DNA of 64,000 bases from an uncultured Ectothiorhodospiraceae bacterium (GTDB taxonomy: Bacteria > Bacteroidota > Ignavibacteria > SZUA-365 > GCA-2699105), in the NCBI GenBank assembly GCA_964408855.1, contig CAYPBB010000003.1, forward strand, positions 45,892 to 109,891, read 5' to 3'. The notes below the pieces were generated by a model. That model ran no database searches. It worked only from the letters and a program-made list of their open reading frames with translations, and was not told where the DNA came from. Below are positions 1-64,000 of this stretch, in pieces. Made by a program: the position numbers and the translations under genes. The number at the start of each line of letters is the position of its first letter. Positions within the stretch are counted from its first letter, which is position 1.

Positions 1-564
1 GGCGTTTCCCTTATCGTACAGCAATTGGAATCCAAGTCCATTCCGCTTTACTATTGCGCGTGCGCTGTCGGCCGGCTCCGGACAGAGAGCGAGCAACGTT
101 CCGTCTCGGTCTTTAATGCGTCCGGTCTGTTCCTCCAATGCCTGGAGCGTGATCTCACAGTACGGGTTCCAGCCTCCCCAGAACCACACAAGCACGACCG
201 GTCCCTTTTCCAGAAGCGCGGAAAGGTTGACGCTTGCGCCGTTCGCATCCTGAAGAGTGAAATCTGGCGCTTTTTGATCGTGCCGGAGCATCGAACCGGC
301 AGGCTCCTTTGCCTGCATTTCCCCGATTGCGTTTTCGACAAGCTCCACTTCTTTCTGATTCGCGAGTCTGAACCACTCCTGCTTTTTTTCATCGAGACGA
401 ATTTGCAGAGGCTTATACTCCATTTCTGCCTCAAACTCCTGCTTGTTGTCGATCTTCTTTGTCAGGCCGGCTTCCTGCGGTTGCCGGCTTTCGGGGTTTT
501 TCTTCGCACATCCGGCAGATACAACAAGAACGAGCACGATGAAGACGATGGAAGTATGTCGCAT
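1..564 (-). CDS. thioredoxin-fold (TlpA/redoxin-like) lipoprotein, partial (3' end outside window)
   Basis: Reverse-strand translation from the ATG (rc of cat at 562-564) gives MRHTSIVFIVLVLVVSAGCAKK..., a lipoprotein-type signal peptide, followed by ...GPVVLVWFWGGWNPYCEITLQALEE... (redoxin-like single-Cys motif). There is no stop before position 1, so it is absent from the supplied ORF track. The plus-strand ORF 25..639 is its antisense. Confidence 0.45.
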   Translation of the reverse strand, partial: MRHTSIVFIVLVLVVSAGCAKKNPESRQPQEAGLTKKIDNKQEFEAEMEYKPLQIRLDEKKQEWFRLANQKEVELVENAIGEMQAKEPAGSMLRHDQKAPDFTLQDANGASVNLSALLEKGPVVLVWFWGGWNPYCEITLQALEEQTGRIKDRDGTLLALCPEPADSARAIVKRNGLGFQLLYDKGNA

Positions 565-765
565 TGGAATACCTTACTTGAATCGATACAAAAAACGACC
601 GGTTTACCGGATATCAATAGTTTGGTTATATACGTTTGAAATTTACAAAATTTGCAGGGTTTTTGGTATTATCTTATTGTTCGCACATGGGGGATCGAGT
701 ATTTTTCTTCGACATCTTCCGCCCGGTTCAAATTGCCGGGCAACTGCCCAGCGACGCCGAAAATT

Positions 766-3237
766 ATGAACAACGAGCCTGAACCGAAAGTCATAAATCA
801 GGAACTCATTTCTCCCCAGATAGAAACACTATTGAGTTCCTATTCCCAGATCGGGAGATGCGCTTGCGCCTTTCTCGATCCAGAAAAGCGCATCCCTGCA
901 TTTGTTGCCGGATGGCGGAAAGAGTGGGAACAGTTCACCTCCATCCTTCCGCATTCCCCCGAGCGTTTCTTCGCCGCCCTCGCCAAACTGAATTGGTCGG
1001 ATGTTGCAAAGAAGCCGTTCCTGAAATTCGAAAGCAACGGTCATGTGACTCATTGTCTCGCCCCGGTCATCGGACGGCAAGGTCTCAGAGGCTTTCTTTA
1101 TGTCGGATACGTCCTTCTGGCGAAGCCGTCGACGAAGGAAATTACCGCTATTTCCGAAGAGCGGCGGTTTCATTTCGATACTTTTATCGCGACAATGAAG
1201 GAAATACCGGTCATCAGCGAACAGGCATTCGTGAGTTCGGTAACGAACCTTGCCGCGCTCCTGAAAGAAGCCTTTGATGCGCCGGCGCTCCCCGAAAGCG
1301 GCACACCCGAACCTGCGGCAGCCGGACCCGAGCCGGTTAATACCGCCGCGAACGCCGAGGCCCCTCTCGAATTAGCATTACATGCCGACGTCGTACGGTC
1401 GCTGACCCGCGATATCCGGACATCACTGAACGGCAACATCGGGGTCACAGGATTGTTGATGCGGTACAGGAACGAAGAGATCGCCGATCTTCTCGATACC
1501 ATGCACAAGGGAAACGACACCCTCCTGACCCTTCTCGATAATCTTCACGATTATCACGACATCCTCACCGGCGGTCTCTCCATACAACGCGCGCCGCTCG
1601 ATCTGCGTTCGGTCGTAGAGCGCACCGCGGAACAAGTCGCGAAGCGGCTGAAGGAATTCGGTCTGGAAATGACAATCCGCCTTTCGCCTGATATCCCCTC
1701 GTTCATCGTGACCGACGCGCAGCGGCTTAAGCAAGTGCTGAGAAACGTCGTCACGACGGTAGCGCGCTATTCCGTCGGCGGAAAACTTTTCCTTGCAATC
1801 AAGAAGGGACAAACAAAGGCCGGTAATATCGAATTGCACATGTTGGTGCAAAATGTTCCCGAAAACGCATCGCAGCAAGGCGCCGACTATGACGAGGATG
1901 CTCCGCTTCCCGTGTACGACAGCGCGGATATCGGAATGCTAGTCAGCATGGAACTTGTCCGGATGCTTGGCGGAAAGATGAAAATTCACACCGGGGACAA
2001 CGCACATATCGTGTTTTCCATCCTTGCGGAAGCTTTGCAGTTCGATAAATCGAAATTCGATACAACACCGTCAGACGCGCTGAAGCGGCAAAACATTGTC
2101 GTCATTCATTCCAATCCGTCGGACATGCAGATGCTGTCGTTACAATGCACATACTGGGGAATGAAACCTCAAACATTGCCCGGCGCGGTGCAGGCGGTAT
2201 CGTGGTTGAGCAAGGGCGAGCCGGTCGATGTGTTTTTGTTCTGCGACAGCCAGGTCAAGCCCGCTGCATTCAAGGAAAAACTCAACTCTATACCGCTCTA
2301 TGCTTCCTGCCCTGTCGTGGAATACGCAGCGGCGGAGCCAGGCGAAAAAACCTCGATTCCGGTAGCGTCCCGGCAGACTCTCCGTCAGACTCTGGAACAA
2401 TGCCTGAAAAAGACAAAAGTCCACAGCGAACAAGCGGTCAATCAGCACGAATCGCTTGCGGAGCAGTTTCCGACCAAAATCATGGTCGTCGAAGACGATG
2501 TCATGAATAGGCAGCTTATCGATAAAATACTCAAGAAAATTGGTTTTACTCCGGTCCTGATGAAGAACGGAATCGAGGCGGTGAAGGAGTATTCACAGAA
2601 CCATTACGACCTGATATTCATGGACCTTCAAATGCCGGGCATGGACGGGATCACCGCCGCGCGATCGATCTTAAGCGATGCCACGCATGGAAAACATCCC
2701 AACATCTGCGCGCTGACGGCCAACGCCTCGCAATCGGATAAGGAAAGCGTTTTCAAAGCAGGTATGGTCGATTTTCTATCGAAACCGATCCTGCTCCCCA
2801 AACTTCAGGAAGCCATCATCAAATGGGGCGTCCGTCGCGAAACGCCTCCTCAGGAGGAGAGCCTCGATGAGCCGGTAAATGAAGAGCTGGTAGATGAAGC
2901 GGTGATTATGCAGACAAAAGAGCTTGATCAGTTCTCGGATGAATCCATTCTCGACAGGCTGATCTTCGCGTTCATCAAGGAAGCGCCGCCGATCATCAAC
3001 GAGATCGAAAGCGCCTTTACCGCTAACCAGAACTTCAAGATCGGCAAAGCGACCAGTGCGCTCGCCGGAATGAGCCGTAATCTCGGTTTGCGCGAGTTTT
3101 CGACGATCGCCAAGCGGATCGAACACCGAAATACCCAGGCCGACATGAAGGAAATGGTCGAGTTGCTTACCTCGCTCCGCAGCTCGTACCAAAATACCGC
3201 CGCACAACTAAAAAAATACATGTCCGCCGGTAGATAG
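766..3237 (+). CDS. hybrid sensor histidine kinase/response regulator with C-terminal HPt-like domain
   Basis: The ORF covers 652..3237. The likely true start is the ATG at 766 (MNNEPEPK...). It has a HisKA H-box (ELALHADVVRSLTRDIRTSLNGNIGVTGLL), a HATPase_c-like region (GGKMKIHTGDN) and a REC domain (KIMVVEDDVMNRQLIDKILKKIGFTPVLMKNGIEAV...DLIFMDLQMPGMDGI). The C-terminus is an HPt-like four-helix region. Confidence 0.8.
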   Translation: MNNEPEPKVINQELISPQIETLLSSYSQIGRCACAFLDPEKRIPAFVAGWRKEWEQFTSILPHSPERFFAALAKLNWSDVAKKPFLKFESNGHVTHCLAPVIGRQGLRGFLYVGYVLLAKPSTKEITAISEERRFHFDTFIATMKEIPVISEQAFVSSVTNLAALLKEAFDAPALPESGTPEPAAAGPEPVNTAANAEAPLELALHADVVRSLTRDIRTSLNGNIGVTGLLMRYRNEEIADLLDTMHKGNDTLLTLLDNLHDYHDILTGGLSIQRAPLDLRSVVERTAEQVAKRLKEFGLEMTIRLSPDIPSFIVTDAQRLKQVLRNVVTTVARYSVGGKLFLAIKKGQTKAGNIELHMLVQNVPENASQQGADYDEDAPLPVYDSADIGMLVSMELVRMLGGKMKIHTGDNAHIVFSILAEALQFDKSKFDTTPSDALKRQNIVVIHSNPSDMQMLSLQCTYWGMKPQTLPGAVQAVSWLSKGEPVDVFLFCDSQVKPAAFKEKLNSIPLYASCPVVEYAAAEPGEKTSIPVASRQTLRQTLEQCLKKTKVHSEQAVNQHESLAEQFPTKIMVVEDDVMNRQLIDKILKKIGFTPVLMKNGIEAVKEYSQNHYDLIFMDLQMPGMDGITAARSILSDATHGKHPNICALTANASQSDKESVFKAGMVDFLSKPILLPKLQEAIIKWGVRRETPPQEESLDEPVNEELVDEAVIMQTKELDQFSDESILDRLIFAFIKEAPPIINEIESAFTANQNFKIGKATSALAGMSRNLGLREFSTIAKRIEHRNTQADMKEMVELLTSLRSSYQNTAAQLKKYMSAGR

Positions 3238-3366
3238 CAACGCCGGGTCGTTTGGAATACGCATGCCTTCACAGTTCTGTGCAGCAGTCTTTTACCTGCG
3301 TTCATTTCTCGTTATATTACAACAACTTGCGATTGCTATTTAGAGTACAACTTCAGGTGCCTCCCC

Positions 3367-6300
3367 GTGTTGAAGCTGTTGTTCAATGGAATTCTATCCT
3401 TAATCGTTCTCCTGGCCGCAGTGGAGACCGGGCATTGCCAGTCCGGTGCTGCTTCTGCAATACCGGGGTATTATTCGAGTCTCCGCTTTGTAAAACACTC
3501 CAACGGGCTGGATACGTCCGGATCGTGGATTGCGCCTCAGGCTAGAACGCTCCGATTCTACGCGAAATCCGACGGCATCGTAAAGATCACCGCGGAATGG
3601 TTCAATAACGCAGGCATCCCGCTGCAATCGATCGATCCGGCAAAAATTGCGTTGATTACGAAAGGAAGTGCCGTACCCTTCGCTCCCATCGGACTTGGAG
3701 ACGGTTCGTTCGATCAGGGCGACGCCATCTACTTCGTTGCACAAAAGAACTACGGAGACAGGGATTATCGCCGAATCGCCTCCGGCGACAACCCGTACTC
3801 TCAATACATGGACAGGTTTTCCGACTCGGCGGCCTATTGGGTATTGCTCGATATCTCGGGTACGCCATCCGCCCCTCTTCTCTCCCTGAACGCACCGGCC
3901 CTTCCGGACACCGTCTCGTGGTACCGCGAGCTGATCCACCATGAACCCGAGATTTCGCTGGAATTTCTCGGGGTGAATACCGACCGCCTTAACTATTCTG
4001 AATGGACAAGCGAAGATACTTGGATTGCCGGATTCATCTCGCCCGGACAGAACCGCCAGTTCCAGTTCGAGTTTCCGGGATATGTGCCGATGGATTCGGT
4101 GCGCTTGTGGTTAAGAGGAGCCGGGTATCAGGGCGATACCAAAACATGGCTGAATCACCGGTTTCAACTGACTCTGGACGGCGCATTCGCCGATTCGCTT
4201 TCATTCAATATGAGCGAACAGGTGCTTCTGTACGGAGCGATCGCTTCGCCGTTGCAGGTAACCGGTCAGCATACCATCAACGTGTTTTCAGAGCGTATTC
4301 AGAATGGATTCAGCAGAGCGGCAATCGACTGGCTGGATATCGAATACCCCAAGGCGCTTTCTGCGACGAATAATGCCCTCGCGTTCGCCAATCTGCCTCC
4401 CGGGCAATCGGTCAGGATGATTGCCGCATCGGGTTTTACGGATACGAATTTGGTGGTTTTCCGCACAAGCGAAACCTCGGTATATCAAATTCAGCCATCG
4501 TTTGTGAGAAGCGGAAATACATGGAAAGTCGTCATCGCCGATACCACGCGTTCCACGAATACCTATTTCATGTCTGTAAGAAACGCCGTTCCCACTGCAT
4601 CTGCTGCGGAGGAGATTCAACTCAGGAATCTACGCGCTTCTATTCCATCTTCACGGTATCTCATTATTACAGCGAAGCGGTTCGAATCTCAGGCGCAGTC
4701 GTATGCGGGATTCATTCAGTCTGCGTACGGTACGGCGGCAGAATTTGTTGTTGTTGAGGATATCTACGATTCCTACAGCTACGGCAACTTTTATCCGGAC
4801 GCAATCCGGCTGTTTTGTTTCGATTACCTGCGGCAATTTTCTGGCTCCGAATTGCCGTATATCCTGATAGCCGGCGATGCAAACGGCGACTACAAAAACA
4901 CAAACGGAACGTACCGCGAAAACATCGTTCCCGGCTACGGCTACCCGGTCAGCGATTTCCTTCTGACAGCGTTCGATTCTCTTGGTATCGAACAACGCGC
5001 ATATATCGGAAGACTCCCCATCCGCAACGCCGAGTCGTTCGATGGTTACCGCCTACGGCACGAACAATACCTGCAACTCCCGTACAACGAATGGAACAAA
5101 ACGGTAGTGCAGTTCTCGGGCGGCGAAAGTTCGGAAAACGAGGCGCAACTCGCGTTTTACCGCAATATCAACAATGCGATTGCAGCGGAATCCGTCGTGC
5201 CGCCTCCATTCGGAGGAGAAACGGTCCACATCTATAAAACGGCGATACCGCAGTCGGATTTTGGACCGTACTCGCAACAGGAAGTCGTCTCGATACTCGA
5301 GAAAGGCGGCGTGGCGATATCCTATGTCGGTCATAGCGCGACGACGACATGGGATAATTCCATCAACGATCCCCTGTTTCTCGCTCCGGCTGGCTCGAAA
5401 CCGCCGCTGGTCACCGATTTCGGGTGTTCCTCCGGACGGTTCGCCGAACCGGGCATCGTTTCATTCTCCGAGAAATACATATCAACCGCCGATGCACCGG
5501 GCTTGTGCTATATCGGTAACAGCACGTTCGGATCGAGGACAACATCGCAACTCTTTCCTTCGCTGTTTTACCATGCTCTGCTTGCCGAGGGTATCGCGGC
5601 CATTGGCAATGCTCATGGAAAATCGAAACAGGAACTGATCGCCAGGATGGGTGTTTCGCTCGTAACTCGGAATGCCATCCAAATGAGCGCTCTCATCGGC
5701 GATCCCATGCTTTCGATCCGCATTCCATTCAAGCCCGATCCGGCTATCGGTGCAAACGACATCCAGCCGCTCACACCCTCTTTCACCGATGCGATGGATT
5801 CGCTGCGATTCTCCGCCGTTATCATGAATTATGGCTCCGTCCCCGCCGGTCCACTGACGATAACGATCCACAGCGAGATGCAACAAGGAAACGCCTTCGA
5901 CGATACGATATCGACGGCATTCCCACGGATGAGGGATTCCCTCCGGTTTGCCGTGCCTAACCGGTTCGGCGCAGGAGCGGGATCTCTTCAGATTCGCCTG
6001 GATCCGATGTTTGAATACGATGAACTGGACGAAACAAATAATACCGCCACGCTGGACTTTACCGTTCTGAATGCCGGCATCAGTCTGGCGAATACGTTAT
6101 TTCTCGGCCGGGGCGCCGATACCATTACCGTGCTTCACCCATCCACCGATCCCGGACCGGTACAGTCCATCATCGTCGAACGGTCCGGCAGTCCGTCGTT
6201 TACGAATCCGCAGATTCAGCGGTACCCGTATTCCCGTGCGGCTACATTCGCCGCACCGCTGTCGCATGGCGGTGGAAATGCAAAACAGTATTACAGGGCA

Positions 6301-8151
6301 ACGCTCGATCTGCCGGGAGCGGCATATTCCGAAATTCTGGAATACCACCCAGCGCTTCCCGCGAGGGCGTTCTACAGATTTGACTCGACGGATTGGTTGC
6401 GCGATTCGAGGCACAACATCATCCTGACTCCGCTCGGAGTTTCCACTCTTCCTCCAGAGCGACGCATCCGGTTGTATTCAGCGGGACCCTTCCAGGGAAG
6501 CTCGGCGAATATCTTCCTCGATGGCAGCGCGGTATTCCCTCCGCAGTCGGTACCCGGGTATTTCATCGCGGTATTCGGGAAGGACAGCGCCGATCTCCGG
6601 CAGTCCAAAAGCTTCGCGACCTCTGTATCGCCTCAGGAAGCCGATTCGATGCGGGCGTTTCTAACGAGGATTCCCGGCGACGAGATTGTAGCGATCGTAT
6701 GTTCCGGCGATCCTGCTGAAAATGCTCAAATATTTGGGCAAGACTTGTCGCAACTCGGAGCGAATCCCCCAGACAGTCTTCCGCAGCAAGGATCGTATGC
6801 GTTTCTCCGAGTTCCGGGTCAGTTTATTCGCGAAGTACGTAAACAGCCCAATGAAGGGGCCGCTGTGATCGATACGGCACTCAGTACTCTGACGCCCGAG
6901 GGCAGCATCGTTCATGAACGGATTGGACCCGCAGGGACATGGAAAACCCTCGAATACGGCATATCCGGCAATGCCGGTCAATGCTATACACTCATAACCG
7001 GTATCAGAAGGGACGGTTCGAGAGCGCCGCTGATGCAGCAGGCATTATTGGCCGCTATCGATATCGGTATGATTCAGGCAGCGGAATACCCATACCTCGA
7101 AATCGAGACGAAGCTTCGAAACGGAGACGGTATGCCACCCGTTATCCGCTCGATGGCGGTCGATTTCAGGTTTTCCGCGGAACTGGTTCTCAATTATCAG
7201 ACCGCCGGTCTCGTAAAGGACACAGTATTTGCGGGCAGCGATGTAGAGCTTGCGCTGAGCGTCCTGAATGCCGGCGAAACGGGCAGTTCTCCGTCGGAGA
7301 TAGAATGCTCGATTCCGGGCAGAAATGAACTCAGACGGATCGCCATGCCCGCGATTCCACCGCGCGGCTGGTTCGATACTACCTTGACCTTTGCTGCAGG
7401 CGCTATATCCGGACAGGATGTGCTACGCGTGGCTGTCGATCCGGATGGCCTGATCCAGGAGCAGTATACGTCAAATAATGCGTACGCGCTTCCTTTCATT
7501 GTAACCGGCGATACCGCTGTTCCTGTAATGGAGTACTATATCGACGGTCAGGTTCCTCTTGACGGCGATTATATCGCATCCCAACCATCCATTTCCCTGT
7601 ACCTCTCGCCAACACCCAACCAGCAGATTCTCGAGCCTGAATCGTTCATATTGACAATCGACGGAGACAGAATAACCGTTCCTTCCCACGGCGCATCGTT
7701 CGTGCCTTCGTCGCAGACGAAACCTGCGGAGTACACGTTCAGGGCATCCCTTTCGGAGGGCAGCCATGAATTCCGCATCAACGGCGTCACAAAAACCGGT
7801 GTGCGCGCGTTTACCGAAGATGTTCTGCTTCATCTCACCGTTTCCGCAAGCAGCCGTATCCTCGACGCATATACAGTGCCAAATCCCGCAAGCGGAGAAA
7901 CGTCGTTCACATTCGTACTCACCGGCGGCTCCGTGCCCGAATCGATGGAATGCAAGATATACGCGATTTCAGGAAGACATATCCGCACAATCGAACTCCC
8001 CTCTTCCCAGCTTCGCATCGGGCAAAACGTCGTCCTGTGGGATTGCCGGGACTCCGACGGCGATATACTCGCAAATGGCACGTATTTTTACAAGCTCAAC
8101 GTCCCAGGCACAAGCGCATCCGCAACCGGTAAAATCGCAATATTGCGGTAG
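3367..8151 (+). CDS. secreted C25 (gingipain-like) cysteine peptidase family protein with T9SS C-terminal sorting domain
   Basis: A 1594-aa ORF with a GTG start and an N-terminal signal peptide (LSLIVLLAAVETGHCQSG). It carries C25 catalytic-dyad contexts (SYVGHSATTTWDNS with His; VTDFGCSSGRFAEP with Cys) and a C25-like propeptide/catalytic region (YLIITAKRFESQAQSYAGFIQSAYG...). The C-terminal ~90 aa (...ANGTYFYKLNVPGTSASATGKIAILR) look like a T9SS type-A C-terminal domain. Confidence 0.75.
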   Translation: MLKLLFNGILSLIVLLAAVETGHCQSGAASAIPGYYSSLRFVKHSNGLDTSGSWIAPQARTLRFYAKSDGIVKITAEWFNNAGIPLQSIDPAKIALITKGSAVPFAPIGLGDGSFDQGDAIYFVAQKNYGDRDYRRIASGDNPYSQYMDRFSDSAAYWVLLDISGTPSAPLLSLNAPALPDTVSWYRELIHHEPEISLEFLGVNTDRLNYSEWTSEDTWIAGFISPGQNRQFQFEFPGYVPMDSVRLWLRGAGYQGDTKTWLNHRFQLTLDGAFADSLSFNMSEQVLLYGAIASPLQVTGQHTINVFSERIQNGFSRAAIDWLDIEYPKALSATNNALAFANLPPGQSVRMIAASGFTDTNLVVFRTSETSVYQIQPSFVRSGNTWKVVIADTTRSTNTYFMSVRNAVPTASAAEEIQLRNLRASIPSSRYLIITAKRFESQAQSYAGFIQSAYGTAAEFVVVEDIYDSYSYGNFYPDAIRLFCFDYLRQFSGSELPYILIAGDANGDYKNTNGTYRENIVPGYGYPVSDFLLTAFDSLGIEQRAYIGRLPIRNAESFDGYRLRHEQYLQLPYNEWNKTVVQFSGGESSENEAQLAFYRNINNAIAAESVVPPPFGGETVHIYKTAIPQSDFGPYSQQEVVSILEKGGVAISYVGHSATTTWDNSINDPLFLAPAGSKPPLVTDFGCSSGRFAEPGIVSFSEKYISTADAPGLCYIGNSTFGSRTTSQLFPSLFYHALLAEGIAAIGNAHGKSKQELIARMGVSLVTRNAIQMSALIGDPMLSIRIPFKPDPAIGANDIQPLTPSFTDAMDSLRFSAVIMNYGSVPAGPLTITIHSEMQQGNAFDDTISTAFPRMRDSLRFAVPNRFGAGAGSLQIRLDPMFEYDELDETNNTATLDFTVLNAGISLANTLFLGRGADTITVLHPSTDPGPVQSIIVERSGSPSFTNPQIQRYPYSRAATFAAPLSHGGGNAKQYYRATLDLPGAAYSEILEYHPALPARAFYRFDSTDWLRDSRHNIILTPLGVSTLPPERRIRLYSAGPFQGSSANIFLDGSAVFPPQSVPGYFIAVFGKDSADLRQSKSFATSVSPQEADSMRAFLTRIPGDEIVAIVCSGDPAENAQIFGQDLSQLGANPPDSLPQQGSYAFLRVPGQFIREVRKQPNEGAAVIDTALSTLTPEGSIVHERIGPAGTWKTLEYGISGNAGQCYTLITGIRRDGSRAPLMQQALLAAIDIGMIQAAEYPYLEIETKLRNGDGMPPVIRSMAVDFRFSAELVLNYQTAGLVKDTVFAGSDVELALSVLNAGETGSSPSEIECSIPGRNELRRIAMPAIPPRGWFDTTLTFAAGAISGQDVLRVAVDPDGLIQEQYTSNNAYALPFIVTGDTAVPVMEYYIDGQVPLDGDYIASQPSISLYLSPTPNQQILEPESFILTIDGDRITVPSHGASFVPSSQTKPAEYTFRASLSEGSHEFRINGVTKTGVRAFTEDVLLHLTVSASSRILDAYTVPNPASGETSFTFVLTGGSVPESMECKIYAISGRHIRTIELPSSQLRIGQNVVLWDCRDSDGDILANGTYFYKLNVPGTSASATGKIAILR

Positions 8152-8670
8152 CCTGCGTACCTGGCTGTCAATTTCGGCTTACAACGTGTGAAAAATCTGC
8201 TTCGAACGATTATTTCCAACGATTCTTCCGCAACAATGCGTTGCAGATTATCGCGGAATATTCGTCTGAGCCAATAAACACAAGGCGCACAACTGCAATT
8301 TTACATTTACGCTCTAGAAACATTAAATTGCTGCTATTCAGTAACAGCTAGTTTACACTGTCAAATTCTGTGCACCTAACTACCGGCAAACTGGTATTGC
8401 GGCATCGAAATGCATAATTGCGGCGTGTCTAAATTCTTGAAATTCAGCGCAATTACGCAGAAAATATGGCGCAATTCGGCAAATCGCCGAATGCCAATCT
8501 GCTCGGTTGCGATTGCAAGAGTTACTGCCGAAAGTGAAAAATTTTCTAAGTAACTCCAGTAGAAAACACAACTTGTATTTGAATAGAATTGCTGTAATTG
8601 GTATAATTACCATGCAATTACGGAAGTCGTCTCGAACAGAAAGTGAGGTGAAAGCGGTTCAGATGCAGTT

Positions 8671-8685
8671 TGGCACGTCCATTGT
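8671..8685 (+). promoter_or_regulatory. candidate sigma-54 (-24/-12) promoter upstream of the pilus locus
   Basis: TGGCACgtccaTTGT at 8671-8685 matches TGGCAC-N5-TTGC except for a T at the last position. It lies about 80 nt upstream of the ATG at 8767. A sigma-54-dependent activator gene is present at 14855..16222. Confidence 0.3.
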
Positions 8686-8766
8686 AATATAACTGGGTGT
8701 GAAGATTGTGAACATTTGAATAGATCAACCATCAGAACCCTTTTCACCAATCAAAGGATTTCTCTC

Positions 8767-9315
8767 ATGAAAAAACTCATCCTCACCGCGCTTCTCTTTG
8801 TTGTAGCAGCCACTATGAGCTACGCACAGTTGGGTACCGGCGTTGACGCAACGTTCACCGCCACGGCAACCGTGCTTTCAACCCTTTCCGTCACGAATAC
8901 CAACGACCTCGAATTCGATGACGTCATTCAAGGCGACAACAAAACCGTCGGTGCGAATACAACAACCGGTAACGTAACTACCACATACGGAACCGGCCAG
9001 CTCGCAGACTTTGCCATTACCGGCACCGGCAGCAAAGAAGTCGGCGCATACCTGACGACCACCAATTTCCTCAGCGATGGTACCAACACGTTGACGATGG
9101 AAGACTGGGTAGGCTATGCAAATGCAACCAACTCCCTCTCCGGCGCGACAACGCAGGCCGGTCCGACCTCTTGGGCAAACCATCTTACCGTCGTTCTGAG
9201 CGCAGGCGGCAACGGCTACATGTGGCTGGGCGCAACCGCGAAACCGACGAGCTCGCAGGCTCCGGGTTCCTACACGGTTGACAACACCTTCACATTCTAC
9301 TACACCGGCAACTAA
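8767..9315 (+). CDS. DUF4402/SCPU (spore-coat-protein-U)-like secreted pilin-type subunit
   Basis: The ORF is 8716..9315. The likely start is the ATG at 8767 (MKKLILTALLFVVAATMSYAQ, a signal peptide), with an aaagga RBS upstream. The mature part is about 160 aa, Thr/Gly/Asn-rich with predicted beta-strands, as is typical of archaic chaperone-usher (Csu/SCPU-type) subunits. A chaperone-like gene follows immediately. Confidence 0.55.
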   Translation: MKKLILTALLFVVAATMSYAQLGTGVDATFTATATVLSTLSVTNTNDLEFDDVIQGDNKTVGANTTTGNVTTTYGTGQLADFAITGTGSKEVGAYLTTTNFLSDGTNTLTMEDWVGYANATNSLSGATTQAGPTSWANHLTVVLSAGGNGYMWLGATAKPTSSQAPGSYTVDNTFTFYYTGN

Positions 9316-9398
9316 TTCTTGAGTATGGAACGGGGGCGGTTGTGCCGCCTCCGTTCTACCTTTTTTCGGCAGTTGAAAGGCACACAGGCAGTTCTGGT

Positions 9399-18982: not shown

Positions 18983-21900
18983 ATGCCGGATAAAACACAA
19001 CACGATTCTTCAACGGCGCCGGACGTCCGGTTTCTCGAACGTCTCACCGGCGCCGCGCCAATCGATGGATTCCTGACAACGCTCCCTTCCACGGGCGCCC
19101 CTGTTGCGTTGCACGGCGTTGCCGGCGCCCTGAAAGGGCTGCTTCCCGCACTGTTGTTCCGTAAAACGCGCAGGCAGATCATCGTCATCTGCAACGACAC
19201 CGATTCCGCGCTCGATACCTGGAACGACGCACTTCTCCTTCTTGGCGAGGAACAGACGGTCTTCATCGGCGACAGATACACGCATTCTCAGAAAACAGTC
19301 AGACACATCGATAATACGTTCGCCGAAAATGCGGATCTTTTGCGGTCGCTCAATGAGAATCCGACGCGACTGATTGTCACCGATTCGGAGAGTCTGCTTC
19401 AGGAGTACCCTTCCTCGGAAGCGATACGCGAAAACTCCCTCCAGATAGAACGCCTGACGATGATGAAGCAGGACGATCTGTTGAAGCGACTTGCATTCGG
19501 CGGGTTTGAGCGGAATGAGTTTGTTACTACCAACGGCGAATTCGCCGTCCGGGGCGGCATCATCGACGTTTTCCCTGTCGGTTTCGATAATCCGATCCGA
19601 ATCGAGTTTTTCGGCGACGAAGTGGATTCGCTCCGCGAATTTGATGCGCTCAGTCAGCGCTCCATCCGGCAACTGGATACCATCTCGTTCGTTACCTCCC
19701 TGTTTTACGGAGACGACGGCGCTCAGGCAACAAGCTCGATGATCGATTATTTCACCGAGGACGCCCTCGTTTTTGTCGAAGAACACGAGCAGCTTCTCCG
19801 CCTGGCGAACGACAAAGATCGCCGCGACTATATCGAAGTTCGTCTGGCGATGTTCCCGCAATACTATCTCTCCGTTGTCGCCTCGCCCGGTTCGTCCGTT
19901 ATGGATATCGGCGCGAAACGCCAACCATCGCTGAACGGCTCCATCAAGCTTCTGCACGAGTACATCCGGACGCAGGAAGAAGCCGGGCAGCTTCTGTTCC
20001 TCGTGGCGGATTCGCCGCAGCAGGTTACCAGGCTGGCGGAACTACTTAACGATTCGTATGGCGAAGACGATATTGCAGCTCCATACAAACACCCTATCGT
20101 GTTCTGTCCGCTCAGCAGCGGATTCGAGCTTCCGGGAGGCGCATTTACGGTTGTTACCGAACATCAGTTGTTCAACCGGCAGCGCATCCGCAAAAAAGTG
20201 CAGAAGGGACAAAAGGGACTTTCCCTCCGCGATCTCCAGCAATTGCATATCGGCGATTATGTCGTGCATGTGGATAAAGGCATCGGAAAGTTTGCGGGTT
20301 TCCACTCCATCACGGTGGCAGGCGGAGTGCAGGAAACGGCGAAAATCATCTACGCCGATAACGATGTGCTGTATGTAAATCTCAACTACATCAACCGTCT
20401 GCAGAAGTATTCTTCCGAGGAAGCGCACCAGCCGAAGCTATCGAAACTCGGAAGCGGCGAATGGGACCGCGTCCGCCAGAAAACCAAAAACCGTCTGAAG
20501 GACATCGCGCGCGATCTGATCAAGCTGTACGCGAAACGCAAAATGTCGCAGGGGTTTGCATTCTCGGCCGATTCGGCGTGGCAGAAGGAAATGGAGGCGT
20601 CGTTCATCTACGAAGACACCCCCGATCAGTACAAAGCCACCGTGGATGTGAAGCAAGATATGGAAGACCAGATGCCGATGGACCGCCTTGTGTGCGGCGA
20701 CGTCGGCTATGGAAAAACCGAGGTCGCGATGCGTGCAGCATTCAAGGCGGTACTCGACGGTAAACAGGTTGCGGTGCTTGTTCCAACGACGATTCTCGCG
20801 GAACAGCACTTTCATACCTTCCAGGACCGCATGAACAAATACTCCGTTCGCGTGGAAGCGCTCTCCCGCTTTAAAACGAAAGGCGAACAGAAAGAAACGC
20901 TGGAAGCTCTCGCCTCGGGTAAAGTCGATATCCTGATCGGCACGCACAGGATTTTGAGCAACGATATAAGATTTAGAGATCTCGGTCTGCTCATCATCGA
21001 CGAAGAGCACCGGTTCGGCGTGGCGGCGAAGGAAAAGCTGCGCCAACTCCGGTCGAATATCGATACGCTCACGCTGACGGCTACCCCGATACCACGCACT
21101 CTGAATTTTTCGCTCCTCGGCGCGCGCGATCTTTCCACCATCGAAACGCCTCCCAAAAATAGACTGCCGATCGCCACAAGCATCCTTGCGTTCAACAAGG
21201 AAGTGATCATCGAAGGCGCGATGCGCGAACTGAACCGCGGCGGGCAGGTGTACTTCGTGCATGACAAGGTGAAGGATATCGAATATGTGACCGATACACT
21301 TCGTACGATGCTGCCGAGTGTCCGTATCGGTATCGCGCACGGTCAGATGAAAGCCGCCGACCTCGAACGCATGATGCTCCGCTTCCTCGAACGCAGGCTC
21401 GACATCCTTGTCGCGACGAAAATCATCGAGTCGGGACTCGACATCCCCAATGCGAATACGATTTTCATCAACAATGCCGATAAATTCGGACTCGCCGAAT
21501 TGTACCAGCTCCGCGGAAGGGTTGGGCGTTCGAATACGCAGGCGTACGCGTATCTGCTGATCCCCGCCGAAGGGAAACTAACGCGGGATGCGCTGAAACG
21601 GCTGCAGGCGATCGAGGAATTCTCCGAGCTCGGAACCGGATTTCATCTTGCCATGCGCGATATGGAAATCAGGGGCGCGGGCAACATGCTCGGCGCCGAG
21701 CAAAGCGGTTTCATCTACGAAATCGGGTTCGACCTATATATCGCCACACTCGAAGAAGCGGTGCAGGAACTGAAATCGGAAGAATTCAAGGAATTATTCG
21801 GCGCAGAGGAAGCGCTCAAAGAACCGCTGCCGCGCGCAGATGTCGTGATGGAGCTGGGACTGGATTCCTACCTGCCGCAGGATTACGTGGCGAATAGCAC

Positions 21901-22327
21901 GGAAAGGTTCGATCTCTACAAGCGACTCTATAACGCGAGAAATGAAGACGACATCAGACTGATAGAAGAGGAAATATTCGACCGCTTCGGACTCTACCCA
22001 CAGGAAACGGAAAACCTTCTCTATGTTGTCCGGGAGCGGCTTGTCGCGGCGCGCATCAGGCTCGCGCGTGTCACATGGGATAGGAACAAACTCTCGCTCG
22101 TCCTGCCGCCCGAAGACGACGAGGAATTTTATTCCAGGCACTTCCAACCTATCGTTGCCTGGATCATGGAGAACAAATCGCGCATGCATCTCGAACAGGA
22201 TCAGCGTCAGGTACGCGTCATCGTTTCCGATGTCCGCGACTTGAAAGCGGTTGAAGAAATCCTCAATCACTTATACGGCATCGTGGCCAACACCGAGCCG
22301 GTGAACCACGTGGACGCGCAGCAATGA
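18983..22327 (+). CDS. mfd: transcription-repair coupling factor
   Basis: 1114 aa with a UvrB-homology N-terminus, the RNAP-interacting domain, an SF2 helicase core (Walker A GDVGYGKTEVAMRAAF, DEEH box LLIIDEEHRFGV, motif VI QLRGRVGRS) and the TRCF C-terminal domain. Confidence 0.9.
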   Translation: MPDKTQHDSSTAPDVRFLERLTGAAPIDGFLTTLPSTGAPVALHGVAGALKGLLPALLFRKTRRQIIVICNDTDSALDTWNDALLLLGEEQTVFIGDRYTHSQKTVRHIDNTFAENADLLRSLNENPTRLIVTDSESLLQEYPSSEAIRENSLQIERLTMMKQDDLLKRLAFGGFERNEFVTTNGEFAVRGGIIDVFPVGFDNPIRIEFFGDEVDSLREFDALSQRSIRQLDTISFVTSLFYGDDGAQATSSMIDYFTEDALVFVEEHEQLLRLANDKDRRDYIEVRLAMFPQYYLSVVASPGSSVMDIGAKRQPSLNGSIKLLHEYIRTQEEAGQLLFLVADSPQQVTRLAELLNDSYGEDDIAAPYKHPIVFCPLSSGFELPGGAFTVVTEHQLFNRQRIRKKVQKGQKGLSLRDLQQLHIGDYVVHVDKGIGKFAGFHSITVAGGVQETAKIIYADNDVLYVNLNYINRLQKYSSEEAHQPKLSKLGSGEWDRVRQKTKNRLKDIARDLIKLYAKRKMSQGFAFSADSAWQKEMEASFIYEDTPDQYKATVDVKQDMEDQMPMDRLVCGDVGYGKTEVAMRAAFKAVLDGKQVAVLVPTTILAEQHFHTFQDRMNKYSVRVEALSRFKTKGEQKETLEALASGKVDILIGTHRILSNDIRFRDLGLLIIDEEHRFGVAAKEKLRQLRSNIDTLTLTATPIPRTLNFSLLGARDLSTIETPPKNRLPIATSILAFNKEVIIEGAMRELNRGGQVYFVHDKVKDIEYVTDTLRTMLPSVRIGIAHGQMKAADLERMMLRFLERRLDILVATKIIESGLDIPNANTIFINNADKFGLAELYQLRGRVGRSNTQAYAYLLIPAEGKLTRDALKRLQAIEEFSELGTGFHLAMRDMEIRGAGNMLGAEQSGFIYEIGFDLYIATLEEAVQELKSEEFKELFGAEEALKEPLPRADVVMELGLDSYLPQDYVANSTERFDLYKRLYNARNEDDIRLIEEEIFDRFGLYPQETENLLYVVRERLVAARIRLARVTWDRNKLSLVLPPEDDEEFYSRHFQPIVAWIMENKSRMHLEQDQRQVRVIVSDVRDLKAVEEILNHLYGIVANTEPVNHVDAQQ

Positions 22328-23334
22328 TAGCACCCGAACGCAGGCGTATGTATTGGTTCATTGCAGCTGCGGTCGTCGTTGCGGCTGCGGTTCAGTTCGC
22401 CGGACCGTATTTCGCCGGCAACGACGATTCAAACTACGATCCCAAACCGAAGGTTTCGAAAGGCGATATCCGGCGGGTTGTACGGATTCCCATTTCATCG
22501 GTCGCTGAAGACGAAGAGAAAAGTGCCGGATTCTGGAGCGAGATGAACAACCTTGGAGCGAACGCAGTAATGCTTGATATTCCGTTGCATTACCGCGATG
22601 CAAACCCGGCATACATCGAGTACAACCGGTTCCAATCCGGTACGATCGACCGGGCTGTTCGAGAGATTCATGCCGCAGGTATGGAAGCGATCCTCGCTCC
22701 CTGCCTCACCGGTGATGACGATGCAATGGCTGAACGCAATGCTCGCGAAGAAGCGTTTGCGATGTACTCCGAGTGGTTGACCGACCATGCCGGCATGTCG
22801 GCGGACGGGCTGACGATCGATCTCAGCGGATTGTTCGCTTCCGTCTCTGCGTCGCAGGTTCAGTCGGCAATGATGAGTGTCTACGAATCATATCAGGGGA
22901 AGGTGTATCTGTGTATAGCGCCTTCGAAGACGGAGCTTGTACGATTGTTTGCCGCCACTGCGGGAGGTTTTATCCTCGACCTTTCCAATGGTACACCCCT
23001 GCCGCAGACGATGACCGGTGCGCTTGATTCTGCGGGCGATGTGAAAGCGATGATCTTGTTCCATCGGCAACGTACGCACATCCCGGATGTGTTTGCTCCG
23101 TATGTCGCGCAATCCAACAAACCGCAAAAAACGGATCTGTCTCCGGCGCTGTCAACATTGGAGGGTGTGGCATCAAACAACTGGTTTATGGGAATGATTC
23201 TACAAGCCCCGGAGTACGGAACTCCGTCGCAACAACGCTACCTCGAGGAGGTCGGGACGGCGTTCAGGGAGTTGAAGGAGCGCTCGATCAGGCGGGCGTT
23301 CGACCGAATGTCTGCCCCGTCAAGTCTGCGATGA
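22324..23334 (+). CDS. hypothetical membrane-anchored protein (possible TIM-barrel/glycosidase-like)
   Basis: 336 aa. The ATGA start overlaps the mfd stop, so translation is probably coupled. It has an N-terminal TM (YWFIAAAVVVAAAVQF). I found no recognisable catalytic motif. Confidence 0.5.
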   Translation: MIAPERRRMYWFIAAAVVVAAAVQFAGPYFAGNDDSNYDPKPKVSKGDIRRVVRIPISSVAEDEEKSAGFWSEMNNLGANAVMLDIPLHYRDANPAYIEYNRFQSGTIDRAVREIHAAGMEAILAPCLTGDDDAMAERNAREEAFAMYSEWLTDHAGMSADGLTIDLSGLFASVSASQVQSAMMSVYESYQGKVYLCIAPSKTELVRLFAATAGGFILDLSNGTPLPQTMTGALDSAGDVKAMILFHRQRTHIPDVFAPYVAQSNKPQKTDLSPALSTLEGVASNNWFMGMILQAPEYGTPSQQRYLEEVGTAFRELKERSIRRAFDRMSAPSSLR

Positions 23335-24045
23335 AAAATCGCTCATGGCGAGCTTGCGGAGGAGCGGCGCGGGGCGGTACCTATCGTCGCCGAATTCCGT
23401 CTGGAGGATCTGTAACAGCCGCAGGATACGGCTATACCCGATTTTCTTCCCCCATGCCAACGGTCCTTCCGGATAATTGACGCCGAGCTTCATCGCGGTA
23501 TCGATATCGCTTTCGCCGGCAACTCCCTGCTGCAACGCATACACCGCCTCGTTGATGATGGTTGCGATAACGCGCGGAAATACCAACCCCGGATAATCAT
23601 CCACAACCTCGATGCTCTTTCCTGACGCAGCAAACAAATCAGCCACGGGTTTCAGCAGCGCCCCTTCGCTATTGAACGGCAGCGTCAATTCCACGATGGA
23701 AGCTTCAAGCATGGACGGAAGATACGCCATCCCGACAAGGCGGTCCGACTGCTCGACATATTGAGCCAACGCGGTGGCTGTCGTACAGACGGTATTGGTG
23801 AGAAGCGGCACTTCGGGCTTTGTCAATGCCGCAAATGTGTTCAGCGTCTGGCTCTTCGTATGCGCGTTTTCCAATGCCAGATCGATAACGAAATCCGCAG
23901 CCGGAGAAAGGTAATCGGCATATTTCAACGCAGGCTTGGCAAGCTCGGCGTCGTTCGGCGCGGTTACCGCATAAATGGTGTGCGCCGAAAGAAACGGGAT
24001 CCATTCGTTGATAAACGAGGTCGGTCCGGAGATAAGGATATTCAT
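23320..24045 (-). CDS. 3-hydroxyacyl-CoA dehydrogenase family protein, degenerate NAD-binding site
   Basis: 241 aa, with a 3HCDH-like C-terminal dimerisation domain (...PGLVFPRVIATIINEAVYALQQGVAGESDIDTAMKLGVNYPEGPLAWGKKIGYSRIL...). The N-terminal Rossmann GxGxxG is replaced by ISGPTSF. It lies directly upstream of a canonical Hbd. Confidence 0.6.
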   Translation of the reverse strand: MNILISGPTSFINEWIPFLSAHTIYAVTAPNDAELAKPALKYADYLSPAADFVIDLALENAHTKSQTLNTFAALTKPEVPLLTNTVCTTATALAQYVEQSDRLVGMAYLPSMLEASIVELTLPFNSEGALLKPVADLFAASGKSIEVVDDYPGLVFPRVIATIINEAVYALQQGVAGESDIDTAMKLGVNYPEGPLAWGKKIGYSRILRLLQILQTEFGDDRYRPAPLLRKLAMSDFSSQT

Positions 24046-24054
24046 GGAAGGTAC

Positions 24055-24933
24055 TTATGATTTCGTTGAATAATCGTAGAAGCCTTTGCCTGTCTTCCTG
24101 CCCAGCAATCCGGCGTCGACAAGCGCTTTTTGAATGTGCGACGGCCGGAAACGCGGCTCGCCGTGGTAGCTTTCGAACAACGAGCGCGTCACCTCGTAGT
24201 TGATATCGTTGCCGATCAGGTCCATCAGCGCGAACGGACCCATCTTGAAACCGTGTCCGGTCACGATCCGGTCGATTGTTTCAATGTCGGAGACCTGTTC
24301 TTCGAGTATCCTGAGCGACTCGGAATAAAACGACCGCGCAACGCGGTTGACGATGAATCCGGGAGAGTCTTTCATCCGCGCCGGTACTTTGCCGAGATCG
24401 GAAACAAAGCCGCACAGCGAATCCATGACTTCGGAAGACGTAAACCGCCCCTGCACTATTTCGACGAGTTTCATGATATGCGCAGGATTAAAGAAATGCA
24501 ATCCGGCAACCCGTTCCGGATTCCGTACCTCCGATGCGATGGTGGTGATGGATATCGAAGAGGTATTGCTGGTGAGAATGGCATCGGGCCAGCAAATGGC
24601 TTCGAAAGACGCGAACAGTTTTTTCTTTATCTCGATATCCTCGGGAGCCGCTTCTATCACGATGTCCGCATCGGCGAACGCGCCCAGGTCGGCGGTGGTA
24701 TGAATTCTCGCGAATTGCGCTTCGGCTTCCTGGAGCGTGATCTTCCCTTTATTGACGCTTTTTTCAAGCTGCTCGCGTATCGTCTTCGCTCCGATGTACA
24801 CGATCTCGCTTGAAGTATCATAGAGTAGCACGTTGCGGCAACTCGCCGCTACGGCAATGGCGATTCCTCTGCCCATCGTACCCGAACCGGCGATGCCCAC
24901 CGCCGGAAAGTTCTTTTCGCATTCTTCGGACAT
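24055..24933 (-). CDS. hbd: 3-hydroxybutyryl-CoA dehydrogenase
   Basis: The ORF extends to 24993, but the likely start is the ATG at 24933 ([25 protein letters not shown]..., a GxGxxG Rossmann motif), 4 nt after the IcmF stop. The 3HCDH N- and C-domains are conserved (...PGFIVNRV...[15 protein letters not shown]...). Confidence 0.85.
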
Positions 24934-24934
24934 T

Positions 24935-27900
24935 CTACATACTCCTTCTGTACTGACCGCCGACAAGATATAACACGGAAGAGATCTGCCCAAGCGACGC
25001 CGATTTCACGGCTTCCAGCAACTCGTCGAACATATTGCCCCGGTCGCGCGCGGTATCCGCCAATTTTCTCAGCGCCTCATCCGCACGGGCGGTATTGCGC
25101 TTCTGAAACGCGCGCAGGTTATCCAACTGCTGATCCTTCTCGGCTGTCGTTGAACGGATAAGCTCGGTCGGTTGCGCCGTTGCGCTGCCCGCCGAGGCGG
25201 GCCGGAGGAACATGTTCACCCCGACTATCGGCAGTTCGCCCGAAAACTTTTTGTGCTCGTACAACATCGACTCTTCCTGAATTTTACCGCGCTGGTACAT
25301 CGTTTCCATCGCACCCGGCACTCCGCCCCTGTCCGATATCCGCCGGAATTCTGCCAGCACCGCTTCCTCGACCAGTTCGGTCAATTCTTCAATAATAAAC
25401 GCACCTTGCAAAGGATTTTCGTTTTTTGCAAGTCCCAGCTCCCGGTTGATGATCAGTTGTATGGCAAGCGCCCTGCGGACGCTCTCTTCCGTCGGCGTGG
25501 TAATCGCTTCGTCGTACGCATTTGTGTGGAGCGAATTGCAGTTGTCGTAGATCGCATACAGAGCCTGGAGCGTGGTTCTGATGTCGTTGAAATCGATTTC
25601 CATTGCGTGAAGGCTTCTGCCGCTGGTCTGAATATGGTACTTCAGTTTCTGCGACCGGGCATTCGCACCGTACAGATGTTTCATCGCCGTCGCCCAGATT
25701 CTGCGCGCCACGCGTCCAATGACGGCGTACTCCGCATCGATACCGTTCGAGAAGAAATACGAGAGATTCGGCGCGAAATCGTCGATCTGCATTCCCCGCG
25801 AAAGATAATATTCCACATACGTGAATCCGTTCGCAAGCGTGAACGCTAGCTGCGTGATGGGATTCGCCCCGGCTTCGGCAATATGATAGCCCGAGATCGA
25901 GACGGAATAGTAATTCCGCACATTCCTGCGGATGAACGTTTCCTGTATATCGCCCATCATTTTAAGAGCGAATTCCGTCGAGAAGATGCATGTATTCTGC
26001 GCCTGATCTTCCTTGAGGATATCCGCCTGCACTGTGCCGCGCACCACGGAAACGGTTTCCTCGCTGATTCGATGGTATTCTCCGGAAGAAAGCAGTCCCC
26101 GCTCGACGAAGAAATCACCGGAAACACCGAGCGTACCCAACCCGAAGTACCGGTGTACTCTGGCTCCTGCCTCGAATTGCGCCGGGTTGTCCAATTCCGC
26201 GAGAACCTCGCTCATTTCTCCGGCGCCTTCATACGCCGGTCTCGGCATTTGCAGCGAATTGTAATACTCGTCTATTGCGCGCTGCGCTGCAGCGAATTTG
26301 CCCTGCTGCACGAGATGGCGCTCAACCTGCTGATCGATCGCGGTGTTCATGAACATCGCAAGTATCATCGGCGCGGGACCGTTGATGGTCATCGATACCG
26401 AGGTCGCCGGTTTACAGAGATCGAATCCGCAGTACAGTTTCTTCATATCATCGAGCGTACATATGGATACGCCCGAATTACCGACCTTCCCATAGATATC
26501 CGGACGTTCGCCTGGGTCTTCTCCGTAGAGCGTCACGGAATCGAACGCCGTCGAGAGCCGAACGGCGGGCATTCCTTCGGATACATAGTGGAAACGGCGG
26601 TTCGTCCGCTCCGGTGTTCCCTCGCCCGCGAACATGCGCGTCGGATCTTCTTCCTTGCGCTTGAACGGAAACACCCCTGCGGTATACGGAAAGGTTCCGG
26701 GCACATTTTCAAGCAGAATCCATTTCAGAATGTCCCCCCTGTCGTTGTATCGCGGTAATGCCACCTTCGGGATTTTGGTCCCGCTGAGCGATTCGGTGTA
26801 CAACTCGGTCACCAGCTCCGTATTCCGTACGCGCGTAACGAGTTTATCCTTGCGGTACGCCGATTTCGCTTCTTCCCATTTTTCGAGCAGGTCCCTGTTT
26901 TCGGCGGCAACGAGCGACTTGAAGTGTTCTATTTGCAGATCGATGGCTTCGAGCAATTCCGGATTGATCGTCCGGCTTCCGTATTGCACAACGCCGCCTT
27001 CACCTGAGATAGTCACTTCCCTCCGCGAAGCAGCTTCGACAAGCGCTTCGCGCGAAGCTTCGAGTTGCCGCCATTTGCGCGCATACTCCGCCTGCTGATC
27101 GACCCACTGCTTATAATTTGAGACCGTATCTGCAATATCGGAAAGATACCGCGACCGTTCTGCCGGGATGAGAGCGGATTTGTTGGGCATCTGCCGGGTT
27201 TTCCCGAGTTCTGTCGCCCATGCGCCCGGTTGCCGCTCCTCCAGCCTCCGGGACAATGCATAAAACAAATGGTTCGTACCGGGATCGTTGAACTGGCTCG
27301 CGATTGTCGGATAAACGGGCAGTGCGTCGTCGGCGGCGTTCCAGAGGTTGCGGTTGCGCCTGAATTGCTTCCGCACATCCCTGAGCGCGTCCTCCCCTCC
27401 GCGTTTTTCGAATTTATTGAGAACGACGATATCCGCCAGATCGAGCATGTCGATCTTCTCGAGTTGTGTCGGAGCGCCGTATTCAGGCGTCATGACATAG
27501 AGGGAAATATCGACAAGATCGACGATTTCACTGTCCGATTGTCCGATTCCGGCAGTTTCTACCAGAATAAGGTTATAACCGGCGAGTTTGCAGAGGTCGA
27601 TGGCGCGGTGCAGCGCGGCGGAGGTGGCGGTATTCGCAGCCCTCGTTGCGAAGGACCGCATAAAAACGCGCTTGCTGCCGGACGGATCGGCTGTGGCGAC
27701 GGCATTCATCCGTATTCTGTCTCCAAGCAACGCTCCGCCTGTTCTACGTCTGGAGGGATCGACGGATAGGACCGCGTACGTCTTCGCAGGATACTCGTTC
27801 AACAGCCGTCTGATCAATTCGTCGGTTAAAGACGACTTCCCTGCACCGCCTGTTCCTGTGATGCCGACTACTGGTACGTCGGGGATTGCCGGTGCGGGCA

Positions 27901-28483
27901 CATGAAATGCGCTATCCGACTCTGCGATGGTGAGAATATGCGATAGCGTCTGGACATCGTCCTTGAGTTCGCCGTTCAATTGCTGAATCGTCTCATCCCT
28001 GATAATGAGTTTACCATCCTGGAACTTCACTTGCGCAAATTCGGAAACATCGTAATCGCACGCCTCCAGCACGACATTGATCATGCCCTGGAGGCCGAGG
28101 GACCTGCCGTCTTCGGGCGAAAACACGCGGTCGATACCGTACGCATGCAGTTCCTCAATTTCGGGAGGCACGATAACGCCCCCGCCGCCCGCAAAAATCC
28201 TGATATGTTCCGCTCCCCGTTTCATGAGAAGATCTTTCATGAACTTGAGGAATTCGACATGTCCGCCCTGATAGGAAGAAACGGCAATACCCTGCACGTC
28301 TTCCTGAATCGCCGCGTCGACAATCTCAGCGACAGACCGGTTATGTCCGAGATGAATGATTTCCGCGCCGCTCGCCTGGAGAATGCGCCGCATAATGTTG
28401 ATACTTGCATCGTGTCCGTCGAAAAGCGAAGCTGCGGTAACGAGACGGATTTTATGTTTTGGTGCGTACGGTAATGCGTCCAT
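24935..28483 (-). CDS. icmF: fused isobutyryl-CoA mutase (IcmF-type: B12-binding domain + MeaB-like G-protein + mutase catalytic domain)
   Basis: 1182 aa. The N-terminal B12-binding domain ([25 protein letters not shown]) is followed by a MeaB/ArgK P-loop GTPase ([20 protein letters not shown]; NKFE) and a C-terminal methylmalonyl-CoA-mutase-like substrate-binding barrel. Confidence 0.8.
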
Positions 28484-28576
28484 AGTGCGTTCGAGGGTAC
28501 CTTAATTCAGTGGGATGAATACGAATCTCATACCAGACACAACAGAAACTCCCCGCGCGGAGTTCGCTCGAACTCG

Positions 28577-29368
28577 TCACATCCCCTTGAAAATCGGCGG
28601 TCTTTTCTCCAGAAATGCCATTTTCCCTTCGCTGTAATCGTGACTGTATCCGGCGTGTTCCTGCATCTGCTTTTCGAAATCCAGCGTCTCATCCAACGTG
28701 TGATTGACGGCGTAGTCGAGCATGCGTTTGATTTGACCGATTGCCTGCGTTGGAGCGGTTGCGAATTGGCGGGCGACGGACATCGTATAATCGCGAAGCA
28801 GATCGGGGTGCACCACCTTATTGACGAGACCGAGGCGCTCGGCTTCATCCGCCCGGACATCGCGTCCGGTGGCACATAATTCGAACGCACGGGCGTAGCC
28901 GAGAAGCCGGGGCATGAACCACGACGAGCCGGAATCGGGCACCAAACCGATCCGGATAAATACCTCGATGAGTTTGGCGTTTTCCGCGGCAATCCGCATA
29001 TCGCATGCAAGCGCCAGACTCAGCCCCGCGCCTGCGCACGCGCCGTTGATTGCCGCGATGACCGGTTTCGGGAGAGTCCGCATCGAGCGGATCAGCGGAT
29101 TGTACCGGCGCTCGAGGCTCTCGCCGAGGTTGCGCCGTTCTTCGCCCTGGATGTCCTTCAAATCCTGTCCCGAACAAAACGCCCTCCCGGCGCCGGTCAC
29201 GACCACTACCCTTATTTCCTGGTCTTCATCCGCCTGTAGAAAGGCTGCGCGGAGGTCCGCCGTCATTTGCTCGTTGAACGCATTCAGTACGTCGGGGCGG
29301 TTGAGTGTAATGGTGAGGATGCCATCCTGCACATCAAATAGTATCGTGTCGAATTCGGGTTTCGCCAT
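28577..29368 (-). CDS. enoyl-CoA hydratase (crotonase family)
   Basis: 263 aa with crotonase-fold motifs (VVVTGAGRAFCSGQDLKD; AAINGACAGAGLSLALACDMRIAAENA). Confidence 0.85.
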   Translation of the reverse strand: MAKPEFDTILFDVQDGILTITLNRPDVLNAFNEQMTADLRAAFLQADEDQEIRVVVVTGAGRAFCSGQDLKDIQGEERRNLGESLERRYNPLIRSMRTLPKPVIAAINGACAGAGLSLALACDMRIAAENAKLIEVFIRIGLVPDSGSSWFMPRLLGYARAFELCATGRDVRADEAERLGLVNKVVHPDLLRDYTMSVARQFATAPTQAIGQIKRMLDYAVNHTLDETLDFEKQMQEHAGYSHDYSEGKMAFLEKRPPIFKGM

Positions 29369-29455
29369 TGTCCGTCAAAAAATTGTTATGGTTGAGACGG
29401 TAATATACGATGTTTCGGATATGGAATGCCATCATTTGGCGCTCAAATCCGGGCA

Positions 29456-29488
29456 CAATAAAAAGCGCATCCGGGTTGGATGCGCTTT
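29456..29488 (-). terminator. rho-independent terminator after SPOR lipoprotein gene
   Basis: aaaagcgcatcc-gggtt-ggatgcgcttt is an 11-bp perfect stem followed, on the minus strand, by TTTTTATT. Confidence 0.5.
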
Positions 29489-29506
29489 GTACAGCATTCG
29501 ATGAAG

Positions 29507-30034
29507 CTACTGCTTTCGAACGATCTTCTCGCTTACAATGCGATCGACCTTATCGCGGACGACCCACGCTTCCTGCAAACCGAGTTCCTTCAGACGTTTG
29601 CATTCTTCATCGGCTTCAGGTTTCGACAGGTAGTTGCCCGCGCGCACTTTATAGTAAGGAGCATCGAACACAATCGTGACGGCGGTGGAATCGCCGAGGC
29701 TTTCTTTATAATCGTCGCGCCGCTGTTCGGCGTCGTCGAGACTGGTGGTTGAGAATAACTGCACACGGAAGCCTGTGGTTTTCTCGATCCGCTCGATGGT
29801 GATGTATTCTTCTTTTGTTTCCGTATCGGGAATAGTATTCCTCACCGGATCGGCGTTCATTTCTCTTTCGGCTTGCTGTTTATCTCTGTACCTGGCCGGA
29901 TCGAATCCTTCCTCATATTCCCGGATCGACTTTTTCCGCTCACCGTTACTACTCGAAGCGCATGCTCCGCAGAGCAGACTGAGCGAGAAGCACACAGCGA
30001 GGAGTAGATTGAATCGTATATATCTGGTACTCAT
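29507..30034 (-). CDS. SPOR domain lipoprotein
   Basis: Lipoprotein signal peptide (LLAVCFSLSLLCGACASS) and a C-terminal SPOR-like domain (GFRVQLFSTTSLDDAEQRRDDYKESLG...YYKVRAGNYLSKPEADEECKRLKELGLQEAWVV). Confidence 0.65.
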   Translation of the reverse strand: MSTRYIRFNLLLAVCFSLSLLCGACASSSNGERKKSIREYEEGFDPARYRDKQQAEREMNADPVRNTIPDTETKEEYITIERIEKTTGFRVQLFSTTSLDDAEQRRDDYKESLGDSTAVTIVFDAPYYKVRAGNYLSKPEADEECKRLKELGLQEAWVVRDKVDRIVSEKIVRKQ

Positions 30035-30052
30035 CGGTCCCGGCGTCCGGCG

Positions 30053-30652
30053 TTAACGGCGCACTTCGACGGTGAAGGCATCCGGATAGCCGCTGGTGCG
30101 GATTTCCTGCTTGTACCGCGATGCCTGTTCCTGCGTCGTAAACGACCCGACGGTTACCTTGAAAAATCCCGTCACCGGATCGTAGTCCTTATACAGAGGC
30201 TGCGACAGTTTCTGTCTGGCTTCCTGCACCAGTTTTACAGCGCCCTGCTCATCCTTGAATGCCCCAATCTGAACGCTCCACATCATCAATCCGGTGTTTT
30301 TTGCCGGTTCGGCGGTCTGAAGCGCAGGTTTTGCAGGAGACTCTTCGCGGGTTGCCACAGGCAGTTCGGGCTGTTGTTGGGTTTCCCGTTTCTGGGCATC
30401 GGGGTACTTCTGCTCCAATTCCTGGCTGGTCGTTCCCGGTTCTTCGGGCATGCGTTGTACTTCGGGAAGAGATTGTTCTTCCGGCAGCATGGGTTCCGAC
30501 TCGTCATCAACCTGGGAGAATTCCTCCTGGTTTTCGGTGTCGGCGCTCTGCGTTTCCTCGCTTCCGCTGCACGCGGAGAAAAGGAGCAGCGGAATCGCCA
30601 GACTCAGAAGCAAAATCAATGACCGTGTCATAATAACGTTCCTTATGTTCAA
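30053..30652 (-). CDS. SPOR domain lipoprotein
   Basis: Lipoprotein signal peptide (LLLSLAIPLLLFSACSG), an acidic/Pro-rich linker and a C-terminal SPOR-like domain (WSVQIGAFKDEQGAVKLVQEARQKL...FFKVTVGSFTTQEQASRYKQEIRTSGYPDAFTV). Confidence 0.65.
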   Translation of the reverse strand: MNIRNVIMTRSLILLLSLAIPLLLFSACSGSEETQSADTENQEEFSQVDDESEPMLPEEQSLPEVQRMPEEPGTTSQELEQKYPDAQKRETQQQPELPVATREESPAKPALQTAEPAKNTGLMMWSVQIGAFKDEQGAVKLVQEARQKLSQPLYKDYDPVTGFFKVTVGSFTTQEQASRYKQEIRTSGYPDAFTVEVRR

Positions 30653-31365
30653 TGTCGGGAATGAATAATTTCTACGCCGGAACTCGTGCCTATGCGGTTC
30701 GCACCATGCCGGAGGAATGCACGGACCTGTTCCAGCGTCCGGATACCGCCCGATGCTTTCACACCGGCAGTAACGCCGACTGCGCTTCGCATTAGGGCGA
30801 CATCGTACAGTGTTGCGCCTGAAGTCGAAAAGCCGGTGGATGTCTTCACAAAATCCGCTCCAGCGTCAACGGCCAACACGCAGGCGACAACCTTTTCTCT
30901 GTCGCTCAGCAAACAGGTTTCCAGTATTACTTTGATCACACAGGATCTGTTCCTTTCGCGGCTCAGAGAAACGATTGTACACAATTCATCGAGAATATAC
31001 GCGTAATTTCGCGATTTAAGCATACCTACATTGATTACGATATCGAGCTCGTCCGCGCCGGCTTCGATGGCGCGAAGAGCTTCGAATGCCTTCGTTTCCG
31101 GCGTCTGTCCTCCTCCGGGGAATCCGATGACCGTACCGGTCCGGACATTGGACCCTGCAAGCGTGTCGCGGGAAAGGGAAACGTAACTGGGATTCACGCA
31201 AACACCGGCAAATCCGTATTCCTTTGCTTCACAGCACAATTGAATAATATCATCGGGAACAGCGTCTGGACGCAGATTTGTGTGATCGATCACCTGAGCC
31301 AGCGCTGACGGAGGTCCGGCGAGCAATTGATTATCGACCACAATATTTGATGGCACTGAGTGCAT
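30649..31365 (-). CDS. deoC: deoxyribose-phosphate aldolase
   Basis: The ORF extends to 31539. The likely start is the ATG at 31365 (MHSVPSNIVVDNQLLAG...IDHTNLRPDAV). The DeoC core follows (ADELDIVINVG...VIKVILETCLL...DFVKTSTGFSTSGATLYDVALMRSA...KASGGIRTLEQ). Confidence 0.8.
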   Translation of the reverse strand: MHSVPSNIVVDNQLLAGPPSALAQVIDHTNLRPDAVPDDIIQLCCEAKEYGFAGVCVNPSYVSLSRDTLAGSNVRTGTVIGFPGGGQTPETKAFEALRAIEAGADELDIVINVGMLKSRNYAYILDELCTIVSLSRERNRSCVIKVILETCLLSDREKVVACVLAVDAGADFVKTSTGFSTSGATLYDVALMRSAVGVTAGVKASGGIRTLEQVRAFLRHGANRIGTSSGVEIIHSRH

Positions 31366-31551
31366 CGGTCCGTCTTTCCGTCTATTATCTTCTACTGCCT
31401 GATACAAATGCGAAACCCGCTCTACGACCCAACGGCGGACAGCGGGTTTATGTATGATAGCTACGTACCGTTCTCGACATGCAAACCGGTTATCCTGTAT
31501 TGTACCGCATGTACCCGGTAAAACATAATGAATTTGCACAAAATATCATGA

Positions 31552-32355
31552 TTAAAAAAGCATGTTTAGCCGTACGAGTAGTTGAAGCTCGGAGTGCTTC
31601 CAATCGCTGAGTCCGTTGTTCGTCGAGGACACCGGCTTGGCAAATCCGTCGGCGAGTCCGGTTAACGAAAGATGATACATCAGTTCGGGCTGAATTGTCA
31701 TCGTACGTGTGAGGGGTATTTCGTAACCGATACCGCCGCGCAGACCAAAACGAACCGATGTCATATCATACACATCGCCGATGCCCGAGTCGAGGACCTG
31801 CATTTCCGAGGTTCCAGTGGTTGCATAAATGAATCCCGGTGTTTTCATTTTTTCCTTCTCTTCGATGGTTCCGCCGACGAAGTACCCGATGGAAGGCCCG
31901 GCCATGATATACAGGCTTCCTGCGGCGATATTCCATTTACCGAGGATATCGACTGCAGCATACGAAAGTGTGATGTCTGCATTTTTCTCGAAGGTGATAT
32001 CTTCAATATCTCCATTCTGGACATATTCAGGGCGGGTCTCTTCGTCCTTGTATGATGCACTGGAGCCGTCGTACATCGCTTCGATGACAACGGAAAACTG
32101 CTCGTATAAGGGTAATTGGATAAACACACCTGCGGCGCCGTTGAATCCGCTGCCGTTTTCGTATGTGCAATTACATGTGGTGACAAGATTTCCAGAAGAA
32201 AACGAGAACGTACCGCCCAGAAAAGCGCCCCAGGATGCGCGCAGTTCAGCGGGCCGGAGAATATCCTCCGGCGGATCGGGTTGATTTGCGAATGAATTGG
32301 ATGTTGATACGGCAATGAATGCCGCCAGCAAGACAGAGGTTAAAATGTGGCGCAT
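31552..32355 (-). CDS. outer-membrane beta-barrel protein (OmpA-like/porin family)
   Basis: Signal peptide (LLAAFIAVSTSNSFA), alternating amphipathic beta-strands and a C-terminal aromatic residue (…LLVRLNMLF). Confidence 0.55.
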   Translation of the reverse strand: MRHILTSVLLAAFIAVSTSNSFANQPDPPEDILRPAELRASWGAFLGGTFSFSSGNLVTTCNCTYENGSGFNGAAGVFIQLPLYEQFSVVIEAMYDGSSASYKDEETRPEYVQNGDIEDITFEKNADITLSYAAVDILGKWNIAAGSLYIMAGPSIGYFVGGTIEEKEKMKTPGFIYATTGTSEMQVLDSGIGDVYDMTSVRFGLRGGIGYEIPLTRTMTIQPELMYHLSLTGLADGFAKPVSSTNNGLSDWKHSELQLLVRLNMLF

Positions 32356-32422
32356 AATTTCTATAATGGTTTAGTACTTGTGCTTGTCCAATATTGGAAA
32401 ACCAAGCGTCAGAAACAATGCA

Positions 32423-33181
32423 CTATATCCTGACCAAATGCGCCTCTTCGATCCACCCTTCCTTGCCGTCGGCGAGACGGATGTGCATCTGTTCGCCTTT
32501 TTTCCCGATGATCTCTATTTTCAGTCCCTCATGTACCAGGAACGCATCTACACCGGAGCGGTCGGGCGCGCTGGATACTGGAGCTTCCATCGATAAAACT
32601 ATGGCATAACGGCCGGAACTCAAATCCTCGTTTTTATCCTGAACAAGAAAGACCGATGCCAGGAACAGCCCGGCGATGACTATACCCGCTGCCAATGAGG
32701 CTCTACGTATATACACGTTGTGCAAACCGAAGAAAACAAACACGCAGGCAGCCAAAAGCCAGAGCAGTGTAACACTATAGGCGAGCAATGCGGCAAGAGA
32801 GTGCTCCGTTTTCAGATCGTTCCACCATTGAACTGCAAAGAGCAGCGGAATTGCATCGACGCGGTCTCGGGTGCGAGCGCGCGCGACATTCAGATTCTGT
32901 ATGATATCGGGGTCCGAGGGCTCCAGTCTGTACGCCCGTTCGAACGAAAGAATGCTCTCTCCAAGCGCGCCCTGCTTGAAATACGCATTCCCAAGGTTAT
33001 AGTAAATCGTAGCGTCGTCGTAGCCTTCGTCGATCAGGCGATGGTAGAGTTCCACTGCTTCGGAATATCTCGCTTCGGAGTACGCGCGCCCCGCTTCCCG
33101 GAACAACTCCCCGGAAGATTGAGCATGCGCCGTTGTAAGAATAAACGCCAGAACAGCAATTGCGAACAGTTCCTTTTTCAT
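32423..33181 (-). CDS. batE: BatE-like TPR/SH3 domain protein (aerotolerance operon)
   Basis: The likely start is MKKELFAIAVLAF at 33181. It has TPR repeats (AVELYHRLIDEGYDDATIYYNLGNAYFKQGALGESILSFERAYRLEPSDPD), a TM segment and a C-terminal SH3-like domain. It is the last gene of the Bat operon. Confidence 0.65.
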   Translation of the reverse strand: MKKELFAIAVLAFILTTAHAQSSGELFREAGRAYSEARYSEAVELYHRLIDEGYDDATIYYNLGNAYFKQGALGESILSFERAYRLEPSDPDIIQNLNVARARTRDRVDAIPLLFAVQWWNDLKTEHSLAALLAYSVTLLWLLAACVFVFFGLHNVYIRRASLAAGIVIAGLFLASVFLVQDKNEDLSSGRYAIVLSMEAPVSSAPDRSGVDAFLVHEGLKIEIIGKKGEQMHIRLADGKEGWIEEAHLVRI

Positions 33182-33182
33182 G

Positions 33183-35036
33183 CTACACCCGTAACTCCTG
33201 TTCAATCGAGATAATCGCGGTTTTGGCCTTGTCGTAAAGATTGCTCATCTCCGAGGCGGTTGCCCGCGTCGGCGAGAAGCGCGCAAATTCGATACCTTCA
33301 AGAGCCGCCTGCGTATCGGCTATCGTCTGTTGTACCACCTGCCTCTGCTCAAGAATCGCGACCACGCCCGCGATCGATGTTTCCGATGTCGGGATGGAAA
33401 GTTTGTGCTGGATATATCCCCACAACGCCCGCGCTACCTCCTGATAGTAAAGATCGATCATATTCCGGTCGAGGTATTTGCGCGATGCGGAAAGATGCTT
33501 CTCGGCAGTGCGGCTTGCGCGGCGCATCTTGAGTCCGGCGATATCGCCGTGAATCCTGTCGTAGCGGCGCTTCCATGCAATTCCCAATGCGGCAAGCACC
33601 ATCGGCATGGCGTACAATCCAAGCATCGCCGGTACATCGAGCGCCGATTCGCCTCTGCGACGGAATTCATGCCCGCCTTCCTTCAGAGGTTTGATATCCA
33701 TCGCTAAATACTTGATACGCTCGGAATGCGGCTGATTTTCTTCGGTCGCGATATCGCCTTTTCCGATGTTGAGGGCAAATTCCTTCGATGTCAGTGTGAC
33801 GTACTGTTTCTTTTCGAGATCATAATAACTGAACTCCACCGGCGGTACGGTGACCTGTCCGGCGAAACGAGGAATCAGGATATATTCGAACGTCTTCGTT
33901 CCGGAAAGCGAACCGGATTCCGCTGCGAAATCGTCGACGATGTTCGGCGGATACGCGTCGACGCCGGAGGGAACGGTGATTTTCGGCTCGTTGAGCAGTT
34001 TCAGATTTCCCGATCCGGCGATTTTCACCTTCAGGGTTACGGTTTCGTTCGCCTTTGGCGAGTAATTGTCGATCGCGGCGTCCATGGAATACCGCCCGAC
34101 GGCGCCGGCAAACGATTCCGGCTTGCCTTTTTCGGGCAGCGGTTTCACTGTAATGCCCAGCTTATCCGTGGTAAGTGTGTACCGCACATTTTTGTACGAG
34201 TCAAAAAACGGATCGCTGAAAAACCGGTCCCGGATGCTGTTTCCGGTTTGCCGCTTGACGCGCACCTGCACGATGGAGCTGATTTCGAAAGGCTCTATAT
34301 TCAGGTTGCCCGATTGCGTCGGGAAATAGGCCATTTTGCGGACGATGAAAGTTTGATACTGCCGTCCGTTCAGCACTTCGATCTGAGGCTGCAACTGTTT
34401 CGGCGCTTCGAGCTCCTCCGACCAGAAACCAACGCTGCGTGGAATCTTGACGATGTTTTCGAGTTGGAATTCGAGCCGCGAATACAGTTTGTACGTCACA
34501 CGCACCGGCTCGCCGACGTATACTTCGCGCTTATCGGGAATGGATTTCAGCATGAACTCGGCGCCGACGTCTACTTTCTCGCCGCCTCCGGATGAGTTCC
34601 CTTTCTGCGTCTGCCCCTGCTTCTGCGATCCGGTCACGACGGTAATTTTGATCGGATTCGTTTTTAGCGTTTTCCCATCGTAGGAAATCGAGGCCGGCGA
34701 AATGGTGTATGTGCCTTTGTTGCGCGGCTGCAGAACGTATGTCCATCCGATGGAGGCGGATACCTTCCCGTTGATGATGGACATCTGCTGCGATGTGCTG
34801 GGTCCCATGAGCGTCAGGAAATCAGCGTTCAGGTTCGGCTGGCGGAAATCGGAGTAGGATTTCAGATTGCCGCCTGAAAGCGTAAATGTAACCTGGCATT
34901 GCTCGCCCTCGGCGACGGTCGTTGTATTTGCCGAGGCGGTAAACGTTACCTCCTGTGCAAGCGCCGCGTCTGGAACGGATGCCGCTCCGGAGATGAATGC
35001 GAAGACGATTGCCGCGAAAACGAATGTGCGTCTCAT
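33183..35036 (-). CDS. batD: BatD-like protein
   Basis: 617 aa with an N-terminal signal peptide, a large extracytoplasmic beta-rich domain and a C-terminal TM (LGLYAMPMVLAALGIAW) plus a cytoplasmic tail. Its position between batC and batE fits the Bat operon. Confidence 0.7.
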   Translation of the reverse strand: MRRTFVFAAIVFAFISGAASVPDAALAQEVTFTASANTTTVAEGEQCQVTFTLSGGNLKSYSDFRQPNLNADFLTLMGPSTSQQMSIINGKVSASIGWTYVLQPRNKGTYTISPASISYDGKTLKTNPIKITVVTGSQKQGQTQKGNSSGGGEKVDVGAEFMLKSIPDKREVYVGEPVRVTYKLYSRLEFQLENIVKIPRSVGFWSEELEAPKQLQPQIEVLNGRQYQTFIVRKMAYFPTQSGNLNIEPFEISSIVQVRVKRQTGNSIRDRFFSDPFFDSYKNVRYTLTTDKLGITVKPLPEKGKPESFAGAVGRYSMDAAIDNYSPKANETVTLKVKIAGSGNLKLLNEPKITVPSGVDAYPPNIVDDFAAESGSLSGTKTFEYILIPRFAGQVTVPPVEFSYYDLEKKQYVTLTSKEFALNIGKGDIATEENQPHSERIKYLAMDIKPLKEGGHEFRRRGESALDVPAMLGLYAMPMVLAALGIAWKRRYDRIHGDIAGLKMRRASRTAEKHLSASRKYLDRNMIDLYYQEVARALWGYIQHKLSIPTSETSIAGVVAILEQRQVVQQTIADTQAALEGIEFARFSPTRATASEMSNLYDKAKTAIISIEQELRV

Positions 35037-35042
35037 CGGCGG

Positions 35043-35858
35043 TTACCAGTCTTTTTCAACCCGGATTCGGACAGCCTGCTGCGCCCTCACTTTTTTCTGG
35101 AGGTCTTTTTCGTCGCGTTCTAGAGCTTTGAGGATCTGTTCGGCCTGCTGCTTCGACATCTTCTGTTCCTGCGGTTTCGATTGTTGTTCGTCCGGCTTCG
35201 ATTTTTGCTGCTGATCCTTGTCCTTCTGATTCTGTTGTTCCTGCTTGTCCTGCTGTTCCTTCTTCTGCTGATCCTGTTGCTTGTCCTTATTCTGTTCGTT
35301 CTTGTCTTCCTTCTTGTCCTGCTTCTGATCCTTCTTTTGCTTGTCCTGATTGTTATTCTGGTTCTGATTCTGAAGCTGCTCGAGCTTCTTCATCGCATAG
35401 ACAAGATTATACCGGGCATTCTCGTCCGAAGGATTCAGTTTCAACGCCTGTTTATATGCTTCGATTGCCTGCCGGTATCCCTGCATCTTCAAATCGTTGC
35501 CGCCTTTTACCTGCCCAGCAGCATCGCCCGCGCTTTCGGCGGCGTTGAGGTAAGCGTTGCCGGCGTTATACAGCGTTCCGGCAATCTGGGTTTTATCTTT
35601 CGACTTCGTGGCAGCGTTCTTGTAGGCATCGAGCGCCGCCTGAGTATCCTTTTTGCGGTAGGCGGTATTGCCCAGATTGAAGTATCCTTCCACACGCTCC
35701 GGCTTCTCGCGGATTCCTTCTTTGTAGCTTTTCTCCGCCGCTTCGTATTTTTTCTCCATATACGCGTCGTTTCCGCCGTTTACCAGCGAACGGTACGATT
35801 GCCCGACGGAGACAGCGCTCAATGCAGCAATGCCGATCAGAATATATACTGCCTTCAT
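35043..35858 (-). CDS. batC: BatC-like TPR protein with K/Q/D-rich low-complexity tail
   Basis: The likely start is the ATG at 35858 (MKAVYILIGIAALSAVSV). It has TPR repeats (YFNLGNTAYRKKDTQAALDAYKNA...LYNAGNAYLNAAE...), then about 80 aa of QNQNQNNNQDKQKKDQKQDKKEDKNEQNKDKQQDQQKKEQQDKQEQQNQKDKDQQQKSKPDEQQ. Confidence 0.65.
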   Translation of the reverse strand: MKAVYILIGIAALSAVSVGQSYRSLVNGGNDAYMEKKYEAAEKSYKEGIREKPERVEGYFNLGNTAYRKKDTQAALDAYKNAATKSKDKTQIAGTLYNAGNAYLNAAESAGDAAGQVKGGNDLKMQGYRQAIEAYKQALKLNPSDENARYNLVYAMKKLEQLQNQNQNNNQDKQKKDQKQDKKEDKNEQNKDKQQDQQKKEQQDKQEQQNQKDKDQQQKSKPDEQQSKPQEQKMSKQQAEQILKALERDEKDLQKKVRAQQAVRIRVEKDW

Positions 35859-35865
35859 ATCGCGG

Positions 35866-36906
35866 TTACTCCTTTCCTGCCGCAAACACGGCAAACCGGG
35901 ACAGGAATTTGTTCCTCTTTTCAGATAACACCAGTTCTGCAATCAAGAGAAGAATTCCCAACGCCAGAAGGTATTGAAAGCGGTCTTCATGTGCAGTGAA
36001 TTCCTTCGAGCCGAAATCCTTCTTTTCCATCTTTTCGATTTCCTTGAACACCATTCCCAGATTGTCCTGTGCATTGGAAGCGCGGGTAAACGTGCCTCCT
36101 GTTGCATCGGCAATTTTTTGCAGCACCGTTGCGTCGAGGCGCGTGACCACGGTGTTGCCTTCGCGGTCCTTCTTGTAATCGACGACCTGCCCGTTCTGGA
36201 TGATCGGAATCGGACCGCCTTCTTCGGAACCCATACCGATGGTATGGATGACGATACCGTCTTCCTCCGCCTTTTCTGCCTCGGCGACGGGGTCGTCTTC
36301 ATGGTTCTCGCCGTCGGTGATGATGACCATAGCCTTATATTTGCCTTCTTCCTTCTTGAATGAATCTCTGGCAAGCTCGATGGCCGAACCGATGGCGGTG
36401 CCTTCCTTCGGAGCGCTGCCGGTGTAGATGATGTCCGAAAGCAAACGGGCGGCGCTGTAATCCGACGTAAGAGGAAGCTGTGTATACGCGCTTCCAGCGA
36501 AGACGATGATGCCGATGCGGTCGCCTTTCAGATTACCGATGAGCGTGTTCAATTCCCGTTTGGCGGCGTCGATACGAGAGGGTTTGATATCCTGCGCGCG
36601 CATACTGTTCGAAACGTCGATAGCGACAATCAGATCTATACCGGTCCGTTTCACTTCCTCGTACTTCGTTCCGATCTGAGGATTTGCATACGCAATGATA
36701 AGCGCCGCAACAGCGGCAAGATAGGCGCCCATGCGGAGCCAGTACTTCACGCGGCTTCTACCGCCTGTCATGCGGTTCAGCGATGCCGTATCGCCATACG
36801 ACTTCAAGCGTTTGAGGCTGCGAAGCCATACAAACCACGCCAGCGCCGCGATGAGCGGCAGTACGATCAGATATATCAGGTATTCGGGATGCGCAAATTT
36901 TATCAT
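35866..36906 (-). CDS. batB: BatB-like VWA domain protein
   Basis: The likely start is the ATG at 36906 (MIKFAHPEYLIYLIVLPLIAALAWF, a TM). It has a VWA domain (DLIVAIDVSNSMRAQDIKPSRID...) and a C-terminal TM. Confidence 0.75.
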   Translation of the reverse strand: MIKFAHPEYLIYLIVLPLIAALAWFVWLRSLKRLKSYGDTASLNRMTGGRSRVKYWLRMGAYLAAVAALIIAYANPQIGTKYEEVKRTGIDLIVAIDVSNSMRAQDIKPSRIDAAKRELNTLIGNLKGDRIGIIVFAGSAYTQLPLTSDYSAARLLSDIIYTGSAPKEGTAIGSAIELARDSFKKEEGKYKAMVIITDGENHEDDPVAEAEKAEEDGIVIHTIGMGSEEGGPIPIIQNGQVVDYKKDREGNTVVTRLDATVLQKIADATGGTFTRASNAQDNLGMVFKEIEKMEKKDFGSKEFTAHEDRFQYLLALGILLLIAELVLSEKRNKFLSRFAVFAAGKE

Positions 36907-36913
36907 ATCGTCA

Positions 36914-37915
36914 CTACACCGGGATTTTCCTGAACACGAACGCCGAAATGAGCAATTCGACCGCAAGTATGCCGAATGCCATCAAAAGATACTCATAGAA
37001 CAGCTCTGTATAGCGGCGGTATTCGGTGACCTCGATCCGCGTTTTTTCGAGTTTGTCGATTTCCTTGTATATCTGGCGGAGCCGTTCATTGCCCGTTGCG
37101 CGGAAGTATTCGCCTCCGGTTATCTGCGCCACCTGCCTGAGCATATCCTCGTCGATCTCCACCTTCATGTTCTGGTATTGAATACCGAACGGGGTTTGAA
37201 CGGGATACGGAGCCATACCGCGCGTACCGACACCGATCGTATAGATGCGGATTCCGAACGTGCGGGCGATTTCCGCCGCCGTCGCCGGATCGATCGAGCC
37301 CATATTGTTGATTCCGTCGGTCAGCAAAATCATGGTTTTCGATTTCGATTTGCTCGTCTTCATACGGTTCACTGCGTTTCCGATGCCTTCGCCGATGGCA
37401 GTCCCGTCCTGCAATACGCCCATTTTCACTTTCGCAAGAAGATCGAGCAGGACGGAATAATCCGTCGTCAGAGGACACTGCGTAAAGCTTTCGCCTGCAA
37501 ATATCACCAGGCCGATGCGGTCGGTTTCGCGTTCCTCGATAAATTCCTTTGCGAGCTTTTTTGCCGCGTCCAGCCGGTTCGGACGAAAATCCTCGGCAAG
37601 CATCGATCCGGAAACGTCGAGAACGAGCGTGATATCGATGCCTTCGCGGTATACATTTTCACCACGCGCGGAGGTTTGCGGCCGCGCGAATGCAACGATC
37701 AGCAAAGCGAGCGCAAGCAACCGAAGCGCAAATGGCAGAAACCGCAGCCTGACCCGCCAACCACGCGGCAGGGTTTTAAGTACCGCAAGGGATGAATGCC
37801 GTACCGCCGTTTGACCCTTTCCGTGCTTCCAGATATACCATCCGACGAGCGCCGGGATGAGAAGGAGCAACCAGAGCAGTTCGGGATTCGCAAATTTCAC
37901 TTGTTCACCGAACAT
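36914..37915 (-). CDS. batA: BatA-like VWA domain protein
   Basis: The likely start is the ATG at 37915 (MFGEQVKFANPELLWLLLLIPALVGWYIW, a TM). It has a VWA domain (DITLVLDVSGSMLAEDFRPNRLD...) and a C-terminal TM. Confidence 0.75.
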   Translation of the reverse strand: MFGEQVKFANPELLWLLLLIPALVGWYIWKHGKGQTAVRHSSLAVLKTLPRGWRVRLRFLPFALRLLALALLIVAFARPQTSARGENVYREGIDITLVLDVSGSMLAEDFRPNRLDAAKKLAKEFIEERETDRIGLVIFAGESFTQCPLTTDYSVLLDLLAKVKMGVLQDGTAIGEGIGNAVNRMKTSKSKSKTMILLTDGINNMGSIDPATAAEIARTFGIRIYTIGVGTRGMAPYPVQTPFGIQYQNMKVEIDEDMLRQVAQITGGEYFRATGNERLRQIYKEIDKLEKTRIEVTEYRRYTELFYEYLLMAFGILAVELLISAFVFRKIPV

Positions 37916-38960
37916 CGCCGTCCCTCCTTTCAGAGTTTTCGGGTTTCGGTTGATACTGGGCGTGCGAGTCTTCATCCGCTGCCGGAACGGGAGCAGCCGC
38001 CGGGCGCGTCATTCCTAGCCGTACCTCCATTTCGATGGAGTTATTGAAATCCTTTGTTTCCTCGACAAAGAGATACGCGGTCCGCATGCTTTGCCTATGC
38101 GCCACCGGATCTGGGATATATTTTGCGAATTTCGTAAGGTCGGCGCATTGCAACGCGATTTCGAGTTCCTGTATCAGTTTCGGCTCGATGCCCTTTAGCG
38201 CGACATGCTTGATGATTTCGGGCGTGGTTTCTTCCAGCGCAGGCACGCGTAATTTCTTTTCGATATACTCGCGGATTGTCTCGGTCAATTCTGACTGGTA
38301 TTCCTTGTGCATGCCCTGCTCCCAGAGCTTCTCCTGTTCGAGCGCACGCAGGCGTTCCATTGCCCGGATTTCCGCGGGGATTTCCGGTTCGGGTTCGGGT
38401 TCCGGCAGCGCTTCTTCCTTCCGCTGCTTCAAGCGGTAGCGATGCCAGAGGTAGTAGCCCAACAGCCCTGCGGCAATCAGCCCGCCGAACAATAGCGCGT
38501 AATCCCACCATGTCCACGGAACATCGAGTACATCCTTGATATCCCTGAACGATTTCGTGGTATCGATCTTTACCGAAGCAACGGTAAGAGTAATTTCGTT
38601 CGATGCCGTCGTATACGCGGTCGTATCGCCGGGCTTGTAATACCGGATAACTGCGGAAATGGAGACAGTGCCGGTATCGAAGACAGCCAGTGTGTATTCG
38701 CGCGAGTAATGTTCCCCATCCGCCTTCCGCTCGACGAAGGCCGAGTCGGCGGATACAAATGCCGCGCGGACAAAATCCTTGTCCTCGCCGGGTAGTTGAA
38801 TTTTGTATTCCGCAGGCGCATGTACGGAAATCCGCGCAGGGAACCACGTGCCAATCAATACGCGCGACGAATCCGACCCCAGCACCACGGTCACGTCCTG
38901 GGCATTAGCCTGCAATGCGGCGGCGACGAAAAACGCGGCGAGAAGAAAACGGCGCATCAT
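37905..38960 (-). CDS. DUF4381-like membrane protein of the Bat operon
   Basis: Signal peptide, an extracytoplasmic beta domain, one TM (YALLFGGLIAAGLLGYYLW), an EPEPEPE linker and a cytoplasmic helical tail. It sits in the conserved position between the DUF58 gene and batA. Confidence 0.55.
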   Translation of the reverse strand: MMRRFLLAAFFVAAALQANAQDVTVVLGSDSSRVLIGTWFPARISVHAPAEYKIQLPGEDKDFVRAAFVSADSAFVERKADGEHYSREYTLAVFDTGTVSISAVIRYYKPGDTTAYTTASNEITLTVASVKIDTTKSFRDIKDVLDVPWTWWDYALLFGGLIAAGLLGYYLWHRYRLKQRKEEALPEPEPEPEIPAEIRAMERLRALEQEKLWEQGMHKEYQSELTETIREYIEKKLRVPALEETTPEIIKHVALKGIEPKLIQELEIALQCADLTKFAKYIPDPVAHRQSMRTAYLFVEETKDFNNSIEMEVRLGMTRPAAAPVPAADEDSHAQYQPKPENSERRDGDVR

Positions 38961-39859
38961 AGTCTACGCTCCCGGGTTCTGAAGAAATCGATCAGCGGCT
39001 GGATGTACGAGCCTTCGACGTTGACAGCGATTGCGTCGACATTCGAGGTCAGAAACGTGCGTTCGCGGACGCGTTTCCGCTCCTCCCATTGCCGGAGGTA
39101 CTCATCGCGTACTTCTTTGATCGATGTATCGATCCACAGTTCCTCGCCTGTTTCGGCGTCGGTCAATTTGAGCAAGCCCACCTGGGGAAGTTCGCGTTCG
39201 CGGCGGTCGTACAACTGCACTGCGATAAGGTCGTGACGGCGGGCAGCAATTTTCAACGGTTTTTCGTAGCCCTCATCCATAAAATCCGAGACAAGGAACA
39301 CGATCGACCGCTTTTTCAGAACGCCGTTCAGGTATTCGAGCGCCCCCTTGATATCGGTGCCCTTCCCTTTCGGTTCAAATGCGAGAAATTCGCGAAGGAT
39401 CCGCAACACGTGCGTTCTTCCTTTTTTCGGCGCGATGAACTGCTCGATATGATCGGTGAAGATGATCATTCCGACCTTGTCGTTGTTCTTCAGCGCGCTG
39501 AACGAAAGCACGGCGCAGAGTTCGGAAGCAACTTCGCGCTTGAATCGTTCAGAGCTTCCGTAGCTTTGCGAACCGCTGAAATCGACGAGCAACATGAGCG
39601 TCAGCTCGCGCTCCTCTTCGAATATTTTCACGAAGGGCTTATTGAAACGCGCCGAGACGTTCCAGTCGATCGACCGGACATCGTCGCCGTAGTTGTATTC
39701 GCGCACTTCCGAAAAATGCATGCCCCTTCCCTTGAATACGCTGTGGTACTCTCCGGAAAATAGCTGGTTCACCAATCCGCGCGTGCGGAGTTCGATGCGC
39801 CGGACGTTTTTTATAATTTCTTTGGTATCCACGTTTTCACGATCAATCAGGTGTAACAA
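38957..39859 (-). CDS. DUF58 domain protein (MoxR-associated, VWA-like)
   Basis: 300 aa with DUF58 hallmarks (YNYGDDVRSIDWNVSARFNKPFVKIFEEEREL...LLVDFSGSQSYGS). Its 4-nt overlap with the upstream gene suggests translational coupling. Confidence 0.8.
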   Translation of the reverse strand: MLHLIDRENVDTKEIIKNVRRIELRTRGLVNQLFSGEYHSVFKGRGMHFSEVREYNYGDDVRSIDWNVSARFNKPFVKIFEEERELTLMLLVDFSGSQSYGSSERFKREVASELCAVLSFSALKNNDKVGMIIFTDHIEQFIAPKKGRTHVLRILREFLAFEPKGKGTDIKGALEYLNGVLKKRSIVFLVSDFMDEGYEKPLKIAARRHDLIAVQLYDRRERELPQVGLLKLTDAETGEELWIDTSIKEVRDEYLRQWEERKRVRERTFLTSNVDAIAVNVEGSYIQPLIDFFRTRERRL

Positions 39860-39916
39860 TGATGTTCAGCGGCGCGGAGCCGCGGGCCGTTCGCGTCCTG
39901 AGGCAGCGAGCGCGTA

Positions 39917-40906
39917 TCAGGGCACTTCGATCGTGTTGAGAATTTCCTGGATGATATCCACCGAGGTCATGTCTTCTGCCTCGGCTTCATACGTCACGGC
40001 GATACGGTGGCGGAGCACATCGAACGCGATGGCGCGGATGTCTTCGGGAATCACATATCCGCGACGGTTGATAAAGGCCATGACCTTGCCGGCCAGCGCC
40101 AGGTTGATGCTGGCGCGCGGCGAACCGCCATAGCTGATATAATTCGTCAGCTTGTCCAGACCGAAGTTTTTCGGCGTGCGCGTCGCGAATACGAGATCGA
40201 GGATGTAGCGTTCGATCTTCTCGTCCATGTACACCATATGTACCGCTTCCCTTGCGCGGAGAACGTCATCCAGAGATACAACCGGCCTCGCCGTGGGAAT
40301 TTCCGACGAGATCTGCTGGCGCATGATCTGCATTTCCTCTTCCCTGCTCGGATAGTCGATGATCACCTTCAGCATGAAGCGGTCGACCTGCGCTTCCGGC
40401 AATGGATAGGTGCCTTCCTGCTCGATCGGGTTCTGGGTCGCCATTACCAGGAAGGGTTCTTTCAGTTTATAGGTCTCTTCGCCGATGGTAACCTGCCGTT
40501 CCTGCATCGCTTCCAGCAAGGCGCTCTGGACCTTGGCGGGCGAGCGATTGATTTCGTCTGCAAGAATAAAATTGGCAAAAATCGGACCCTGTTTCGTCTG
40601 GAATTCGCCGGTCTTCTGATTGTAGATCATCGTACCGATAAGGTCGGCGGGCAGAAGATCGGGCGTAAACTGAATGCGGTGAAACGTTGCGTGCAGACAG
40701 GCGGCAAGCGTTTTGATCGCCGTGGTTTTCGCCAGACCTGGCACGCCTTCGAGCAGGATATGCCCGTTGCCGAGCAATCCGACGAGCAGCCGGTTGACCA
40801 TGTCCTTCTGTCCGATGATCACCTTGCCGATTTCCATCCGAAGCGCGTCGACGAACGCGCTTTCCTGTTGTATTCGCTGATTGATTGCCTGAATATCCAC
40901 TTCCAT
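39917..40906 (-). CDS. moxR: MoxR-family AAA+ ATPase
   Basis: The likely start is the ATG at 40906 (MEVDIQAINQRIQ...). It has Walker A (LLEGVPGLAKTT), Walker B (ILADEINRSPAKVQSALLEAMQE) and a MoxR C-terminal lid. Confidence 0.85.
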   Translation of the reverse strand: MEVDIQAINQRIQQESAFVDALRMEIGKVIIGQKDMVNRLLVGLLGNGHILLEGVPGLAKTTAIKTLAACLHATFHRIQFTPDLLPADLIGTMIYNQKTGEFQTKQGPIFANFILADEINRSPAKVQSALLEAMQERQVTIGEETYKLKEPFLVMATQNPIEQEGTYPLPEAQVDRFMLKVIIDYPSREEEMQIMRQQISSEIPTARPVVSLDDVLRAREAVHMVYMDEKIERYILDLVFATRTPKNFGLDKLTNYISYGGSPRASINLALAGKVMAFINRRGYVIPEDIRAIAFDVLRHRIAVTYEAEAEDMTSVDIIQEILNTIEVP

Positions 40907-41164
40907 GGATTCACACTCCACTGGTTCGTTGTTGCATGAAAAAACGCCTTGAAACTCGCATCGGTGCAGGGTTGGAGGCATATCAAATAAGCCGTACAAA
41001 CTTATAGCTCCGCTTCAATTCAACGCAAGATGCCGGAGCATTGCGTTCAGGGCAAATCGGAGCGACCTGCGATCCGTCACAATTTGCTATAGACGCAACG
41101 AAATGCCGTTTGTTCCATTATTTCGAAAATATCGCCGGTCTGGTTCTTTCGGCATCGAGATGGT

Positions 41165-41932
41165 TCACAATCCCCTGGCGACAAATCCTCCGTCGACGCC
41201 GATACATTGACCCGTGATGTACGATGCAACCGGGAGGCACAAAAAGACGACGGCGGCGGCTACTTCTTCGGGCTCGCCTATCCTTCCAAGAGGGGTGCTT
41301 GCGATAATTGTATCGTAGTACGCGGTGTTCGACAGCACCGGTTCCGTCAGCGGCGTGCGGATATACCACGGCGAAACCGTGTTGACACGGATACCATCTG
41401 CCGCCCAGTCAACCGCGAGGTACCGCGTGAGGTGTTCGATCGCGATTTTGCTCATCGCGTACGGAGCGCCGGTAGGAAGTATTGTCTGTGCAGCAACAGA
41501 TCCGATATTGACGATAGACGCGCCTTCTGCCCTCCGCAGCAACGAATATAGCCCGCGCGACAAATCGAATGCGCTCTCCACATTCGTGTTAAAGATGGTA
41601 GAAAGATCGTCCTGTGTGTAATCGAGAGTCGGCTTGCGGATATTTGTTCCGGCATTGTGTACCAGAATATCTAGTTGTTTGAAAAGCGCTTTTGCTTTTG
41701 CGACGACGCGCTCCCTTCCCGCAGACGTAGAAATATCTGCGACGATACCCGCCGATTTGTACCCAAGTCCGTTCCATTGCTCGATGCGTTGGTTGACGTC
41801 GGTCTCGCTTCGCGCCACGATAATCACTTTTGCTCCGAATGAGAGCAATTCTTCGGCAATCGCTCTGCCGATCCCTCTCGTTCCTCCCGTAACGAGTGCG
41901 TTTTTCCCTTCAAGTGTCCACTGTTGTTTCAC
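41165..41932 (-). CDS. SDR family NAD(P)-dependent oxidoreductase
   Basis: [12 protein letters not shown] (a TGxxxGxG variant), NAG, and catalytic S...YAMSK. Confidence 0.8.
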
Positions 41933-41952
41933 TGAAAACCCTATGTTCGAAT

Positions 41953-42486
41953 CTACATACTAGTGAAGTATTGTTGACGTAGTACATTCAGATGGTGCCG
42001 GACATGCCCTGCCATGATGAACGGTATCGCTCTGGCGCGGACATCGACGTTGTTCGCGTTGCCCAGGTAGTTCCATGCTTCCGCAGGTATACTCCGGATC
42101 AACGCCAGGCTGGATTCGCGCAAAACTGCGAACTCTGTGACGATGTCCCACAAAGTGCGCCTTTTTGCGCCCGCCGATCTTGCATATGCATCATGGTCGT
42201 ATCCATGAAGAGGCGTTGCATCCCCCCGGCTGATACGGAGCAGACGATAGGCAAATACCCGTTCGCCGTCGATCACATGCTGAAGCACTTCTTTGATACT
42301 CCATTTCCCTTCGGCATAAGCAAAATCGCCCTGGGAATCCGAGAGCGGCGCCAGCATCGCCTCAAGTTCGGCGGTTTGGGATTGCAACATTTCGATCAAC
42401 TCGCCTTCGCAAGCAAGGTCGATATAGTGCTGGTAGTACGGAGCAAAATCGCCGGATACCGGCCTGGGTATGGTCATCCCATTCAT
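41953..42486 (-). CDS. DinB/YfiT-like metal-dependent hydrolase family protein
   Basis: 177 aa four-helix-bundle DinB_2-like protein with a conserved His triad context (HVIDGERVF...HGYDHDAY...HVRHHLNVL). Confidence 0.6.
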
Positions 42487-42816
42487 GAGCCACCTTTTCG
42501 TTACAATTCATGAAATATACGATATAATGCGCTTTGATGCTCAAATCCCGGGATGTTTCGGATTCCGTTCGGTTTCGTAAGAAATTCCTCCCTGATCCGA
42601 CTCATCTGTGTGTCATAGTGATTGGAAGAAGCAATGAGATGGAATTTTCTTTCTGGACTCCAGTGTTATTCAGACTGGAAATCATCTGTCCCGGGTTCGT
42701 ATTGGGTAGCGTTGGCAGTTTTTGCAGTCTGTTGTTTACCGATGTACGCCTGCCAGCGCCCAACAGAACATGGAACGGATTCAGTGAAATCAAAGACGCT
42801 TTCACAAGGAAAAGTG

Positions 42817-43212
42817 ATGAAAACCGAACGCGAGTGGAAAGAGGAACTGACCGAAGAACAATACCGCATCACGCGGAAGAAAGGCACCGAACAGGCATTC
42901 ACGGGCAAGTACTGGAACACAAAAACTTCCGGCACATATACCTGCGTCTGTTGCGGCACGCCGCTGTTCGATTCGGCGGCCAAATACGATTCCGGTTCAG
43001 GATGGCCCAGCTTCTTCCAGCCCGTTGCGAGCGGTGCAGTGCATGAATCGGAAGATAATTCCCTGTTCATGAGGAGAACCGAGGTGACCTGCAACAAATG
43101 CGGCGCGCATCTGGGGCATGTATTTGACGACGGCCCAAAACCGACCGGCTTGCGTTATTGCATCAATTCGGCATCCCTCAATCTGATTCCATCCTCGAAG
43201 GAGAACGAATAG
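42817..43212 (+). CDS. msrB: peptide-methionine (R)-S-oxide reductase
   Basis: The ORF starts at 42622. The likely start is the ATG at 42817 ([16 protein letters not shown]), with aagga 8 nt upstream. It has the MsrB zinc CxxC pairs (CVCCGTPLF; [12 protein letters not shown]) and catalytic RYCINSASL. Confidence 0.85.
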
Positions 43213-43213
43213 A

Positions 43214-44182
43214 CTATTTCCGGGAAAGCGGCTGCCGCAAATACTTATGGAAGCCGTACTTGAATTTCGACGGTACCGAGGCAAGCGAAAGCCAGTTGAC
43301 CGGAAAGGCGAACGACGGTTCGAAATAGCAATTGATGGTGCATCCGCTGCAAAACGAGTGCCGTCCCTCGCGTTCGCGGTGCCAATCAACACGCTCCGAG
43401 CGGTGTGCGGAAATAAGGTCTCCATTGATGGGGACTTTCTCGTTATGCAGATGGTAGCAGGGCAGCAGAATTTCGTCTGCGGGCGAGATTACCACGACGC
43501 GGGAGACGGCTTTGCAAAGCGGATTCTGCGGATCGTTCCCTCCCATACGACGGAGTGCAACGAACGAAGGATTCAGATACACCATCGGTTTGCGCGCAAA
43601 ATCTTCGATATACGAAAGCGCATCGAGCGAGAGTCCTTCTTCCCGGAAATAACTGAATATGGGATTGAGCAGCAGCAGCAACCCCTTCGACGATGCCATT
43701 TCACGCACAGCCGGCAACTGCAGGTAGTTTTCGTTCGTGACCGTAAAAAGAATGTCCGGATGAGCGCCGAGACCGAGCGCGATATCGATGGATGTCATGA
43801 CGGCATCGAAGCACGCGACGCCTCGCATGCGGTCGTGTTCCTCCCTATCCGCGCTATCGAGGGAAAAGTGAAGCAGATCGACTTTGTCTTTCAGACGTTC
43901 TGCATATTTCGGATACAGCAATCCATTCGTGGTAATACTCGTCTTCATCCGCAGCCGTTTGGCTGTTTCAAGAAACAGGACAATGTCTTTATGGAGAAGC
44001 GGTTCTCCGCCGGTAAAATCGATGAACCTGACGCCTAGTTTACGTAAAGCAGGCAGGTTTCGGAGAACATCGGCGGTTTGCGCATTGCGGCTGTCGCGGA
44101 AGAGTTCATGATCGCCGAAATGGCAGAAACCGCAATAGGCGTTACATTTGTATGTGAGATAATAATTGCAGAGAATTGGCAC
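43214..44182 (-). CDS. radical SAM protein with C-terminal SPASM/twitch-like Cys cluster
   Basis: GTG start. CNAYCGFC (CxxxCxxC) occurs within residues 14-21. It has a TIM-barrel rSAM core (FTGGEPLL; TSITTNG) and a C-terminal auxiliary-cluster motif (SFCSGCTINCYF). Confidence 0.75.
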   Translation of the reverse strand: MPILCNYYLTYKCNAYCGFCHFGDHELFRDSRNAQTADVLRNLPALRKLGVRFIDFTGGEPLLHKDIVLFLETAKRLRMKTSITTNGLLYPKYAERLKDKVDLLHFSLDSADREEHDRMRGVACFDAVMTSIDIALGLGAHPDILFTVTNENYLQLPAVREMASSKGLLLLLNPIFSYFREEGLSLDALSYIEDFARKPMVYLNPSFVALRRMGGNDPQNPLCKAVSRVVVISPADEILLPCYHLHNEKVPINGDLISAHRSERVDWHREREGRHSFCSGCTINCYFEPSFAFPVNWLSLASVPSKFKYGFHKYLRQPLSRK

Positions 44183-44305
44183 GGAGGTAAGGGTCTTTCA
44201 GTATTGGTTGTATTTCTCTAAAGTACACACATTTCGCCAACGGTAAAACCCGAAACCATTCGGCCAATAGCCCGAAATCGAATCGACAATAAGCATGGTA
44301 GAAAT

Positions 44306-45652
44306 ATGAAACACTTTTATGCAACACTTTTTTTTCTGGCCGCTGTTGCCTGGACGAAGCCCGCAAACGCGCAGATTCCTGCGGAAGTCATGGACGCGGC
44401 AAGGGAACGAGTACAGGGAATGGACGGAACCAGTATGGTCATCGGTATCGTCAACGGCGACAAGGTCAGCTACGAATTTATCAACGGTTCGCCGAGGACA
44501 AGCGCGACGAAGGAGACGATTTTTGAGATCGGTTCAATCACAAAAGCATTTACCGGAATTCTTACCGCGATGGCAGCGCTGACGAAGGAAATCGATATTC
44601 GTAAACCGGTGGCGGACTATCTTCCCAAAGGAACCGTCATTCCGGAAAAGAACGGGCGGAAGATCACAGTGCAGGATCTGCTTACGCACCGGTCGGGACT
44701 CATCAGTTTTCCCGACGGTTACACTCCCCCGGATCCTCTTAATCCCTACGCACACTATACGCGCGAACAAGTGTTCCAATACCTCTCCACGTATTCGCTA
44801 ACACGAGAACCGGGCGTACAATATGAATACTCGAACCTGGGAATGGGTCTTGTTGGATTGATGCTGGAGCACCTTAAAACGAAAACGTATAGCGAAATCG
44901 TCTCTGAACGCATCTGTGCCCCGCTCGGGATGAAATCCACGTTCATCGACGTGCCTGCCCCGATGCGTCCGCTCATTGCGACGCCCTACGCGGCAACCAC
45001 GCAGGTATCCGGGTGGGATATCCCGGCGCTTGCGGCTGCAGGCGCTTTGAAATCGAGCGCCGCGGATATGACGTTGTTTCTGAAAGCCTGCCTCGGAGTT
45101 ACCGATACACCGCTGAAGGCGGCTCTGGCCCGCGCGGAAGCGCCTCTCGAAAAAACCGACATGCAGTCTGTCTCCGTCGGATACGGATGGCATATCAGGC
45201 ATTCGAAAAATGCGGATATCGTGTGGCATAATGGAGGCACGGGCGGATACAAAAGTTTTACCGGGTACATCAAACAGAAGAAGCTCGGCGTCGTCATTCT
45301 CGTCAACAATTCCACTGTGGAACCGACGGACCTGGGTGTCAAGATACTCGATGAAACCTCATCGGTAGCGCGCTTTCCAAAGACCATCGAGGTCACGAAC
45401 GAATATCTGCAAGGATTGACCGGGACATTTACTCTGGTTCCGGGATTCGCGCTTACAATCACCGCGAACGGGACGCGTCTGTTCGCACAGGCAACAGGAC
45501 AGGATAAATTCGAAATCTACCCCGAGAAGAAAGACGTGTTTTATTATAAGGTCGTCGAGGCTACTGTCGAGTTTACAAGGGACAAAGACGGAATCGTAGA
45601 CAGGTTGAAATTGAAACAAAACGGACAAACGCTCGAAGGCAAAAAGAACTGA
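44306..45652 (+). CDS. secreted serine hydrolase, beta-lactamase/S12 family
   Basis: Signal peptide (LFFLAAVAWTKPANA). It has SxxK (EIGSITKAF), YxN (YEYSNLG) and H/KTG-like (HNGGTGGY) motifs, plus a C-terminal beta-sandwich extension. Confidence 0.8.
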   Translation: MKHFYATLFFLAAVAWTKPANAQIPAEVMDAARERVQGMDGTSMVIGIVNGDKVSYEFINGSPRTSATKETIFEIGSITKAFTGILTAMAALTKEIDIRKPVADYLPKGTVIPEKNGRKITVQDLLTHRSGLISFPDGYTPPDPLNPYAHYTREQVFQYLSTYSLTREPGVQYEYSNLGMGLVGLMLEHLKTKTYSEIVSERICAPLGMKSTFIDVPAPMRPLIATPYAATTQVSGWDIPALAAAGALKSSAADMTLFLKACLGVTDTPLKAALARAEAPLEKTDMQSVSVGYGWHIRHSKNADIVWHNGGTGGYKSFTGYIKQKKLGVVILVNNSTVEPTDLGVKILDETSSVARFPKTIEVTNEYLQGLTGTFTLVPGFALTITANGTRLFAQATGQDKFEIYPEKKDVFYYKVVEATVEFTRDKDGIVDRLKLKQNGQTLEGKKN

Positions 45653-45749
45653 TATTCCGTTTCATCCGCATATCGTTCCTTGCGTGCGACGGAACCGAAC
45701 GAATCGGCGAAAAAGTCACATTTGAGACCCGCCAACCGAAGGCCGGACC

Positions 45750-46412
45750 TTGAAATACCAGCAGTTCCTCGACATAATCGAAGCGGGCGAAGGCCTGCAG
45801 ATCGAGTTCAAACGGAAGGTATCCTCCCCGGAGAAAGTCGCAAGGGAAATGATTGCCCTGGCGAACACCAAAGGAGGGATCATTCTCTTCGGAGTCGACG
45901 ACGATAAGACGATCGTCGGCGTGGAAAGCGAAAAAGGCGAACTGGAATTCATCATCCAGGCGGCGGAACTGCTCTGCGATCCGCCGGTTTCGTTCACTGT
46001 GGATATTTTTTCCACGCATGGACTGGATGTACTCTGCATCAATGTTGCGGAAAGTAGACGCAAACCTCACTTTCTGATCGAAGCAGGCGGCGAAGCGCCC
46101 AAGGCATATATCCGCGTCGGAGAGGCGAGCGTACAGGCGAGCCGCGAGATGGTGAAGGTACTGGAACATCAGAGCGGGAAAACCGGGCCGGTACGGCTCG
46201 TTGTAGGCGAGGCTGAACGGCGGCTATTCGCATATTTCGAGAACCACACGCGCATCACCGTCAAAGAGTACGCCAACCTCATCAATGTCTCTGACCGGCG
46301 CGCATCGCGCCTCCTCGTTCGGCTTGTCCGCGCGGGGATTATCGCTATCCATACCATGGAAAAAACAGATTATTTTACATTGATCCAACCGCCGGAGGCG
46401 GCGAAGACTTGA
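45750..46412 (+). CDS. AlbA_2 (Schlafen-like divergent AAA) domain putative transcriptional regulator
   Basis: AlbA_2-type N-terminus (EGLQIEFKRKVSSPEKVAREMIALANTKGGIILFGVDDDKTIVGVE) and a C-terminal winged-helix-like region. Confidence 0.6.
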   Translation: MKYQQFLDIIEAGEGLQIEFKRKVSSPEKVAREMIALANTKGGIILFGVDDDKTIVGVESEKGELEFIIQAAELLCDPPVSFTVDIFSTHGLDVLCINVAESRRKPHFLIEAGGEAPKAYIRVGEASVQASREMVKVLEHQSGKTGPVRLVVGEAERRLFAYFENHTRITVKEYANLINVSDRRASRLLVRLVRAGIIAIHTMEKTDYFTLIQPPEAAKT

Positions 46413-46452
46413 TTTTCATCCTGAAATTGGCTATGTTAAAGGACATATTTTC

Positions 46453-46525
<73 letters not shown>

Positions 46526-46532
46526 CTTCATA

Positions 46533-46566
46533 AAACATCCGGTCAGCCGTAGCTCACCGGATGTTT
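46533..46566 (+). terminator. rho-independent terminator after tRNA-Ala
   Basis: aacatccggt-cagccgtagctc-accggatgtt followed by TTTCGTTT. Confidence 0.5.
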
Positions 46567-46636
46567 TTCGTTTACCGCCCCCTGTTCCCTATTTCAATTT
46601 TCCTTATTTTGAGCGCATTACGGCTGATTACAGGTT

Positions 46637-47230
46637 ATGGAATCGACAGTTCACAGGCAGGGCAATACTCAGGGCGTCATCGAGGCGATTTGCGGAAGCA
46701 TGTTCAGCGGCAAGACCGAGGAACTTATCCGCCGATTGCGCCGCGCACAAATCGCGCGGTTGTGTGTCGCCATTTTCAAGCCCGCGATCGACGACCGTTA
46801 TAGCGATTCTCATATCGTCTCGCACAACGGTATTTCCCTCCCGTCCATCCGCGTTCAAACTGCGAGCGATATCCTCGCCCACTCGTCTGAAGTGGATGTC
46901 GTCGGAATCGACGAGGCGCAATTTTTCGACGCCAGCCTTGTCGGCGTTTGCGAAACCCTTGCCGGCATGGGCAAACGCGTCATCGTGGCGGGGTTGGATC
47001 AGGACTATCACGGCGCGCCGTTCGAGCCGATTCCGGCGCTTCTTGCCGTAGCAGAATACATCACGAAAACGCTCGCCATTTGCGTCGTTTGCGGACAGCC
47101 CGCTAACCGCACGCAACGCGTCGTCCTATCGGACGAACGCGTTCTTGTCGGCTCCGCCGAATCGTACGAAGCGCGGTGCCGAGCCTGTTTCGTTCCTGAA
47201 CCTCAGCCTAAAACCCCCGGCAACCCATGA
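46637..47230 (+). CDS. tdk: thymidine kinase
   Basis: P-loop [11 protein letters not shown], Zn ribbon (CVVCG...CRAC) and typical length (197 aa). Confidence 0.85.
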
Positions 47231-48579
47231 TCGATCTTCTTCGCGGCGCATTCGGCATTCTCCTCCTGGTTGTCATTGCCTGGCTCTTTTCCGAGAACAG
47301 AAAAAACATTTCGTGGCGGCTCGCCGGAATCGGCTTATTATTGCAGGTCGTTTTCGGTGTGTTGATTCTGAAAGGCGGCTGGCTGCGCGCGCTCTGGACG
47401 CCGCTTGGATATCCAAAGGACGGCTTCGATTACATCAGCCAGGGGTTCGTCAAGCTGCTCGATTTCACCGGCGAAGGCGCGCGGTTTGTGTTCGGATCGC
47501 TCGCAATCCCGCCGGGGAATGAAGGCTCGCTCGGCTACTTTTTTGTCTTCCAGACCCTGATTACGATCGTGTTCTTCTCATCGCTTATAGCGGTGCTGTA
47601 CCACCTCGGTGTCATGCAGTGGATCGTCCGAATCATTGCGTGGATCATGGCAAAAACGATGAGGATCAGCGGAGCGGAATCCCTCTCGGTCTCGGCGGAT
47701 ATCTTTGTCGGGATGGTGGAAGCACCGTTGTTCGTGCGCCCGTATCTCGAAAAAATGACGCGTTCGGAATTGTTCACGCTCATGGTCGGAGGTTTGGCGA
47801 CCATTGCAGGAGGAGTGATGGCGGCCTATGTCCAAATGCTGGGGCTGGCGTACTCCGAAGTGCATGGAATAGCCGACGGCGCTGCGCGCGCCATGTTCGC
47901 GGCGCATTTACTCGGCGCCAGTGTCATGTCCGCGCCGGCGGCAATCGTGCTCAGTAAGATCATGCTACCTGAGACACTGGTTCCGGAAACATACGGCTCC
48001 GTCCGGGCGAAGATGGAGAGCAGCGCCTCGAACATCATCGATGCCGCCACGCAGGGCGCAGCCGACGGCGTGAAACTCGCGATCAACGTTGCAGCGATGC
48101 TCGTCGCGTTCATTTCCCTCGTCGCGCTTGTCAACTACCTTCTCGGCGCCGCAGGCGATGCAACAGGATTGAACAGGATGCTGGAACCTGTGTTTCATAA
48201 ACCGCTAAGCTTGCAATTGCTCTTCGGACTGGTGTTTCAATATATCGCGGTTGGAATCGGAATACCCTGGCACGATGCGTTCCATGTCGGAAGCCTTATC
48301 GGCACGAAAATAACGCTGAATGAATTCGTCGCCTACCTCGACCTTGCCCGAATGATCCGGACCGGCGTGTTGACCTCTGAAAAAACGCTGATAATGGCAT
48401 CGTTCGCACTCTGCGGCTTTGCCAACTTCGGCTCTGTTGCAATCCTGATCGGCGGTCTGGGTCCTCTCGCGCCGGGGCAACGGAACAATCTCACCGCGCT
48501 CAGTATGCGGGCGCTGCTCGCCGGGGTGTTGACAACATTGATGACCGCTACAATTGCAGGAGCTTTGGTATCGCTGTGA
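47227..48579 (+). CDS. nupC: NupC/CNT family nucleoside transporter
   Basis: 450 aa polytopic protein ([40 protein letters not shown]...). Its ATGA start overlaps the tdk stop. Confidence 0.85.
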
Positions 48580-49409
48580 ACTCGACTACAATACTCGACG
48601 CGCTTTCGTCCATCCATCCCGAACCAGTCGATATCGTCGTAACCCTCGGTTCCGGATTATCGGAATTCACCGGAACACTTTCCGGCTCAACCTCGATTCG
48701 CATTTCCGATTTGCTTGGAACGACGGTTCGTGCAGTCGAGGGACATCGGGCGGCGGTTGTGTTTGGAAGCATCGGCACGAAGCGCGTTCTGACGTTCAGC
48801 GGTAGATTCCACATGTACGAAGGCCATTCATTCGACGTTTCGTCGCTTCCGGCGGCGGCAAGCAGCCGTTTCAATGCCTCTCTTATGATTGCAACAAATG
48901 CAGCCGGAGGCGTAAATCCGCTTTTATCTCCCGGCGATTTCATGCTTATTAACGATTATCTGTTACTCCCTGTTGCAGTGCAGGAGTTCGGTTCGGCAGA
49001 AAATCGGCATGAGAAGGAACAACGCGACCGCGCAACCGCCATTTCGGCAGATGCCATGCGCATGATCGGCGAAACGGCGAGGAGATTATCGATGACGCTC
49101 CATACGGGAACATATGCATACGTCTCCGGTCCCAGCTACGAAACGAAAGCGGAAATCGCGATGCTCCGCCGGTCCGGGGTCGATGCGGTGGGTATGTCCA
49201 CCGTTCCCGAATTGATAACGGCGACGCGGTTCGGAATTCCATGGCTCGGAATTTCATGCATCACCAATAAAGCGGCGGGAATGCATTCGCATATATCTCA
49301 TCACGACGTTCTCCATACCGCCTCGCTGAACGGATCGAAACTCGCTTCCCTGCTCCGGGAATTCATCATGGAGTATCACAACTCAGGCGCCGATCGTTGT
49401 TCAGAATAG
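48576..49409 (+). CDS. purine nucleoside phosphorylase (PNP-I/PunA type)
   Basis: 277 aa PNP/UDP phosphorylase fold (VVTLGSGLSEF...GRFHMYEGH...GMSTVPELITA...). Its start overlaps the nupC stop by 4 nt. Confidence 0.8.
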   Translation: MNSTTILDALSSIHPEPVDIVVTLGSGLSEFTGTLSGSTSIRISDLLGTTVRAVEGHRAAVVFGSIGTKRVLTFSGRFHMYEGHSFDVSSLPAAASSRFNASLMIATNAAGGVNPLLSPGDFMLINDYLLLPVAVQEFGSAENRHEKEQRDRATAISADAMRMIGETARRLSMTLHTGTYAYVSGPSYETKAEIAMLRRSGVDAVGMSTVPELITATRFGIPWLGISCITNKAAGMHSHISHHDVLHTASLNGSKLASLLREFIMEYHNSGADRCSE

Positions 49410-51718
49410 TCTTCACCATCGCAATGGTCCTCGCGCTCCTTCCGCGCGTATCGGCGCAGCAGGACACGACGGAATTGAATCTCTCCGGAATGGCCGCGTT
49501 CCGTCCCGGCGACGATCCCGTATGGCGCAGCAAGTACATCGACGAAGAAAACGGCTGGAATTTTGTTACCGTCCCCGGGGCGTGGGAAGACAACGGATAC
49601 CCGGTGCTCGACGGTTTCGGTTGGTACCGTATCAGGTTCAGGTTGCCGGATTCCATGCGCACCGATAGTCTGGTGCTCCTCATACGGGGCATCGACGACG
49701 CTGATGAGACATTTCTAAACGGTATAATGGTAGGGAAAAGCGGCGACTTCCCACCAAACCAGCGCTCGGAGTTGTACTCTCTACGCGCCTATCCTCTCCC
49801 CAAAGCGCTTCTGGAAGAGTACAATCTTCTTGCCATCCGCGTGTGCGATTTCGGCGAGAAAGGCGGCATCGCCGGGGATATGATCCGGATTGTTCCCGTG
49901 GATCGTGTCGCGGAGATCCTGAATCAGACCGTGGAAGAACCCTTCCGCGCGCCGCTGCTGTTTACCTCGAACGGCGTCAGTGTTTCTGCGTATAATCCCG
50001 TAACGGCGACAATCGAATGGATGAAGCCGCATTTGTTTTCCGAGTTGCAGGCGAATCTCACAACCGAAACCGTTCTCAGCTCGGTAACCCTTTCCGTCGC
50101 GCTCGATGGTTACGTTCACCGGCTGAAGGAATACGAAATCGATTTTACCGAATACTTCGAAAACACGAACATTATCCGGACCCGGTTCACGGAAGGATTC
50201 GAGGTTCTCTGGTATCATCCCGAAAAAACCAACCAGCAAGTGCTTGTCGGGATGCTGAAGCATCCGAAAGACGTAAACATCGAAGACGTCGGGCTGTTAT
50301 TTTCGGCGGACAAAAACTACTGGCAATACCGCGATTTCGTGCAGGATATCGGCGGCGAACGCCGGTACTACTTCGTCCTTGTATATCATTCCTGTTGCGA
50401 CGACCTGGCGCTCAGGGATCTGCGCGCCGTCGTGGGAGAAGCCGGCCGGGAATCGATCAACGATATTTCGCTCGAACGCCAATTGCTGGAATGGAAACAG
50501 ATCGTCAGCCGGATGTTCGTATTGCCGCCCCACCTCACGCCCGAGGAAAAAAACGTCTATATGCAATCGGTGGCATTGCTGCACATGGCGCAGGTACGCT
50601 CCGACGGAGCCGGAGACGGTCAGATCGTCTCCGCATTTTCTCCCGCATCGCGGGCATACACCGTGCCTCGCGAGCATCTTGTCTCCATTCAGGCGCTCGC
50701 CACCGCCGGATTACTTGAAGAAGCCGCGCGCGGATTTAAGTTTCTCGAGAACAGCGCCACCGGTAAGTTCATGTTCTTCGACGTCTACGGCGAAGAGTTC
50801 GGCGCCGGGTTGCCGTATTTTATCACCCCGTCGAAATATTACGGCTCCGGGATGGAATACACATGGAAAAAACCGGAAGAATCGGTGCTCAGTTATGACG
50901 GCATGGCGATATATATCGAAACAATTCAGAAGCTGCAGGACGCGAGCCGCAAATTATTCGAGCAGGAAGGAAGCCGGTTCAACGATAGTATCTTTGTTCA
51001 CACATACTGGAACCAACTTTCGCGCTTCACCGCGGATGTACTGATGCACGTGAGGGATTCCAGCGGTTTCATCAAGCGGGACGGCGGTCCCTTCGGCAGC
51101 GGACTCGATCTGAATGCGGGCATTTATTCGTCGATTCACGCATCGGCGGCGCTGCATATCGCTTCGGGGTATGCGGAGTTGATGCACGACGAAACACGGC
51201 ATACCGCATACGAGGAAGCGGCGCTCGATATTCGGCGCAGACTCGATAAAATCATAAAGAGCACAGCAGCAAGCATCGCCGAAAGTTCGTTGACAGTAAT
51301 CGAACGAAATCTGTTTCATCCCCTGTTGATCGATGGATTGACTATGCAGGTCTTCCCTCCACGCGGACAGGTAGCCCGCTTCGCGCTCGAAATGATGGAG
51401 AAGGGATTCAGCATTGAGAAAGCGAAAAGTATGTATAGCGCGCAACCCGACGGCGATTGGTTCGCCCGGCAGGCGCGTCCGCTGCTGACCATCAGGCTGG
51501 CACGCGCATATGCAGCCGATAAACAACTCCCCCGGGCAAACGAGCTGTTTAAAACCGTTACCGATATTGCCTCGGAACACTACGGGATGATTCCGGAATT
51601 CATCGCCGTGGATAGCGGCAACTGGTACGGCGGCGTTCCGGCAATCGGCTACGGCGCCGCGGAATACGTCCTCGCCGCATGGGAACTCTCCCGGCTCCGT
51701 CAGGAAAAGAATCCTTAG
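49397..51718 (+). CDS. secreted glycosidase-like protein (N-terminal galactose-binding-like domain + six-hairpin/(alpha/alpha)6-like C-terminal domain)
   Basis: Signal peptide (FTIAMVLALLPRVSAQQ). The N-terminal region resembles the GH2-N sugar-binding jelly roll (GFGWYRIRFRLP...LLIRGIDDADETFLNG). The C-terminal part is helical with glycosidase-like motifs (EHYGMIPEFIAVDSGNWYGGVPAIGYGAAEYVLAAWEL). Confidence 0.5.
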   Translation: MFRIVFTIAMVLALLPRVSAQQDTTELNLSGMAAFRPGDDPVWRSKYIDEENGWNFVTVPGAWEDNGYPVLDGFGWYRIRFRLPDSMRTDSLVLLIRGIDDADETFLNGIMVGKSGDFPPNQRSELYSLRAYPLPKALLEEYNLLAIRVCDFGEKGGIAGDMIRIVPVDRVAEILNQTVEEPFRAPLLFTSNGVSVSAYNPVTATIEWMKPHLFSELQANLTTETVLSSVTLSVALDGYVHRLKEYEIDFTEYFENTNIIRTRFTEGFEVLWYHPEKTNQQVLVGMLKHPKDVNIEDVGLLFSADKNYWQYRDFVQDIGGERRYYFVLVYHSCCDDLALRDLRAVVGEAGRESINDISLERQLLEWKQIVSRMFVLPPHLTPEEKNVYMQSVALLHMAQVRSDGAGDGQIVSAFSPASRAYTVPREHLVSIQALATAGLLEEAARGFKFLENSATGKFMFFDVYGEEFGAGLPYFITPSKYYGSGMEYTWKKPEESVLSYDGMAIYIETIQKLQDASRKLFEQEGSRFNDSIFVHTYWNQLSRFTADVLMHVRDSSGFIKRDGGPFGSGLDLNAGIYSSIHASAALHIASGYAELMHDETRHTAYEEAALDIRRRLDKIIKSTAASIAESSLTVIERNLFHPLLIDGLTMQVFPPRGQVARFALEMMEKGFSIEKAKSMYSAQPDGDWFARQARPLLTIRLARAYAADKQLPRANELFKTVTDIASEHYGMIPEFIAVDSGNWYGGVPAIGYGAAEYVLAAWELSRLRQEKNP

Positions 51719-51770
51719 CATCTCAATTTTCTATTTCACGAGCATTTCGTATCGGGGATGTCTTTTTGCC

Positions 51771-51799
51771 TTGACTTCCGGCGCGCATTGCGTTATTTT
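51771..51799 (+). promoter_or_regulatory. sigma-70-like promoter upstream of T9SS cargo array
   Basis: TTGACT-N17-TATTTT, about 65 nt upstream of the ATG at 51862. A short GC hairpin (acgccc-ttt-gggcgt) lies in the leader. Confidence 0.3.
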
Positions 51800-51861
51800 C
51801 TGTCAGCCTACCGAGAAACGCCCTTTGGGCGTGTCCATTATTATCTTGCCAGGAGTCTGTC

Positions 51862-53436
51862 ATGTCCCGCGCTTCCGTTACTGGAATTGTTGCGCTGTGT
51901 TTATTCTGCGCACCCTATCTTGTTGCCCAACAGCAACCCGTCGCCATAACCGTGGTCTGTGGATCGAAGGCCGCAACACCGCAAGCACATACTCATATCG
52001 CTGGAGAGCCGATAACCGTTCATCTCACCGCCCGCGACGGGAACGGCGATGTGATCCGCGATTGGGATCAAACAGGATCGGCTGCTACAATCACGCTTTA
52101 CAATTCGGATGCGAACACCGACACCAGTACCAGAAGCTGGAACGAAGATCCGGATGGCTACACCTGGGCCATGTTCTTCTATAACGGTCAACCGTTGCCC
52201 CACTCCTCGCCATACGGATGGACTCTCCCTCCGTCAGTCTTTACAGATGGAACAACCGAGTTGGAATTTGTGCATACAAAGACCGGCACAGGGATATCTT
52301 ATGAAATTACTCCTCCTCAATCGCCGCTCAGTCAGAAATCCGATGAGATGACCTTCGTACCTGCACAGACGTCTAGTTTCCTCGTCCAGTTGACGAACGC
52401 AGTGCCGGGTAAGACCGCCGTATTTCACATGCGCAAATATGAGATAACCGTCGTGCCTCGCGATAGGTATATGAATGTCACCGACGAGGTGATCCTGACG
52501 AAATTCAGCGCGCGGTTTCCCGGCGAGTTCCTGAATTCGCAGCCCGGGTACTCGGGATTGTTCGGCGGAGCGGTGTATTTGCAGGGCGCGACGAATTACT
52601 TCCTTGCTTCCACCACAAAGCGCGAACTTGGCGCCGACCAACTTCAATGGATCATGGCATACTCCGAAGCCGATCCGGATATCAACGGGAAAAGCCCCGA
52701 ATATGAAGTGCTTACCCATGCACCATTGTCTTTTCGGTTATTCAACCCGCCTGATAAATCATGGCTCCTTCTCCAAAGTCACACAACTCCGCAAGTATTT
52801 GATTGGGAACGAAGCGACGATGCTTACTCAGGGATCACAGTATCGAATACTACCGGCGAAATCGCATCCGATGTTGTTCGCTATACAATCCATTTCGTGG
52901 ATAGTCTCAGCCTGACACGGGAAGTAACAATTGATTCCGACGATCTTGGTTCAAAGTATAAATGGACGACAACCCATGGACAGCTTGCCGGTATCGTGCA
53001 GACGCAGGGAGGGGACCCGTTTGAACATAACATGATCTGGTTTGTCGAGGCGACGGACGGTTTTTACATAACAAGAAATGTCGATCCGAACCCATCGGTA
53101 CCTCAAATCGGATTTAGATTAAAGATATCGCCTGCGATTCCTCATCTTGTGGAATCGCTAAGAGGAGCAGCTTCCTCCTTCCTCCTCCACCAGAATTACC
53201 CGAACCCCTTCAACCCATCGACGACGATTCGGTTTGAGATTATCGAGCGCGGGCATGTAACTCTGCGCGTGTACAATCTGCTGGGAAACCAGGTGGCGGA
53301 ACTAGCGAACGAGACACTCGATCCGGGTGTGTACAGCGCGGAATTCAATGCTTCGGGATTGGCGTCGGGGGTGTATACGTACACGCTGCACATCGGGGAC
53401 AGGTTATTAAGCAAGCAAATGATTATTGAGAAGTAA
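51862..53436 (+). CDS. T9SS C-terminal-domain cargo protein, paralog family (long form)
   Basis: Signal peptide (VALCLFCAPYLVAQ). N-domain (LTARDGNGDVIRDWDQTG...NTDTSTRSWNEDPDGYTWA), middle domain (RKYEITVVPRDRYMNV...WTTTHG...WFVEATDG) and a type-A T9SS C-terminal domain (HQNYPNPFNPSTTIRFEIIERGHVTLRVYNLLGNQVAEL...GVYTYTL). Confidence 0.8.
   Translation: MSRASVTGIVALCLFCAPYLVAQQQPVAITVVCGSKAATPQAHTHIAGEPITVHLTARDGNGDVIRDWDQTGSAATITLYNSDANTDTSTRSWNEDPDGYTWAMFFYNGQPLPHSSPYGWTLPPSVFTDGTTELEFVHTKTGTGISYEITPPQSPLSQKSDEMTFVPAQTSSFLVQLTNAVPGKTAVFHMRKYEITVVPRDRYMNVTDEVILTKFSARFPGEFLNSQPGYSGLFGGAVYLQGATNYFLASTTKRELGADQLQWIMAYSEADPDINGKSPEYEVLTHAPLSFRLFNPPDKSWLLLQSHTTPQVFDWERSDDAYSGITVSNTTGEIASDVVRYTIHFVDSLSLTREVTIDSDDLGSKYKWTTTHGQLAGIVQTQGGDPFEHNMIWFVEATDGFYITRNVDPNPSVPQIGFRLKISPAIPHLVESLRGAASSFLLHQNYPNPFNPSTTIRFEIIERGHVTLRVYNLLGNQVAELANETLDPGVYSAEFNASGLASGVYTYTLHIGDRLLSKQMIIEK
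53174..53436 (+). repeat. CTD-encoding near-identical DNA repeat, copy 1
   Basis: tcctccttcctcctccaccagaattacccgaaccccttcaacccatcgacgacgattcggtttgag... This segment is shared by the four consecutive genes at >85-90% nucleotide identity by eye. Confidence 0.6.
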
Positions 53437-53437
53437 T

Positions 53438-54625
53438 ATGCGAATTGCAACACTTCTATTCGCGGTTCTCTCAATACTCAGCGTTTCGTCATGTATTGGC
53501 AGAGAGTGTTATTCTTTCTCCGATATAGAATATTTCGCATCTCCTCCTGATTCGCTGGATGAACTGCAAATCGAAATCACTTCCGTCGATTCAATGCGGC
53601 TTGCGGTGTTTCATCAGCGAATATATGAGATTGTTGTTACGCCATACGACAGGTATATGAATATTATCGACGAGCCGGTTGAGGTAACACTCTCTGCACG
53701 TTTTCAGAATGAATTCAGATTCGACGAACCTGGGTGCACGGATATTTTTTCATTGCCGCAAACGCTTCATGGAGAAACAGCATTTTATGTTATATCGACG
53801 GTCGATCGACAGCTCGGAGAAAACGAGCCACAATTGCTTACTGTAAACTCCGTATTAAAGCCACATGTCATGGGTTTCTCGAATTATTACGAAGTAAGAA
53901 GACATCCGCCGTCAAGCTTTATGCTTCTGAATCCGGCCAACAATACATTATTACTTTTACAATCCGCTACCACATCACAATCGTTTGAATGGCAACCCAG
54001 CATCGATCCGGTGCGATACAGTAAAATCTCGAGATATTCGAATGCGTTCCTGTTCGATTCGATCAGATACACAATCTCATTTACCGATAGCGCATCGCTC
54101 GCGCATACTGTGCGCATGCCTTCGGATCAACGAGGCATATCGCCGAAGTTTTCAACCACGCACGGCGAACTTTCGGACATCCTCGATCATATATTCGGGC
54201 GAACCTGGCTTACCGCCACTACCATTTGGTTTATCGAGGCAACCGATGGTATAACCACCACCAGCAACACTGTTTCGGACACAATCCAACAATACCCCGG
54301 ATTCTTCCTGCGATTCATACTTGGTGCTACCCCGCACGTGGAGCAATTGACGAGTCGAGTATCCTCCTTCCTCCTCCACCAGAATTACCCAAACCCCTTC
54401 AACCCATCGACGACGATTCGGTTTGAGATTATCGAGCGCGGGCATGTGACTCTGCGCGTGTACGATCTGCTCGGAAATCAGGTAGCAGAACTAGCGAACG
54501 AGACACTCGATCCGGGTGTGTATAGTACGGAGTTCAATGCTTCAGGATTAGCATCGGGGGTGTACACATATATACTGCAAACTGGGACATCAACTCTCAC
54601 CAAACGCATGATTGTGGAGAAGTAA
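53438..54625 (+). CDS. T9SS C-terminal-domain cargo protein, paralog family (short form)
   Basis: The ATG lies 2 nt after the previous stop. Signal peptide (MRIATLLFAVLSILSVSSC). It is homologous to the middle domain of the long forms (YEIVVTPYDRYMNI...SARFQNEFRFDEPGCT...WFIEATDG) and has a near-identical T9SS C-terminal domain. Confidence 0.8.
   Translation: MRIATLLFAVLSILSVSSCIGRECYSFSDIEYFASPPDSLDELQIEITSVDSMRLAVFHQRIYEIVVTPYDRYMNIIDEPVEVTLSARFQNEFRFDEPGCTDIFSLPQTLHGETAFYVISTVDRQLGENEPQLLTVNSVLKPHVMGFSNYYEVRRHPPSSFMLLNPANNTLLLLQSATTSQSFEWQPSIDPVRYSKISRYSNAFLFDSIRYTISFTDSASLAHTVRMPSDQRGISPKFSTTHGELSDILDHIFGRTWLTATTIWFIEATDGITTTSNTVSDTIQQYPGFFLRFILGATPHVEQLTSRVSSFLLHQNYPNPFNPSTTIRFEIIERGHVTLRVYDLLGNQVAELANETLDPGVYSTEFNASGLASGVYTYILQTGTSTLTKRMIVEK
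54363..54625 (+). repeat. CTD-encoding near-identical DNA repeat, copy 2
   Basis: Same ~260-bp segment as copy 1. Long identical runs include ccatcgacgacgattcggtttgagattatcgagcgcgggcatgt and gaactagcgaacgagacactcgatccgggtgtgta. Confidence 0.6.
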
Positions 54626-54626
54626 G

Positions 54627-56147
54627 ATGAATACATTTATACATATCGCCTGCATAGCAATGCTGATTCCGTGCATGGCGTTAGCGCAAGTGTCGCAATA
54701 CACCGCCGGAGACAGCGTTTCCATTGTACTTACCGCGAAGGACGGTTCGGGCAATATCATCACCGACTGGGATCAGACCGGTACAAACGCTATCCTCACG
54801 CTGCACAATTCCACCGCAAATACCGATACCAGCAATCGAAGCTGGAACGCTGATCCTATTGGCTATTCCTGGGCCATGGTGTATCATGATGGGCAGCCGT
54901 TGACGCAGATTTCCGATTACCAGTGGAATATGCCGCCTGCATTGTTTACGGATGGGACAGCAGAACTGACATTCGTTCACACAAAATCCACCGAAGAAGC
55001 AGCTTTTACGATGTCGATTGACGATACCAGCGCTTCATTCAAGATAGCACCAAACAGCATTAATTTTGTCGCCGGCCCTATAACGAATTTTCTTGTGCAT
55101 CTCGTTTCGTCGATTCCTGACAGCGAGGCGGTGTACAATTTTCGTAAATATGAAATCTTTGTCTGTCCGCGAGATAGATATCTGAATGTAACGAATGAGC
55201 AGATCCGGACGAGGTTTACAGCTCGTATTCCCGGCGAGTTTGCAAATTCGTTGCCGAGTTTTTCCGATGTATTTAGCGGAGACGTATTTATTCGAGGTAG
55301 TACGAATTTTTTCCTCGCATCAACAAAAGAACGCATTAAAGGCGTGGATACTCTCCAGTGGCTCAGCGTAACCGCTGGCGATGACTCAACAGTCACAGGT
55401 CGAACCTCAGAATATGAAATACGCCCGCATGCACCATCTGACTTTAATCTTCTTCTCCCAGTCGATGGAACAATCCTCACGTACAATACATGGACGACCC
55501 CGTACGAGTTTTCATGGGAGGAGGCGCCCGATCCATATACGAATATTCTAATTTCGATAGTATGCGCCGAGCTAGGAAACGACGTCGTCGACTATACCAT
55601 CCATATCTTGGATAGCGCCAGTCTCACGAAACGTACAATAAGACCGTCTGACAATAATAAGCGGTTGAATAAGTGGACAACCACCCATGGTGAGCTCCGG
55701 AGTATCGTGGAATCGCAGCCAGACACTGTTTCCTACCATGCGATGATCTGGTACGTCGAAGCTACCGACGGTCTATATGTTACCCAGAGCAATGATCCTC
55801 ATCCCGGTATCCCGCAAATCGGGAATCGGCTATCAGTATATATTCCCAACCCTGATAATGTTGAGCGAATTGCCCAGGCAGCGACCTCCTTCCTCCTCCA
55901 CCAGAACTACCCGAACCCCTTCAATCCATCGACGACGATTCGGTTTGAGATCGTCGAGCGCGGGCATGTGACCTTACGTGTGTACGATCTTCTCGGCAAT
56001 CAGGTGGCTGAACTAGCGAACGAGACACTCGATCCGGGCGCGTATAGCACGGAATTCAATGCCGTGGGATTGGCGTCGGGGGTGTACACATATATACTGC
56101 AAACTAGGATATCAACTCTCACCAAACGCATGATTGTGGAGAAATAA
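54627..56147 (+). CDS. T9SS C-terminal-domain cargo protein, paralog family (long form)
   Basis: The ATG lies 2 nt after the previous stop. Signal peptide (IACIAMLIPCMALAQ). It has the same N-domain (LTAKDGSGNIITDWDQTG...NTDTSNRSWNADPIGYSWA), middle domain and T9SS C-terminal domain. Confidence 0.8.
   Translation: MNTFIHIACIAMLIPCMALAQVSQYTAGDSVSIVLTAKDGSGNIITDWDQTGTNAILTLHNSTANTDTSNRSWNADPIGYSWAMVYHDGQPLTQISDYQWNMPPALFTDGTAELTFVHTKSTEEAAFTMSIDDTSASFKIAPNSINFVAGPITNFLVHLVSSIPDSEAVYNFRKYEIFVCPRDRYLNVTNEQIRTRFTARIPGEFANSLPSFSDVFSGDVFIRGSTNFFLASTKERIKGVDTLQWLSVTAGDDSTVTGRTSEYEIRPHAPSDFNLLLPVDGTILTYNTWTTPYEFSWEEAPDPYTNILISIVCAELGNDVVDYTIHILDSASLTKRTIRPSDNNKRLNKWTTTHGELRSIVESQPDTVSYHAMIWYVEATDGLYVTQSNDPHPGIPQIGNRLSVYIPNPDNVERIAQAATSFLLHQNYPNPFNPSTTIRFEIVERGHVTLRVYDLLGNQVAELANETLDPGAYSTEFNAVGLASGVYTYILQTRISTLTKRMIVEK
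55886..56147 (+). repeat. CTD-encoding near-identical DNA repeat, copy 3
   Basis: Same segment as copies 1 and 2 (tccttcctcctccaccagaactacccgaaccccttcaatccatcgacgacgattcggtttgagatcgtcgagcgcgggcatgtgac...). Confidence 0.6.
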
Positions 56148-56148
56148 T

Positions 56149-57354
56149 ATGAAAAAGATCGTAGCACCTTTTATGGCGTTTATTATGATACTTGGATATG
56201 CACATGTACAGTCGGGTATTTCGCAAGGTATTTTACACTCAACCGATCCTGTAATTGCGTCTGAACATACGCCTTACTCCGATACACTGGACTATATATC
56301 TTTCGAAGTTCGATCTGTGGATTCGACAAGTCTTGCTGTGTATGCCCAGCGGAAGTTCGAGATGATCGTTACGCCGCGTGACAAATATTGGAATATCATT
56401 ACGCGACCGGTACATGTCACATTTTCCGCACGTTTCCCCGATGAATTCAGATTTGATGAGCCGCGATGCACGAATATCTTTCAGGGCGTACAAACTCTAA
56501 ACGGTGAGACGGCATTCTATCTTGTTCCAACGAAAGACCGCCAACTGGGAGAAGCAGTGCAGCAGCTAATGTGGGTAACATCGGTCGACCAGCCGGAATT
56601 AGTAACGTATTCCGATTATATCGAAGTGCGCCGCCATGCACCGAAGCCGTTTAAGCTGCTGACGCCTACAGATGGAGTATTGATAGTCCTGCAATCGTAT
56701 AGTACACCGACAATATTTACATGGGAAGAGTCGCATGATCCTGTCGAGTACATAAAAACATCCAGGTACACCAATGATTTCCACTATGATTCGGTTAGAT
56801 ATACGGTATCTTTTCTTGATAGCGCAACATTGACTCACAAAGTAAGTATGTTGTCTGATGCGTTGGGCAGAAAACCAAAGTTGTCTTCTTCACATGGATC
56901 GGTTCATACAGCAATGGGAGAGATCTCTGCCTGCAACAATCCGTGGTGTTCATCCTTCTGGTTTGTCGAGGCGACCGACGGTCTATATATTACTCACAGC
57001 AATGCACCTTATCCCGGTATCCCGCAAATCGGGAATCGGCTTTCGACGTATTACCCATACGTAAACGTTGAAAAACTTGCTCTATCATCCTCCTCCTTCC
57101 TCCTCCACCAGAACTACCCGAACCCCTTCAACCCATCGACGACGATACGGTTCGAGATTGTCGAGCGAGGGCATGTAACTCTGCGCGTGTACAATCTGCT
57201 GGGAAACCAGGTGGCGGAACTAGCGAACGAGACACTCGATCCGGGTGTGTACAGCGCGGAATTCAATGCTTCGGGATTGGCGTCGGGGGTGTATACATAT
57301 ATACTGCAAACTGGATATGCTATCCAATCTAAGCAAATGATTTATAACAAATAG
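56149..57354 (+). CDS. T9SS C-terminal-domain cargo protein, paralog family (short form)
   Basis: Signal peptide (MKKIVAPFMAFIMILGYAHVQS). It is homologous to the second gene of the array (FEMIVTPRDKYWNI...SARFPDEFRFDEPRCT...WFVEATDG) and has the T9SS C-terminal domain. Confidence 0.8.
   Translation: MKKIVAPFMAFIMILGYAHVQSGISQGILHSTDPVIASEHTPYSDTLDYISFEVRSVDSTSLAVYAQRKFEMIVTPRDKYWNIITRPVHVTFSARFPDEFRFDEPRCTNIFQGVQTLNGETAFYLVPTKDRQLGEAVQQLMWVTSVDQPELVTYSDYIEVRRHAPKPFKLLTPTDGVLIVLQSYSTPTIFTWEESHDPVEYIKTSRYTNDFHYDSVRYTVSFLDSATLTHKVSMLSDALGRKPKLSSSHGSVHTAMGEISACNNPWCSSFWFVEATDGLYITHSNAPYPGIPQIGNRLSTYYPYVNVEKLALSSSSFLLHQNYPNPFNPSTTIRFEIVERGHVTLRVYNLLGNQVAELANETLDPGVYSAEFNASGLASGVYTYILQTGYAIQSKQMIYNK
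57089..57354 (+). repeat. CTD-encoding near-identical DNA repeat, copy 4
   Basis: Same segment as copies 1-3 (tcctcctccttcctcctccaccagaactacccgaaccccttcaacccatcgacgacgatacggttcgagattgtcgagcgagggcatgtaactctgcgcgtgtacaatctgctgggaaaccaggtggcggaactagcgaacgagacactcgatcc...). Confidence 0.6.
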
Positions 57355-57362
57355 CCTAATCA

Positions 57363-58883
57363 ATGAAAACGTATTCATCTGTAATCATACTACTACTCAT
57401 CATTCTTGTCGCTCTAACGCAGGCACAACAACGGACCGTTCTTCACGCCGGCGACAGATACGCATTCGAACTCGTCGCTAAAACATCGACGGGCGATACG
57501 ATCAAGGACTGGAACGCAGTGGGTTATCCCGTACGGCTTTTCACCTTGCCATACGATGCCAATATCGATACCAGCATGCGAAGCTGGAGCGCCGATGCCG
57601 ACGCATATACCTGGGCGCGGGTTTACCACAACTCGCAGCCTATTGATATATGGGGAGTTACTAATTGGACTATCGAGCCTTCAAAGTTTGAAAACAGTGT
57701 ATGCCGTCTCGAGTTTGCCTGCTCGAAAGCCCTTTCCAATCTCGTTATCCATATTGCCGATACCAGTGCAAGAGTCAACTGCATCGCAGACACGCTCACC
57801 TTCCTTCCCGGTCCGGTGTCCCAACTGTCGCTGGAATTAACAAGTCATGTACCGGGAAGCAATGCTGTGTATGTAGAACGACCGTGCGAACTCATCCTCA
57901 CTCCCATGGACCGGTATTCGAATGAAACAAGCGATAGCATCAGTGTGCAATTTAGCGCCGCCATTCCCGATATATTCTCCGGTCAAACCCGGTATCACAA
58001 TTTTAATAGCGGTTATCCAGTCGTGATCGATAAGCGCACCGCATTGTATACATCGTTTCTCGCCGTCCACGAAGCTGCGTCGAACGATACATTGCAAAAG
58101 ATCACGGCAACCGGCATCGCGAATCCCGGTATTTCCGCGACCACAGGCGATTTCGAAATCCTGAGCCACCCGCCCACCGCATTCCGCCTGTTGACGCCCG
58201 TTAACCACGAACGCATTAGGTTGATCTCCTATTCAACACCGTTCTGGTTTACATGGGAAGAATCATCCGATCCTGTCCGCAATATTGCCGTAGGTCGATA
58301 TACCGGTGAACAATGCACCGATGCGGTAAAATACAAGGTCGTGTTTCTCGACAGCGCTACGTTGACAAAAACCGTAAAATTGGATTCCGATGAATTCGGC
58401 ATCTTGCCGCGTCTAAGTTTGACCCATGGAACGCTCAATGGAATAACGGAACAAATAACCGGCGGCATAGCCCTGTACACAAATCTGTTTTGGTATGTTC
58501 TTGCTACCGACGGTATTTTCCCGGTAACAAACTCACTTGATTCGCAGTACACATATCGTGGCAGATACCTCATGGTAGACAAGGCTTATATTCCCATTCA
58601 TCCCACTCCGCCACCTCCCAAATCAATCCTTTTGGAAACATGCTACCCCAATCCTGTGTATGGTACATCGGCTTACCAATTCGAACTGCCTGAAGACGGA
58701 AATGTCACGATAAAAGTGTACGATAGCCACGGCGCTTGCGTACGTACGCTTGCAAATGACTATCTGCTAAAAGGATATTATCAATACGAATTGTTTTCGA
58801 GGGAATTAGGAGCCGGTGCATACATCATGGTGCTTCGTCTCAACGGCAATACAGTGCAACGCCGATTCATTGTCGCGAGATAA
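57363..58883 (+). CDS. T9SS C-terminal-domain cargo protein, paralog family (long form, divergent CTD)
   Basis: Signal peptide (VIILLLIILVALTQAQ). It has a homologous N-domain (…DTSMRSWSADADAYTWA) and middle domain (ILTPMDRYSN...THG...WYVLATDG), but a divergent C-terminal beta-sandwich sorting domain (…CYPNPVYGTSAYQFELPEDGNVTIKVYDSHGACVRTLAN...). Confidence 0.75.
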   Translation: MKTYSSVIILLLIILVALTQAQQRTVLHAGDRYAFELVAKTSTGDTIKDWNAVGYPVRLFTLPYDANIDTSMRSWSADADAYTWARVYHNSQPIDIWGVTNWTIEPSKFENSVCRLEFACSKALSNLVIHIADTSARVNCIADTLTFLPGPVSQLSLELTSHVPGSNAVYVERPCELILTPMDRYSNETSDSISVQFSAAIPDIFSGQTRYHNFNSGYPVVIDKRTALYTSFLAVHEAASNDTLQKITATGIANPGISATTGDFEILSHPPTAFRLLTPVNHERIRLISYSTPFWFTWEESSDPVRNIAVGRYTGEQCTDAVKYKVVFLDSATLTKTVKLDSDEFGILPRLSLTHGTLNGITEQITGGIALYTNLFWYVLATDGIFPVTNSLDSQYTYRGRYLMVDKAYIPIHPTPPPPKSILLETCYPNPVYGTSAYQFELPEDGNVTIKVYDSHGACVRTLANDYLLKGYYQYELFSRELGAGAYIMVLRLNGNTVQRRFIVAR

Positions 58884-58941
58884 TCTTGTACAACAATAAA
58901 GCACAGCAATTGCTGTGCCTTTTGCGTTACAACAAGTAATT

Positions 58942-59658
58942 CTATAATCCGCCGAGCAACGGCTGTACGTATATATCTTCCACCATCACGTCGCCCGGCG
59001 CTTCGATTGCATAGCGAATGGTGTTGGCAATATTTACCGGCGACATCATTTTGTCGGCATGTTTCTCCAATATCTGTTCGGGCCAGATGTTGGTATGCGT
59101 CGGTCCGGGAAAGATGGAGATGAGGCGGATACCTTTCTTGCGCAATTCCAGCCGCATACAGTCGGTCATCGCTTTCAGTCCAGCTTTCGTGGCTGCGTAT
59201 ATCGAACTGTCGCGGTATGCGGTTTCGGCTGCGATTGAATTCACCATCACGATGGTGCCGCGCTGCCGTTCTATCATGAGCGGCAGAACCGCCTGCGCGC
59301 AAAGAAACGCGCCGCGCAGGTTCACGCCGTACAACCGGTCCAGCTCCGCGACGGGGGTATCCATGAACTGCCTGAAAATCGTCGTGCCGGCATTGTTCAC
59401 CAATACGTCGACGGGACCGAATTCGCTTTGTATAAACTCCGCCGCCGTGCCGACCTGCTGCTCGTCCGTGACGTCGCACGGCAATGCATAAATATTGCTT
59501 TCATATTCCCCCGCTTCGCTTTTCAGATCCCTGAGGGTTTGCTCTCTGCGCGCGCTCGCAATCACGGCGTAGCCGTGACGGGCAAGCGTAAGGACCGTTT
59601 CTTTACCGATGCCCGATCCCGCGCCAGTGATCCAGGCAATGTTTCCAGCTTCTGACAT
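58942..59658 (-). CDS. SDR family oxidoreductase (candidate sepiapterin/pteridine reductase-like)
   Basis: TGAGSGIGKET, NNAG, and catalytic S...YAATK. It lies immediately downstream of folE and PTPS on the same strand. Confidence 0.75.
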   Translation of the reverse strand: MSEAGNIAWITGAGSGIGKETVLTLARHGYAVIASARREQTLRDLKSEAGEYESNIYALPCDVTDEQQVGTAAEFIQSEFGPVDVLVNNAGTTIFRQFMDTPVAELDRLYGVNLRGAFLCAQAVLPLMIERQRGTIVMVNSIAAETAYRDSSIYAATKAGLKAMTDCMRLELRKKGIRLISIFPGPTHTNIWPEQILEKHADKMMSPVNIANTIRYAIEAPGDVMVEDIYVQPLLGGL

Positions 59659-59683
59659 GTGGGTTATCCGTGTATCGTTTCAG

Positions 59684-60304
59684 TTATCGAGTATAGTTCG
59701 TGTTGATAAGACGCAGGAATTCGTCGCGCGTTTTTTCGCTCGTGCTGAACGCGCCGAGCATCGCGCTTGTGGTTGTAATCGAATTCTGCTTTTGCACACC
59801 GCGCATCATCATGCACATGTGATGCCCTTCAACAACGACAGCCACGCCGAGCGGTTTGAGCACCTTCATCAGCGACTCGCCGATTTGCTGCGTCATGCGT
59901 TCCTGAACCTGCAGGCGGCGTGCATACATATCCACGATGCGCGGCAACTTGCTCAGTCCGATAATTCTTCCGTTCGGGATATAGGCGACATGCGCGCGTC
60001 CGAAGAACGGCAGCATATGGTGTTCGCACAACGAGTAGAAATCGATATCCTTGACGATGACCATCTCGTTATAGTCCTCTTCGAACACCGCGCCGTTGAT
60101 GATTTCTTCGAGATTCTGCGTGTAGCCGTCGGTGAGAAATTCGTAAGCTTTCGCGACGCGCAACGGGGTTTTTTGCAGACCCTGACGCGCCGGGTCCTCG
60201 CCGATCTCTACGAGAAGGTCGTGTACAAGCCGTTCAACCTTCGAAGGCGTTCCGTTTCCGTTCACCTTGTTCAGCACTTCCAGATCGTCCATCGTTCTTT
60301 TCAT
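59684..60304 (-). CDS. folE: GTP cyclohydrolase I
   Basis: 206 aa with FolE motifs (...[58 protein letters not shown]...[14 protein letters not shown]). Confidence 0.85.
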
Positions 60305-60307
60305 GGG

Positions 60308-60712
60308 TTATCCTCTATATTCAACTATATTTTTTTCCGTTTCATATAATCTGATCGAATGCAGTCTTCCCGAGGGTATATGATCAATGAGCTGATTCCA
60401 GATTCCAATGGCGATGTTCTCCGCGGTGGGAATTATTCCCCGGAGGAAATCGACATCCTCGTTCAGGTATTTGTGATCGACTTTGAGTAGTACATGCGTG
60501 TAGATGATCGATTTCAACTCTTTCAGATCGACGACATATCCTGTTTCCGGATCGACCTCTCCGGCAACCGTCACTTCGACATAATAGTTATGTCCGTGAC
60601 CGGCTTTATTGTTACATTTGCCGAACACCCGTTCGTTTTCCTCATCGCTCCAGGCGGGATTATACAACCGGTGCGCGGCGCTGAAATGTTCTTTTCTCGT
60701 GACGTAAACCAT
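60308..60712 (-). CDS. 6-pyruvoyl-tetrahydropterin synthase / 6-carboxytetrahydropterin synthase family (PTPS/QueD)
   Basis: 134 aa with the Cx5HGH zinc/catalytic motif (FGKCNNKAGHGHNYYVEV) and a PTPS T-fold. Confidence 0.8.
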   Translation of the reverse strand: MVYVTRKEHFSAAHRLYNPAWSDEENERVFGKCNNKAGHGHNYYVEVTVAGEVDPETGYVVDLKELKSIIYTHVLLKVDHKYLNEDVDFLRGIIPTAENIAIGIWNQLIDHIPSGRLHSIRLYETEKNIVEYRG

Positions 60713-60764
60713 ACGATCCTACTTTGCCGATACAGCAACCTGTAATGTACAAAAAAACCCGTCG

Positions 60765-61229
60765 TCAGACGAGCTTTTTCGCTTCTTCCATCACCTCGGC
60801 TGCGTGCCCGGCAACCTTGACCTTGTCCCAAACCTTTACGACGATGCCGTTTTTATCGATAAGGAAGGTAGTCCGTACGATGCCGAGGAAGGTCTTCCCG
60901 TAGAGTTTTTTCTGTTGCCAGACGCCGTAACGCTCCAGCGTTTCTTTGCTCTCGTCGCTGAGCAGCGGGAACGGCAGCCCATGCTTTGCGCTGAATTTCC
61001 CATGCGATGCGATGCTGTCGGCGCTCACTCCCAACACCTTCACGCCGATTTTTTCGAATTCCGGATGCCAGTCGCGGAAATCGCACGCTTCGGTCGTGCA
61101 TCCCGGCGTGCTATCTTTCGGATAAAAGTAGAGTACGACCGGATTGCCTTTCAGCGATGAAAGCGTAACCTCGGTCCCGTCGGTCGAAGGCAGGCTGAAT
61201 TCGGGCGCCTGCGAACCTGGTGTAATCAT
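60765..61229 (-). CDS. bcp: thioredoxin-dependent peroxiredoxin Bcp
   Basis: The ORF extends to 61436. The likely start is the ATG at 61229 (MITPGSQAPEFSLPSTDG...). The Prx active site is FYPKDSTPGCTTEAC. Confidence 0.8.
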   Translation of the reverse strand: MITPGSQAPEFSLPSTDGTEVTLSSLKGNPVVLYFYPKDSTPGCTTEACDFRDWHPEFEKIGVKVLGVSADSIASHGKFSAKHGLPFPLLSDESKETLERYGVWQQKKLYGKTFLGIVRTTFLIDKNGIVVKVWDKVKVAGHAAEVMEEAKKLV

Positions 61230-61333
61230 CAAACGAAATCCTTTTGTGATAGCCAAGAATTGATGGTCGCGAGATGCAGACCTTCGTTCAGAATGTTGGT
61301 GTGCGCGATCACGCCCTGGCAAGCGGCGGTTTG

Positions 61334-61672
61334 TCAGTAGGTCGGGATTCCAGGATCGACAGTGCGCGACCAGGCATCGATACCTCCCGTGAGATTGATA
61401 ACGGTCCGAAAGCCTTCCTTTTCGAGAAGCCGGCACGCAAAAAAGCTGCGGCTACCGTGATGGCAAACCACCAGGGTAACCGCATTCTTTACGAGTTCGT
61501 TGAACTTCAGCGGAAGAATGGAGAGCGGTATGTTCACCGAGCCTTCAATCTTCCCGATTTGAAATTCCCAGGTTTCCCGGACGTCGACAATCTGCACATT
61601 ATCCGCGGCAAGCAATTCCTTTGCCTCGGCGGGCGTGTATGATAAATATCCTTCCCTGAGTTCCTGGTTCAT
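61334..61672 (-). CDS. rhodanese-like sulfurtransferase domain protein
   Basis: 112 aa single rhodanese domain with active-site Cys (LVVCHHGSRSFFACRLL). Confidence 0.8.
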   Translation of the reverse strand: MNQELREGYLSYTPAEAKELLAADNVQIVDVRETWEFQIGKIEGSVNIPLSILPLKFNELVKNAVTLVVCHHGSRSFFACRLLEKEGFRTVINLTGGIDAWSRTVDPGIPTY

Positions 61673-61695
61673 ATGATCGTGCGCCGGGTTTGCGG

Positions 61696-62157
61696 TTAGA
61701 ATTTCTTCAGTTCTTCCTTGATCGCAGCATAATCGGGTTCGACGCCGGGATTATCGCTGATCCACTGGTAACGTACCGTGTTATCTGCGTCGAGAACGAA
61801 CACCGAACGCTTGGCGGCGGTGTAGCCGGGCATGCCGGCGAAATCGTTCATTGCAATACCGTATGCATTGACTGTTTCGCGCTGATAATCAGACAGGACG
61901 GGAAATTCGAGACCGTTGCGTTGCGCGAAAGCGGCGTTCGAGAACGGCGCATCGACGCTGATCGCAATGACGTTGGCGTCGAGTTGGTTGAGTTCAGCCA
62001 TGCTGTCGCGGAAGGCGCACATTTCTTTTTCGCACACGCCGGTAAACGCCGCGGGGAAAAACGCCACGACTTTCTTGCCGGCAAAATCGTTCAATGATTG
62101 TTGCTTGCGCTCGGTATCGAGCAACGAAAATGCAGGAGCCTTGCTACCTACTTCCAT
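61696..62157 (-). CDS. peroxiredoxin (AhpC/TSA-redoxin family)
   Basis: 153 aa. FPAAFTGVCEKEMC contains the peroxidatic/resolving Cys pair. Confidence 0.75.
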   Translation of the reverse strand: MEVGSKAPAFSLLDTERKQQSLNDFAGKKVVAFFPAAFTGVCEKEMCAFRDSMAELNQLDANVIAISVDAPFSNAAFAQRNGLEFPVLSDYQRETVNAYGIAMNDFAGMPGYTAAKRSVFVLDADNTVRYQWISDNPGVEPDYAAIKEELKKF

Positions 62158-62198
62158 GTTCTTCTCCTAAAGATAAAATGATCTGAACGGATCCATTG

Positions 62199-62399
62199 CT
62201 ATGCAGCGACGACACCGCACTTCACGGTGACCTGAAATTCGAGTTCATTGTTTTCGGCGATTCTTCCTCGCGTTGCCGTTACTTCGAACCAGGATACTTT
62301 TCCCGATTTCGCGGCGACATTGATTGCGGTCTTCACCGCTTCTTCCACGCTTGCAGTCGAAACGCCGACGACTTCAATGTACTGATATGCTGCTGCCAT
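62199..62399 (-). CDS. dodecin family flavin-binding protein
   Basis: 66 aa (MAAAYQYIEVVGVSTASVEEAVKTAINVAAKSGKVSWFEVTATRGRIAENNELEFQVTVKCGVVAA). The dodecin beta-alpha-beta-beta pattern includes the W...E...RG core. Confidence 0.7.
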   Translation of the reverse strand: MAAAYQYIEVVGVSTASVEEAVKTAINVAAKSGKVSWFEVTATRGRIAENNELEFQVTVKCGVVAA

Positions 62400-62468
62400 G
62401 AAATTCCTCCTTATGAAACAATGATGATAACACTGCCCGTTCGTACTGCGTTCCTGCCGGAACGCGGT

Positions 62469-64000
62469 TTATTGCATTTTATAGTACTTTTCGACGTATT
62501 CCGATACCATCCTGTCGGTGTTGAATACCGGGATAAGGGTAACCATCGACCGGCGGAGCATCTGAATCCACTTTCTGGGAATGTCGTATTCGTCCCGGTC
62601 GTAGAATGCCGGGATGACCGATTCGGTCAACAATTTGTACAGGTTTTCCGTATCCAGATGGTCCTGCGCCTCCTGGTCTTCCAGATTGGAATCGTCGCCG
62701 ATAGCCCAGCCGTTCTCGCCGTTGTACCCTTCGCGCCACCATCCATCGAGGATGCTTAGATTCAGACCGCCGTGAATGAGGATTTTCATACCGCTTGTCC
62801 CGCTCGCCTCCATCGGACGCCGGGGGTTGTTCAGCCACACGTCCACGCCCGATATCATGTGCCTGGCGACGTTGATGTCGTAGTTTTCGAGGAACACTAC
62901 CTTGCCGAACAATGCGGGATTCTTCGTATAGCCGACGATTTCCTGAATGAACCGCTTGCCGCTGTCGTCGCGCGGATGCGCTTTCCCTGAAAAGACAAGC
63001 TGGACAGGCCGTTTCGAATCGTTTATGAGTTCAGCGATTCTTTGGAAATCCTTGAATATGAGCGGGGCGCGTTTGTACGTCGCGAAGCGCCTCGCGAATC
63101 CAATCGTTAATACATCGGGACTGAGGATATTATCCTGCACTTCCTTGTACTCATTTCCGTAGCGCTGGTATTGTTCGCGCTGTTTGCGGCGGGTGTATTC
63201 CACAAGGTCGCGGCGGCAACCGTACCGCAGCGCCCAGATATCTTCGTCGGGAACCAGCTCCGGATCGGCAACCTGCGCCCAGATCGCCTTATTCTTCAGA
63301 TAATACACCCATTTCACGCCGAGATGCTTGTGCCAGAATTCGCGGCTGCGGTTGGCCATCCAGCCGAGAAGGTGGACGCCGTTGGTAATATGTCCGATCG
63401 GCACCTCGTCCGCGCTCGAGACACTGTAGATATGCTGCCACATCTCGCGGCTCACTTTGCCGTGCAGTTCGCTGACGCCGTTCGCCGCGCGCGACATCCG
63501 CAGCGCCAACACAGTCATCGTAAACAGATCATCCAGTTTGGCTGGATCCTCCTTGCCGAATTCGATCACTTCATCCACTGTCATTTTCATGGATTTGATG
63601 AACTGTCCCAATTCGTACTCAATCAAATCGCGACTAAACCGGTCGTGACCGGCGGGCACAGGAGTATGCGTGGTAAAGACGCAGTGTTTCTTCACCCATT
63701 CCTGCGCATCCGCCTTTGGCGCGCCTGCAGCGAGTTGTTCCCGCAATAATTCCAGTGTCAAAAATGCGCTGTGTCCTTCATTCATGTGGTACACCGATGG
63801 ATCGATGCCCATCTTCCTGAGGAAACGCACTCCGCCAACCCCGAGCACAATTTCCTGCATGATGCGCGTCGTGCTGTCGCCGCCGTATACGCGGTTGGTA
63901 ATCTCCCGGTGATGCAGTTCGTTCTCCGGGTGATTGGTATCGAGCAGAAAAATGGTCGCTCTTCCTACATTCACTCGGTAGGCGCGAAACTTCACGATGT
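62469..64000 (-). CDS. alpha-glucan (glycogen/maltodextrin) phosphorylase family protein, GT35 (5' end probably outside window)
   Basis: The C-terminal ~510 aa carries GT35 motifs (NEGHSAFLTLELL...; FARRFATYKRAPLIF...; SGTSGMKILIHGGLNLSILDGWW, where SGT..MK is the PLP-Lys region). The reading frame runs to the window edge without an upstream stop. Confidence 0.75.
   Translation of the reverse strand, partial: IVKFRAYRVNVGRATIFLLDTNHPENELHHREITNRVYGGDSTTRIMQEIVLGVGGVRFLRKMGIDPSVYHMNEGHSAFLTLELLREQLAAGAPKADAQEWVKKHCVFTTHTPVPAGHDRFSRDLIEYELGQFIKSMKMTVDEVIEFGKEDPAKLDDLFTMTVLALRMSRAANGVSELHGKVSREMWQHIYSVSSADEVPIGHITNGVHLLGWMANRSREFWHKHLGVKWVYYLKNKAIWAQVADPELVPDEDIWALRYGCRRDLVEYTRRKQREQYQRYGNEYKEVQDNILSPDVLTIGFARRFATYKRAPLIFKDFQRIAELINDSKRPVQLVFSGKAHPRDDSGKRFIQEIVGYTKNPALFGKVVFLENYDINVARHMISGVDVWLNNPRRPMEASGTSGMKILIHGGLNLSILDGWWREGYNGENGWAIGDDSNLEDQEAQDHLDTENLYKLLTESVIPAFYDRDEYDIPRKWIQMLRRSMVTLIPVFNTDRMVSEYVEKYYKMQ

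Follow-up and report, generated by a model that had tools for sequence, protein, structure and literature searches.

A predicted sigma-54 promoter with candidate activator sites upstream of a chaperone-usher-like fiber operon in an uncultured FCB-group bacterium

Organization of the locus

The region analyzed herein separates a PorU2-like C25 peptidase gene, which ends at position 8151, from a cluster of genes for a putative surface fiber, and lies in a 64-kb stretch of DNA from an uncultured bacterium, the whole of which is referred to as the window (Table 1). The first gene of the cluster starts at ATG 8767 (MKKLILTALLF...), a start that is kept in the orthologues, rather than at TTG 8716, which opens a frame whose phase is not kept across them. 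This makes the intergenic region 615 bp long, and its counterparts in orthologous loci measure 570 to 620 bp. Its GC content is well below that of the window as a whole (41% versus 52.7%). An earlier note on this DNA had described a long, AT-rich leader of 564 bp; the region is indeed long and AT-rich, whereas the length needed correction, and most of what had been called leader is upstream regulatory DNA, with a predicted leader of about 70 nt.

The locus was compared with those of 9 close relatives of the first gene product (59% to 100% identity), which provided 7 further distinct upstream regions: L003, L004 (= L005), L006, L010, L011, L012, and L014 (= L015). The only long orthologous contig is L004, in which the gene order is the same as in the window, including the convergent regulator and kinase genes.

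The first gene encodes a secreted protein with a signal-like N-terminal segment and a DUF4402 domain. Its structural model is poor (pLDDT 59) and produced only nonsignificant hits to CfaB and archaeal pilins; a PDB sequence match was not found. The product of the second gene has no Pfam match. Its AlphaFold model, computed from a 32-sequence alignment, reached a pLDDT of 89 and retrieved SafB, EcpB, Caf1M, CfaA, FimC, PapD, and CsuC in Foldseek searches (E = 4e-10 to 1e-7, probability 1.00), and some of its homologues either contain PF00345 (one protein) or are named PapD-like in their source records. As modeled, gene 2 matches the PapD-chaperone fold. The presence of a PapD-fold chaperone in the cluster supports the DUF4402 protein as a pilus subunit, a putative label that is backed by genomic context and not by the poor model of the protein itself. 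The third product, a large envelope protein, is possibly usher-like; it showed no match to the Pfam Usher family, even at E ≤ 10. Following the CHASE sensor gene, a GC-rich hairpin is likely to be the operon terminator.

Table 1. Features of the intergenic region and of the flanking genes (positions are those of the window).
Feature	Position	Strand	Basis or remark
Intergenic region, predicted regulatory	8152-8766	+	615 bp, 41% GC; from PorU2-like sortase gene to DUF4402 subunit gene
Distal block TGCAAT..CATTTACG..TAGAAA..AATTGC	8294-8334	+	GCAATT/AATTGC inverted, 31 bp apart; inverted repeat I13
Two direct ATTGCGGC repeats 21 bp apart (ATTGCGGC-N13-ATTGCGGC; ATTGCGGCatcgaaatgcataATTGCGGC)	8396-8424	+	Partly kept
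Two GCGCAATT copies 22 bp apart, opposite orientation to ATTGCGGC pair	8447-8476	+	Window-specific
Candidate enhancer site A, TGCAAgagTTAC / TGCAAGAGTTAC	8514-8525	+	-157 from -24 box; about -183 from predicted start
Candidate enhancer site B, TGAAAaatTTTC / TGAAAAATTTTC	8535-8546	+	21 bp after site A
Sigma-70-like match TTGAAT-17-TGgTATAAT	8579-8607	+	10/12 positions, extended -10; overlaps palindrome 8587-8619
Predicted sigma-54 -24/-12 promoter element TGGCAC-gtcca-TTGT	8671-8685	+	Invariant in orthologues; core as in E. coli pspA
Predicted transcription start	8697	+	24 nt past second G of GG (sigma-54 geometry)
Invariant leader motif ACCCTTTTCAC-n-AA	8737-8750	+	Identical in all orthologous loci
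Shine-Dalgarno-like AAAGGA	8753-8758	+	8 nt 5' of ATG; AAGG core kept in all orthologues
DUF4402 secreted protein, 182 aa, putative pilus subunit	8767-9315	+	Pfam DUF4402, 28.9 bits (cutoff 25.2)
PapD-fold periplasmic pilus chaperone, 290 aa	9399-10271	+	AF2 model (pLDDT 89), Foldseek
Large envelope protein, ~1084 aa, C-terminal OmpA domain	10306-13560	+	OmpA and weak CarboxypepD_reg match
CHASE sensor between two transmembrane segments, no output domain	13581-14612	+	Domain and transmembrane prediction
GC-rich hairpin GGCTAACC-gatt-GGTTAGCC, A/T-run flanks	14680-14703	.	Sequence
tRNA-Gly	14704-14777	-	After hairpin
NtrC-family response regulator / sigma-54 activator	14855-16222	-	Response_reg, Sigma54_activat, HTH_8; GSFTGA loop
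Histidine kinase, two transmembrane segments, PAS, HisKA, HATPase	16234-17565	-	In operon with regulator

A conserved, predicted sigma-54 promoter element upstream of the subunit gene

The hallmark of a sigma-54 promoter is a GG and a GC doublet separated by exactly 10 nt, inside the pattern TGGCAC-N5-TTGCW. The element at 8671-8685 (TGGCACgtccaTTGT / TGGCACGTCCATTGT) matches 9 of the 10 core letters, the -12 element being TTGT rather than TTGC. Across the window, 6 sites fit the pattern with one mismatch versus 3.6 expected, a count that is not significant by itself, so that the weight of the site comes from its conservation. The other one-mismatch sites (7867, 15114, 28020, 43349, and 58906) were rejected as intragenic or wrongly oriented, leaving 8671-8685 as the sole well-placed sigma-54-like site in the window.

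All 8 distinct orthologous upstream regions contain TTGGCAC-N5-TTG(T/C)A without change, against a mean column identity of 49%. The 5-nt spacers vary (gtcca, atgca, gggca, gcgca, gcaca, atcca, gtccc, and atctc), and the canonical TTGC is found at -12 in 3 of the 8 regions (L006, L011, and L014). The core of the window element, TGGCAC-N5-TTGTA, is letter-identical to that of the Escherichia coli pspA promoter region, as read in the MG1655 genome. Transcription of pspA is sigma-54 dependent, and TTGT at -12 is therefore compatible with a working sigma-54 promoter. Conservation of the element in orthologous loci had been named in the earlier note as a check on its sigma-54 reading, and phylogenetic footprinting, together with the core identity to pspA, now strongly supports that reading; with high confidence, we predict that 8671-8685 is a sigma-54 promoter. 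No rpoN gene was seen among the window ORFs examined, and a gene for an AAA+ activator with a GSFTGA loop is present in the window.

The sigma-70-like match at 8579-8607 suggests another possibility, namely that the operon is transcribed mainly from this site, with a leader of about 150 nt, that the overlapping palindrome (AATTGC-N21-GCAATT) is a repressor operator, and that TGGCAC..TTGT has a minor role or none. The match includes 10 of the 12 consensus positions plus an extended -10, the region contains more sigma-70-like matches than expected (5 versus 1.3), and L004 and L006 have a TATAAT-like box in roughly the same position. However, AT-rich DNA yields many sigma-70-like matches, and such a box near this position is found in only 3 of 6 orthologues; L003, L011, and L012 lack both the -35/-10 pair and the palindrome, whereas the sigma-54 element is kept without exception. 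We consider transcription mainly from the sigma-70-like site very unlikely and favor the sigma-54 element as the promoter of the operon; the sigma-70-like sequence may provide an extra basal, activator-independent promoter in this organism.

Leader and leader motif

From the geometry of sigma-54 promoters, transcription is predicted to start near 8697, which would give a leader of about 70 nt. This leader contains the most conserved noncoding stretch of the locus, the motif ACCCTTTTCAC-n-AA, which is unique in the window and is located 18 to 22 nt 5' of the ATG, immediately 5' of the AAAGGA ribosome-binding site. A factor that binds RNA or DNA might recognize the motif. An apparent inverted copy 5' of the -24 box (8647-8665 versus 8730-8748) was dropped, being present in the window only.

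The earlier note had also allowed that the repeats of the intergenic region might be remnants of a small ORF or noncoding RNA. ORFs do exist in it, potentially encoding 77 aa (8380-8613, minus strand) and 61 aa (8507-8692, plus strand); against a small RNA or small protein are translations that are not conserved across orthologues, indels among the orthologues that are not multiples of 3, and the lack of an Rfam match in the region, either when the whole window was scanned at the gathering threshold or at E ≤ 1 on 8050-8850. The leader likewise has no conserved fold (0 pairs in RNAalifold; single-sequence folding z-score of 0.12). The ORF, Rfam, and fold tests largely refute this explanation, which we regard as extremely unlikely compared with a control region ending in a short leader.

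Repeats and candidate enhancer sites

The intergenic region contains copies of AATTGC at 8416 and 8587 and of GCAATT at 8449, 8471, and 8614, and all motif copies reported in the earlier note, as well as its promoter-like element, are present where they had been placed. Two further GCAATT/AATTGC copies, at 8295 and 8326, bring the number in the region to 7 versus 1.07 expected, a number reached in 0 of 2,000 dinucleotide shuffles, and this is the sole such cluster within the 64 kb. When corrected for free choice of the hexamer, the enrichment taken alone is marginal, because some hexamer reaches at least 7 copies in 5.5% of shuffles.

Shared repeats were assessed by L-INS-i alignment of six upstream regions and by k-mer counts. 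Of 5 orthologues, 4 retain the first repeat of the ATTGCGGC module and 3 retain the second; L003 has a nearly identical module of 30 bp at a position about 150 bp farther upstream, and L004 has none. Within the distal block, ATTGC at 8327-8331 is invariant in the 4 full-length orthologues (4/4). The GCGCAATT copies at 8447 and 8469 are not kept in L003, L004, L006, or L011, and the palindrome at 8587-8619 (given previously as 8586-8622) is specific to the window. The proposal of enhancer sites is supported in kind, with details that are partly wrong: among these repeats, only the ATTGCGGC pair at 8396/8417 and the block at 8295/8326 are shared, and the copies at 8447, 8469, and 8586-8622 are unconserved.

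The best-conserved candidate enhancer, the pair of 12-mers at 8514-8546, was absent from the earlier list of motifs. Sites A and B both fit TG[CA]A[AG]-N3-TT[TGA]C, which has exactly two matches in every one of the six regions, and they form the only such pair within the 64-kb window. These counts are no independent test, the pattern having been derived from the very sequences that were counted; what speaks for the sites is that the pair keeps a constant, helically phased position despite the diverged spacer. Counted from the T of TGGCAC, the first 12-mer is at -157 or -158 and the second at -136 or -137 in five of the six orthologues; the exception is L011, where they are at -147 and -125, one helical turn closer (a shift of 10 to 11 bp). 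They are 21 to 22 bp apart, corresponding to two helical turns, and so present two sites on the same helix face at the upstream distance of an enhancer (about 80 to 200 bp or more). Enhancer sites combined with an activator encoded nearby are plausible.

A site for IHF between enhancer and promoter is common, not obligatory, in systems of this type. In five of the six orthologues, the spacer has no match to an E. coli-type IHF site (WATCAANNNNTTR, at most 1 mismatch). The spacer between the candidate enhancer and the promoter is 60% to 67% AT.

Distant relatives and spread of the element

More distant loci, L019, L020, and L022, were found via the chaperone (33% to 44% identity). All three have a GG-N10-GC element upstream of the subunit gene: TGGCATggtatTCGC / GAACTGGCATGGTATTCGCT in L019, TGGTATgatatTCGC / GAATTGGTATGATATTCGCA in L020, and CGGCACaatggTTGC / CGGCACAATGGTTGC in L022, the last being 69 nt 5' of the ATG. 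This relaxed pattern has a background of 0.06 matches per kb per strand, and the elements of L019 and L020 stand out as a conserved island when the two regions are aligned. L019 further contains elements similar to the 12-mers (TGCAATTGTTTC and TGAAATAATTGC) at -125/-111, and this block is almost the same in L020 across 45 nt. A sequence resembling the leader motif, CACCTTCACCCAAC, is found in L022 at the same distance from the ATG as in the window.

A sigma-54-like site is absent at four other DUF4402 loci (L007, L008, L009, and L021), indicating that sigma-54 control belongs to one branch and not to all DUF4402 clusters. Three of these loci, L007 to L009, came from the genome scan, which returned only DUF4402 loci of 30% identity, lacking the site; metagenome scans, one using the protein alignment and one a DNA pattern of promoter plus leader, gave no matches. 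No gene for a sigma-54 activator is present in the 19 to 21 kb of sequence examined at L019, L020, or L022, and adjacency of the regulator is therefore not a general feature.

A candidate activator and the adjacent kinase

The earlier identification of an NtrC-type activator at 14855-16222 is borne out by its Response_reg, Sigma54_activat, and HTH_8 domains and its GSFTGA loop; by sequence, the regulator is NtrC1-like. Its syntenic orthologue in L004 is 90% identical, with an identical helix-turn-helix. The best family match of the kinase is AtoS, and AtoC is among the top matches of the regulator. All NCBIfam matches of the regulator are below the cutoffs, and we rejected both orthology to PilR, on this basis, and membership in the AtoC regulon, given 37% identity, a different recognition helix, and an NCBIfam AtoC score of 364 versus a cutoff of 714.

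The repeats and 12-mers might instead be bound by other proteins, with the sigma-54 promoter being real and its true activator encoded elsewhere. Consistent with this, neither AATTGC nor the 12-mer motif is found upstream of the kinase-regulator operon, the distant loci with sigma-54-like promoters have no activator gene nearby, and L004 lacks the ATTGCGGC module even though the helix-turn-helix of its regulator is unchanged. In favor of the neighboring regulator, synteny of the regulator and kinase is kept in L004, the sole orthologous contig long enough to reveal it, and a phased pair of sites about 160 to 180 bp upstream is the classic arrangement for NtrC-type activators. If the regulator activates both operons, the 12-mer pair, which L004 keeps, or the distal block is a likelier target than the ATTGCGGC module. 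An activator encoded elsewhere appears somewhat unlikely to us, and the regulator at 14855-16222 remains our preferred candidate.

Proposed mechanism

Taking promoter, enhancer sites, and candidate activator as one package, we consider it likely that 8152-8766 controls the transcription of a chaperone-usher-like pilus operon. In the model that we propose, sigma-54 RNA polymerase would bind the -24/-12 element as a closed complex, and an AAA+ enhancer-binding protein would assemble on the site pair at 8514-8546, possibly aided by the accessory elements. The likeliest candidate for this protein is the NtrC-type regulator, which would be phosphorylated by the adjacent kinase, reach the polymerase by looping of the AT-rich spacer, and use ATP to open the promoter. 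Transcription would then proceed from about 8697, and the leader of about 70 nt would carry the ACCCTTTTCAC motif ahead of the ribosome-binding site.

A larger reading, which is speculative and in our estimate quite doubtful, is that control by sigma-54 and an enhancer-binding protein is ancestral in an undescribed family of chaperone-usher-like fibers of FCB-group bacteria with type IX secretion. Such a family would be characterized by a DUF4402 subunit, a PapD-fold chaperone, and an outer-membrane protein of about 1,000 to 1,100 aa ending in OmpA that replaces the usher, with a CHASE sensor in the operon and a PorU2-like sortase gene next door. With the same reservation, a further, post-transcriptional step of control would act at the ACCCTTTTCAC motif, and the kinase and regulator would receive feedback from the CHASE protein.

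Next to nothing is known of how FCB-group bacteria control such fiber genes. The analysis provides a testable regulatory map of a surface-fiber operon in uncultured bacteria of this group, consisting of a promoter, a predicted start, two phased candidate activator sites, accessory repeats, and a candidate two-component system.

Comparison with known systems

The promoter mechanism itself is textbook; less ordinary are the operon and the leader motif. Our literature search found no paper on DUF4402 and none that combines sigma-54, an enhancer-binding protein, and a chaperone-usher system, and a broader search of the RpoN and fimbriae literature returned nothing directly relevant by title or abstract. 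In Flavobacterium psychrophilum, a member of the FCB group with type IX secretion, typical -24/-12 promoters (motif SM4) drive genes for envelope, gliding-adhesin, and exported proteins (PMC9723704), and sigma-54 control of surface and envelope genes is therefore a known theme in this group. The organism and the genes differ from those studied here, and neither DUF4402 nor a chaperone-usher operon is reported in the F. psychrophilum regulon.

Among the well-studied promoters, the likeness to PspF-dependent pspA extends to the letters of the -24/-12 core. PspF, the activator of pspA, has no receiver domain, and its upstream sites and an IHF site lie within about 130 bp. Here, by contrast, the role of activator would fall to a two-component response regulator, the sites are farther upstream, and no IHF consensus was found. 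In the PilS/PilR systems of Pseudomonas, Myxococcus, and Geobacter, an NtrC-family regulator activates the sigma-54 promoter of pilA from tandem upstream sites. The likeness is a sigma-54 promoter directly upstream of a fiber subunit gene; the fiber considered here, however, is chaperone-usher-like and not of type IV, and the site motif differs.

The verified AtoC sites of E. coli (GCTATGCAGAAATTTGCACA and ...AAAATTGCGCA; PMC3118216) offer a parallel in the motif. As read from the sequence, they contain TGCA-N-TTGC(A/G)CA and AATTGCGC, which resemble both site B (in L006, ATGCAAAATTTGCGCA) and the motif of the earlier note, and in atoDAEB, as in the operon described here, the sites are more than 100 bp upstream. 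Compared with AtoC, the half-site spacing is one base shorter and the target genes are unrelated. By analogy, the arrangement as predicted works like the activator-dependent sigma-54 promoters of pspA, glnAp2, atoDAEB, and PilR-controlled pilA.

Leader and repeat elements upstream of the putative pilus subunit gene

The leader motif lying directly 5' of the ribosome-binding site is invariant and more strongly conserved than the coding sequence, and it occurs only once within the window; no structure is predicted for it. The 30-bp module ATTGCGGC...ATTGCGGCG (window 8396-8425) has a near-identical copy in the orthologous locus L003 (~4159-4188), situated ~150 bp farther from the promoter and on the opposite side of the distal conserved block, as though the module had changed place. 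The subunit gene call of L003 (4445-5215; protein P0002, 256 aa) was rejected as an artefact: its first 74 aa are an N-terminal extension that comes from reading the open frame upstream, and the gene truly begins at the conserved ATG, L003 position 4667.

Features of the pilus-like locus and of the remainder of the window
Feature	Window position	Strand	Description
PorU2-like type IX secretion sortase-like gene	3367-8151		C25 peptidase, ILEI, CARDB, FlgD_ig
Leader motif	8737-8750		ACCCTTTTCAC-n-AA
Last gene of the operon	13581-14612		membrane protein; CHASE domain alone, flanked by two membrane segments
3-Hydroxyacyl-CoA dehydrogenase genes (two, adjoining)	23320-24045, 24055-24993	-	
Fused MeaB/methylmalonyl-CoA mutase gene	24935-28483	-	
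Sigma-54-like element	28520-28535	-	TGGTATgagatTCGTA; ~37 nt upstream of the fused gene

Products and neighbors of the operon

The large protein at the "usher" position (window 10306-13560) matched none of the usher families and ends in a C-terminal peptidoglycan-binding OmpA domain. The same architecture, of ~1030-1084 aa with OmpA at the end, is found in L004, L019, and L020 (one orthologous and two more distant loci), whereas the corresponding 992-aa protein of L021, another DUF4402 locus, has a weak LysM match in place of OmpA. The periplasmic loop of the nearby kinase (window 16234-17565) is short (~35 aa), and the CHASE protein is encoded separately from it. In the more distant loci L019 and L020, a single long protein (L019 13417-15534; L020 10678-12603) joins CHASE to PAS domains and is preceded by a single-domain receiver. 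The overall picture resembles a split sensor, one that might exert feedback on the operon.

The PorU2-like gene lies upstream of the pilus-like cluster on the same strand; in L019, such a gene (15547-18906) is also linked to the cluster, in a downstream and convergent position. Elsewhere in the window (51862-57354), 4 genes in a row end in Por_Secre_tail, a type IX secretion sorting domain.

A further sigma-54-like element

Of the two 3-hydroxyacyl-CoA dehydrogenase genes, the shorter shows a match to just a portion of the N-terminal domain and is possibly a truncated paralogue. The sigma-54-like element upstream of the fused mutase gene is similar to the element TGGTATgatatTCGCA of L020.

Follow-up and report, generated by a model that had tools for sequence, protein, structure and literature searches.

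Five tandem genes in an uncultured Bacteroidota-like bacterium probably constitute one operon of paralogous, non-enzymatic T9SS cargo proteins, in which strings of Ig-like domains with a likely coat or adhesive role are followed by type A T9SS C-terminal domains (CTDs) kept alike by gene conversion. The homogenisation of the CTDs, absent from the preliminary description of this DNA, is the most informative feature of the array. The window referred to throughout is the whole stretch of 64,000 nucleotides that was analysed, and coordinates are positions within it.

Organisation of the array

The array consists of five co-directional ORFs on the + strand (G1-G5), in the order long-short-long-short-long, with intergenic spacers of 1, 1, 1 and 8 nt:

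51862..53436, + strand: G1, 524 aa, long form; putative signal peptide, N (~51982-52335), M1 (~52360-52794), M2 (~52798-53130) and type A CTD (~53197-53433)
53438..54625, + strand: G2, short form, 395 aa counted from the ATG; putative signal peptide, M1, M2 and CTD, without N
54627..56147, + strand: G3, 506 aa, long form with N, M1, M2 and CTD behind a putative signal peptide
56149..57354, + strand: G4, 401 aa, short form with M1, M2 and CTD behind a putative signal peptide; sister of G2
57363..58883, + strand: G5, 506 aa, long form; furthest removed of the paralogues, and divergent in its CTD as well

The tandem arrangement initially proposed, with genes 1-8 nt apart, agrees with these ORF coordinates and lengths, and all five reading frames are intact. 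The exact products of G1-G5 are found as predicted proteins on one NCBI contig, the genome is represented in the runs SRR12489243/4/8, and the junction between the upstream GH15-like gene, G1 and G2 is backed by two independent assemblies, L042 (100% identity) and the strain variant L008 (98.1%). The paralogy of the five proteins, which had also been put forward, is far beyond chance, with full-length identities of 33-53% and per-module HMM scores of 142-214 bits. Pairwise identity and the per-module HMMs likewise bear out the modular construction, in which long forms comprise N, M1, M2 and CTD, and short forms M1, M2 and CTD. The motifs quoted in the preliminary description are real, and are conserved in the wider family too.

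Besides the short spacers, two flanking features are typical of an operon, namely a gap of 143 nt before G1 and a terminator-like hairpin after G5:

51771..51799, + strand: weakly supported promoter-like site within this gap, TTGACT-17-TATTTT
58898..58921, no strand assigned: terminator-like hairpin, bidirectional, separating G5 from the convergent SDR gene

Promoter-like sites in the region are no more numerous than in shuffled sequence. The hairpin is a probable end of the transcription unit, and on these sequence features G1-G5 probably form one operon.

The neighbours of the array are PNP, a GH15-like gene for a secreted enzyme, which lies immediately upstream, and the SDR gene. In L043 and L044 a conserved TK-(NupC)-PNP-GH15-like block is present with no family gene after it, and synteny with L043 breaks off where the array lies. 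Other genomes have family genes beside different neighbours, for instance genes for IgGFc_binding T9SS proteins. Given the block without a family gene and the varied neighbours elsewhere, insertion at a synteny breakpoint seems to account for the adjacency to the GH15-like gene. No RNA genes, tRNAs or mobile elements were found near the array.

Export signals

All five proteins match the TIGR04183 model (type A T9SS sorting domain) at 30.6-42.4 bits against a cut-off of 23, in accordance with the earlier assignment of a T9SS C-terminal domain to each. For PF18962, G1-G4 exceed the cut-off and G5, at 24.9 against 27, lies below it. The C-termini read IIEK, IVEK, IVEK, IYNK and IVAR. Signal peptides were assigned by eye alone: the N-termini of G1-G5 have a basic start and a hydrophobic core, followed in G1, G3, G4 and G5 by A/V|Q, a pattern consistent with the Bacteroidetes Q-rule (PMC5837995). 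The signal peptide of G2 contains a lipobox-like VSSC, and the other four have no lipobox-like Cys. A PorU2/PorU-like C25 protein is encoded at 3367-8151 of the same window (E 1.7e-92 and 5e-53, under NCBIfam curated cut-offs).

Domain composition and distribution of the family

AlphaFold models of the array proteins (pLDDT 88-90) contain only beta-sandwich domains, arranged N-M1-M2-CTD, with N missing from the short forms; no enzyme fold was found, and the mutual orientation of M1 and M2 is confidently predicted (pTM 0.79). Because the models consist of Ig-like beta-sandwiches only, a non-enzymatic surface or adhesin role is a sensible reading; such generic folds reveal no ligand, lattice or adhesion property. 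Between 14 and 22 residues are invariant across the whole family, and D[ST][AILVMT] sequons are in modest excess in the array.

Scanned against Pfam and NCBIfam, the five proteins matched nothing but the CTD. PDB sequence searches, one with G1 and one with a family profile, found nothing meaningful: the profile did not reach SusE or SusF sequences, and three nsp3 matches (E 0.4) were rejected as chance. The initial impression of an unrecognised domain family stands for N and M1, for which no Pfam, NCBIfam or PDB sequence family was matched, but not for M2, which hhalign aligns with the SusE-like Ig domain PF14292 (probability 97.1%, E 6.5e-11). In related T9SS proteins, Pfam assigns SusE at the position homologous to M2. 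A direct PF14292 search of G1-G5 gave no match at E<=1, and a double-unit relative scored 21.8 bits against a gathering score of 25.2. Judged from the profile comparisons, M2 and the SusE-like Ig domain are remotely related. Among N, M1 and M2 themselves hhalign found no relation (all probabilities <1%), and thus no trace of an internal duplication.

About 100 protein clusters contain the N-M1-M2 cassette, their source being uncultured Bacteroidota/Ignavibacteria-like MAGs; counted by genome locus, there are 33 from approximately 18 MAGs. The cassette occurs as a single unit, as a double unit, in the short form and at the C-terminal end of proteins of ~3000 aa, and it invariably directly precedes the CTD. 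At least 10 MAGs have, in addition to a giant locus, a separate locus with a single or double unit, and complete short forms with signal peptides are known from other lineages (P0098, P0112 and P0130). No close relatives of G3 were found in JGI metagenomes, and a profile scan gave only 9 distant additional loci.

Gene conversion between the C-terminal domains

Between the gene bodies, identity is 39-60% in DNA and 31-58% in amino acids. The CTDs of G1-G4 are 81-90% identical in nucleotides and 82-93% in amino acids, with the same codon used at 70-88% of identical residues; the CTD of G5 has 33-38% amino acid identity to the other four. The repeated sequence is as follows:

53174..53442, + strand: 269-nt homogenised tract, copy 1; G1 CTD, stop codon and G2 start
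54363..54631, + strand: 269-nt tract, copy 2; G2 CTD through G3 start
55885..56153, + strand: 269-nt tract, copy 3; G3 CTD through G4 start
57092..57360, + strand: 269-nt tract, copy 4; G4 CTD
55747..55834, + strand: 88-nt tract closing M2 of G3, with 88% identity to positions 56957-57044 of G4

The CTDs of G1-G4 have been homogenised by gene conversion, and the gene bodies are old. The 88-nt tract is a second likely site of conversion, involving one long and one short gene. Tracts like the 269-nt repeat are also found in L007 and L025.

Comparison with L008 indicates how this process operates between strains. Nearly half of the differences between the window and this variant (30 of 66) lie in copy 1 of the 269-nt tract. 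In the L008 G1 CTD, 17 of the 30 variant bases equal the G3 paralogue, including 8 of 9 consecutive variant sites, and in another patch all five variant bases equal G4. This patchwork exchange between paralogous CTDs implies that conversion is ongoing. For a second divergent tract of L008 (G2, 53605-53809) there is no outstanding donor in the window, with G4 matching at 12/27, G1 at 10/27 and G3 at 11/27 positions. Against the same variant, pN/pS is 0.10 for G1 and 0.15 for G2; the array genes are under purifying selection.

The gene tree pairs G2 with G4 in 98% of bootstraps and groups this pair with the long gene 2 of L007 in 76%. The idea that the long-short order arose by duplication of an A-B pair, which fits this relationship of the short genes, was rejected as it stands: G3 is sister to G1 in only 7% of bootstraps, so that the idea is only half supported.

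Composition and age

The array is AT-richer than the rest of the window, which agrees with the earlier by-eye impression relative to the flanking genes. Its GC content is 0.46-0.515 against a mean of 0.535 for the rest of the window (~5 points lower), and its GC3 is 0.48-0.56 against a mean of 0.62 in the 34 other ORFs (~10 points lower; Mann-Whitney p about 1e-3 to 1e-4). The recent acquisition at which the low GC had seemed to hint is contradicted by comparison with relatives. In L007 the array lies at the identical site between flanks that are only ~65% identical at the DNA level, hence the lower GC is not a sign of recent acquisition; furthermore, family genes in other genomes have a GC3 equal to that of their neighbours. 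By these sequence comparisons the array is old. Its lower GC3, in this genome only, is left unaccounted for by the main explanation, and partial replacement through recombination with a lower-GC relative may have occurred.

Comparison with known systems

Tannerella forsythia has KLIKK peptidases, a set of proteases that span several catalytic classes and end in -KLIKK (PMC4404884). As in the KLIKK arrays, G1-G4 are clustered T9SS cargo genes with nearly identical CTDs; unlike them, G1-G5 have no peptidase domain or fold and no KLIKK end, and their bodies are paralogous to each other. The SusE/SusF-like Ig domain is placed before the CTD in other T9SS cargo, as M2 is here, but the array differs from the SusE family in lacking a PUL context, SusC/SusD and starch-binding modules, and in having a lipobox-like Cys in G2 only. 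For the Big domains of intimin/invasin and the MG domains of macroglobulin, G1-G5 gave no Pfam match (Big_1, Big_2 or MG); they also lack a thioester motif and any autotransporter or LysM context.

The TfsA/TfsB S-layer glycoproteins, also of T. forsythia, are described in two reports as T9SS cargo forming a surface layer (PMC8869499, PMC4604654). The likeness to the array would lie in T9SS cargo status and the modest sequon excess, the lattice being a feature of the Tfs proteins; a surface layer or secreted toolkit, as first suggested, is conjecture for the array proteins. TfsA and TfsB are encoded by adjacent genes, are rich in Ig-like domains and O-glycosylated, and are much larger than the array proteins. 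Recombination and gene conversion are discussed as a source of diversity between strains in surface virulence factors of Porphyromonas gingivalis, a T9SS-bearing Bacteroidota species, with domain rearrangement and allelic exchange (PMC5266723). There, as in the array, gene conversion acts on genes of actual or probable surface proteins; the clearest effect here, however, is the homogenisation of an export tag among tandem paralogues, not diversification between strains.

Function and alternative explanations

By analogy with established type A CTD proteins, the products of the array would be exported through Sec and cleaved by signal peptidase, mostly leaving an N-terminal Gln. The T9SS translocon would then recognise the CTD, a PorU-type sortase would remove it, and the protein would be attached to the cell surface or released. 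Outside the cell, the Ig-like cassette would most likely be a coat or adhesive module. The array probably originated through old duplications, with the two short genes a lineage-specific pair that lost the N domain, and ectopic gene conversion holds the CTDs of G1-G4 nearly identical as the exposed domains diverge. The proteins are thus most likely surface-attached or secreted adhesive or coat proteins, for which we infer secretion and anchoring as well as role.

The proteins might be glycan-binding accessories with a SusE/SusF-like role, capturing polysaccharide at the cell surface for the secreted enzyme encoded upstream. This is unlikely, because the Pfam and NCBIfam scans found no CBM in G1-G5, SusC/SusD genes are absent beside the array, the GH15-like block of L043 and L044 has no family gene, and the neighbours of the family differ in other genomes. 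PF14292 itself covers the N-terminal Ig-like domain of SusE, not the starch-binding modules. A role for N-M1-M2 as a stalk or co-assembly module instead of an adhesin, through which the small paralogues and a ~3000-aa cassette protein would form a heteromeric surface layer or fibre base, would suit the fixed position of the cassette before the CTD even at the end of giant proteins, the presence of giant and separate smaller loci in the same MAGs and the confidently predicted M1-M2 orientation. Co-occurrence, however, would be expected of paralogues of one clade anyway, and this role is improbable. Similarly doubtful is the fuller proposal of a dedicated, undescribed pre-CTD assembly module of an uncultured Bacteroidota-related clade, by which small, short, double and ~3000-aa forms co-assemble and conversion keeps their tags matched for like export and anchoring.

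The deficit in GC and GC3, together with the synteny breakpoint relative to L043, would be explained if the array were a recently acquired foreign island. The shared position in L007 between such diverged flanks indicates that the insertion is old, no flanking tRNA, integrase or other mobile-element signature was found, and members of the family come only from the same group of MAGs, which together make a foreign island a poor candidate. It is very unlikely that the short forms, or the entire array, are decaying functionless duplicates: although the short forms have lost a domain, GC3 falls below what is normal for the genome and the paralogues differ greatly, every frame is intact with putative signal peptide and CTD, residues are invariant family-wide, pN/pS between strains is low, and complete short forms recur in other lineages. 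An operon of adhesive or coat proteins with converted CTDs is hence the preferred reading.

Implications

In environmental Bacteroidota-like bacteria, much of the 'dark' secretome consists of T9SS cargo without recognisable domains. One such family is now defined, by a three-domain cassette with two domains lacking a sequence family and one that is remotely SusE-like, and its range of architectures is documented from 400-aa to 3000-aa proteins. For annotation, the cassette is a candidate for new domain models. Though still without a name, the family belongs to an ordinary class of secreted surface proteins, and understanding of T9SS itself is unchanged by the array. What the array does provide is a clean case of concerted evolution limited to an export tag, with strain-level conversion patches, which bears on how tandem cargo genes maintain compatible secretion signals.

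Organisation and composition of the array

Five intact, co-directional paralogous genes alternate between long and short forms, as the preliminary description had it, and are bordered by candidate transcription signals:

within the 143-nt gap 5' of G1: weak promoter-like site
51862-53436, + strand: G1, long form, 524 aa
53438-54625, + strand: G2, short form, 395 aa
54627-56147, + strand: G3, long form, 506 aa
56149-57354, + strand: G4, short form, 401 aa
57363-58883, + strand: G5, long form, 506 aa
58898-58921: terminator-like hairpin 3' of G5

The encoded proteins share 33-53% full-length pairwise identity, and the spacers from each stop codon to the next ATG measure 1, 1, 1 and 8 nt, agreeing with the gaps of 1-8 nt first described. 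A T9SS C-terminal domain (CTD) had been proposed for each protein; it is of type A, and TIGR04183 does match all five above its cut-off of 23 (30.6-42.4 bits); PF18962 is above cut-off in G1-G4, with G5 just below. The exact products exist as predicted proteins on record, all from one 145,225-bp NCBI contig, and antisense ORFs in 51862-58883 are short shadows only (100-170 aa). Two independent assemblies, L042 (100% identity) and the close strain variant L008 (98.1%), span the junction of G1 and G2 with the upstream GH15-like gene. This is a real and well-defined tandem array of an as yet unnamed T9SS cargo family. It is also AT-richer than its surroundings, as had been judged by eye: the GC content of the genes is 0.46-0.515 against a mean of 0.535, and their GC3 is 0.48-0.56, compared with 0.62 ± 0.06 for the other ORFs (34 in number; p of roughly 1e-3 to 1e-4).

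Directly upstream, 49397-51718 (+) encodes a 773-aa secreted protein whose sole Pfam match is a weak one to the GH2_N sugar-binding domain. Its roughly 40 closer relatives are all 'hypothetical', and distant relatives (26-27% identity) bear PF00723 (GH15). Elsewhere in the window are a hybrid sensor kinase with a PocR domain (652-3237), mfd (18983-22327) and, on the - strand between 30000 and 40000, a BatD-containing cluster resembling the Bacteroides aerotolerance (Bat) operon:

31552-32355, - strand: OMP beta-barrel
32423-33205, - strand: TPR protein
33183-35036, - strand: BatD

Domain architecture

The AlphaFold2 model of G1, computed from an input alignment of 42 sequences, is confident (mean pLDDT 87.9) and contains four beta-sandwich domains:

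G1 residues about 43-150: N
G1 residues about 163-284: M1
G1 residues about 293-424: M2, with one inserted helix
G1 residues 440-522: CTD

Only the long forms carry the extra N-terminal module, so their earlier reading as a short form with a module added holds. M1 and M2 are predicted to be a fixed pair, because the model of these two domains in the short form G2 reaches a pLDDT of 90.1 and a pTM of 0.79.

Outside the CTD, no sequence match for G1-G5 was found in Pfam, NCBIfam or PDB chains. The family profile picks up M2 and the CTD in other T9SS cargo, in which Pfam calls PF14292 at the M2-equivalent position (E 1e-7 to 1e-11). An M2-only alignment matches those PF14292-bearing segments with an hhalign probability of 97.1% (E 6.5e-11), and a double-unit relative matches PF14292 directly, below threshold. 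By these profile comparisons, M2 is remotely related to the SusE-like Ig domain PF14292, though it falls outside Pfam's own definition of the SusE family. No relatives of N or M1 were detectable outside the family, nor could hhalign detect any mutual relationship between N, M1 and M2. The domain family had been called unrecognised; this stands for N and M1 but no longer wholly for M2.

Distribution of the family

When 5.8 billion proteins were searched through a word index, 47 relatives emerged, all annotated hypothetical. A profile search run exhaustively over 1.84 billion cluster representatives gave approximately 100 that span the N-M1-M2 cassette, the other matches being CTD-only. Among GTDB species genomes, 33 family loci were located in about 18 MAGs, labelled by NCBI as Bacteroidota, Ignavibacteria, Chlorobiota and, in some cases, Chromatiales or Ectothiorhodospiraceae. 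The last two ('uncultured Chromatiales bacterium' or 'Ectothiorhodospiraceae bacterium' at L009, L010, L012, L018, L024, L032, L034, L038; L006) are probably mislabelling, because the gene content comprises T9SS CTDs and synteny with Bacteroidota/Ignavibacteria MAGs.

Module HMMs reveal that N-M1-M2 acts as a cassette, invariably directly before the CTD. Four architectures occur:

single unit, about 520 aa
double unit, about 930 aa
C-terminal end of ~3000-aa proteins otherwise lacking Pfam domains
short M1-M2-CTD proteins

The giant proteins (L009, 2318-11467; similar in L011, L016, L018-L024, L031, L036, L046 and L048) have only the C-terminal cassette and CTD as recognisable parts, their first ~2500 residues being without a Pfam match. 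In at least 10 MAGs, a giant locus is accompanied by a separate locus with a single or double unit. Complete short forms with signal peptides are found in other lineages (P0098, P0112 and P0130). Arrays in related genomes, a point raised at the outset, do occur: L025 has one of 548-955-929-928 aa, a double unit comes after a single unit at several loci, and no fewer than three long genes lie at the syntenic L007. Among retrievable loci, the five-gene alternating array is confined to the window genome and its close strain variant.

History of the array

The window and L007 have in common an upstream block of beta-lactamase, AlbA_2, TK, NupC, PNP and GH15-like (757 aa in L007) genes, after which the array stands at the same place, despite flanks that are only ~65% identical at the DNA level. 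No family gene follows this block in L043 or L044; the TK-(NupC)-PNP-GH15-like part is conserved in all three loci. Hence the array is an old insertion at a synteny breakpoint. GC content had been named as bearing on recent acquisition, but a recent foreign island is quite improbable given the array at the same site in L007 between such diverged flanks. Low GC3 in family genes is peculiar to the window genome, those of L007, L003 and L005 matching their neighbours; the array may have been partly replaced through recombination with a relative of lower GC. It probably lies beside the GH15-like gene only by chance.

Three further genomes each have one lone family gene, oriented divergently from a cluster with an IgGFc_binding T9SS gene. 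This conserved cluster (L001, L003 and L005, about 3400-9650 in each) encodes the IgGFc_binding T9SS protein (1055-1263 aa), a ~270-aa outer-membrane beta-barrel-like protein, a PD40/OmpA protein and GidB, which may together form a cargo/PorP-like/PorE-like set.

A bootstrapped NJ tree of M1-M2 places G2 and G4 as sisters (98%) and groups this pair with the long L007 gene 2 (76%); G1 pairs with L007 gene 1 (60%), and the placement of G3 and G5 is without support. By this topology, the short forms arose when N was lost and the shortened gene was then duplicated.

Concerted evolution of the CTD

At the DNA level, identity between the gene bodies is 39-60%, and 29-62% of their identical residues use the same codon. 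Between the CTDs of G1-G4 the corresponding figures are 81-90% and 70-88%, whereas the CTD of G5 is divergent. Homogenisation covers a 269-nt direct repeat found in four copies, reaching past the stop codon and into the start codon that follows. G3 and G4 also share an 88-nt patch at 88% identity. Similar tracts are seen in L007 (224 nt at 85% identity) and L025 (300 nt at 96%).

Fifty-eight of the 66 differences between L008 and the window are concentrated in two short tracts, the rest of the comparison (~2450 nt) having only 6. One is the G1 CTD, with 30 differences in 269 nt, 17 of them giving the base of the G3 paralogue; eight of nine consecutive variant sites at 53262-53289 match G3, and all five at 53196-53250 match G4. 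This clustering of paralogue-matching bases shows that CTD gene conversion is ongoing. The other is the core of G2 M1 (53605-53809; 27 differences in about 205 nt, about 13%), flanked by nearly identical DNA. Since no donor was found for it among the window paralogues, it may represent allelic exchange with an unsampled strain. Gene conversion is largely restricted to the export tag.

Proposed export and function

That G1-G5 are T9SS cargo is very likely. From established T9SS biology, the proteins would be exported by Sec and their signal peptides cleaved, after which they would be translocated by the T9SS, lose the CTD to PorU and end up either surface-attached or released. Signal-peptide cleavage in four of them probably falls before Gln, matching the Q-rule (PMC5837995). 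The G2 signal peptide (53438-53500) ends in a lipobox-like LSVSSC, and the short-form relative P0112 has TISC; G4 lacks such a Cys. A lipoprotein also bearing a T9SS CTD would be unusual. At 3367-8151 (+) lies a 1594-aa Peptidase_C25 protein with ILEI, CARDB and FlgD_ig (CTD-like) domains, matching NCBIfam 'putative T9SS sortase PorU2' (E 1.7e-92) and PorU (E 5e-53), both below curated cut-offs; this PorU-like protein is probably the sortase for the array CTDs. D[ST][AILVMT], the Bacteroidetes O-glycosylation sequon, occurs 20 times in G1-G5 (0.86 per 100 aa against 0.37 in other ORFs). The DS[ALIVT] site in M2 (G1 residues 347-349, about 52900-52908) is kept in all five window proteins and in five of the six relatives of alignment A3, L007 gene 2 having DHE.

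As only Ig-like domains are present, an adhesive or structural role seems most likely, and the full statement, that G1-G5 are putative non-enzymatic surface, adhesive or coat proteins, is on balance favoured. SusE-like glycan capture serving the neighbouring GH15-like enzyme is unlikely. It is also unlikely that the cassette is a stalk or co-assembly module partnering the giant protein. Decay of duplicated genes is highly improbable: pN/pS between the window and L008 is 0.10 for G1 and 0.15 for G2, implying purifying selection on both.

As an arrangement, the array has its nearest precedent in the KLIKK peptidases of Tannerella forsythia, with differing bodies and nearly identical CTDs (PMC4404884); G1-G4 likewise have similar CTDs and divergent bodies, but none of the array's products is a protease or ends in KLIKK. 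Surface-protein recombination in P. gingivalis (PMC5266723) is a phenomenon related to the conversion seen here, while the TfsA/TfsB S-layer proteins and intimin/invasin-type adhesins offer no more than a functional analogy. What is most interesting in this family is the modular cassette, together with gene conversion that leaves most of each gene body aside; the finding is of use for annotation and of modest interest to specialists.
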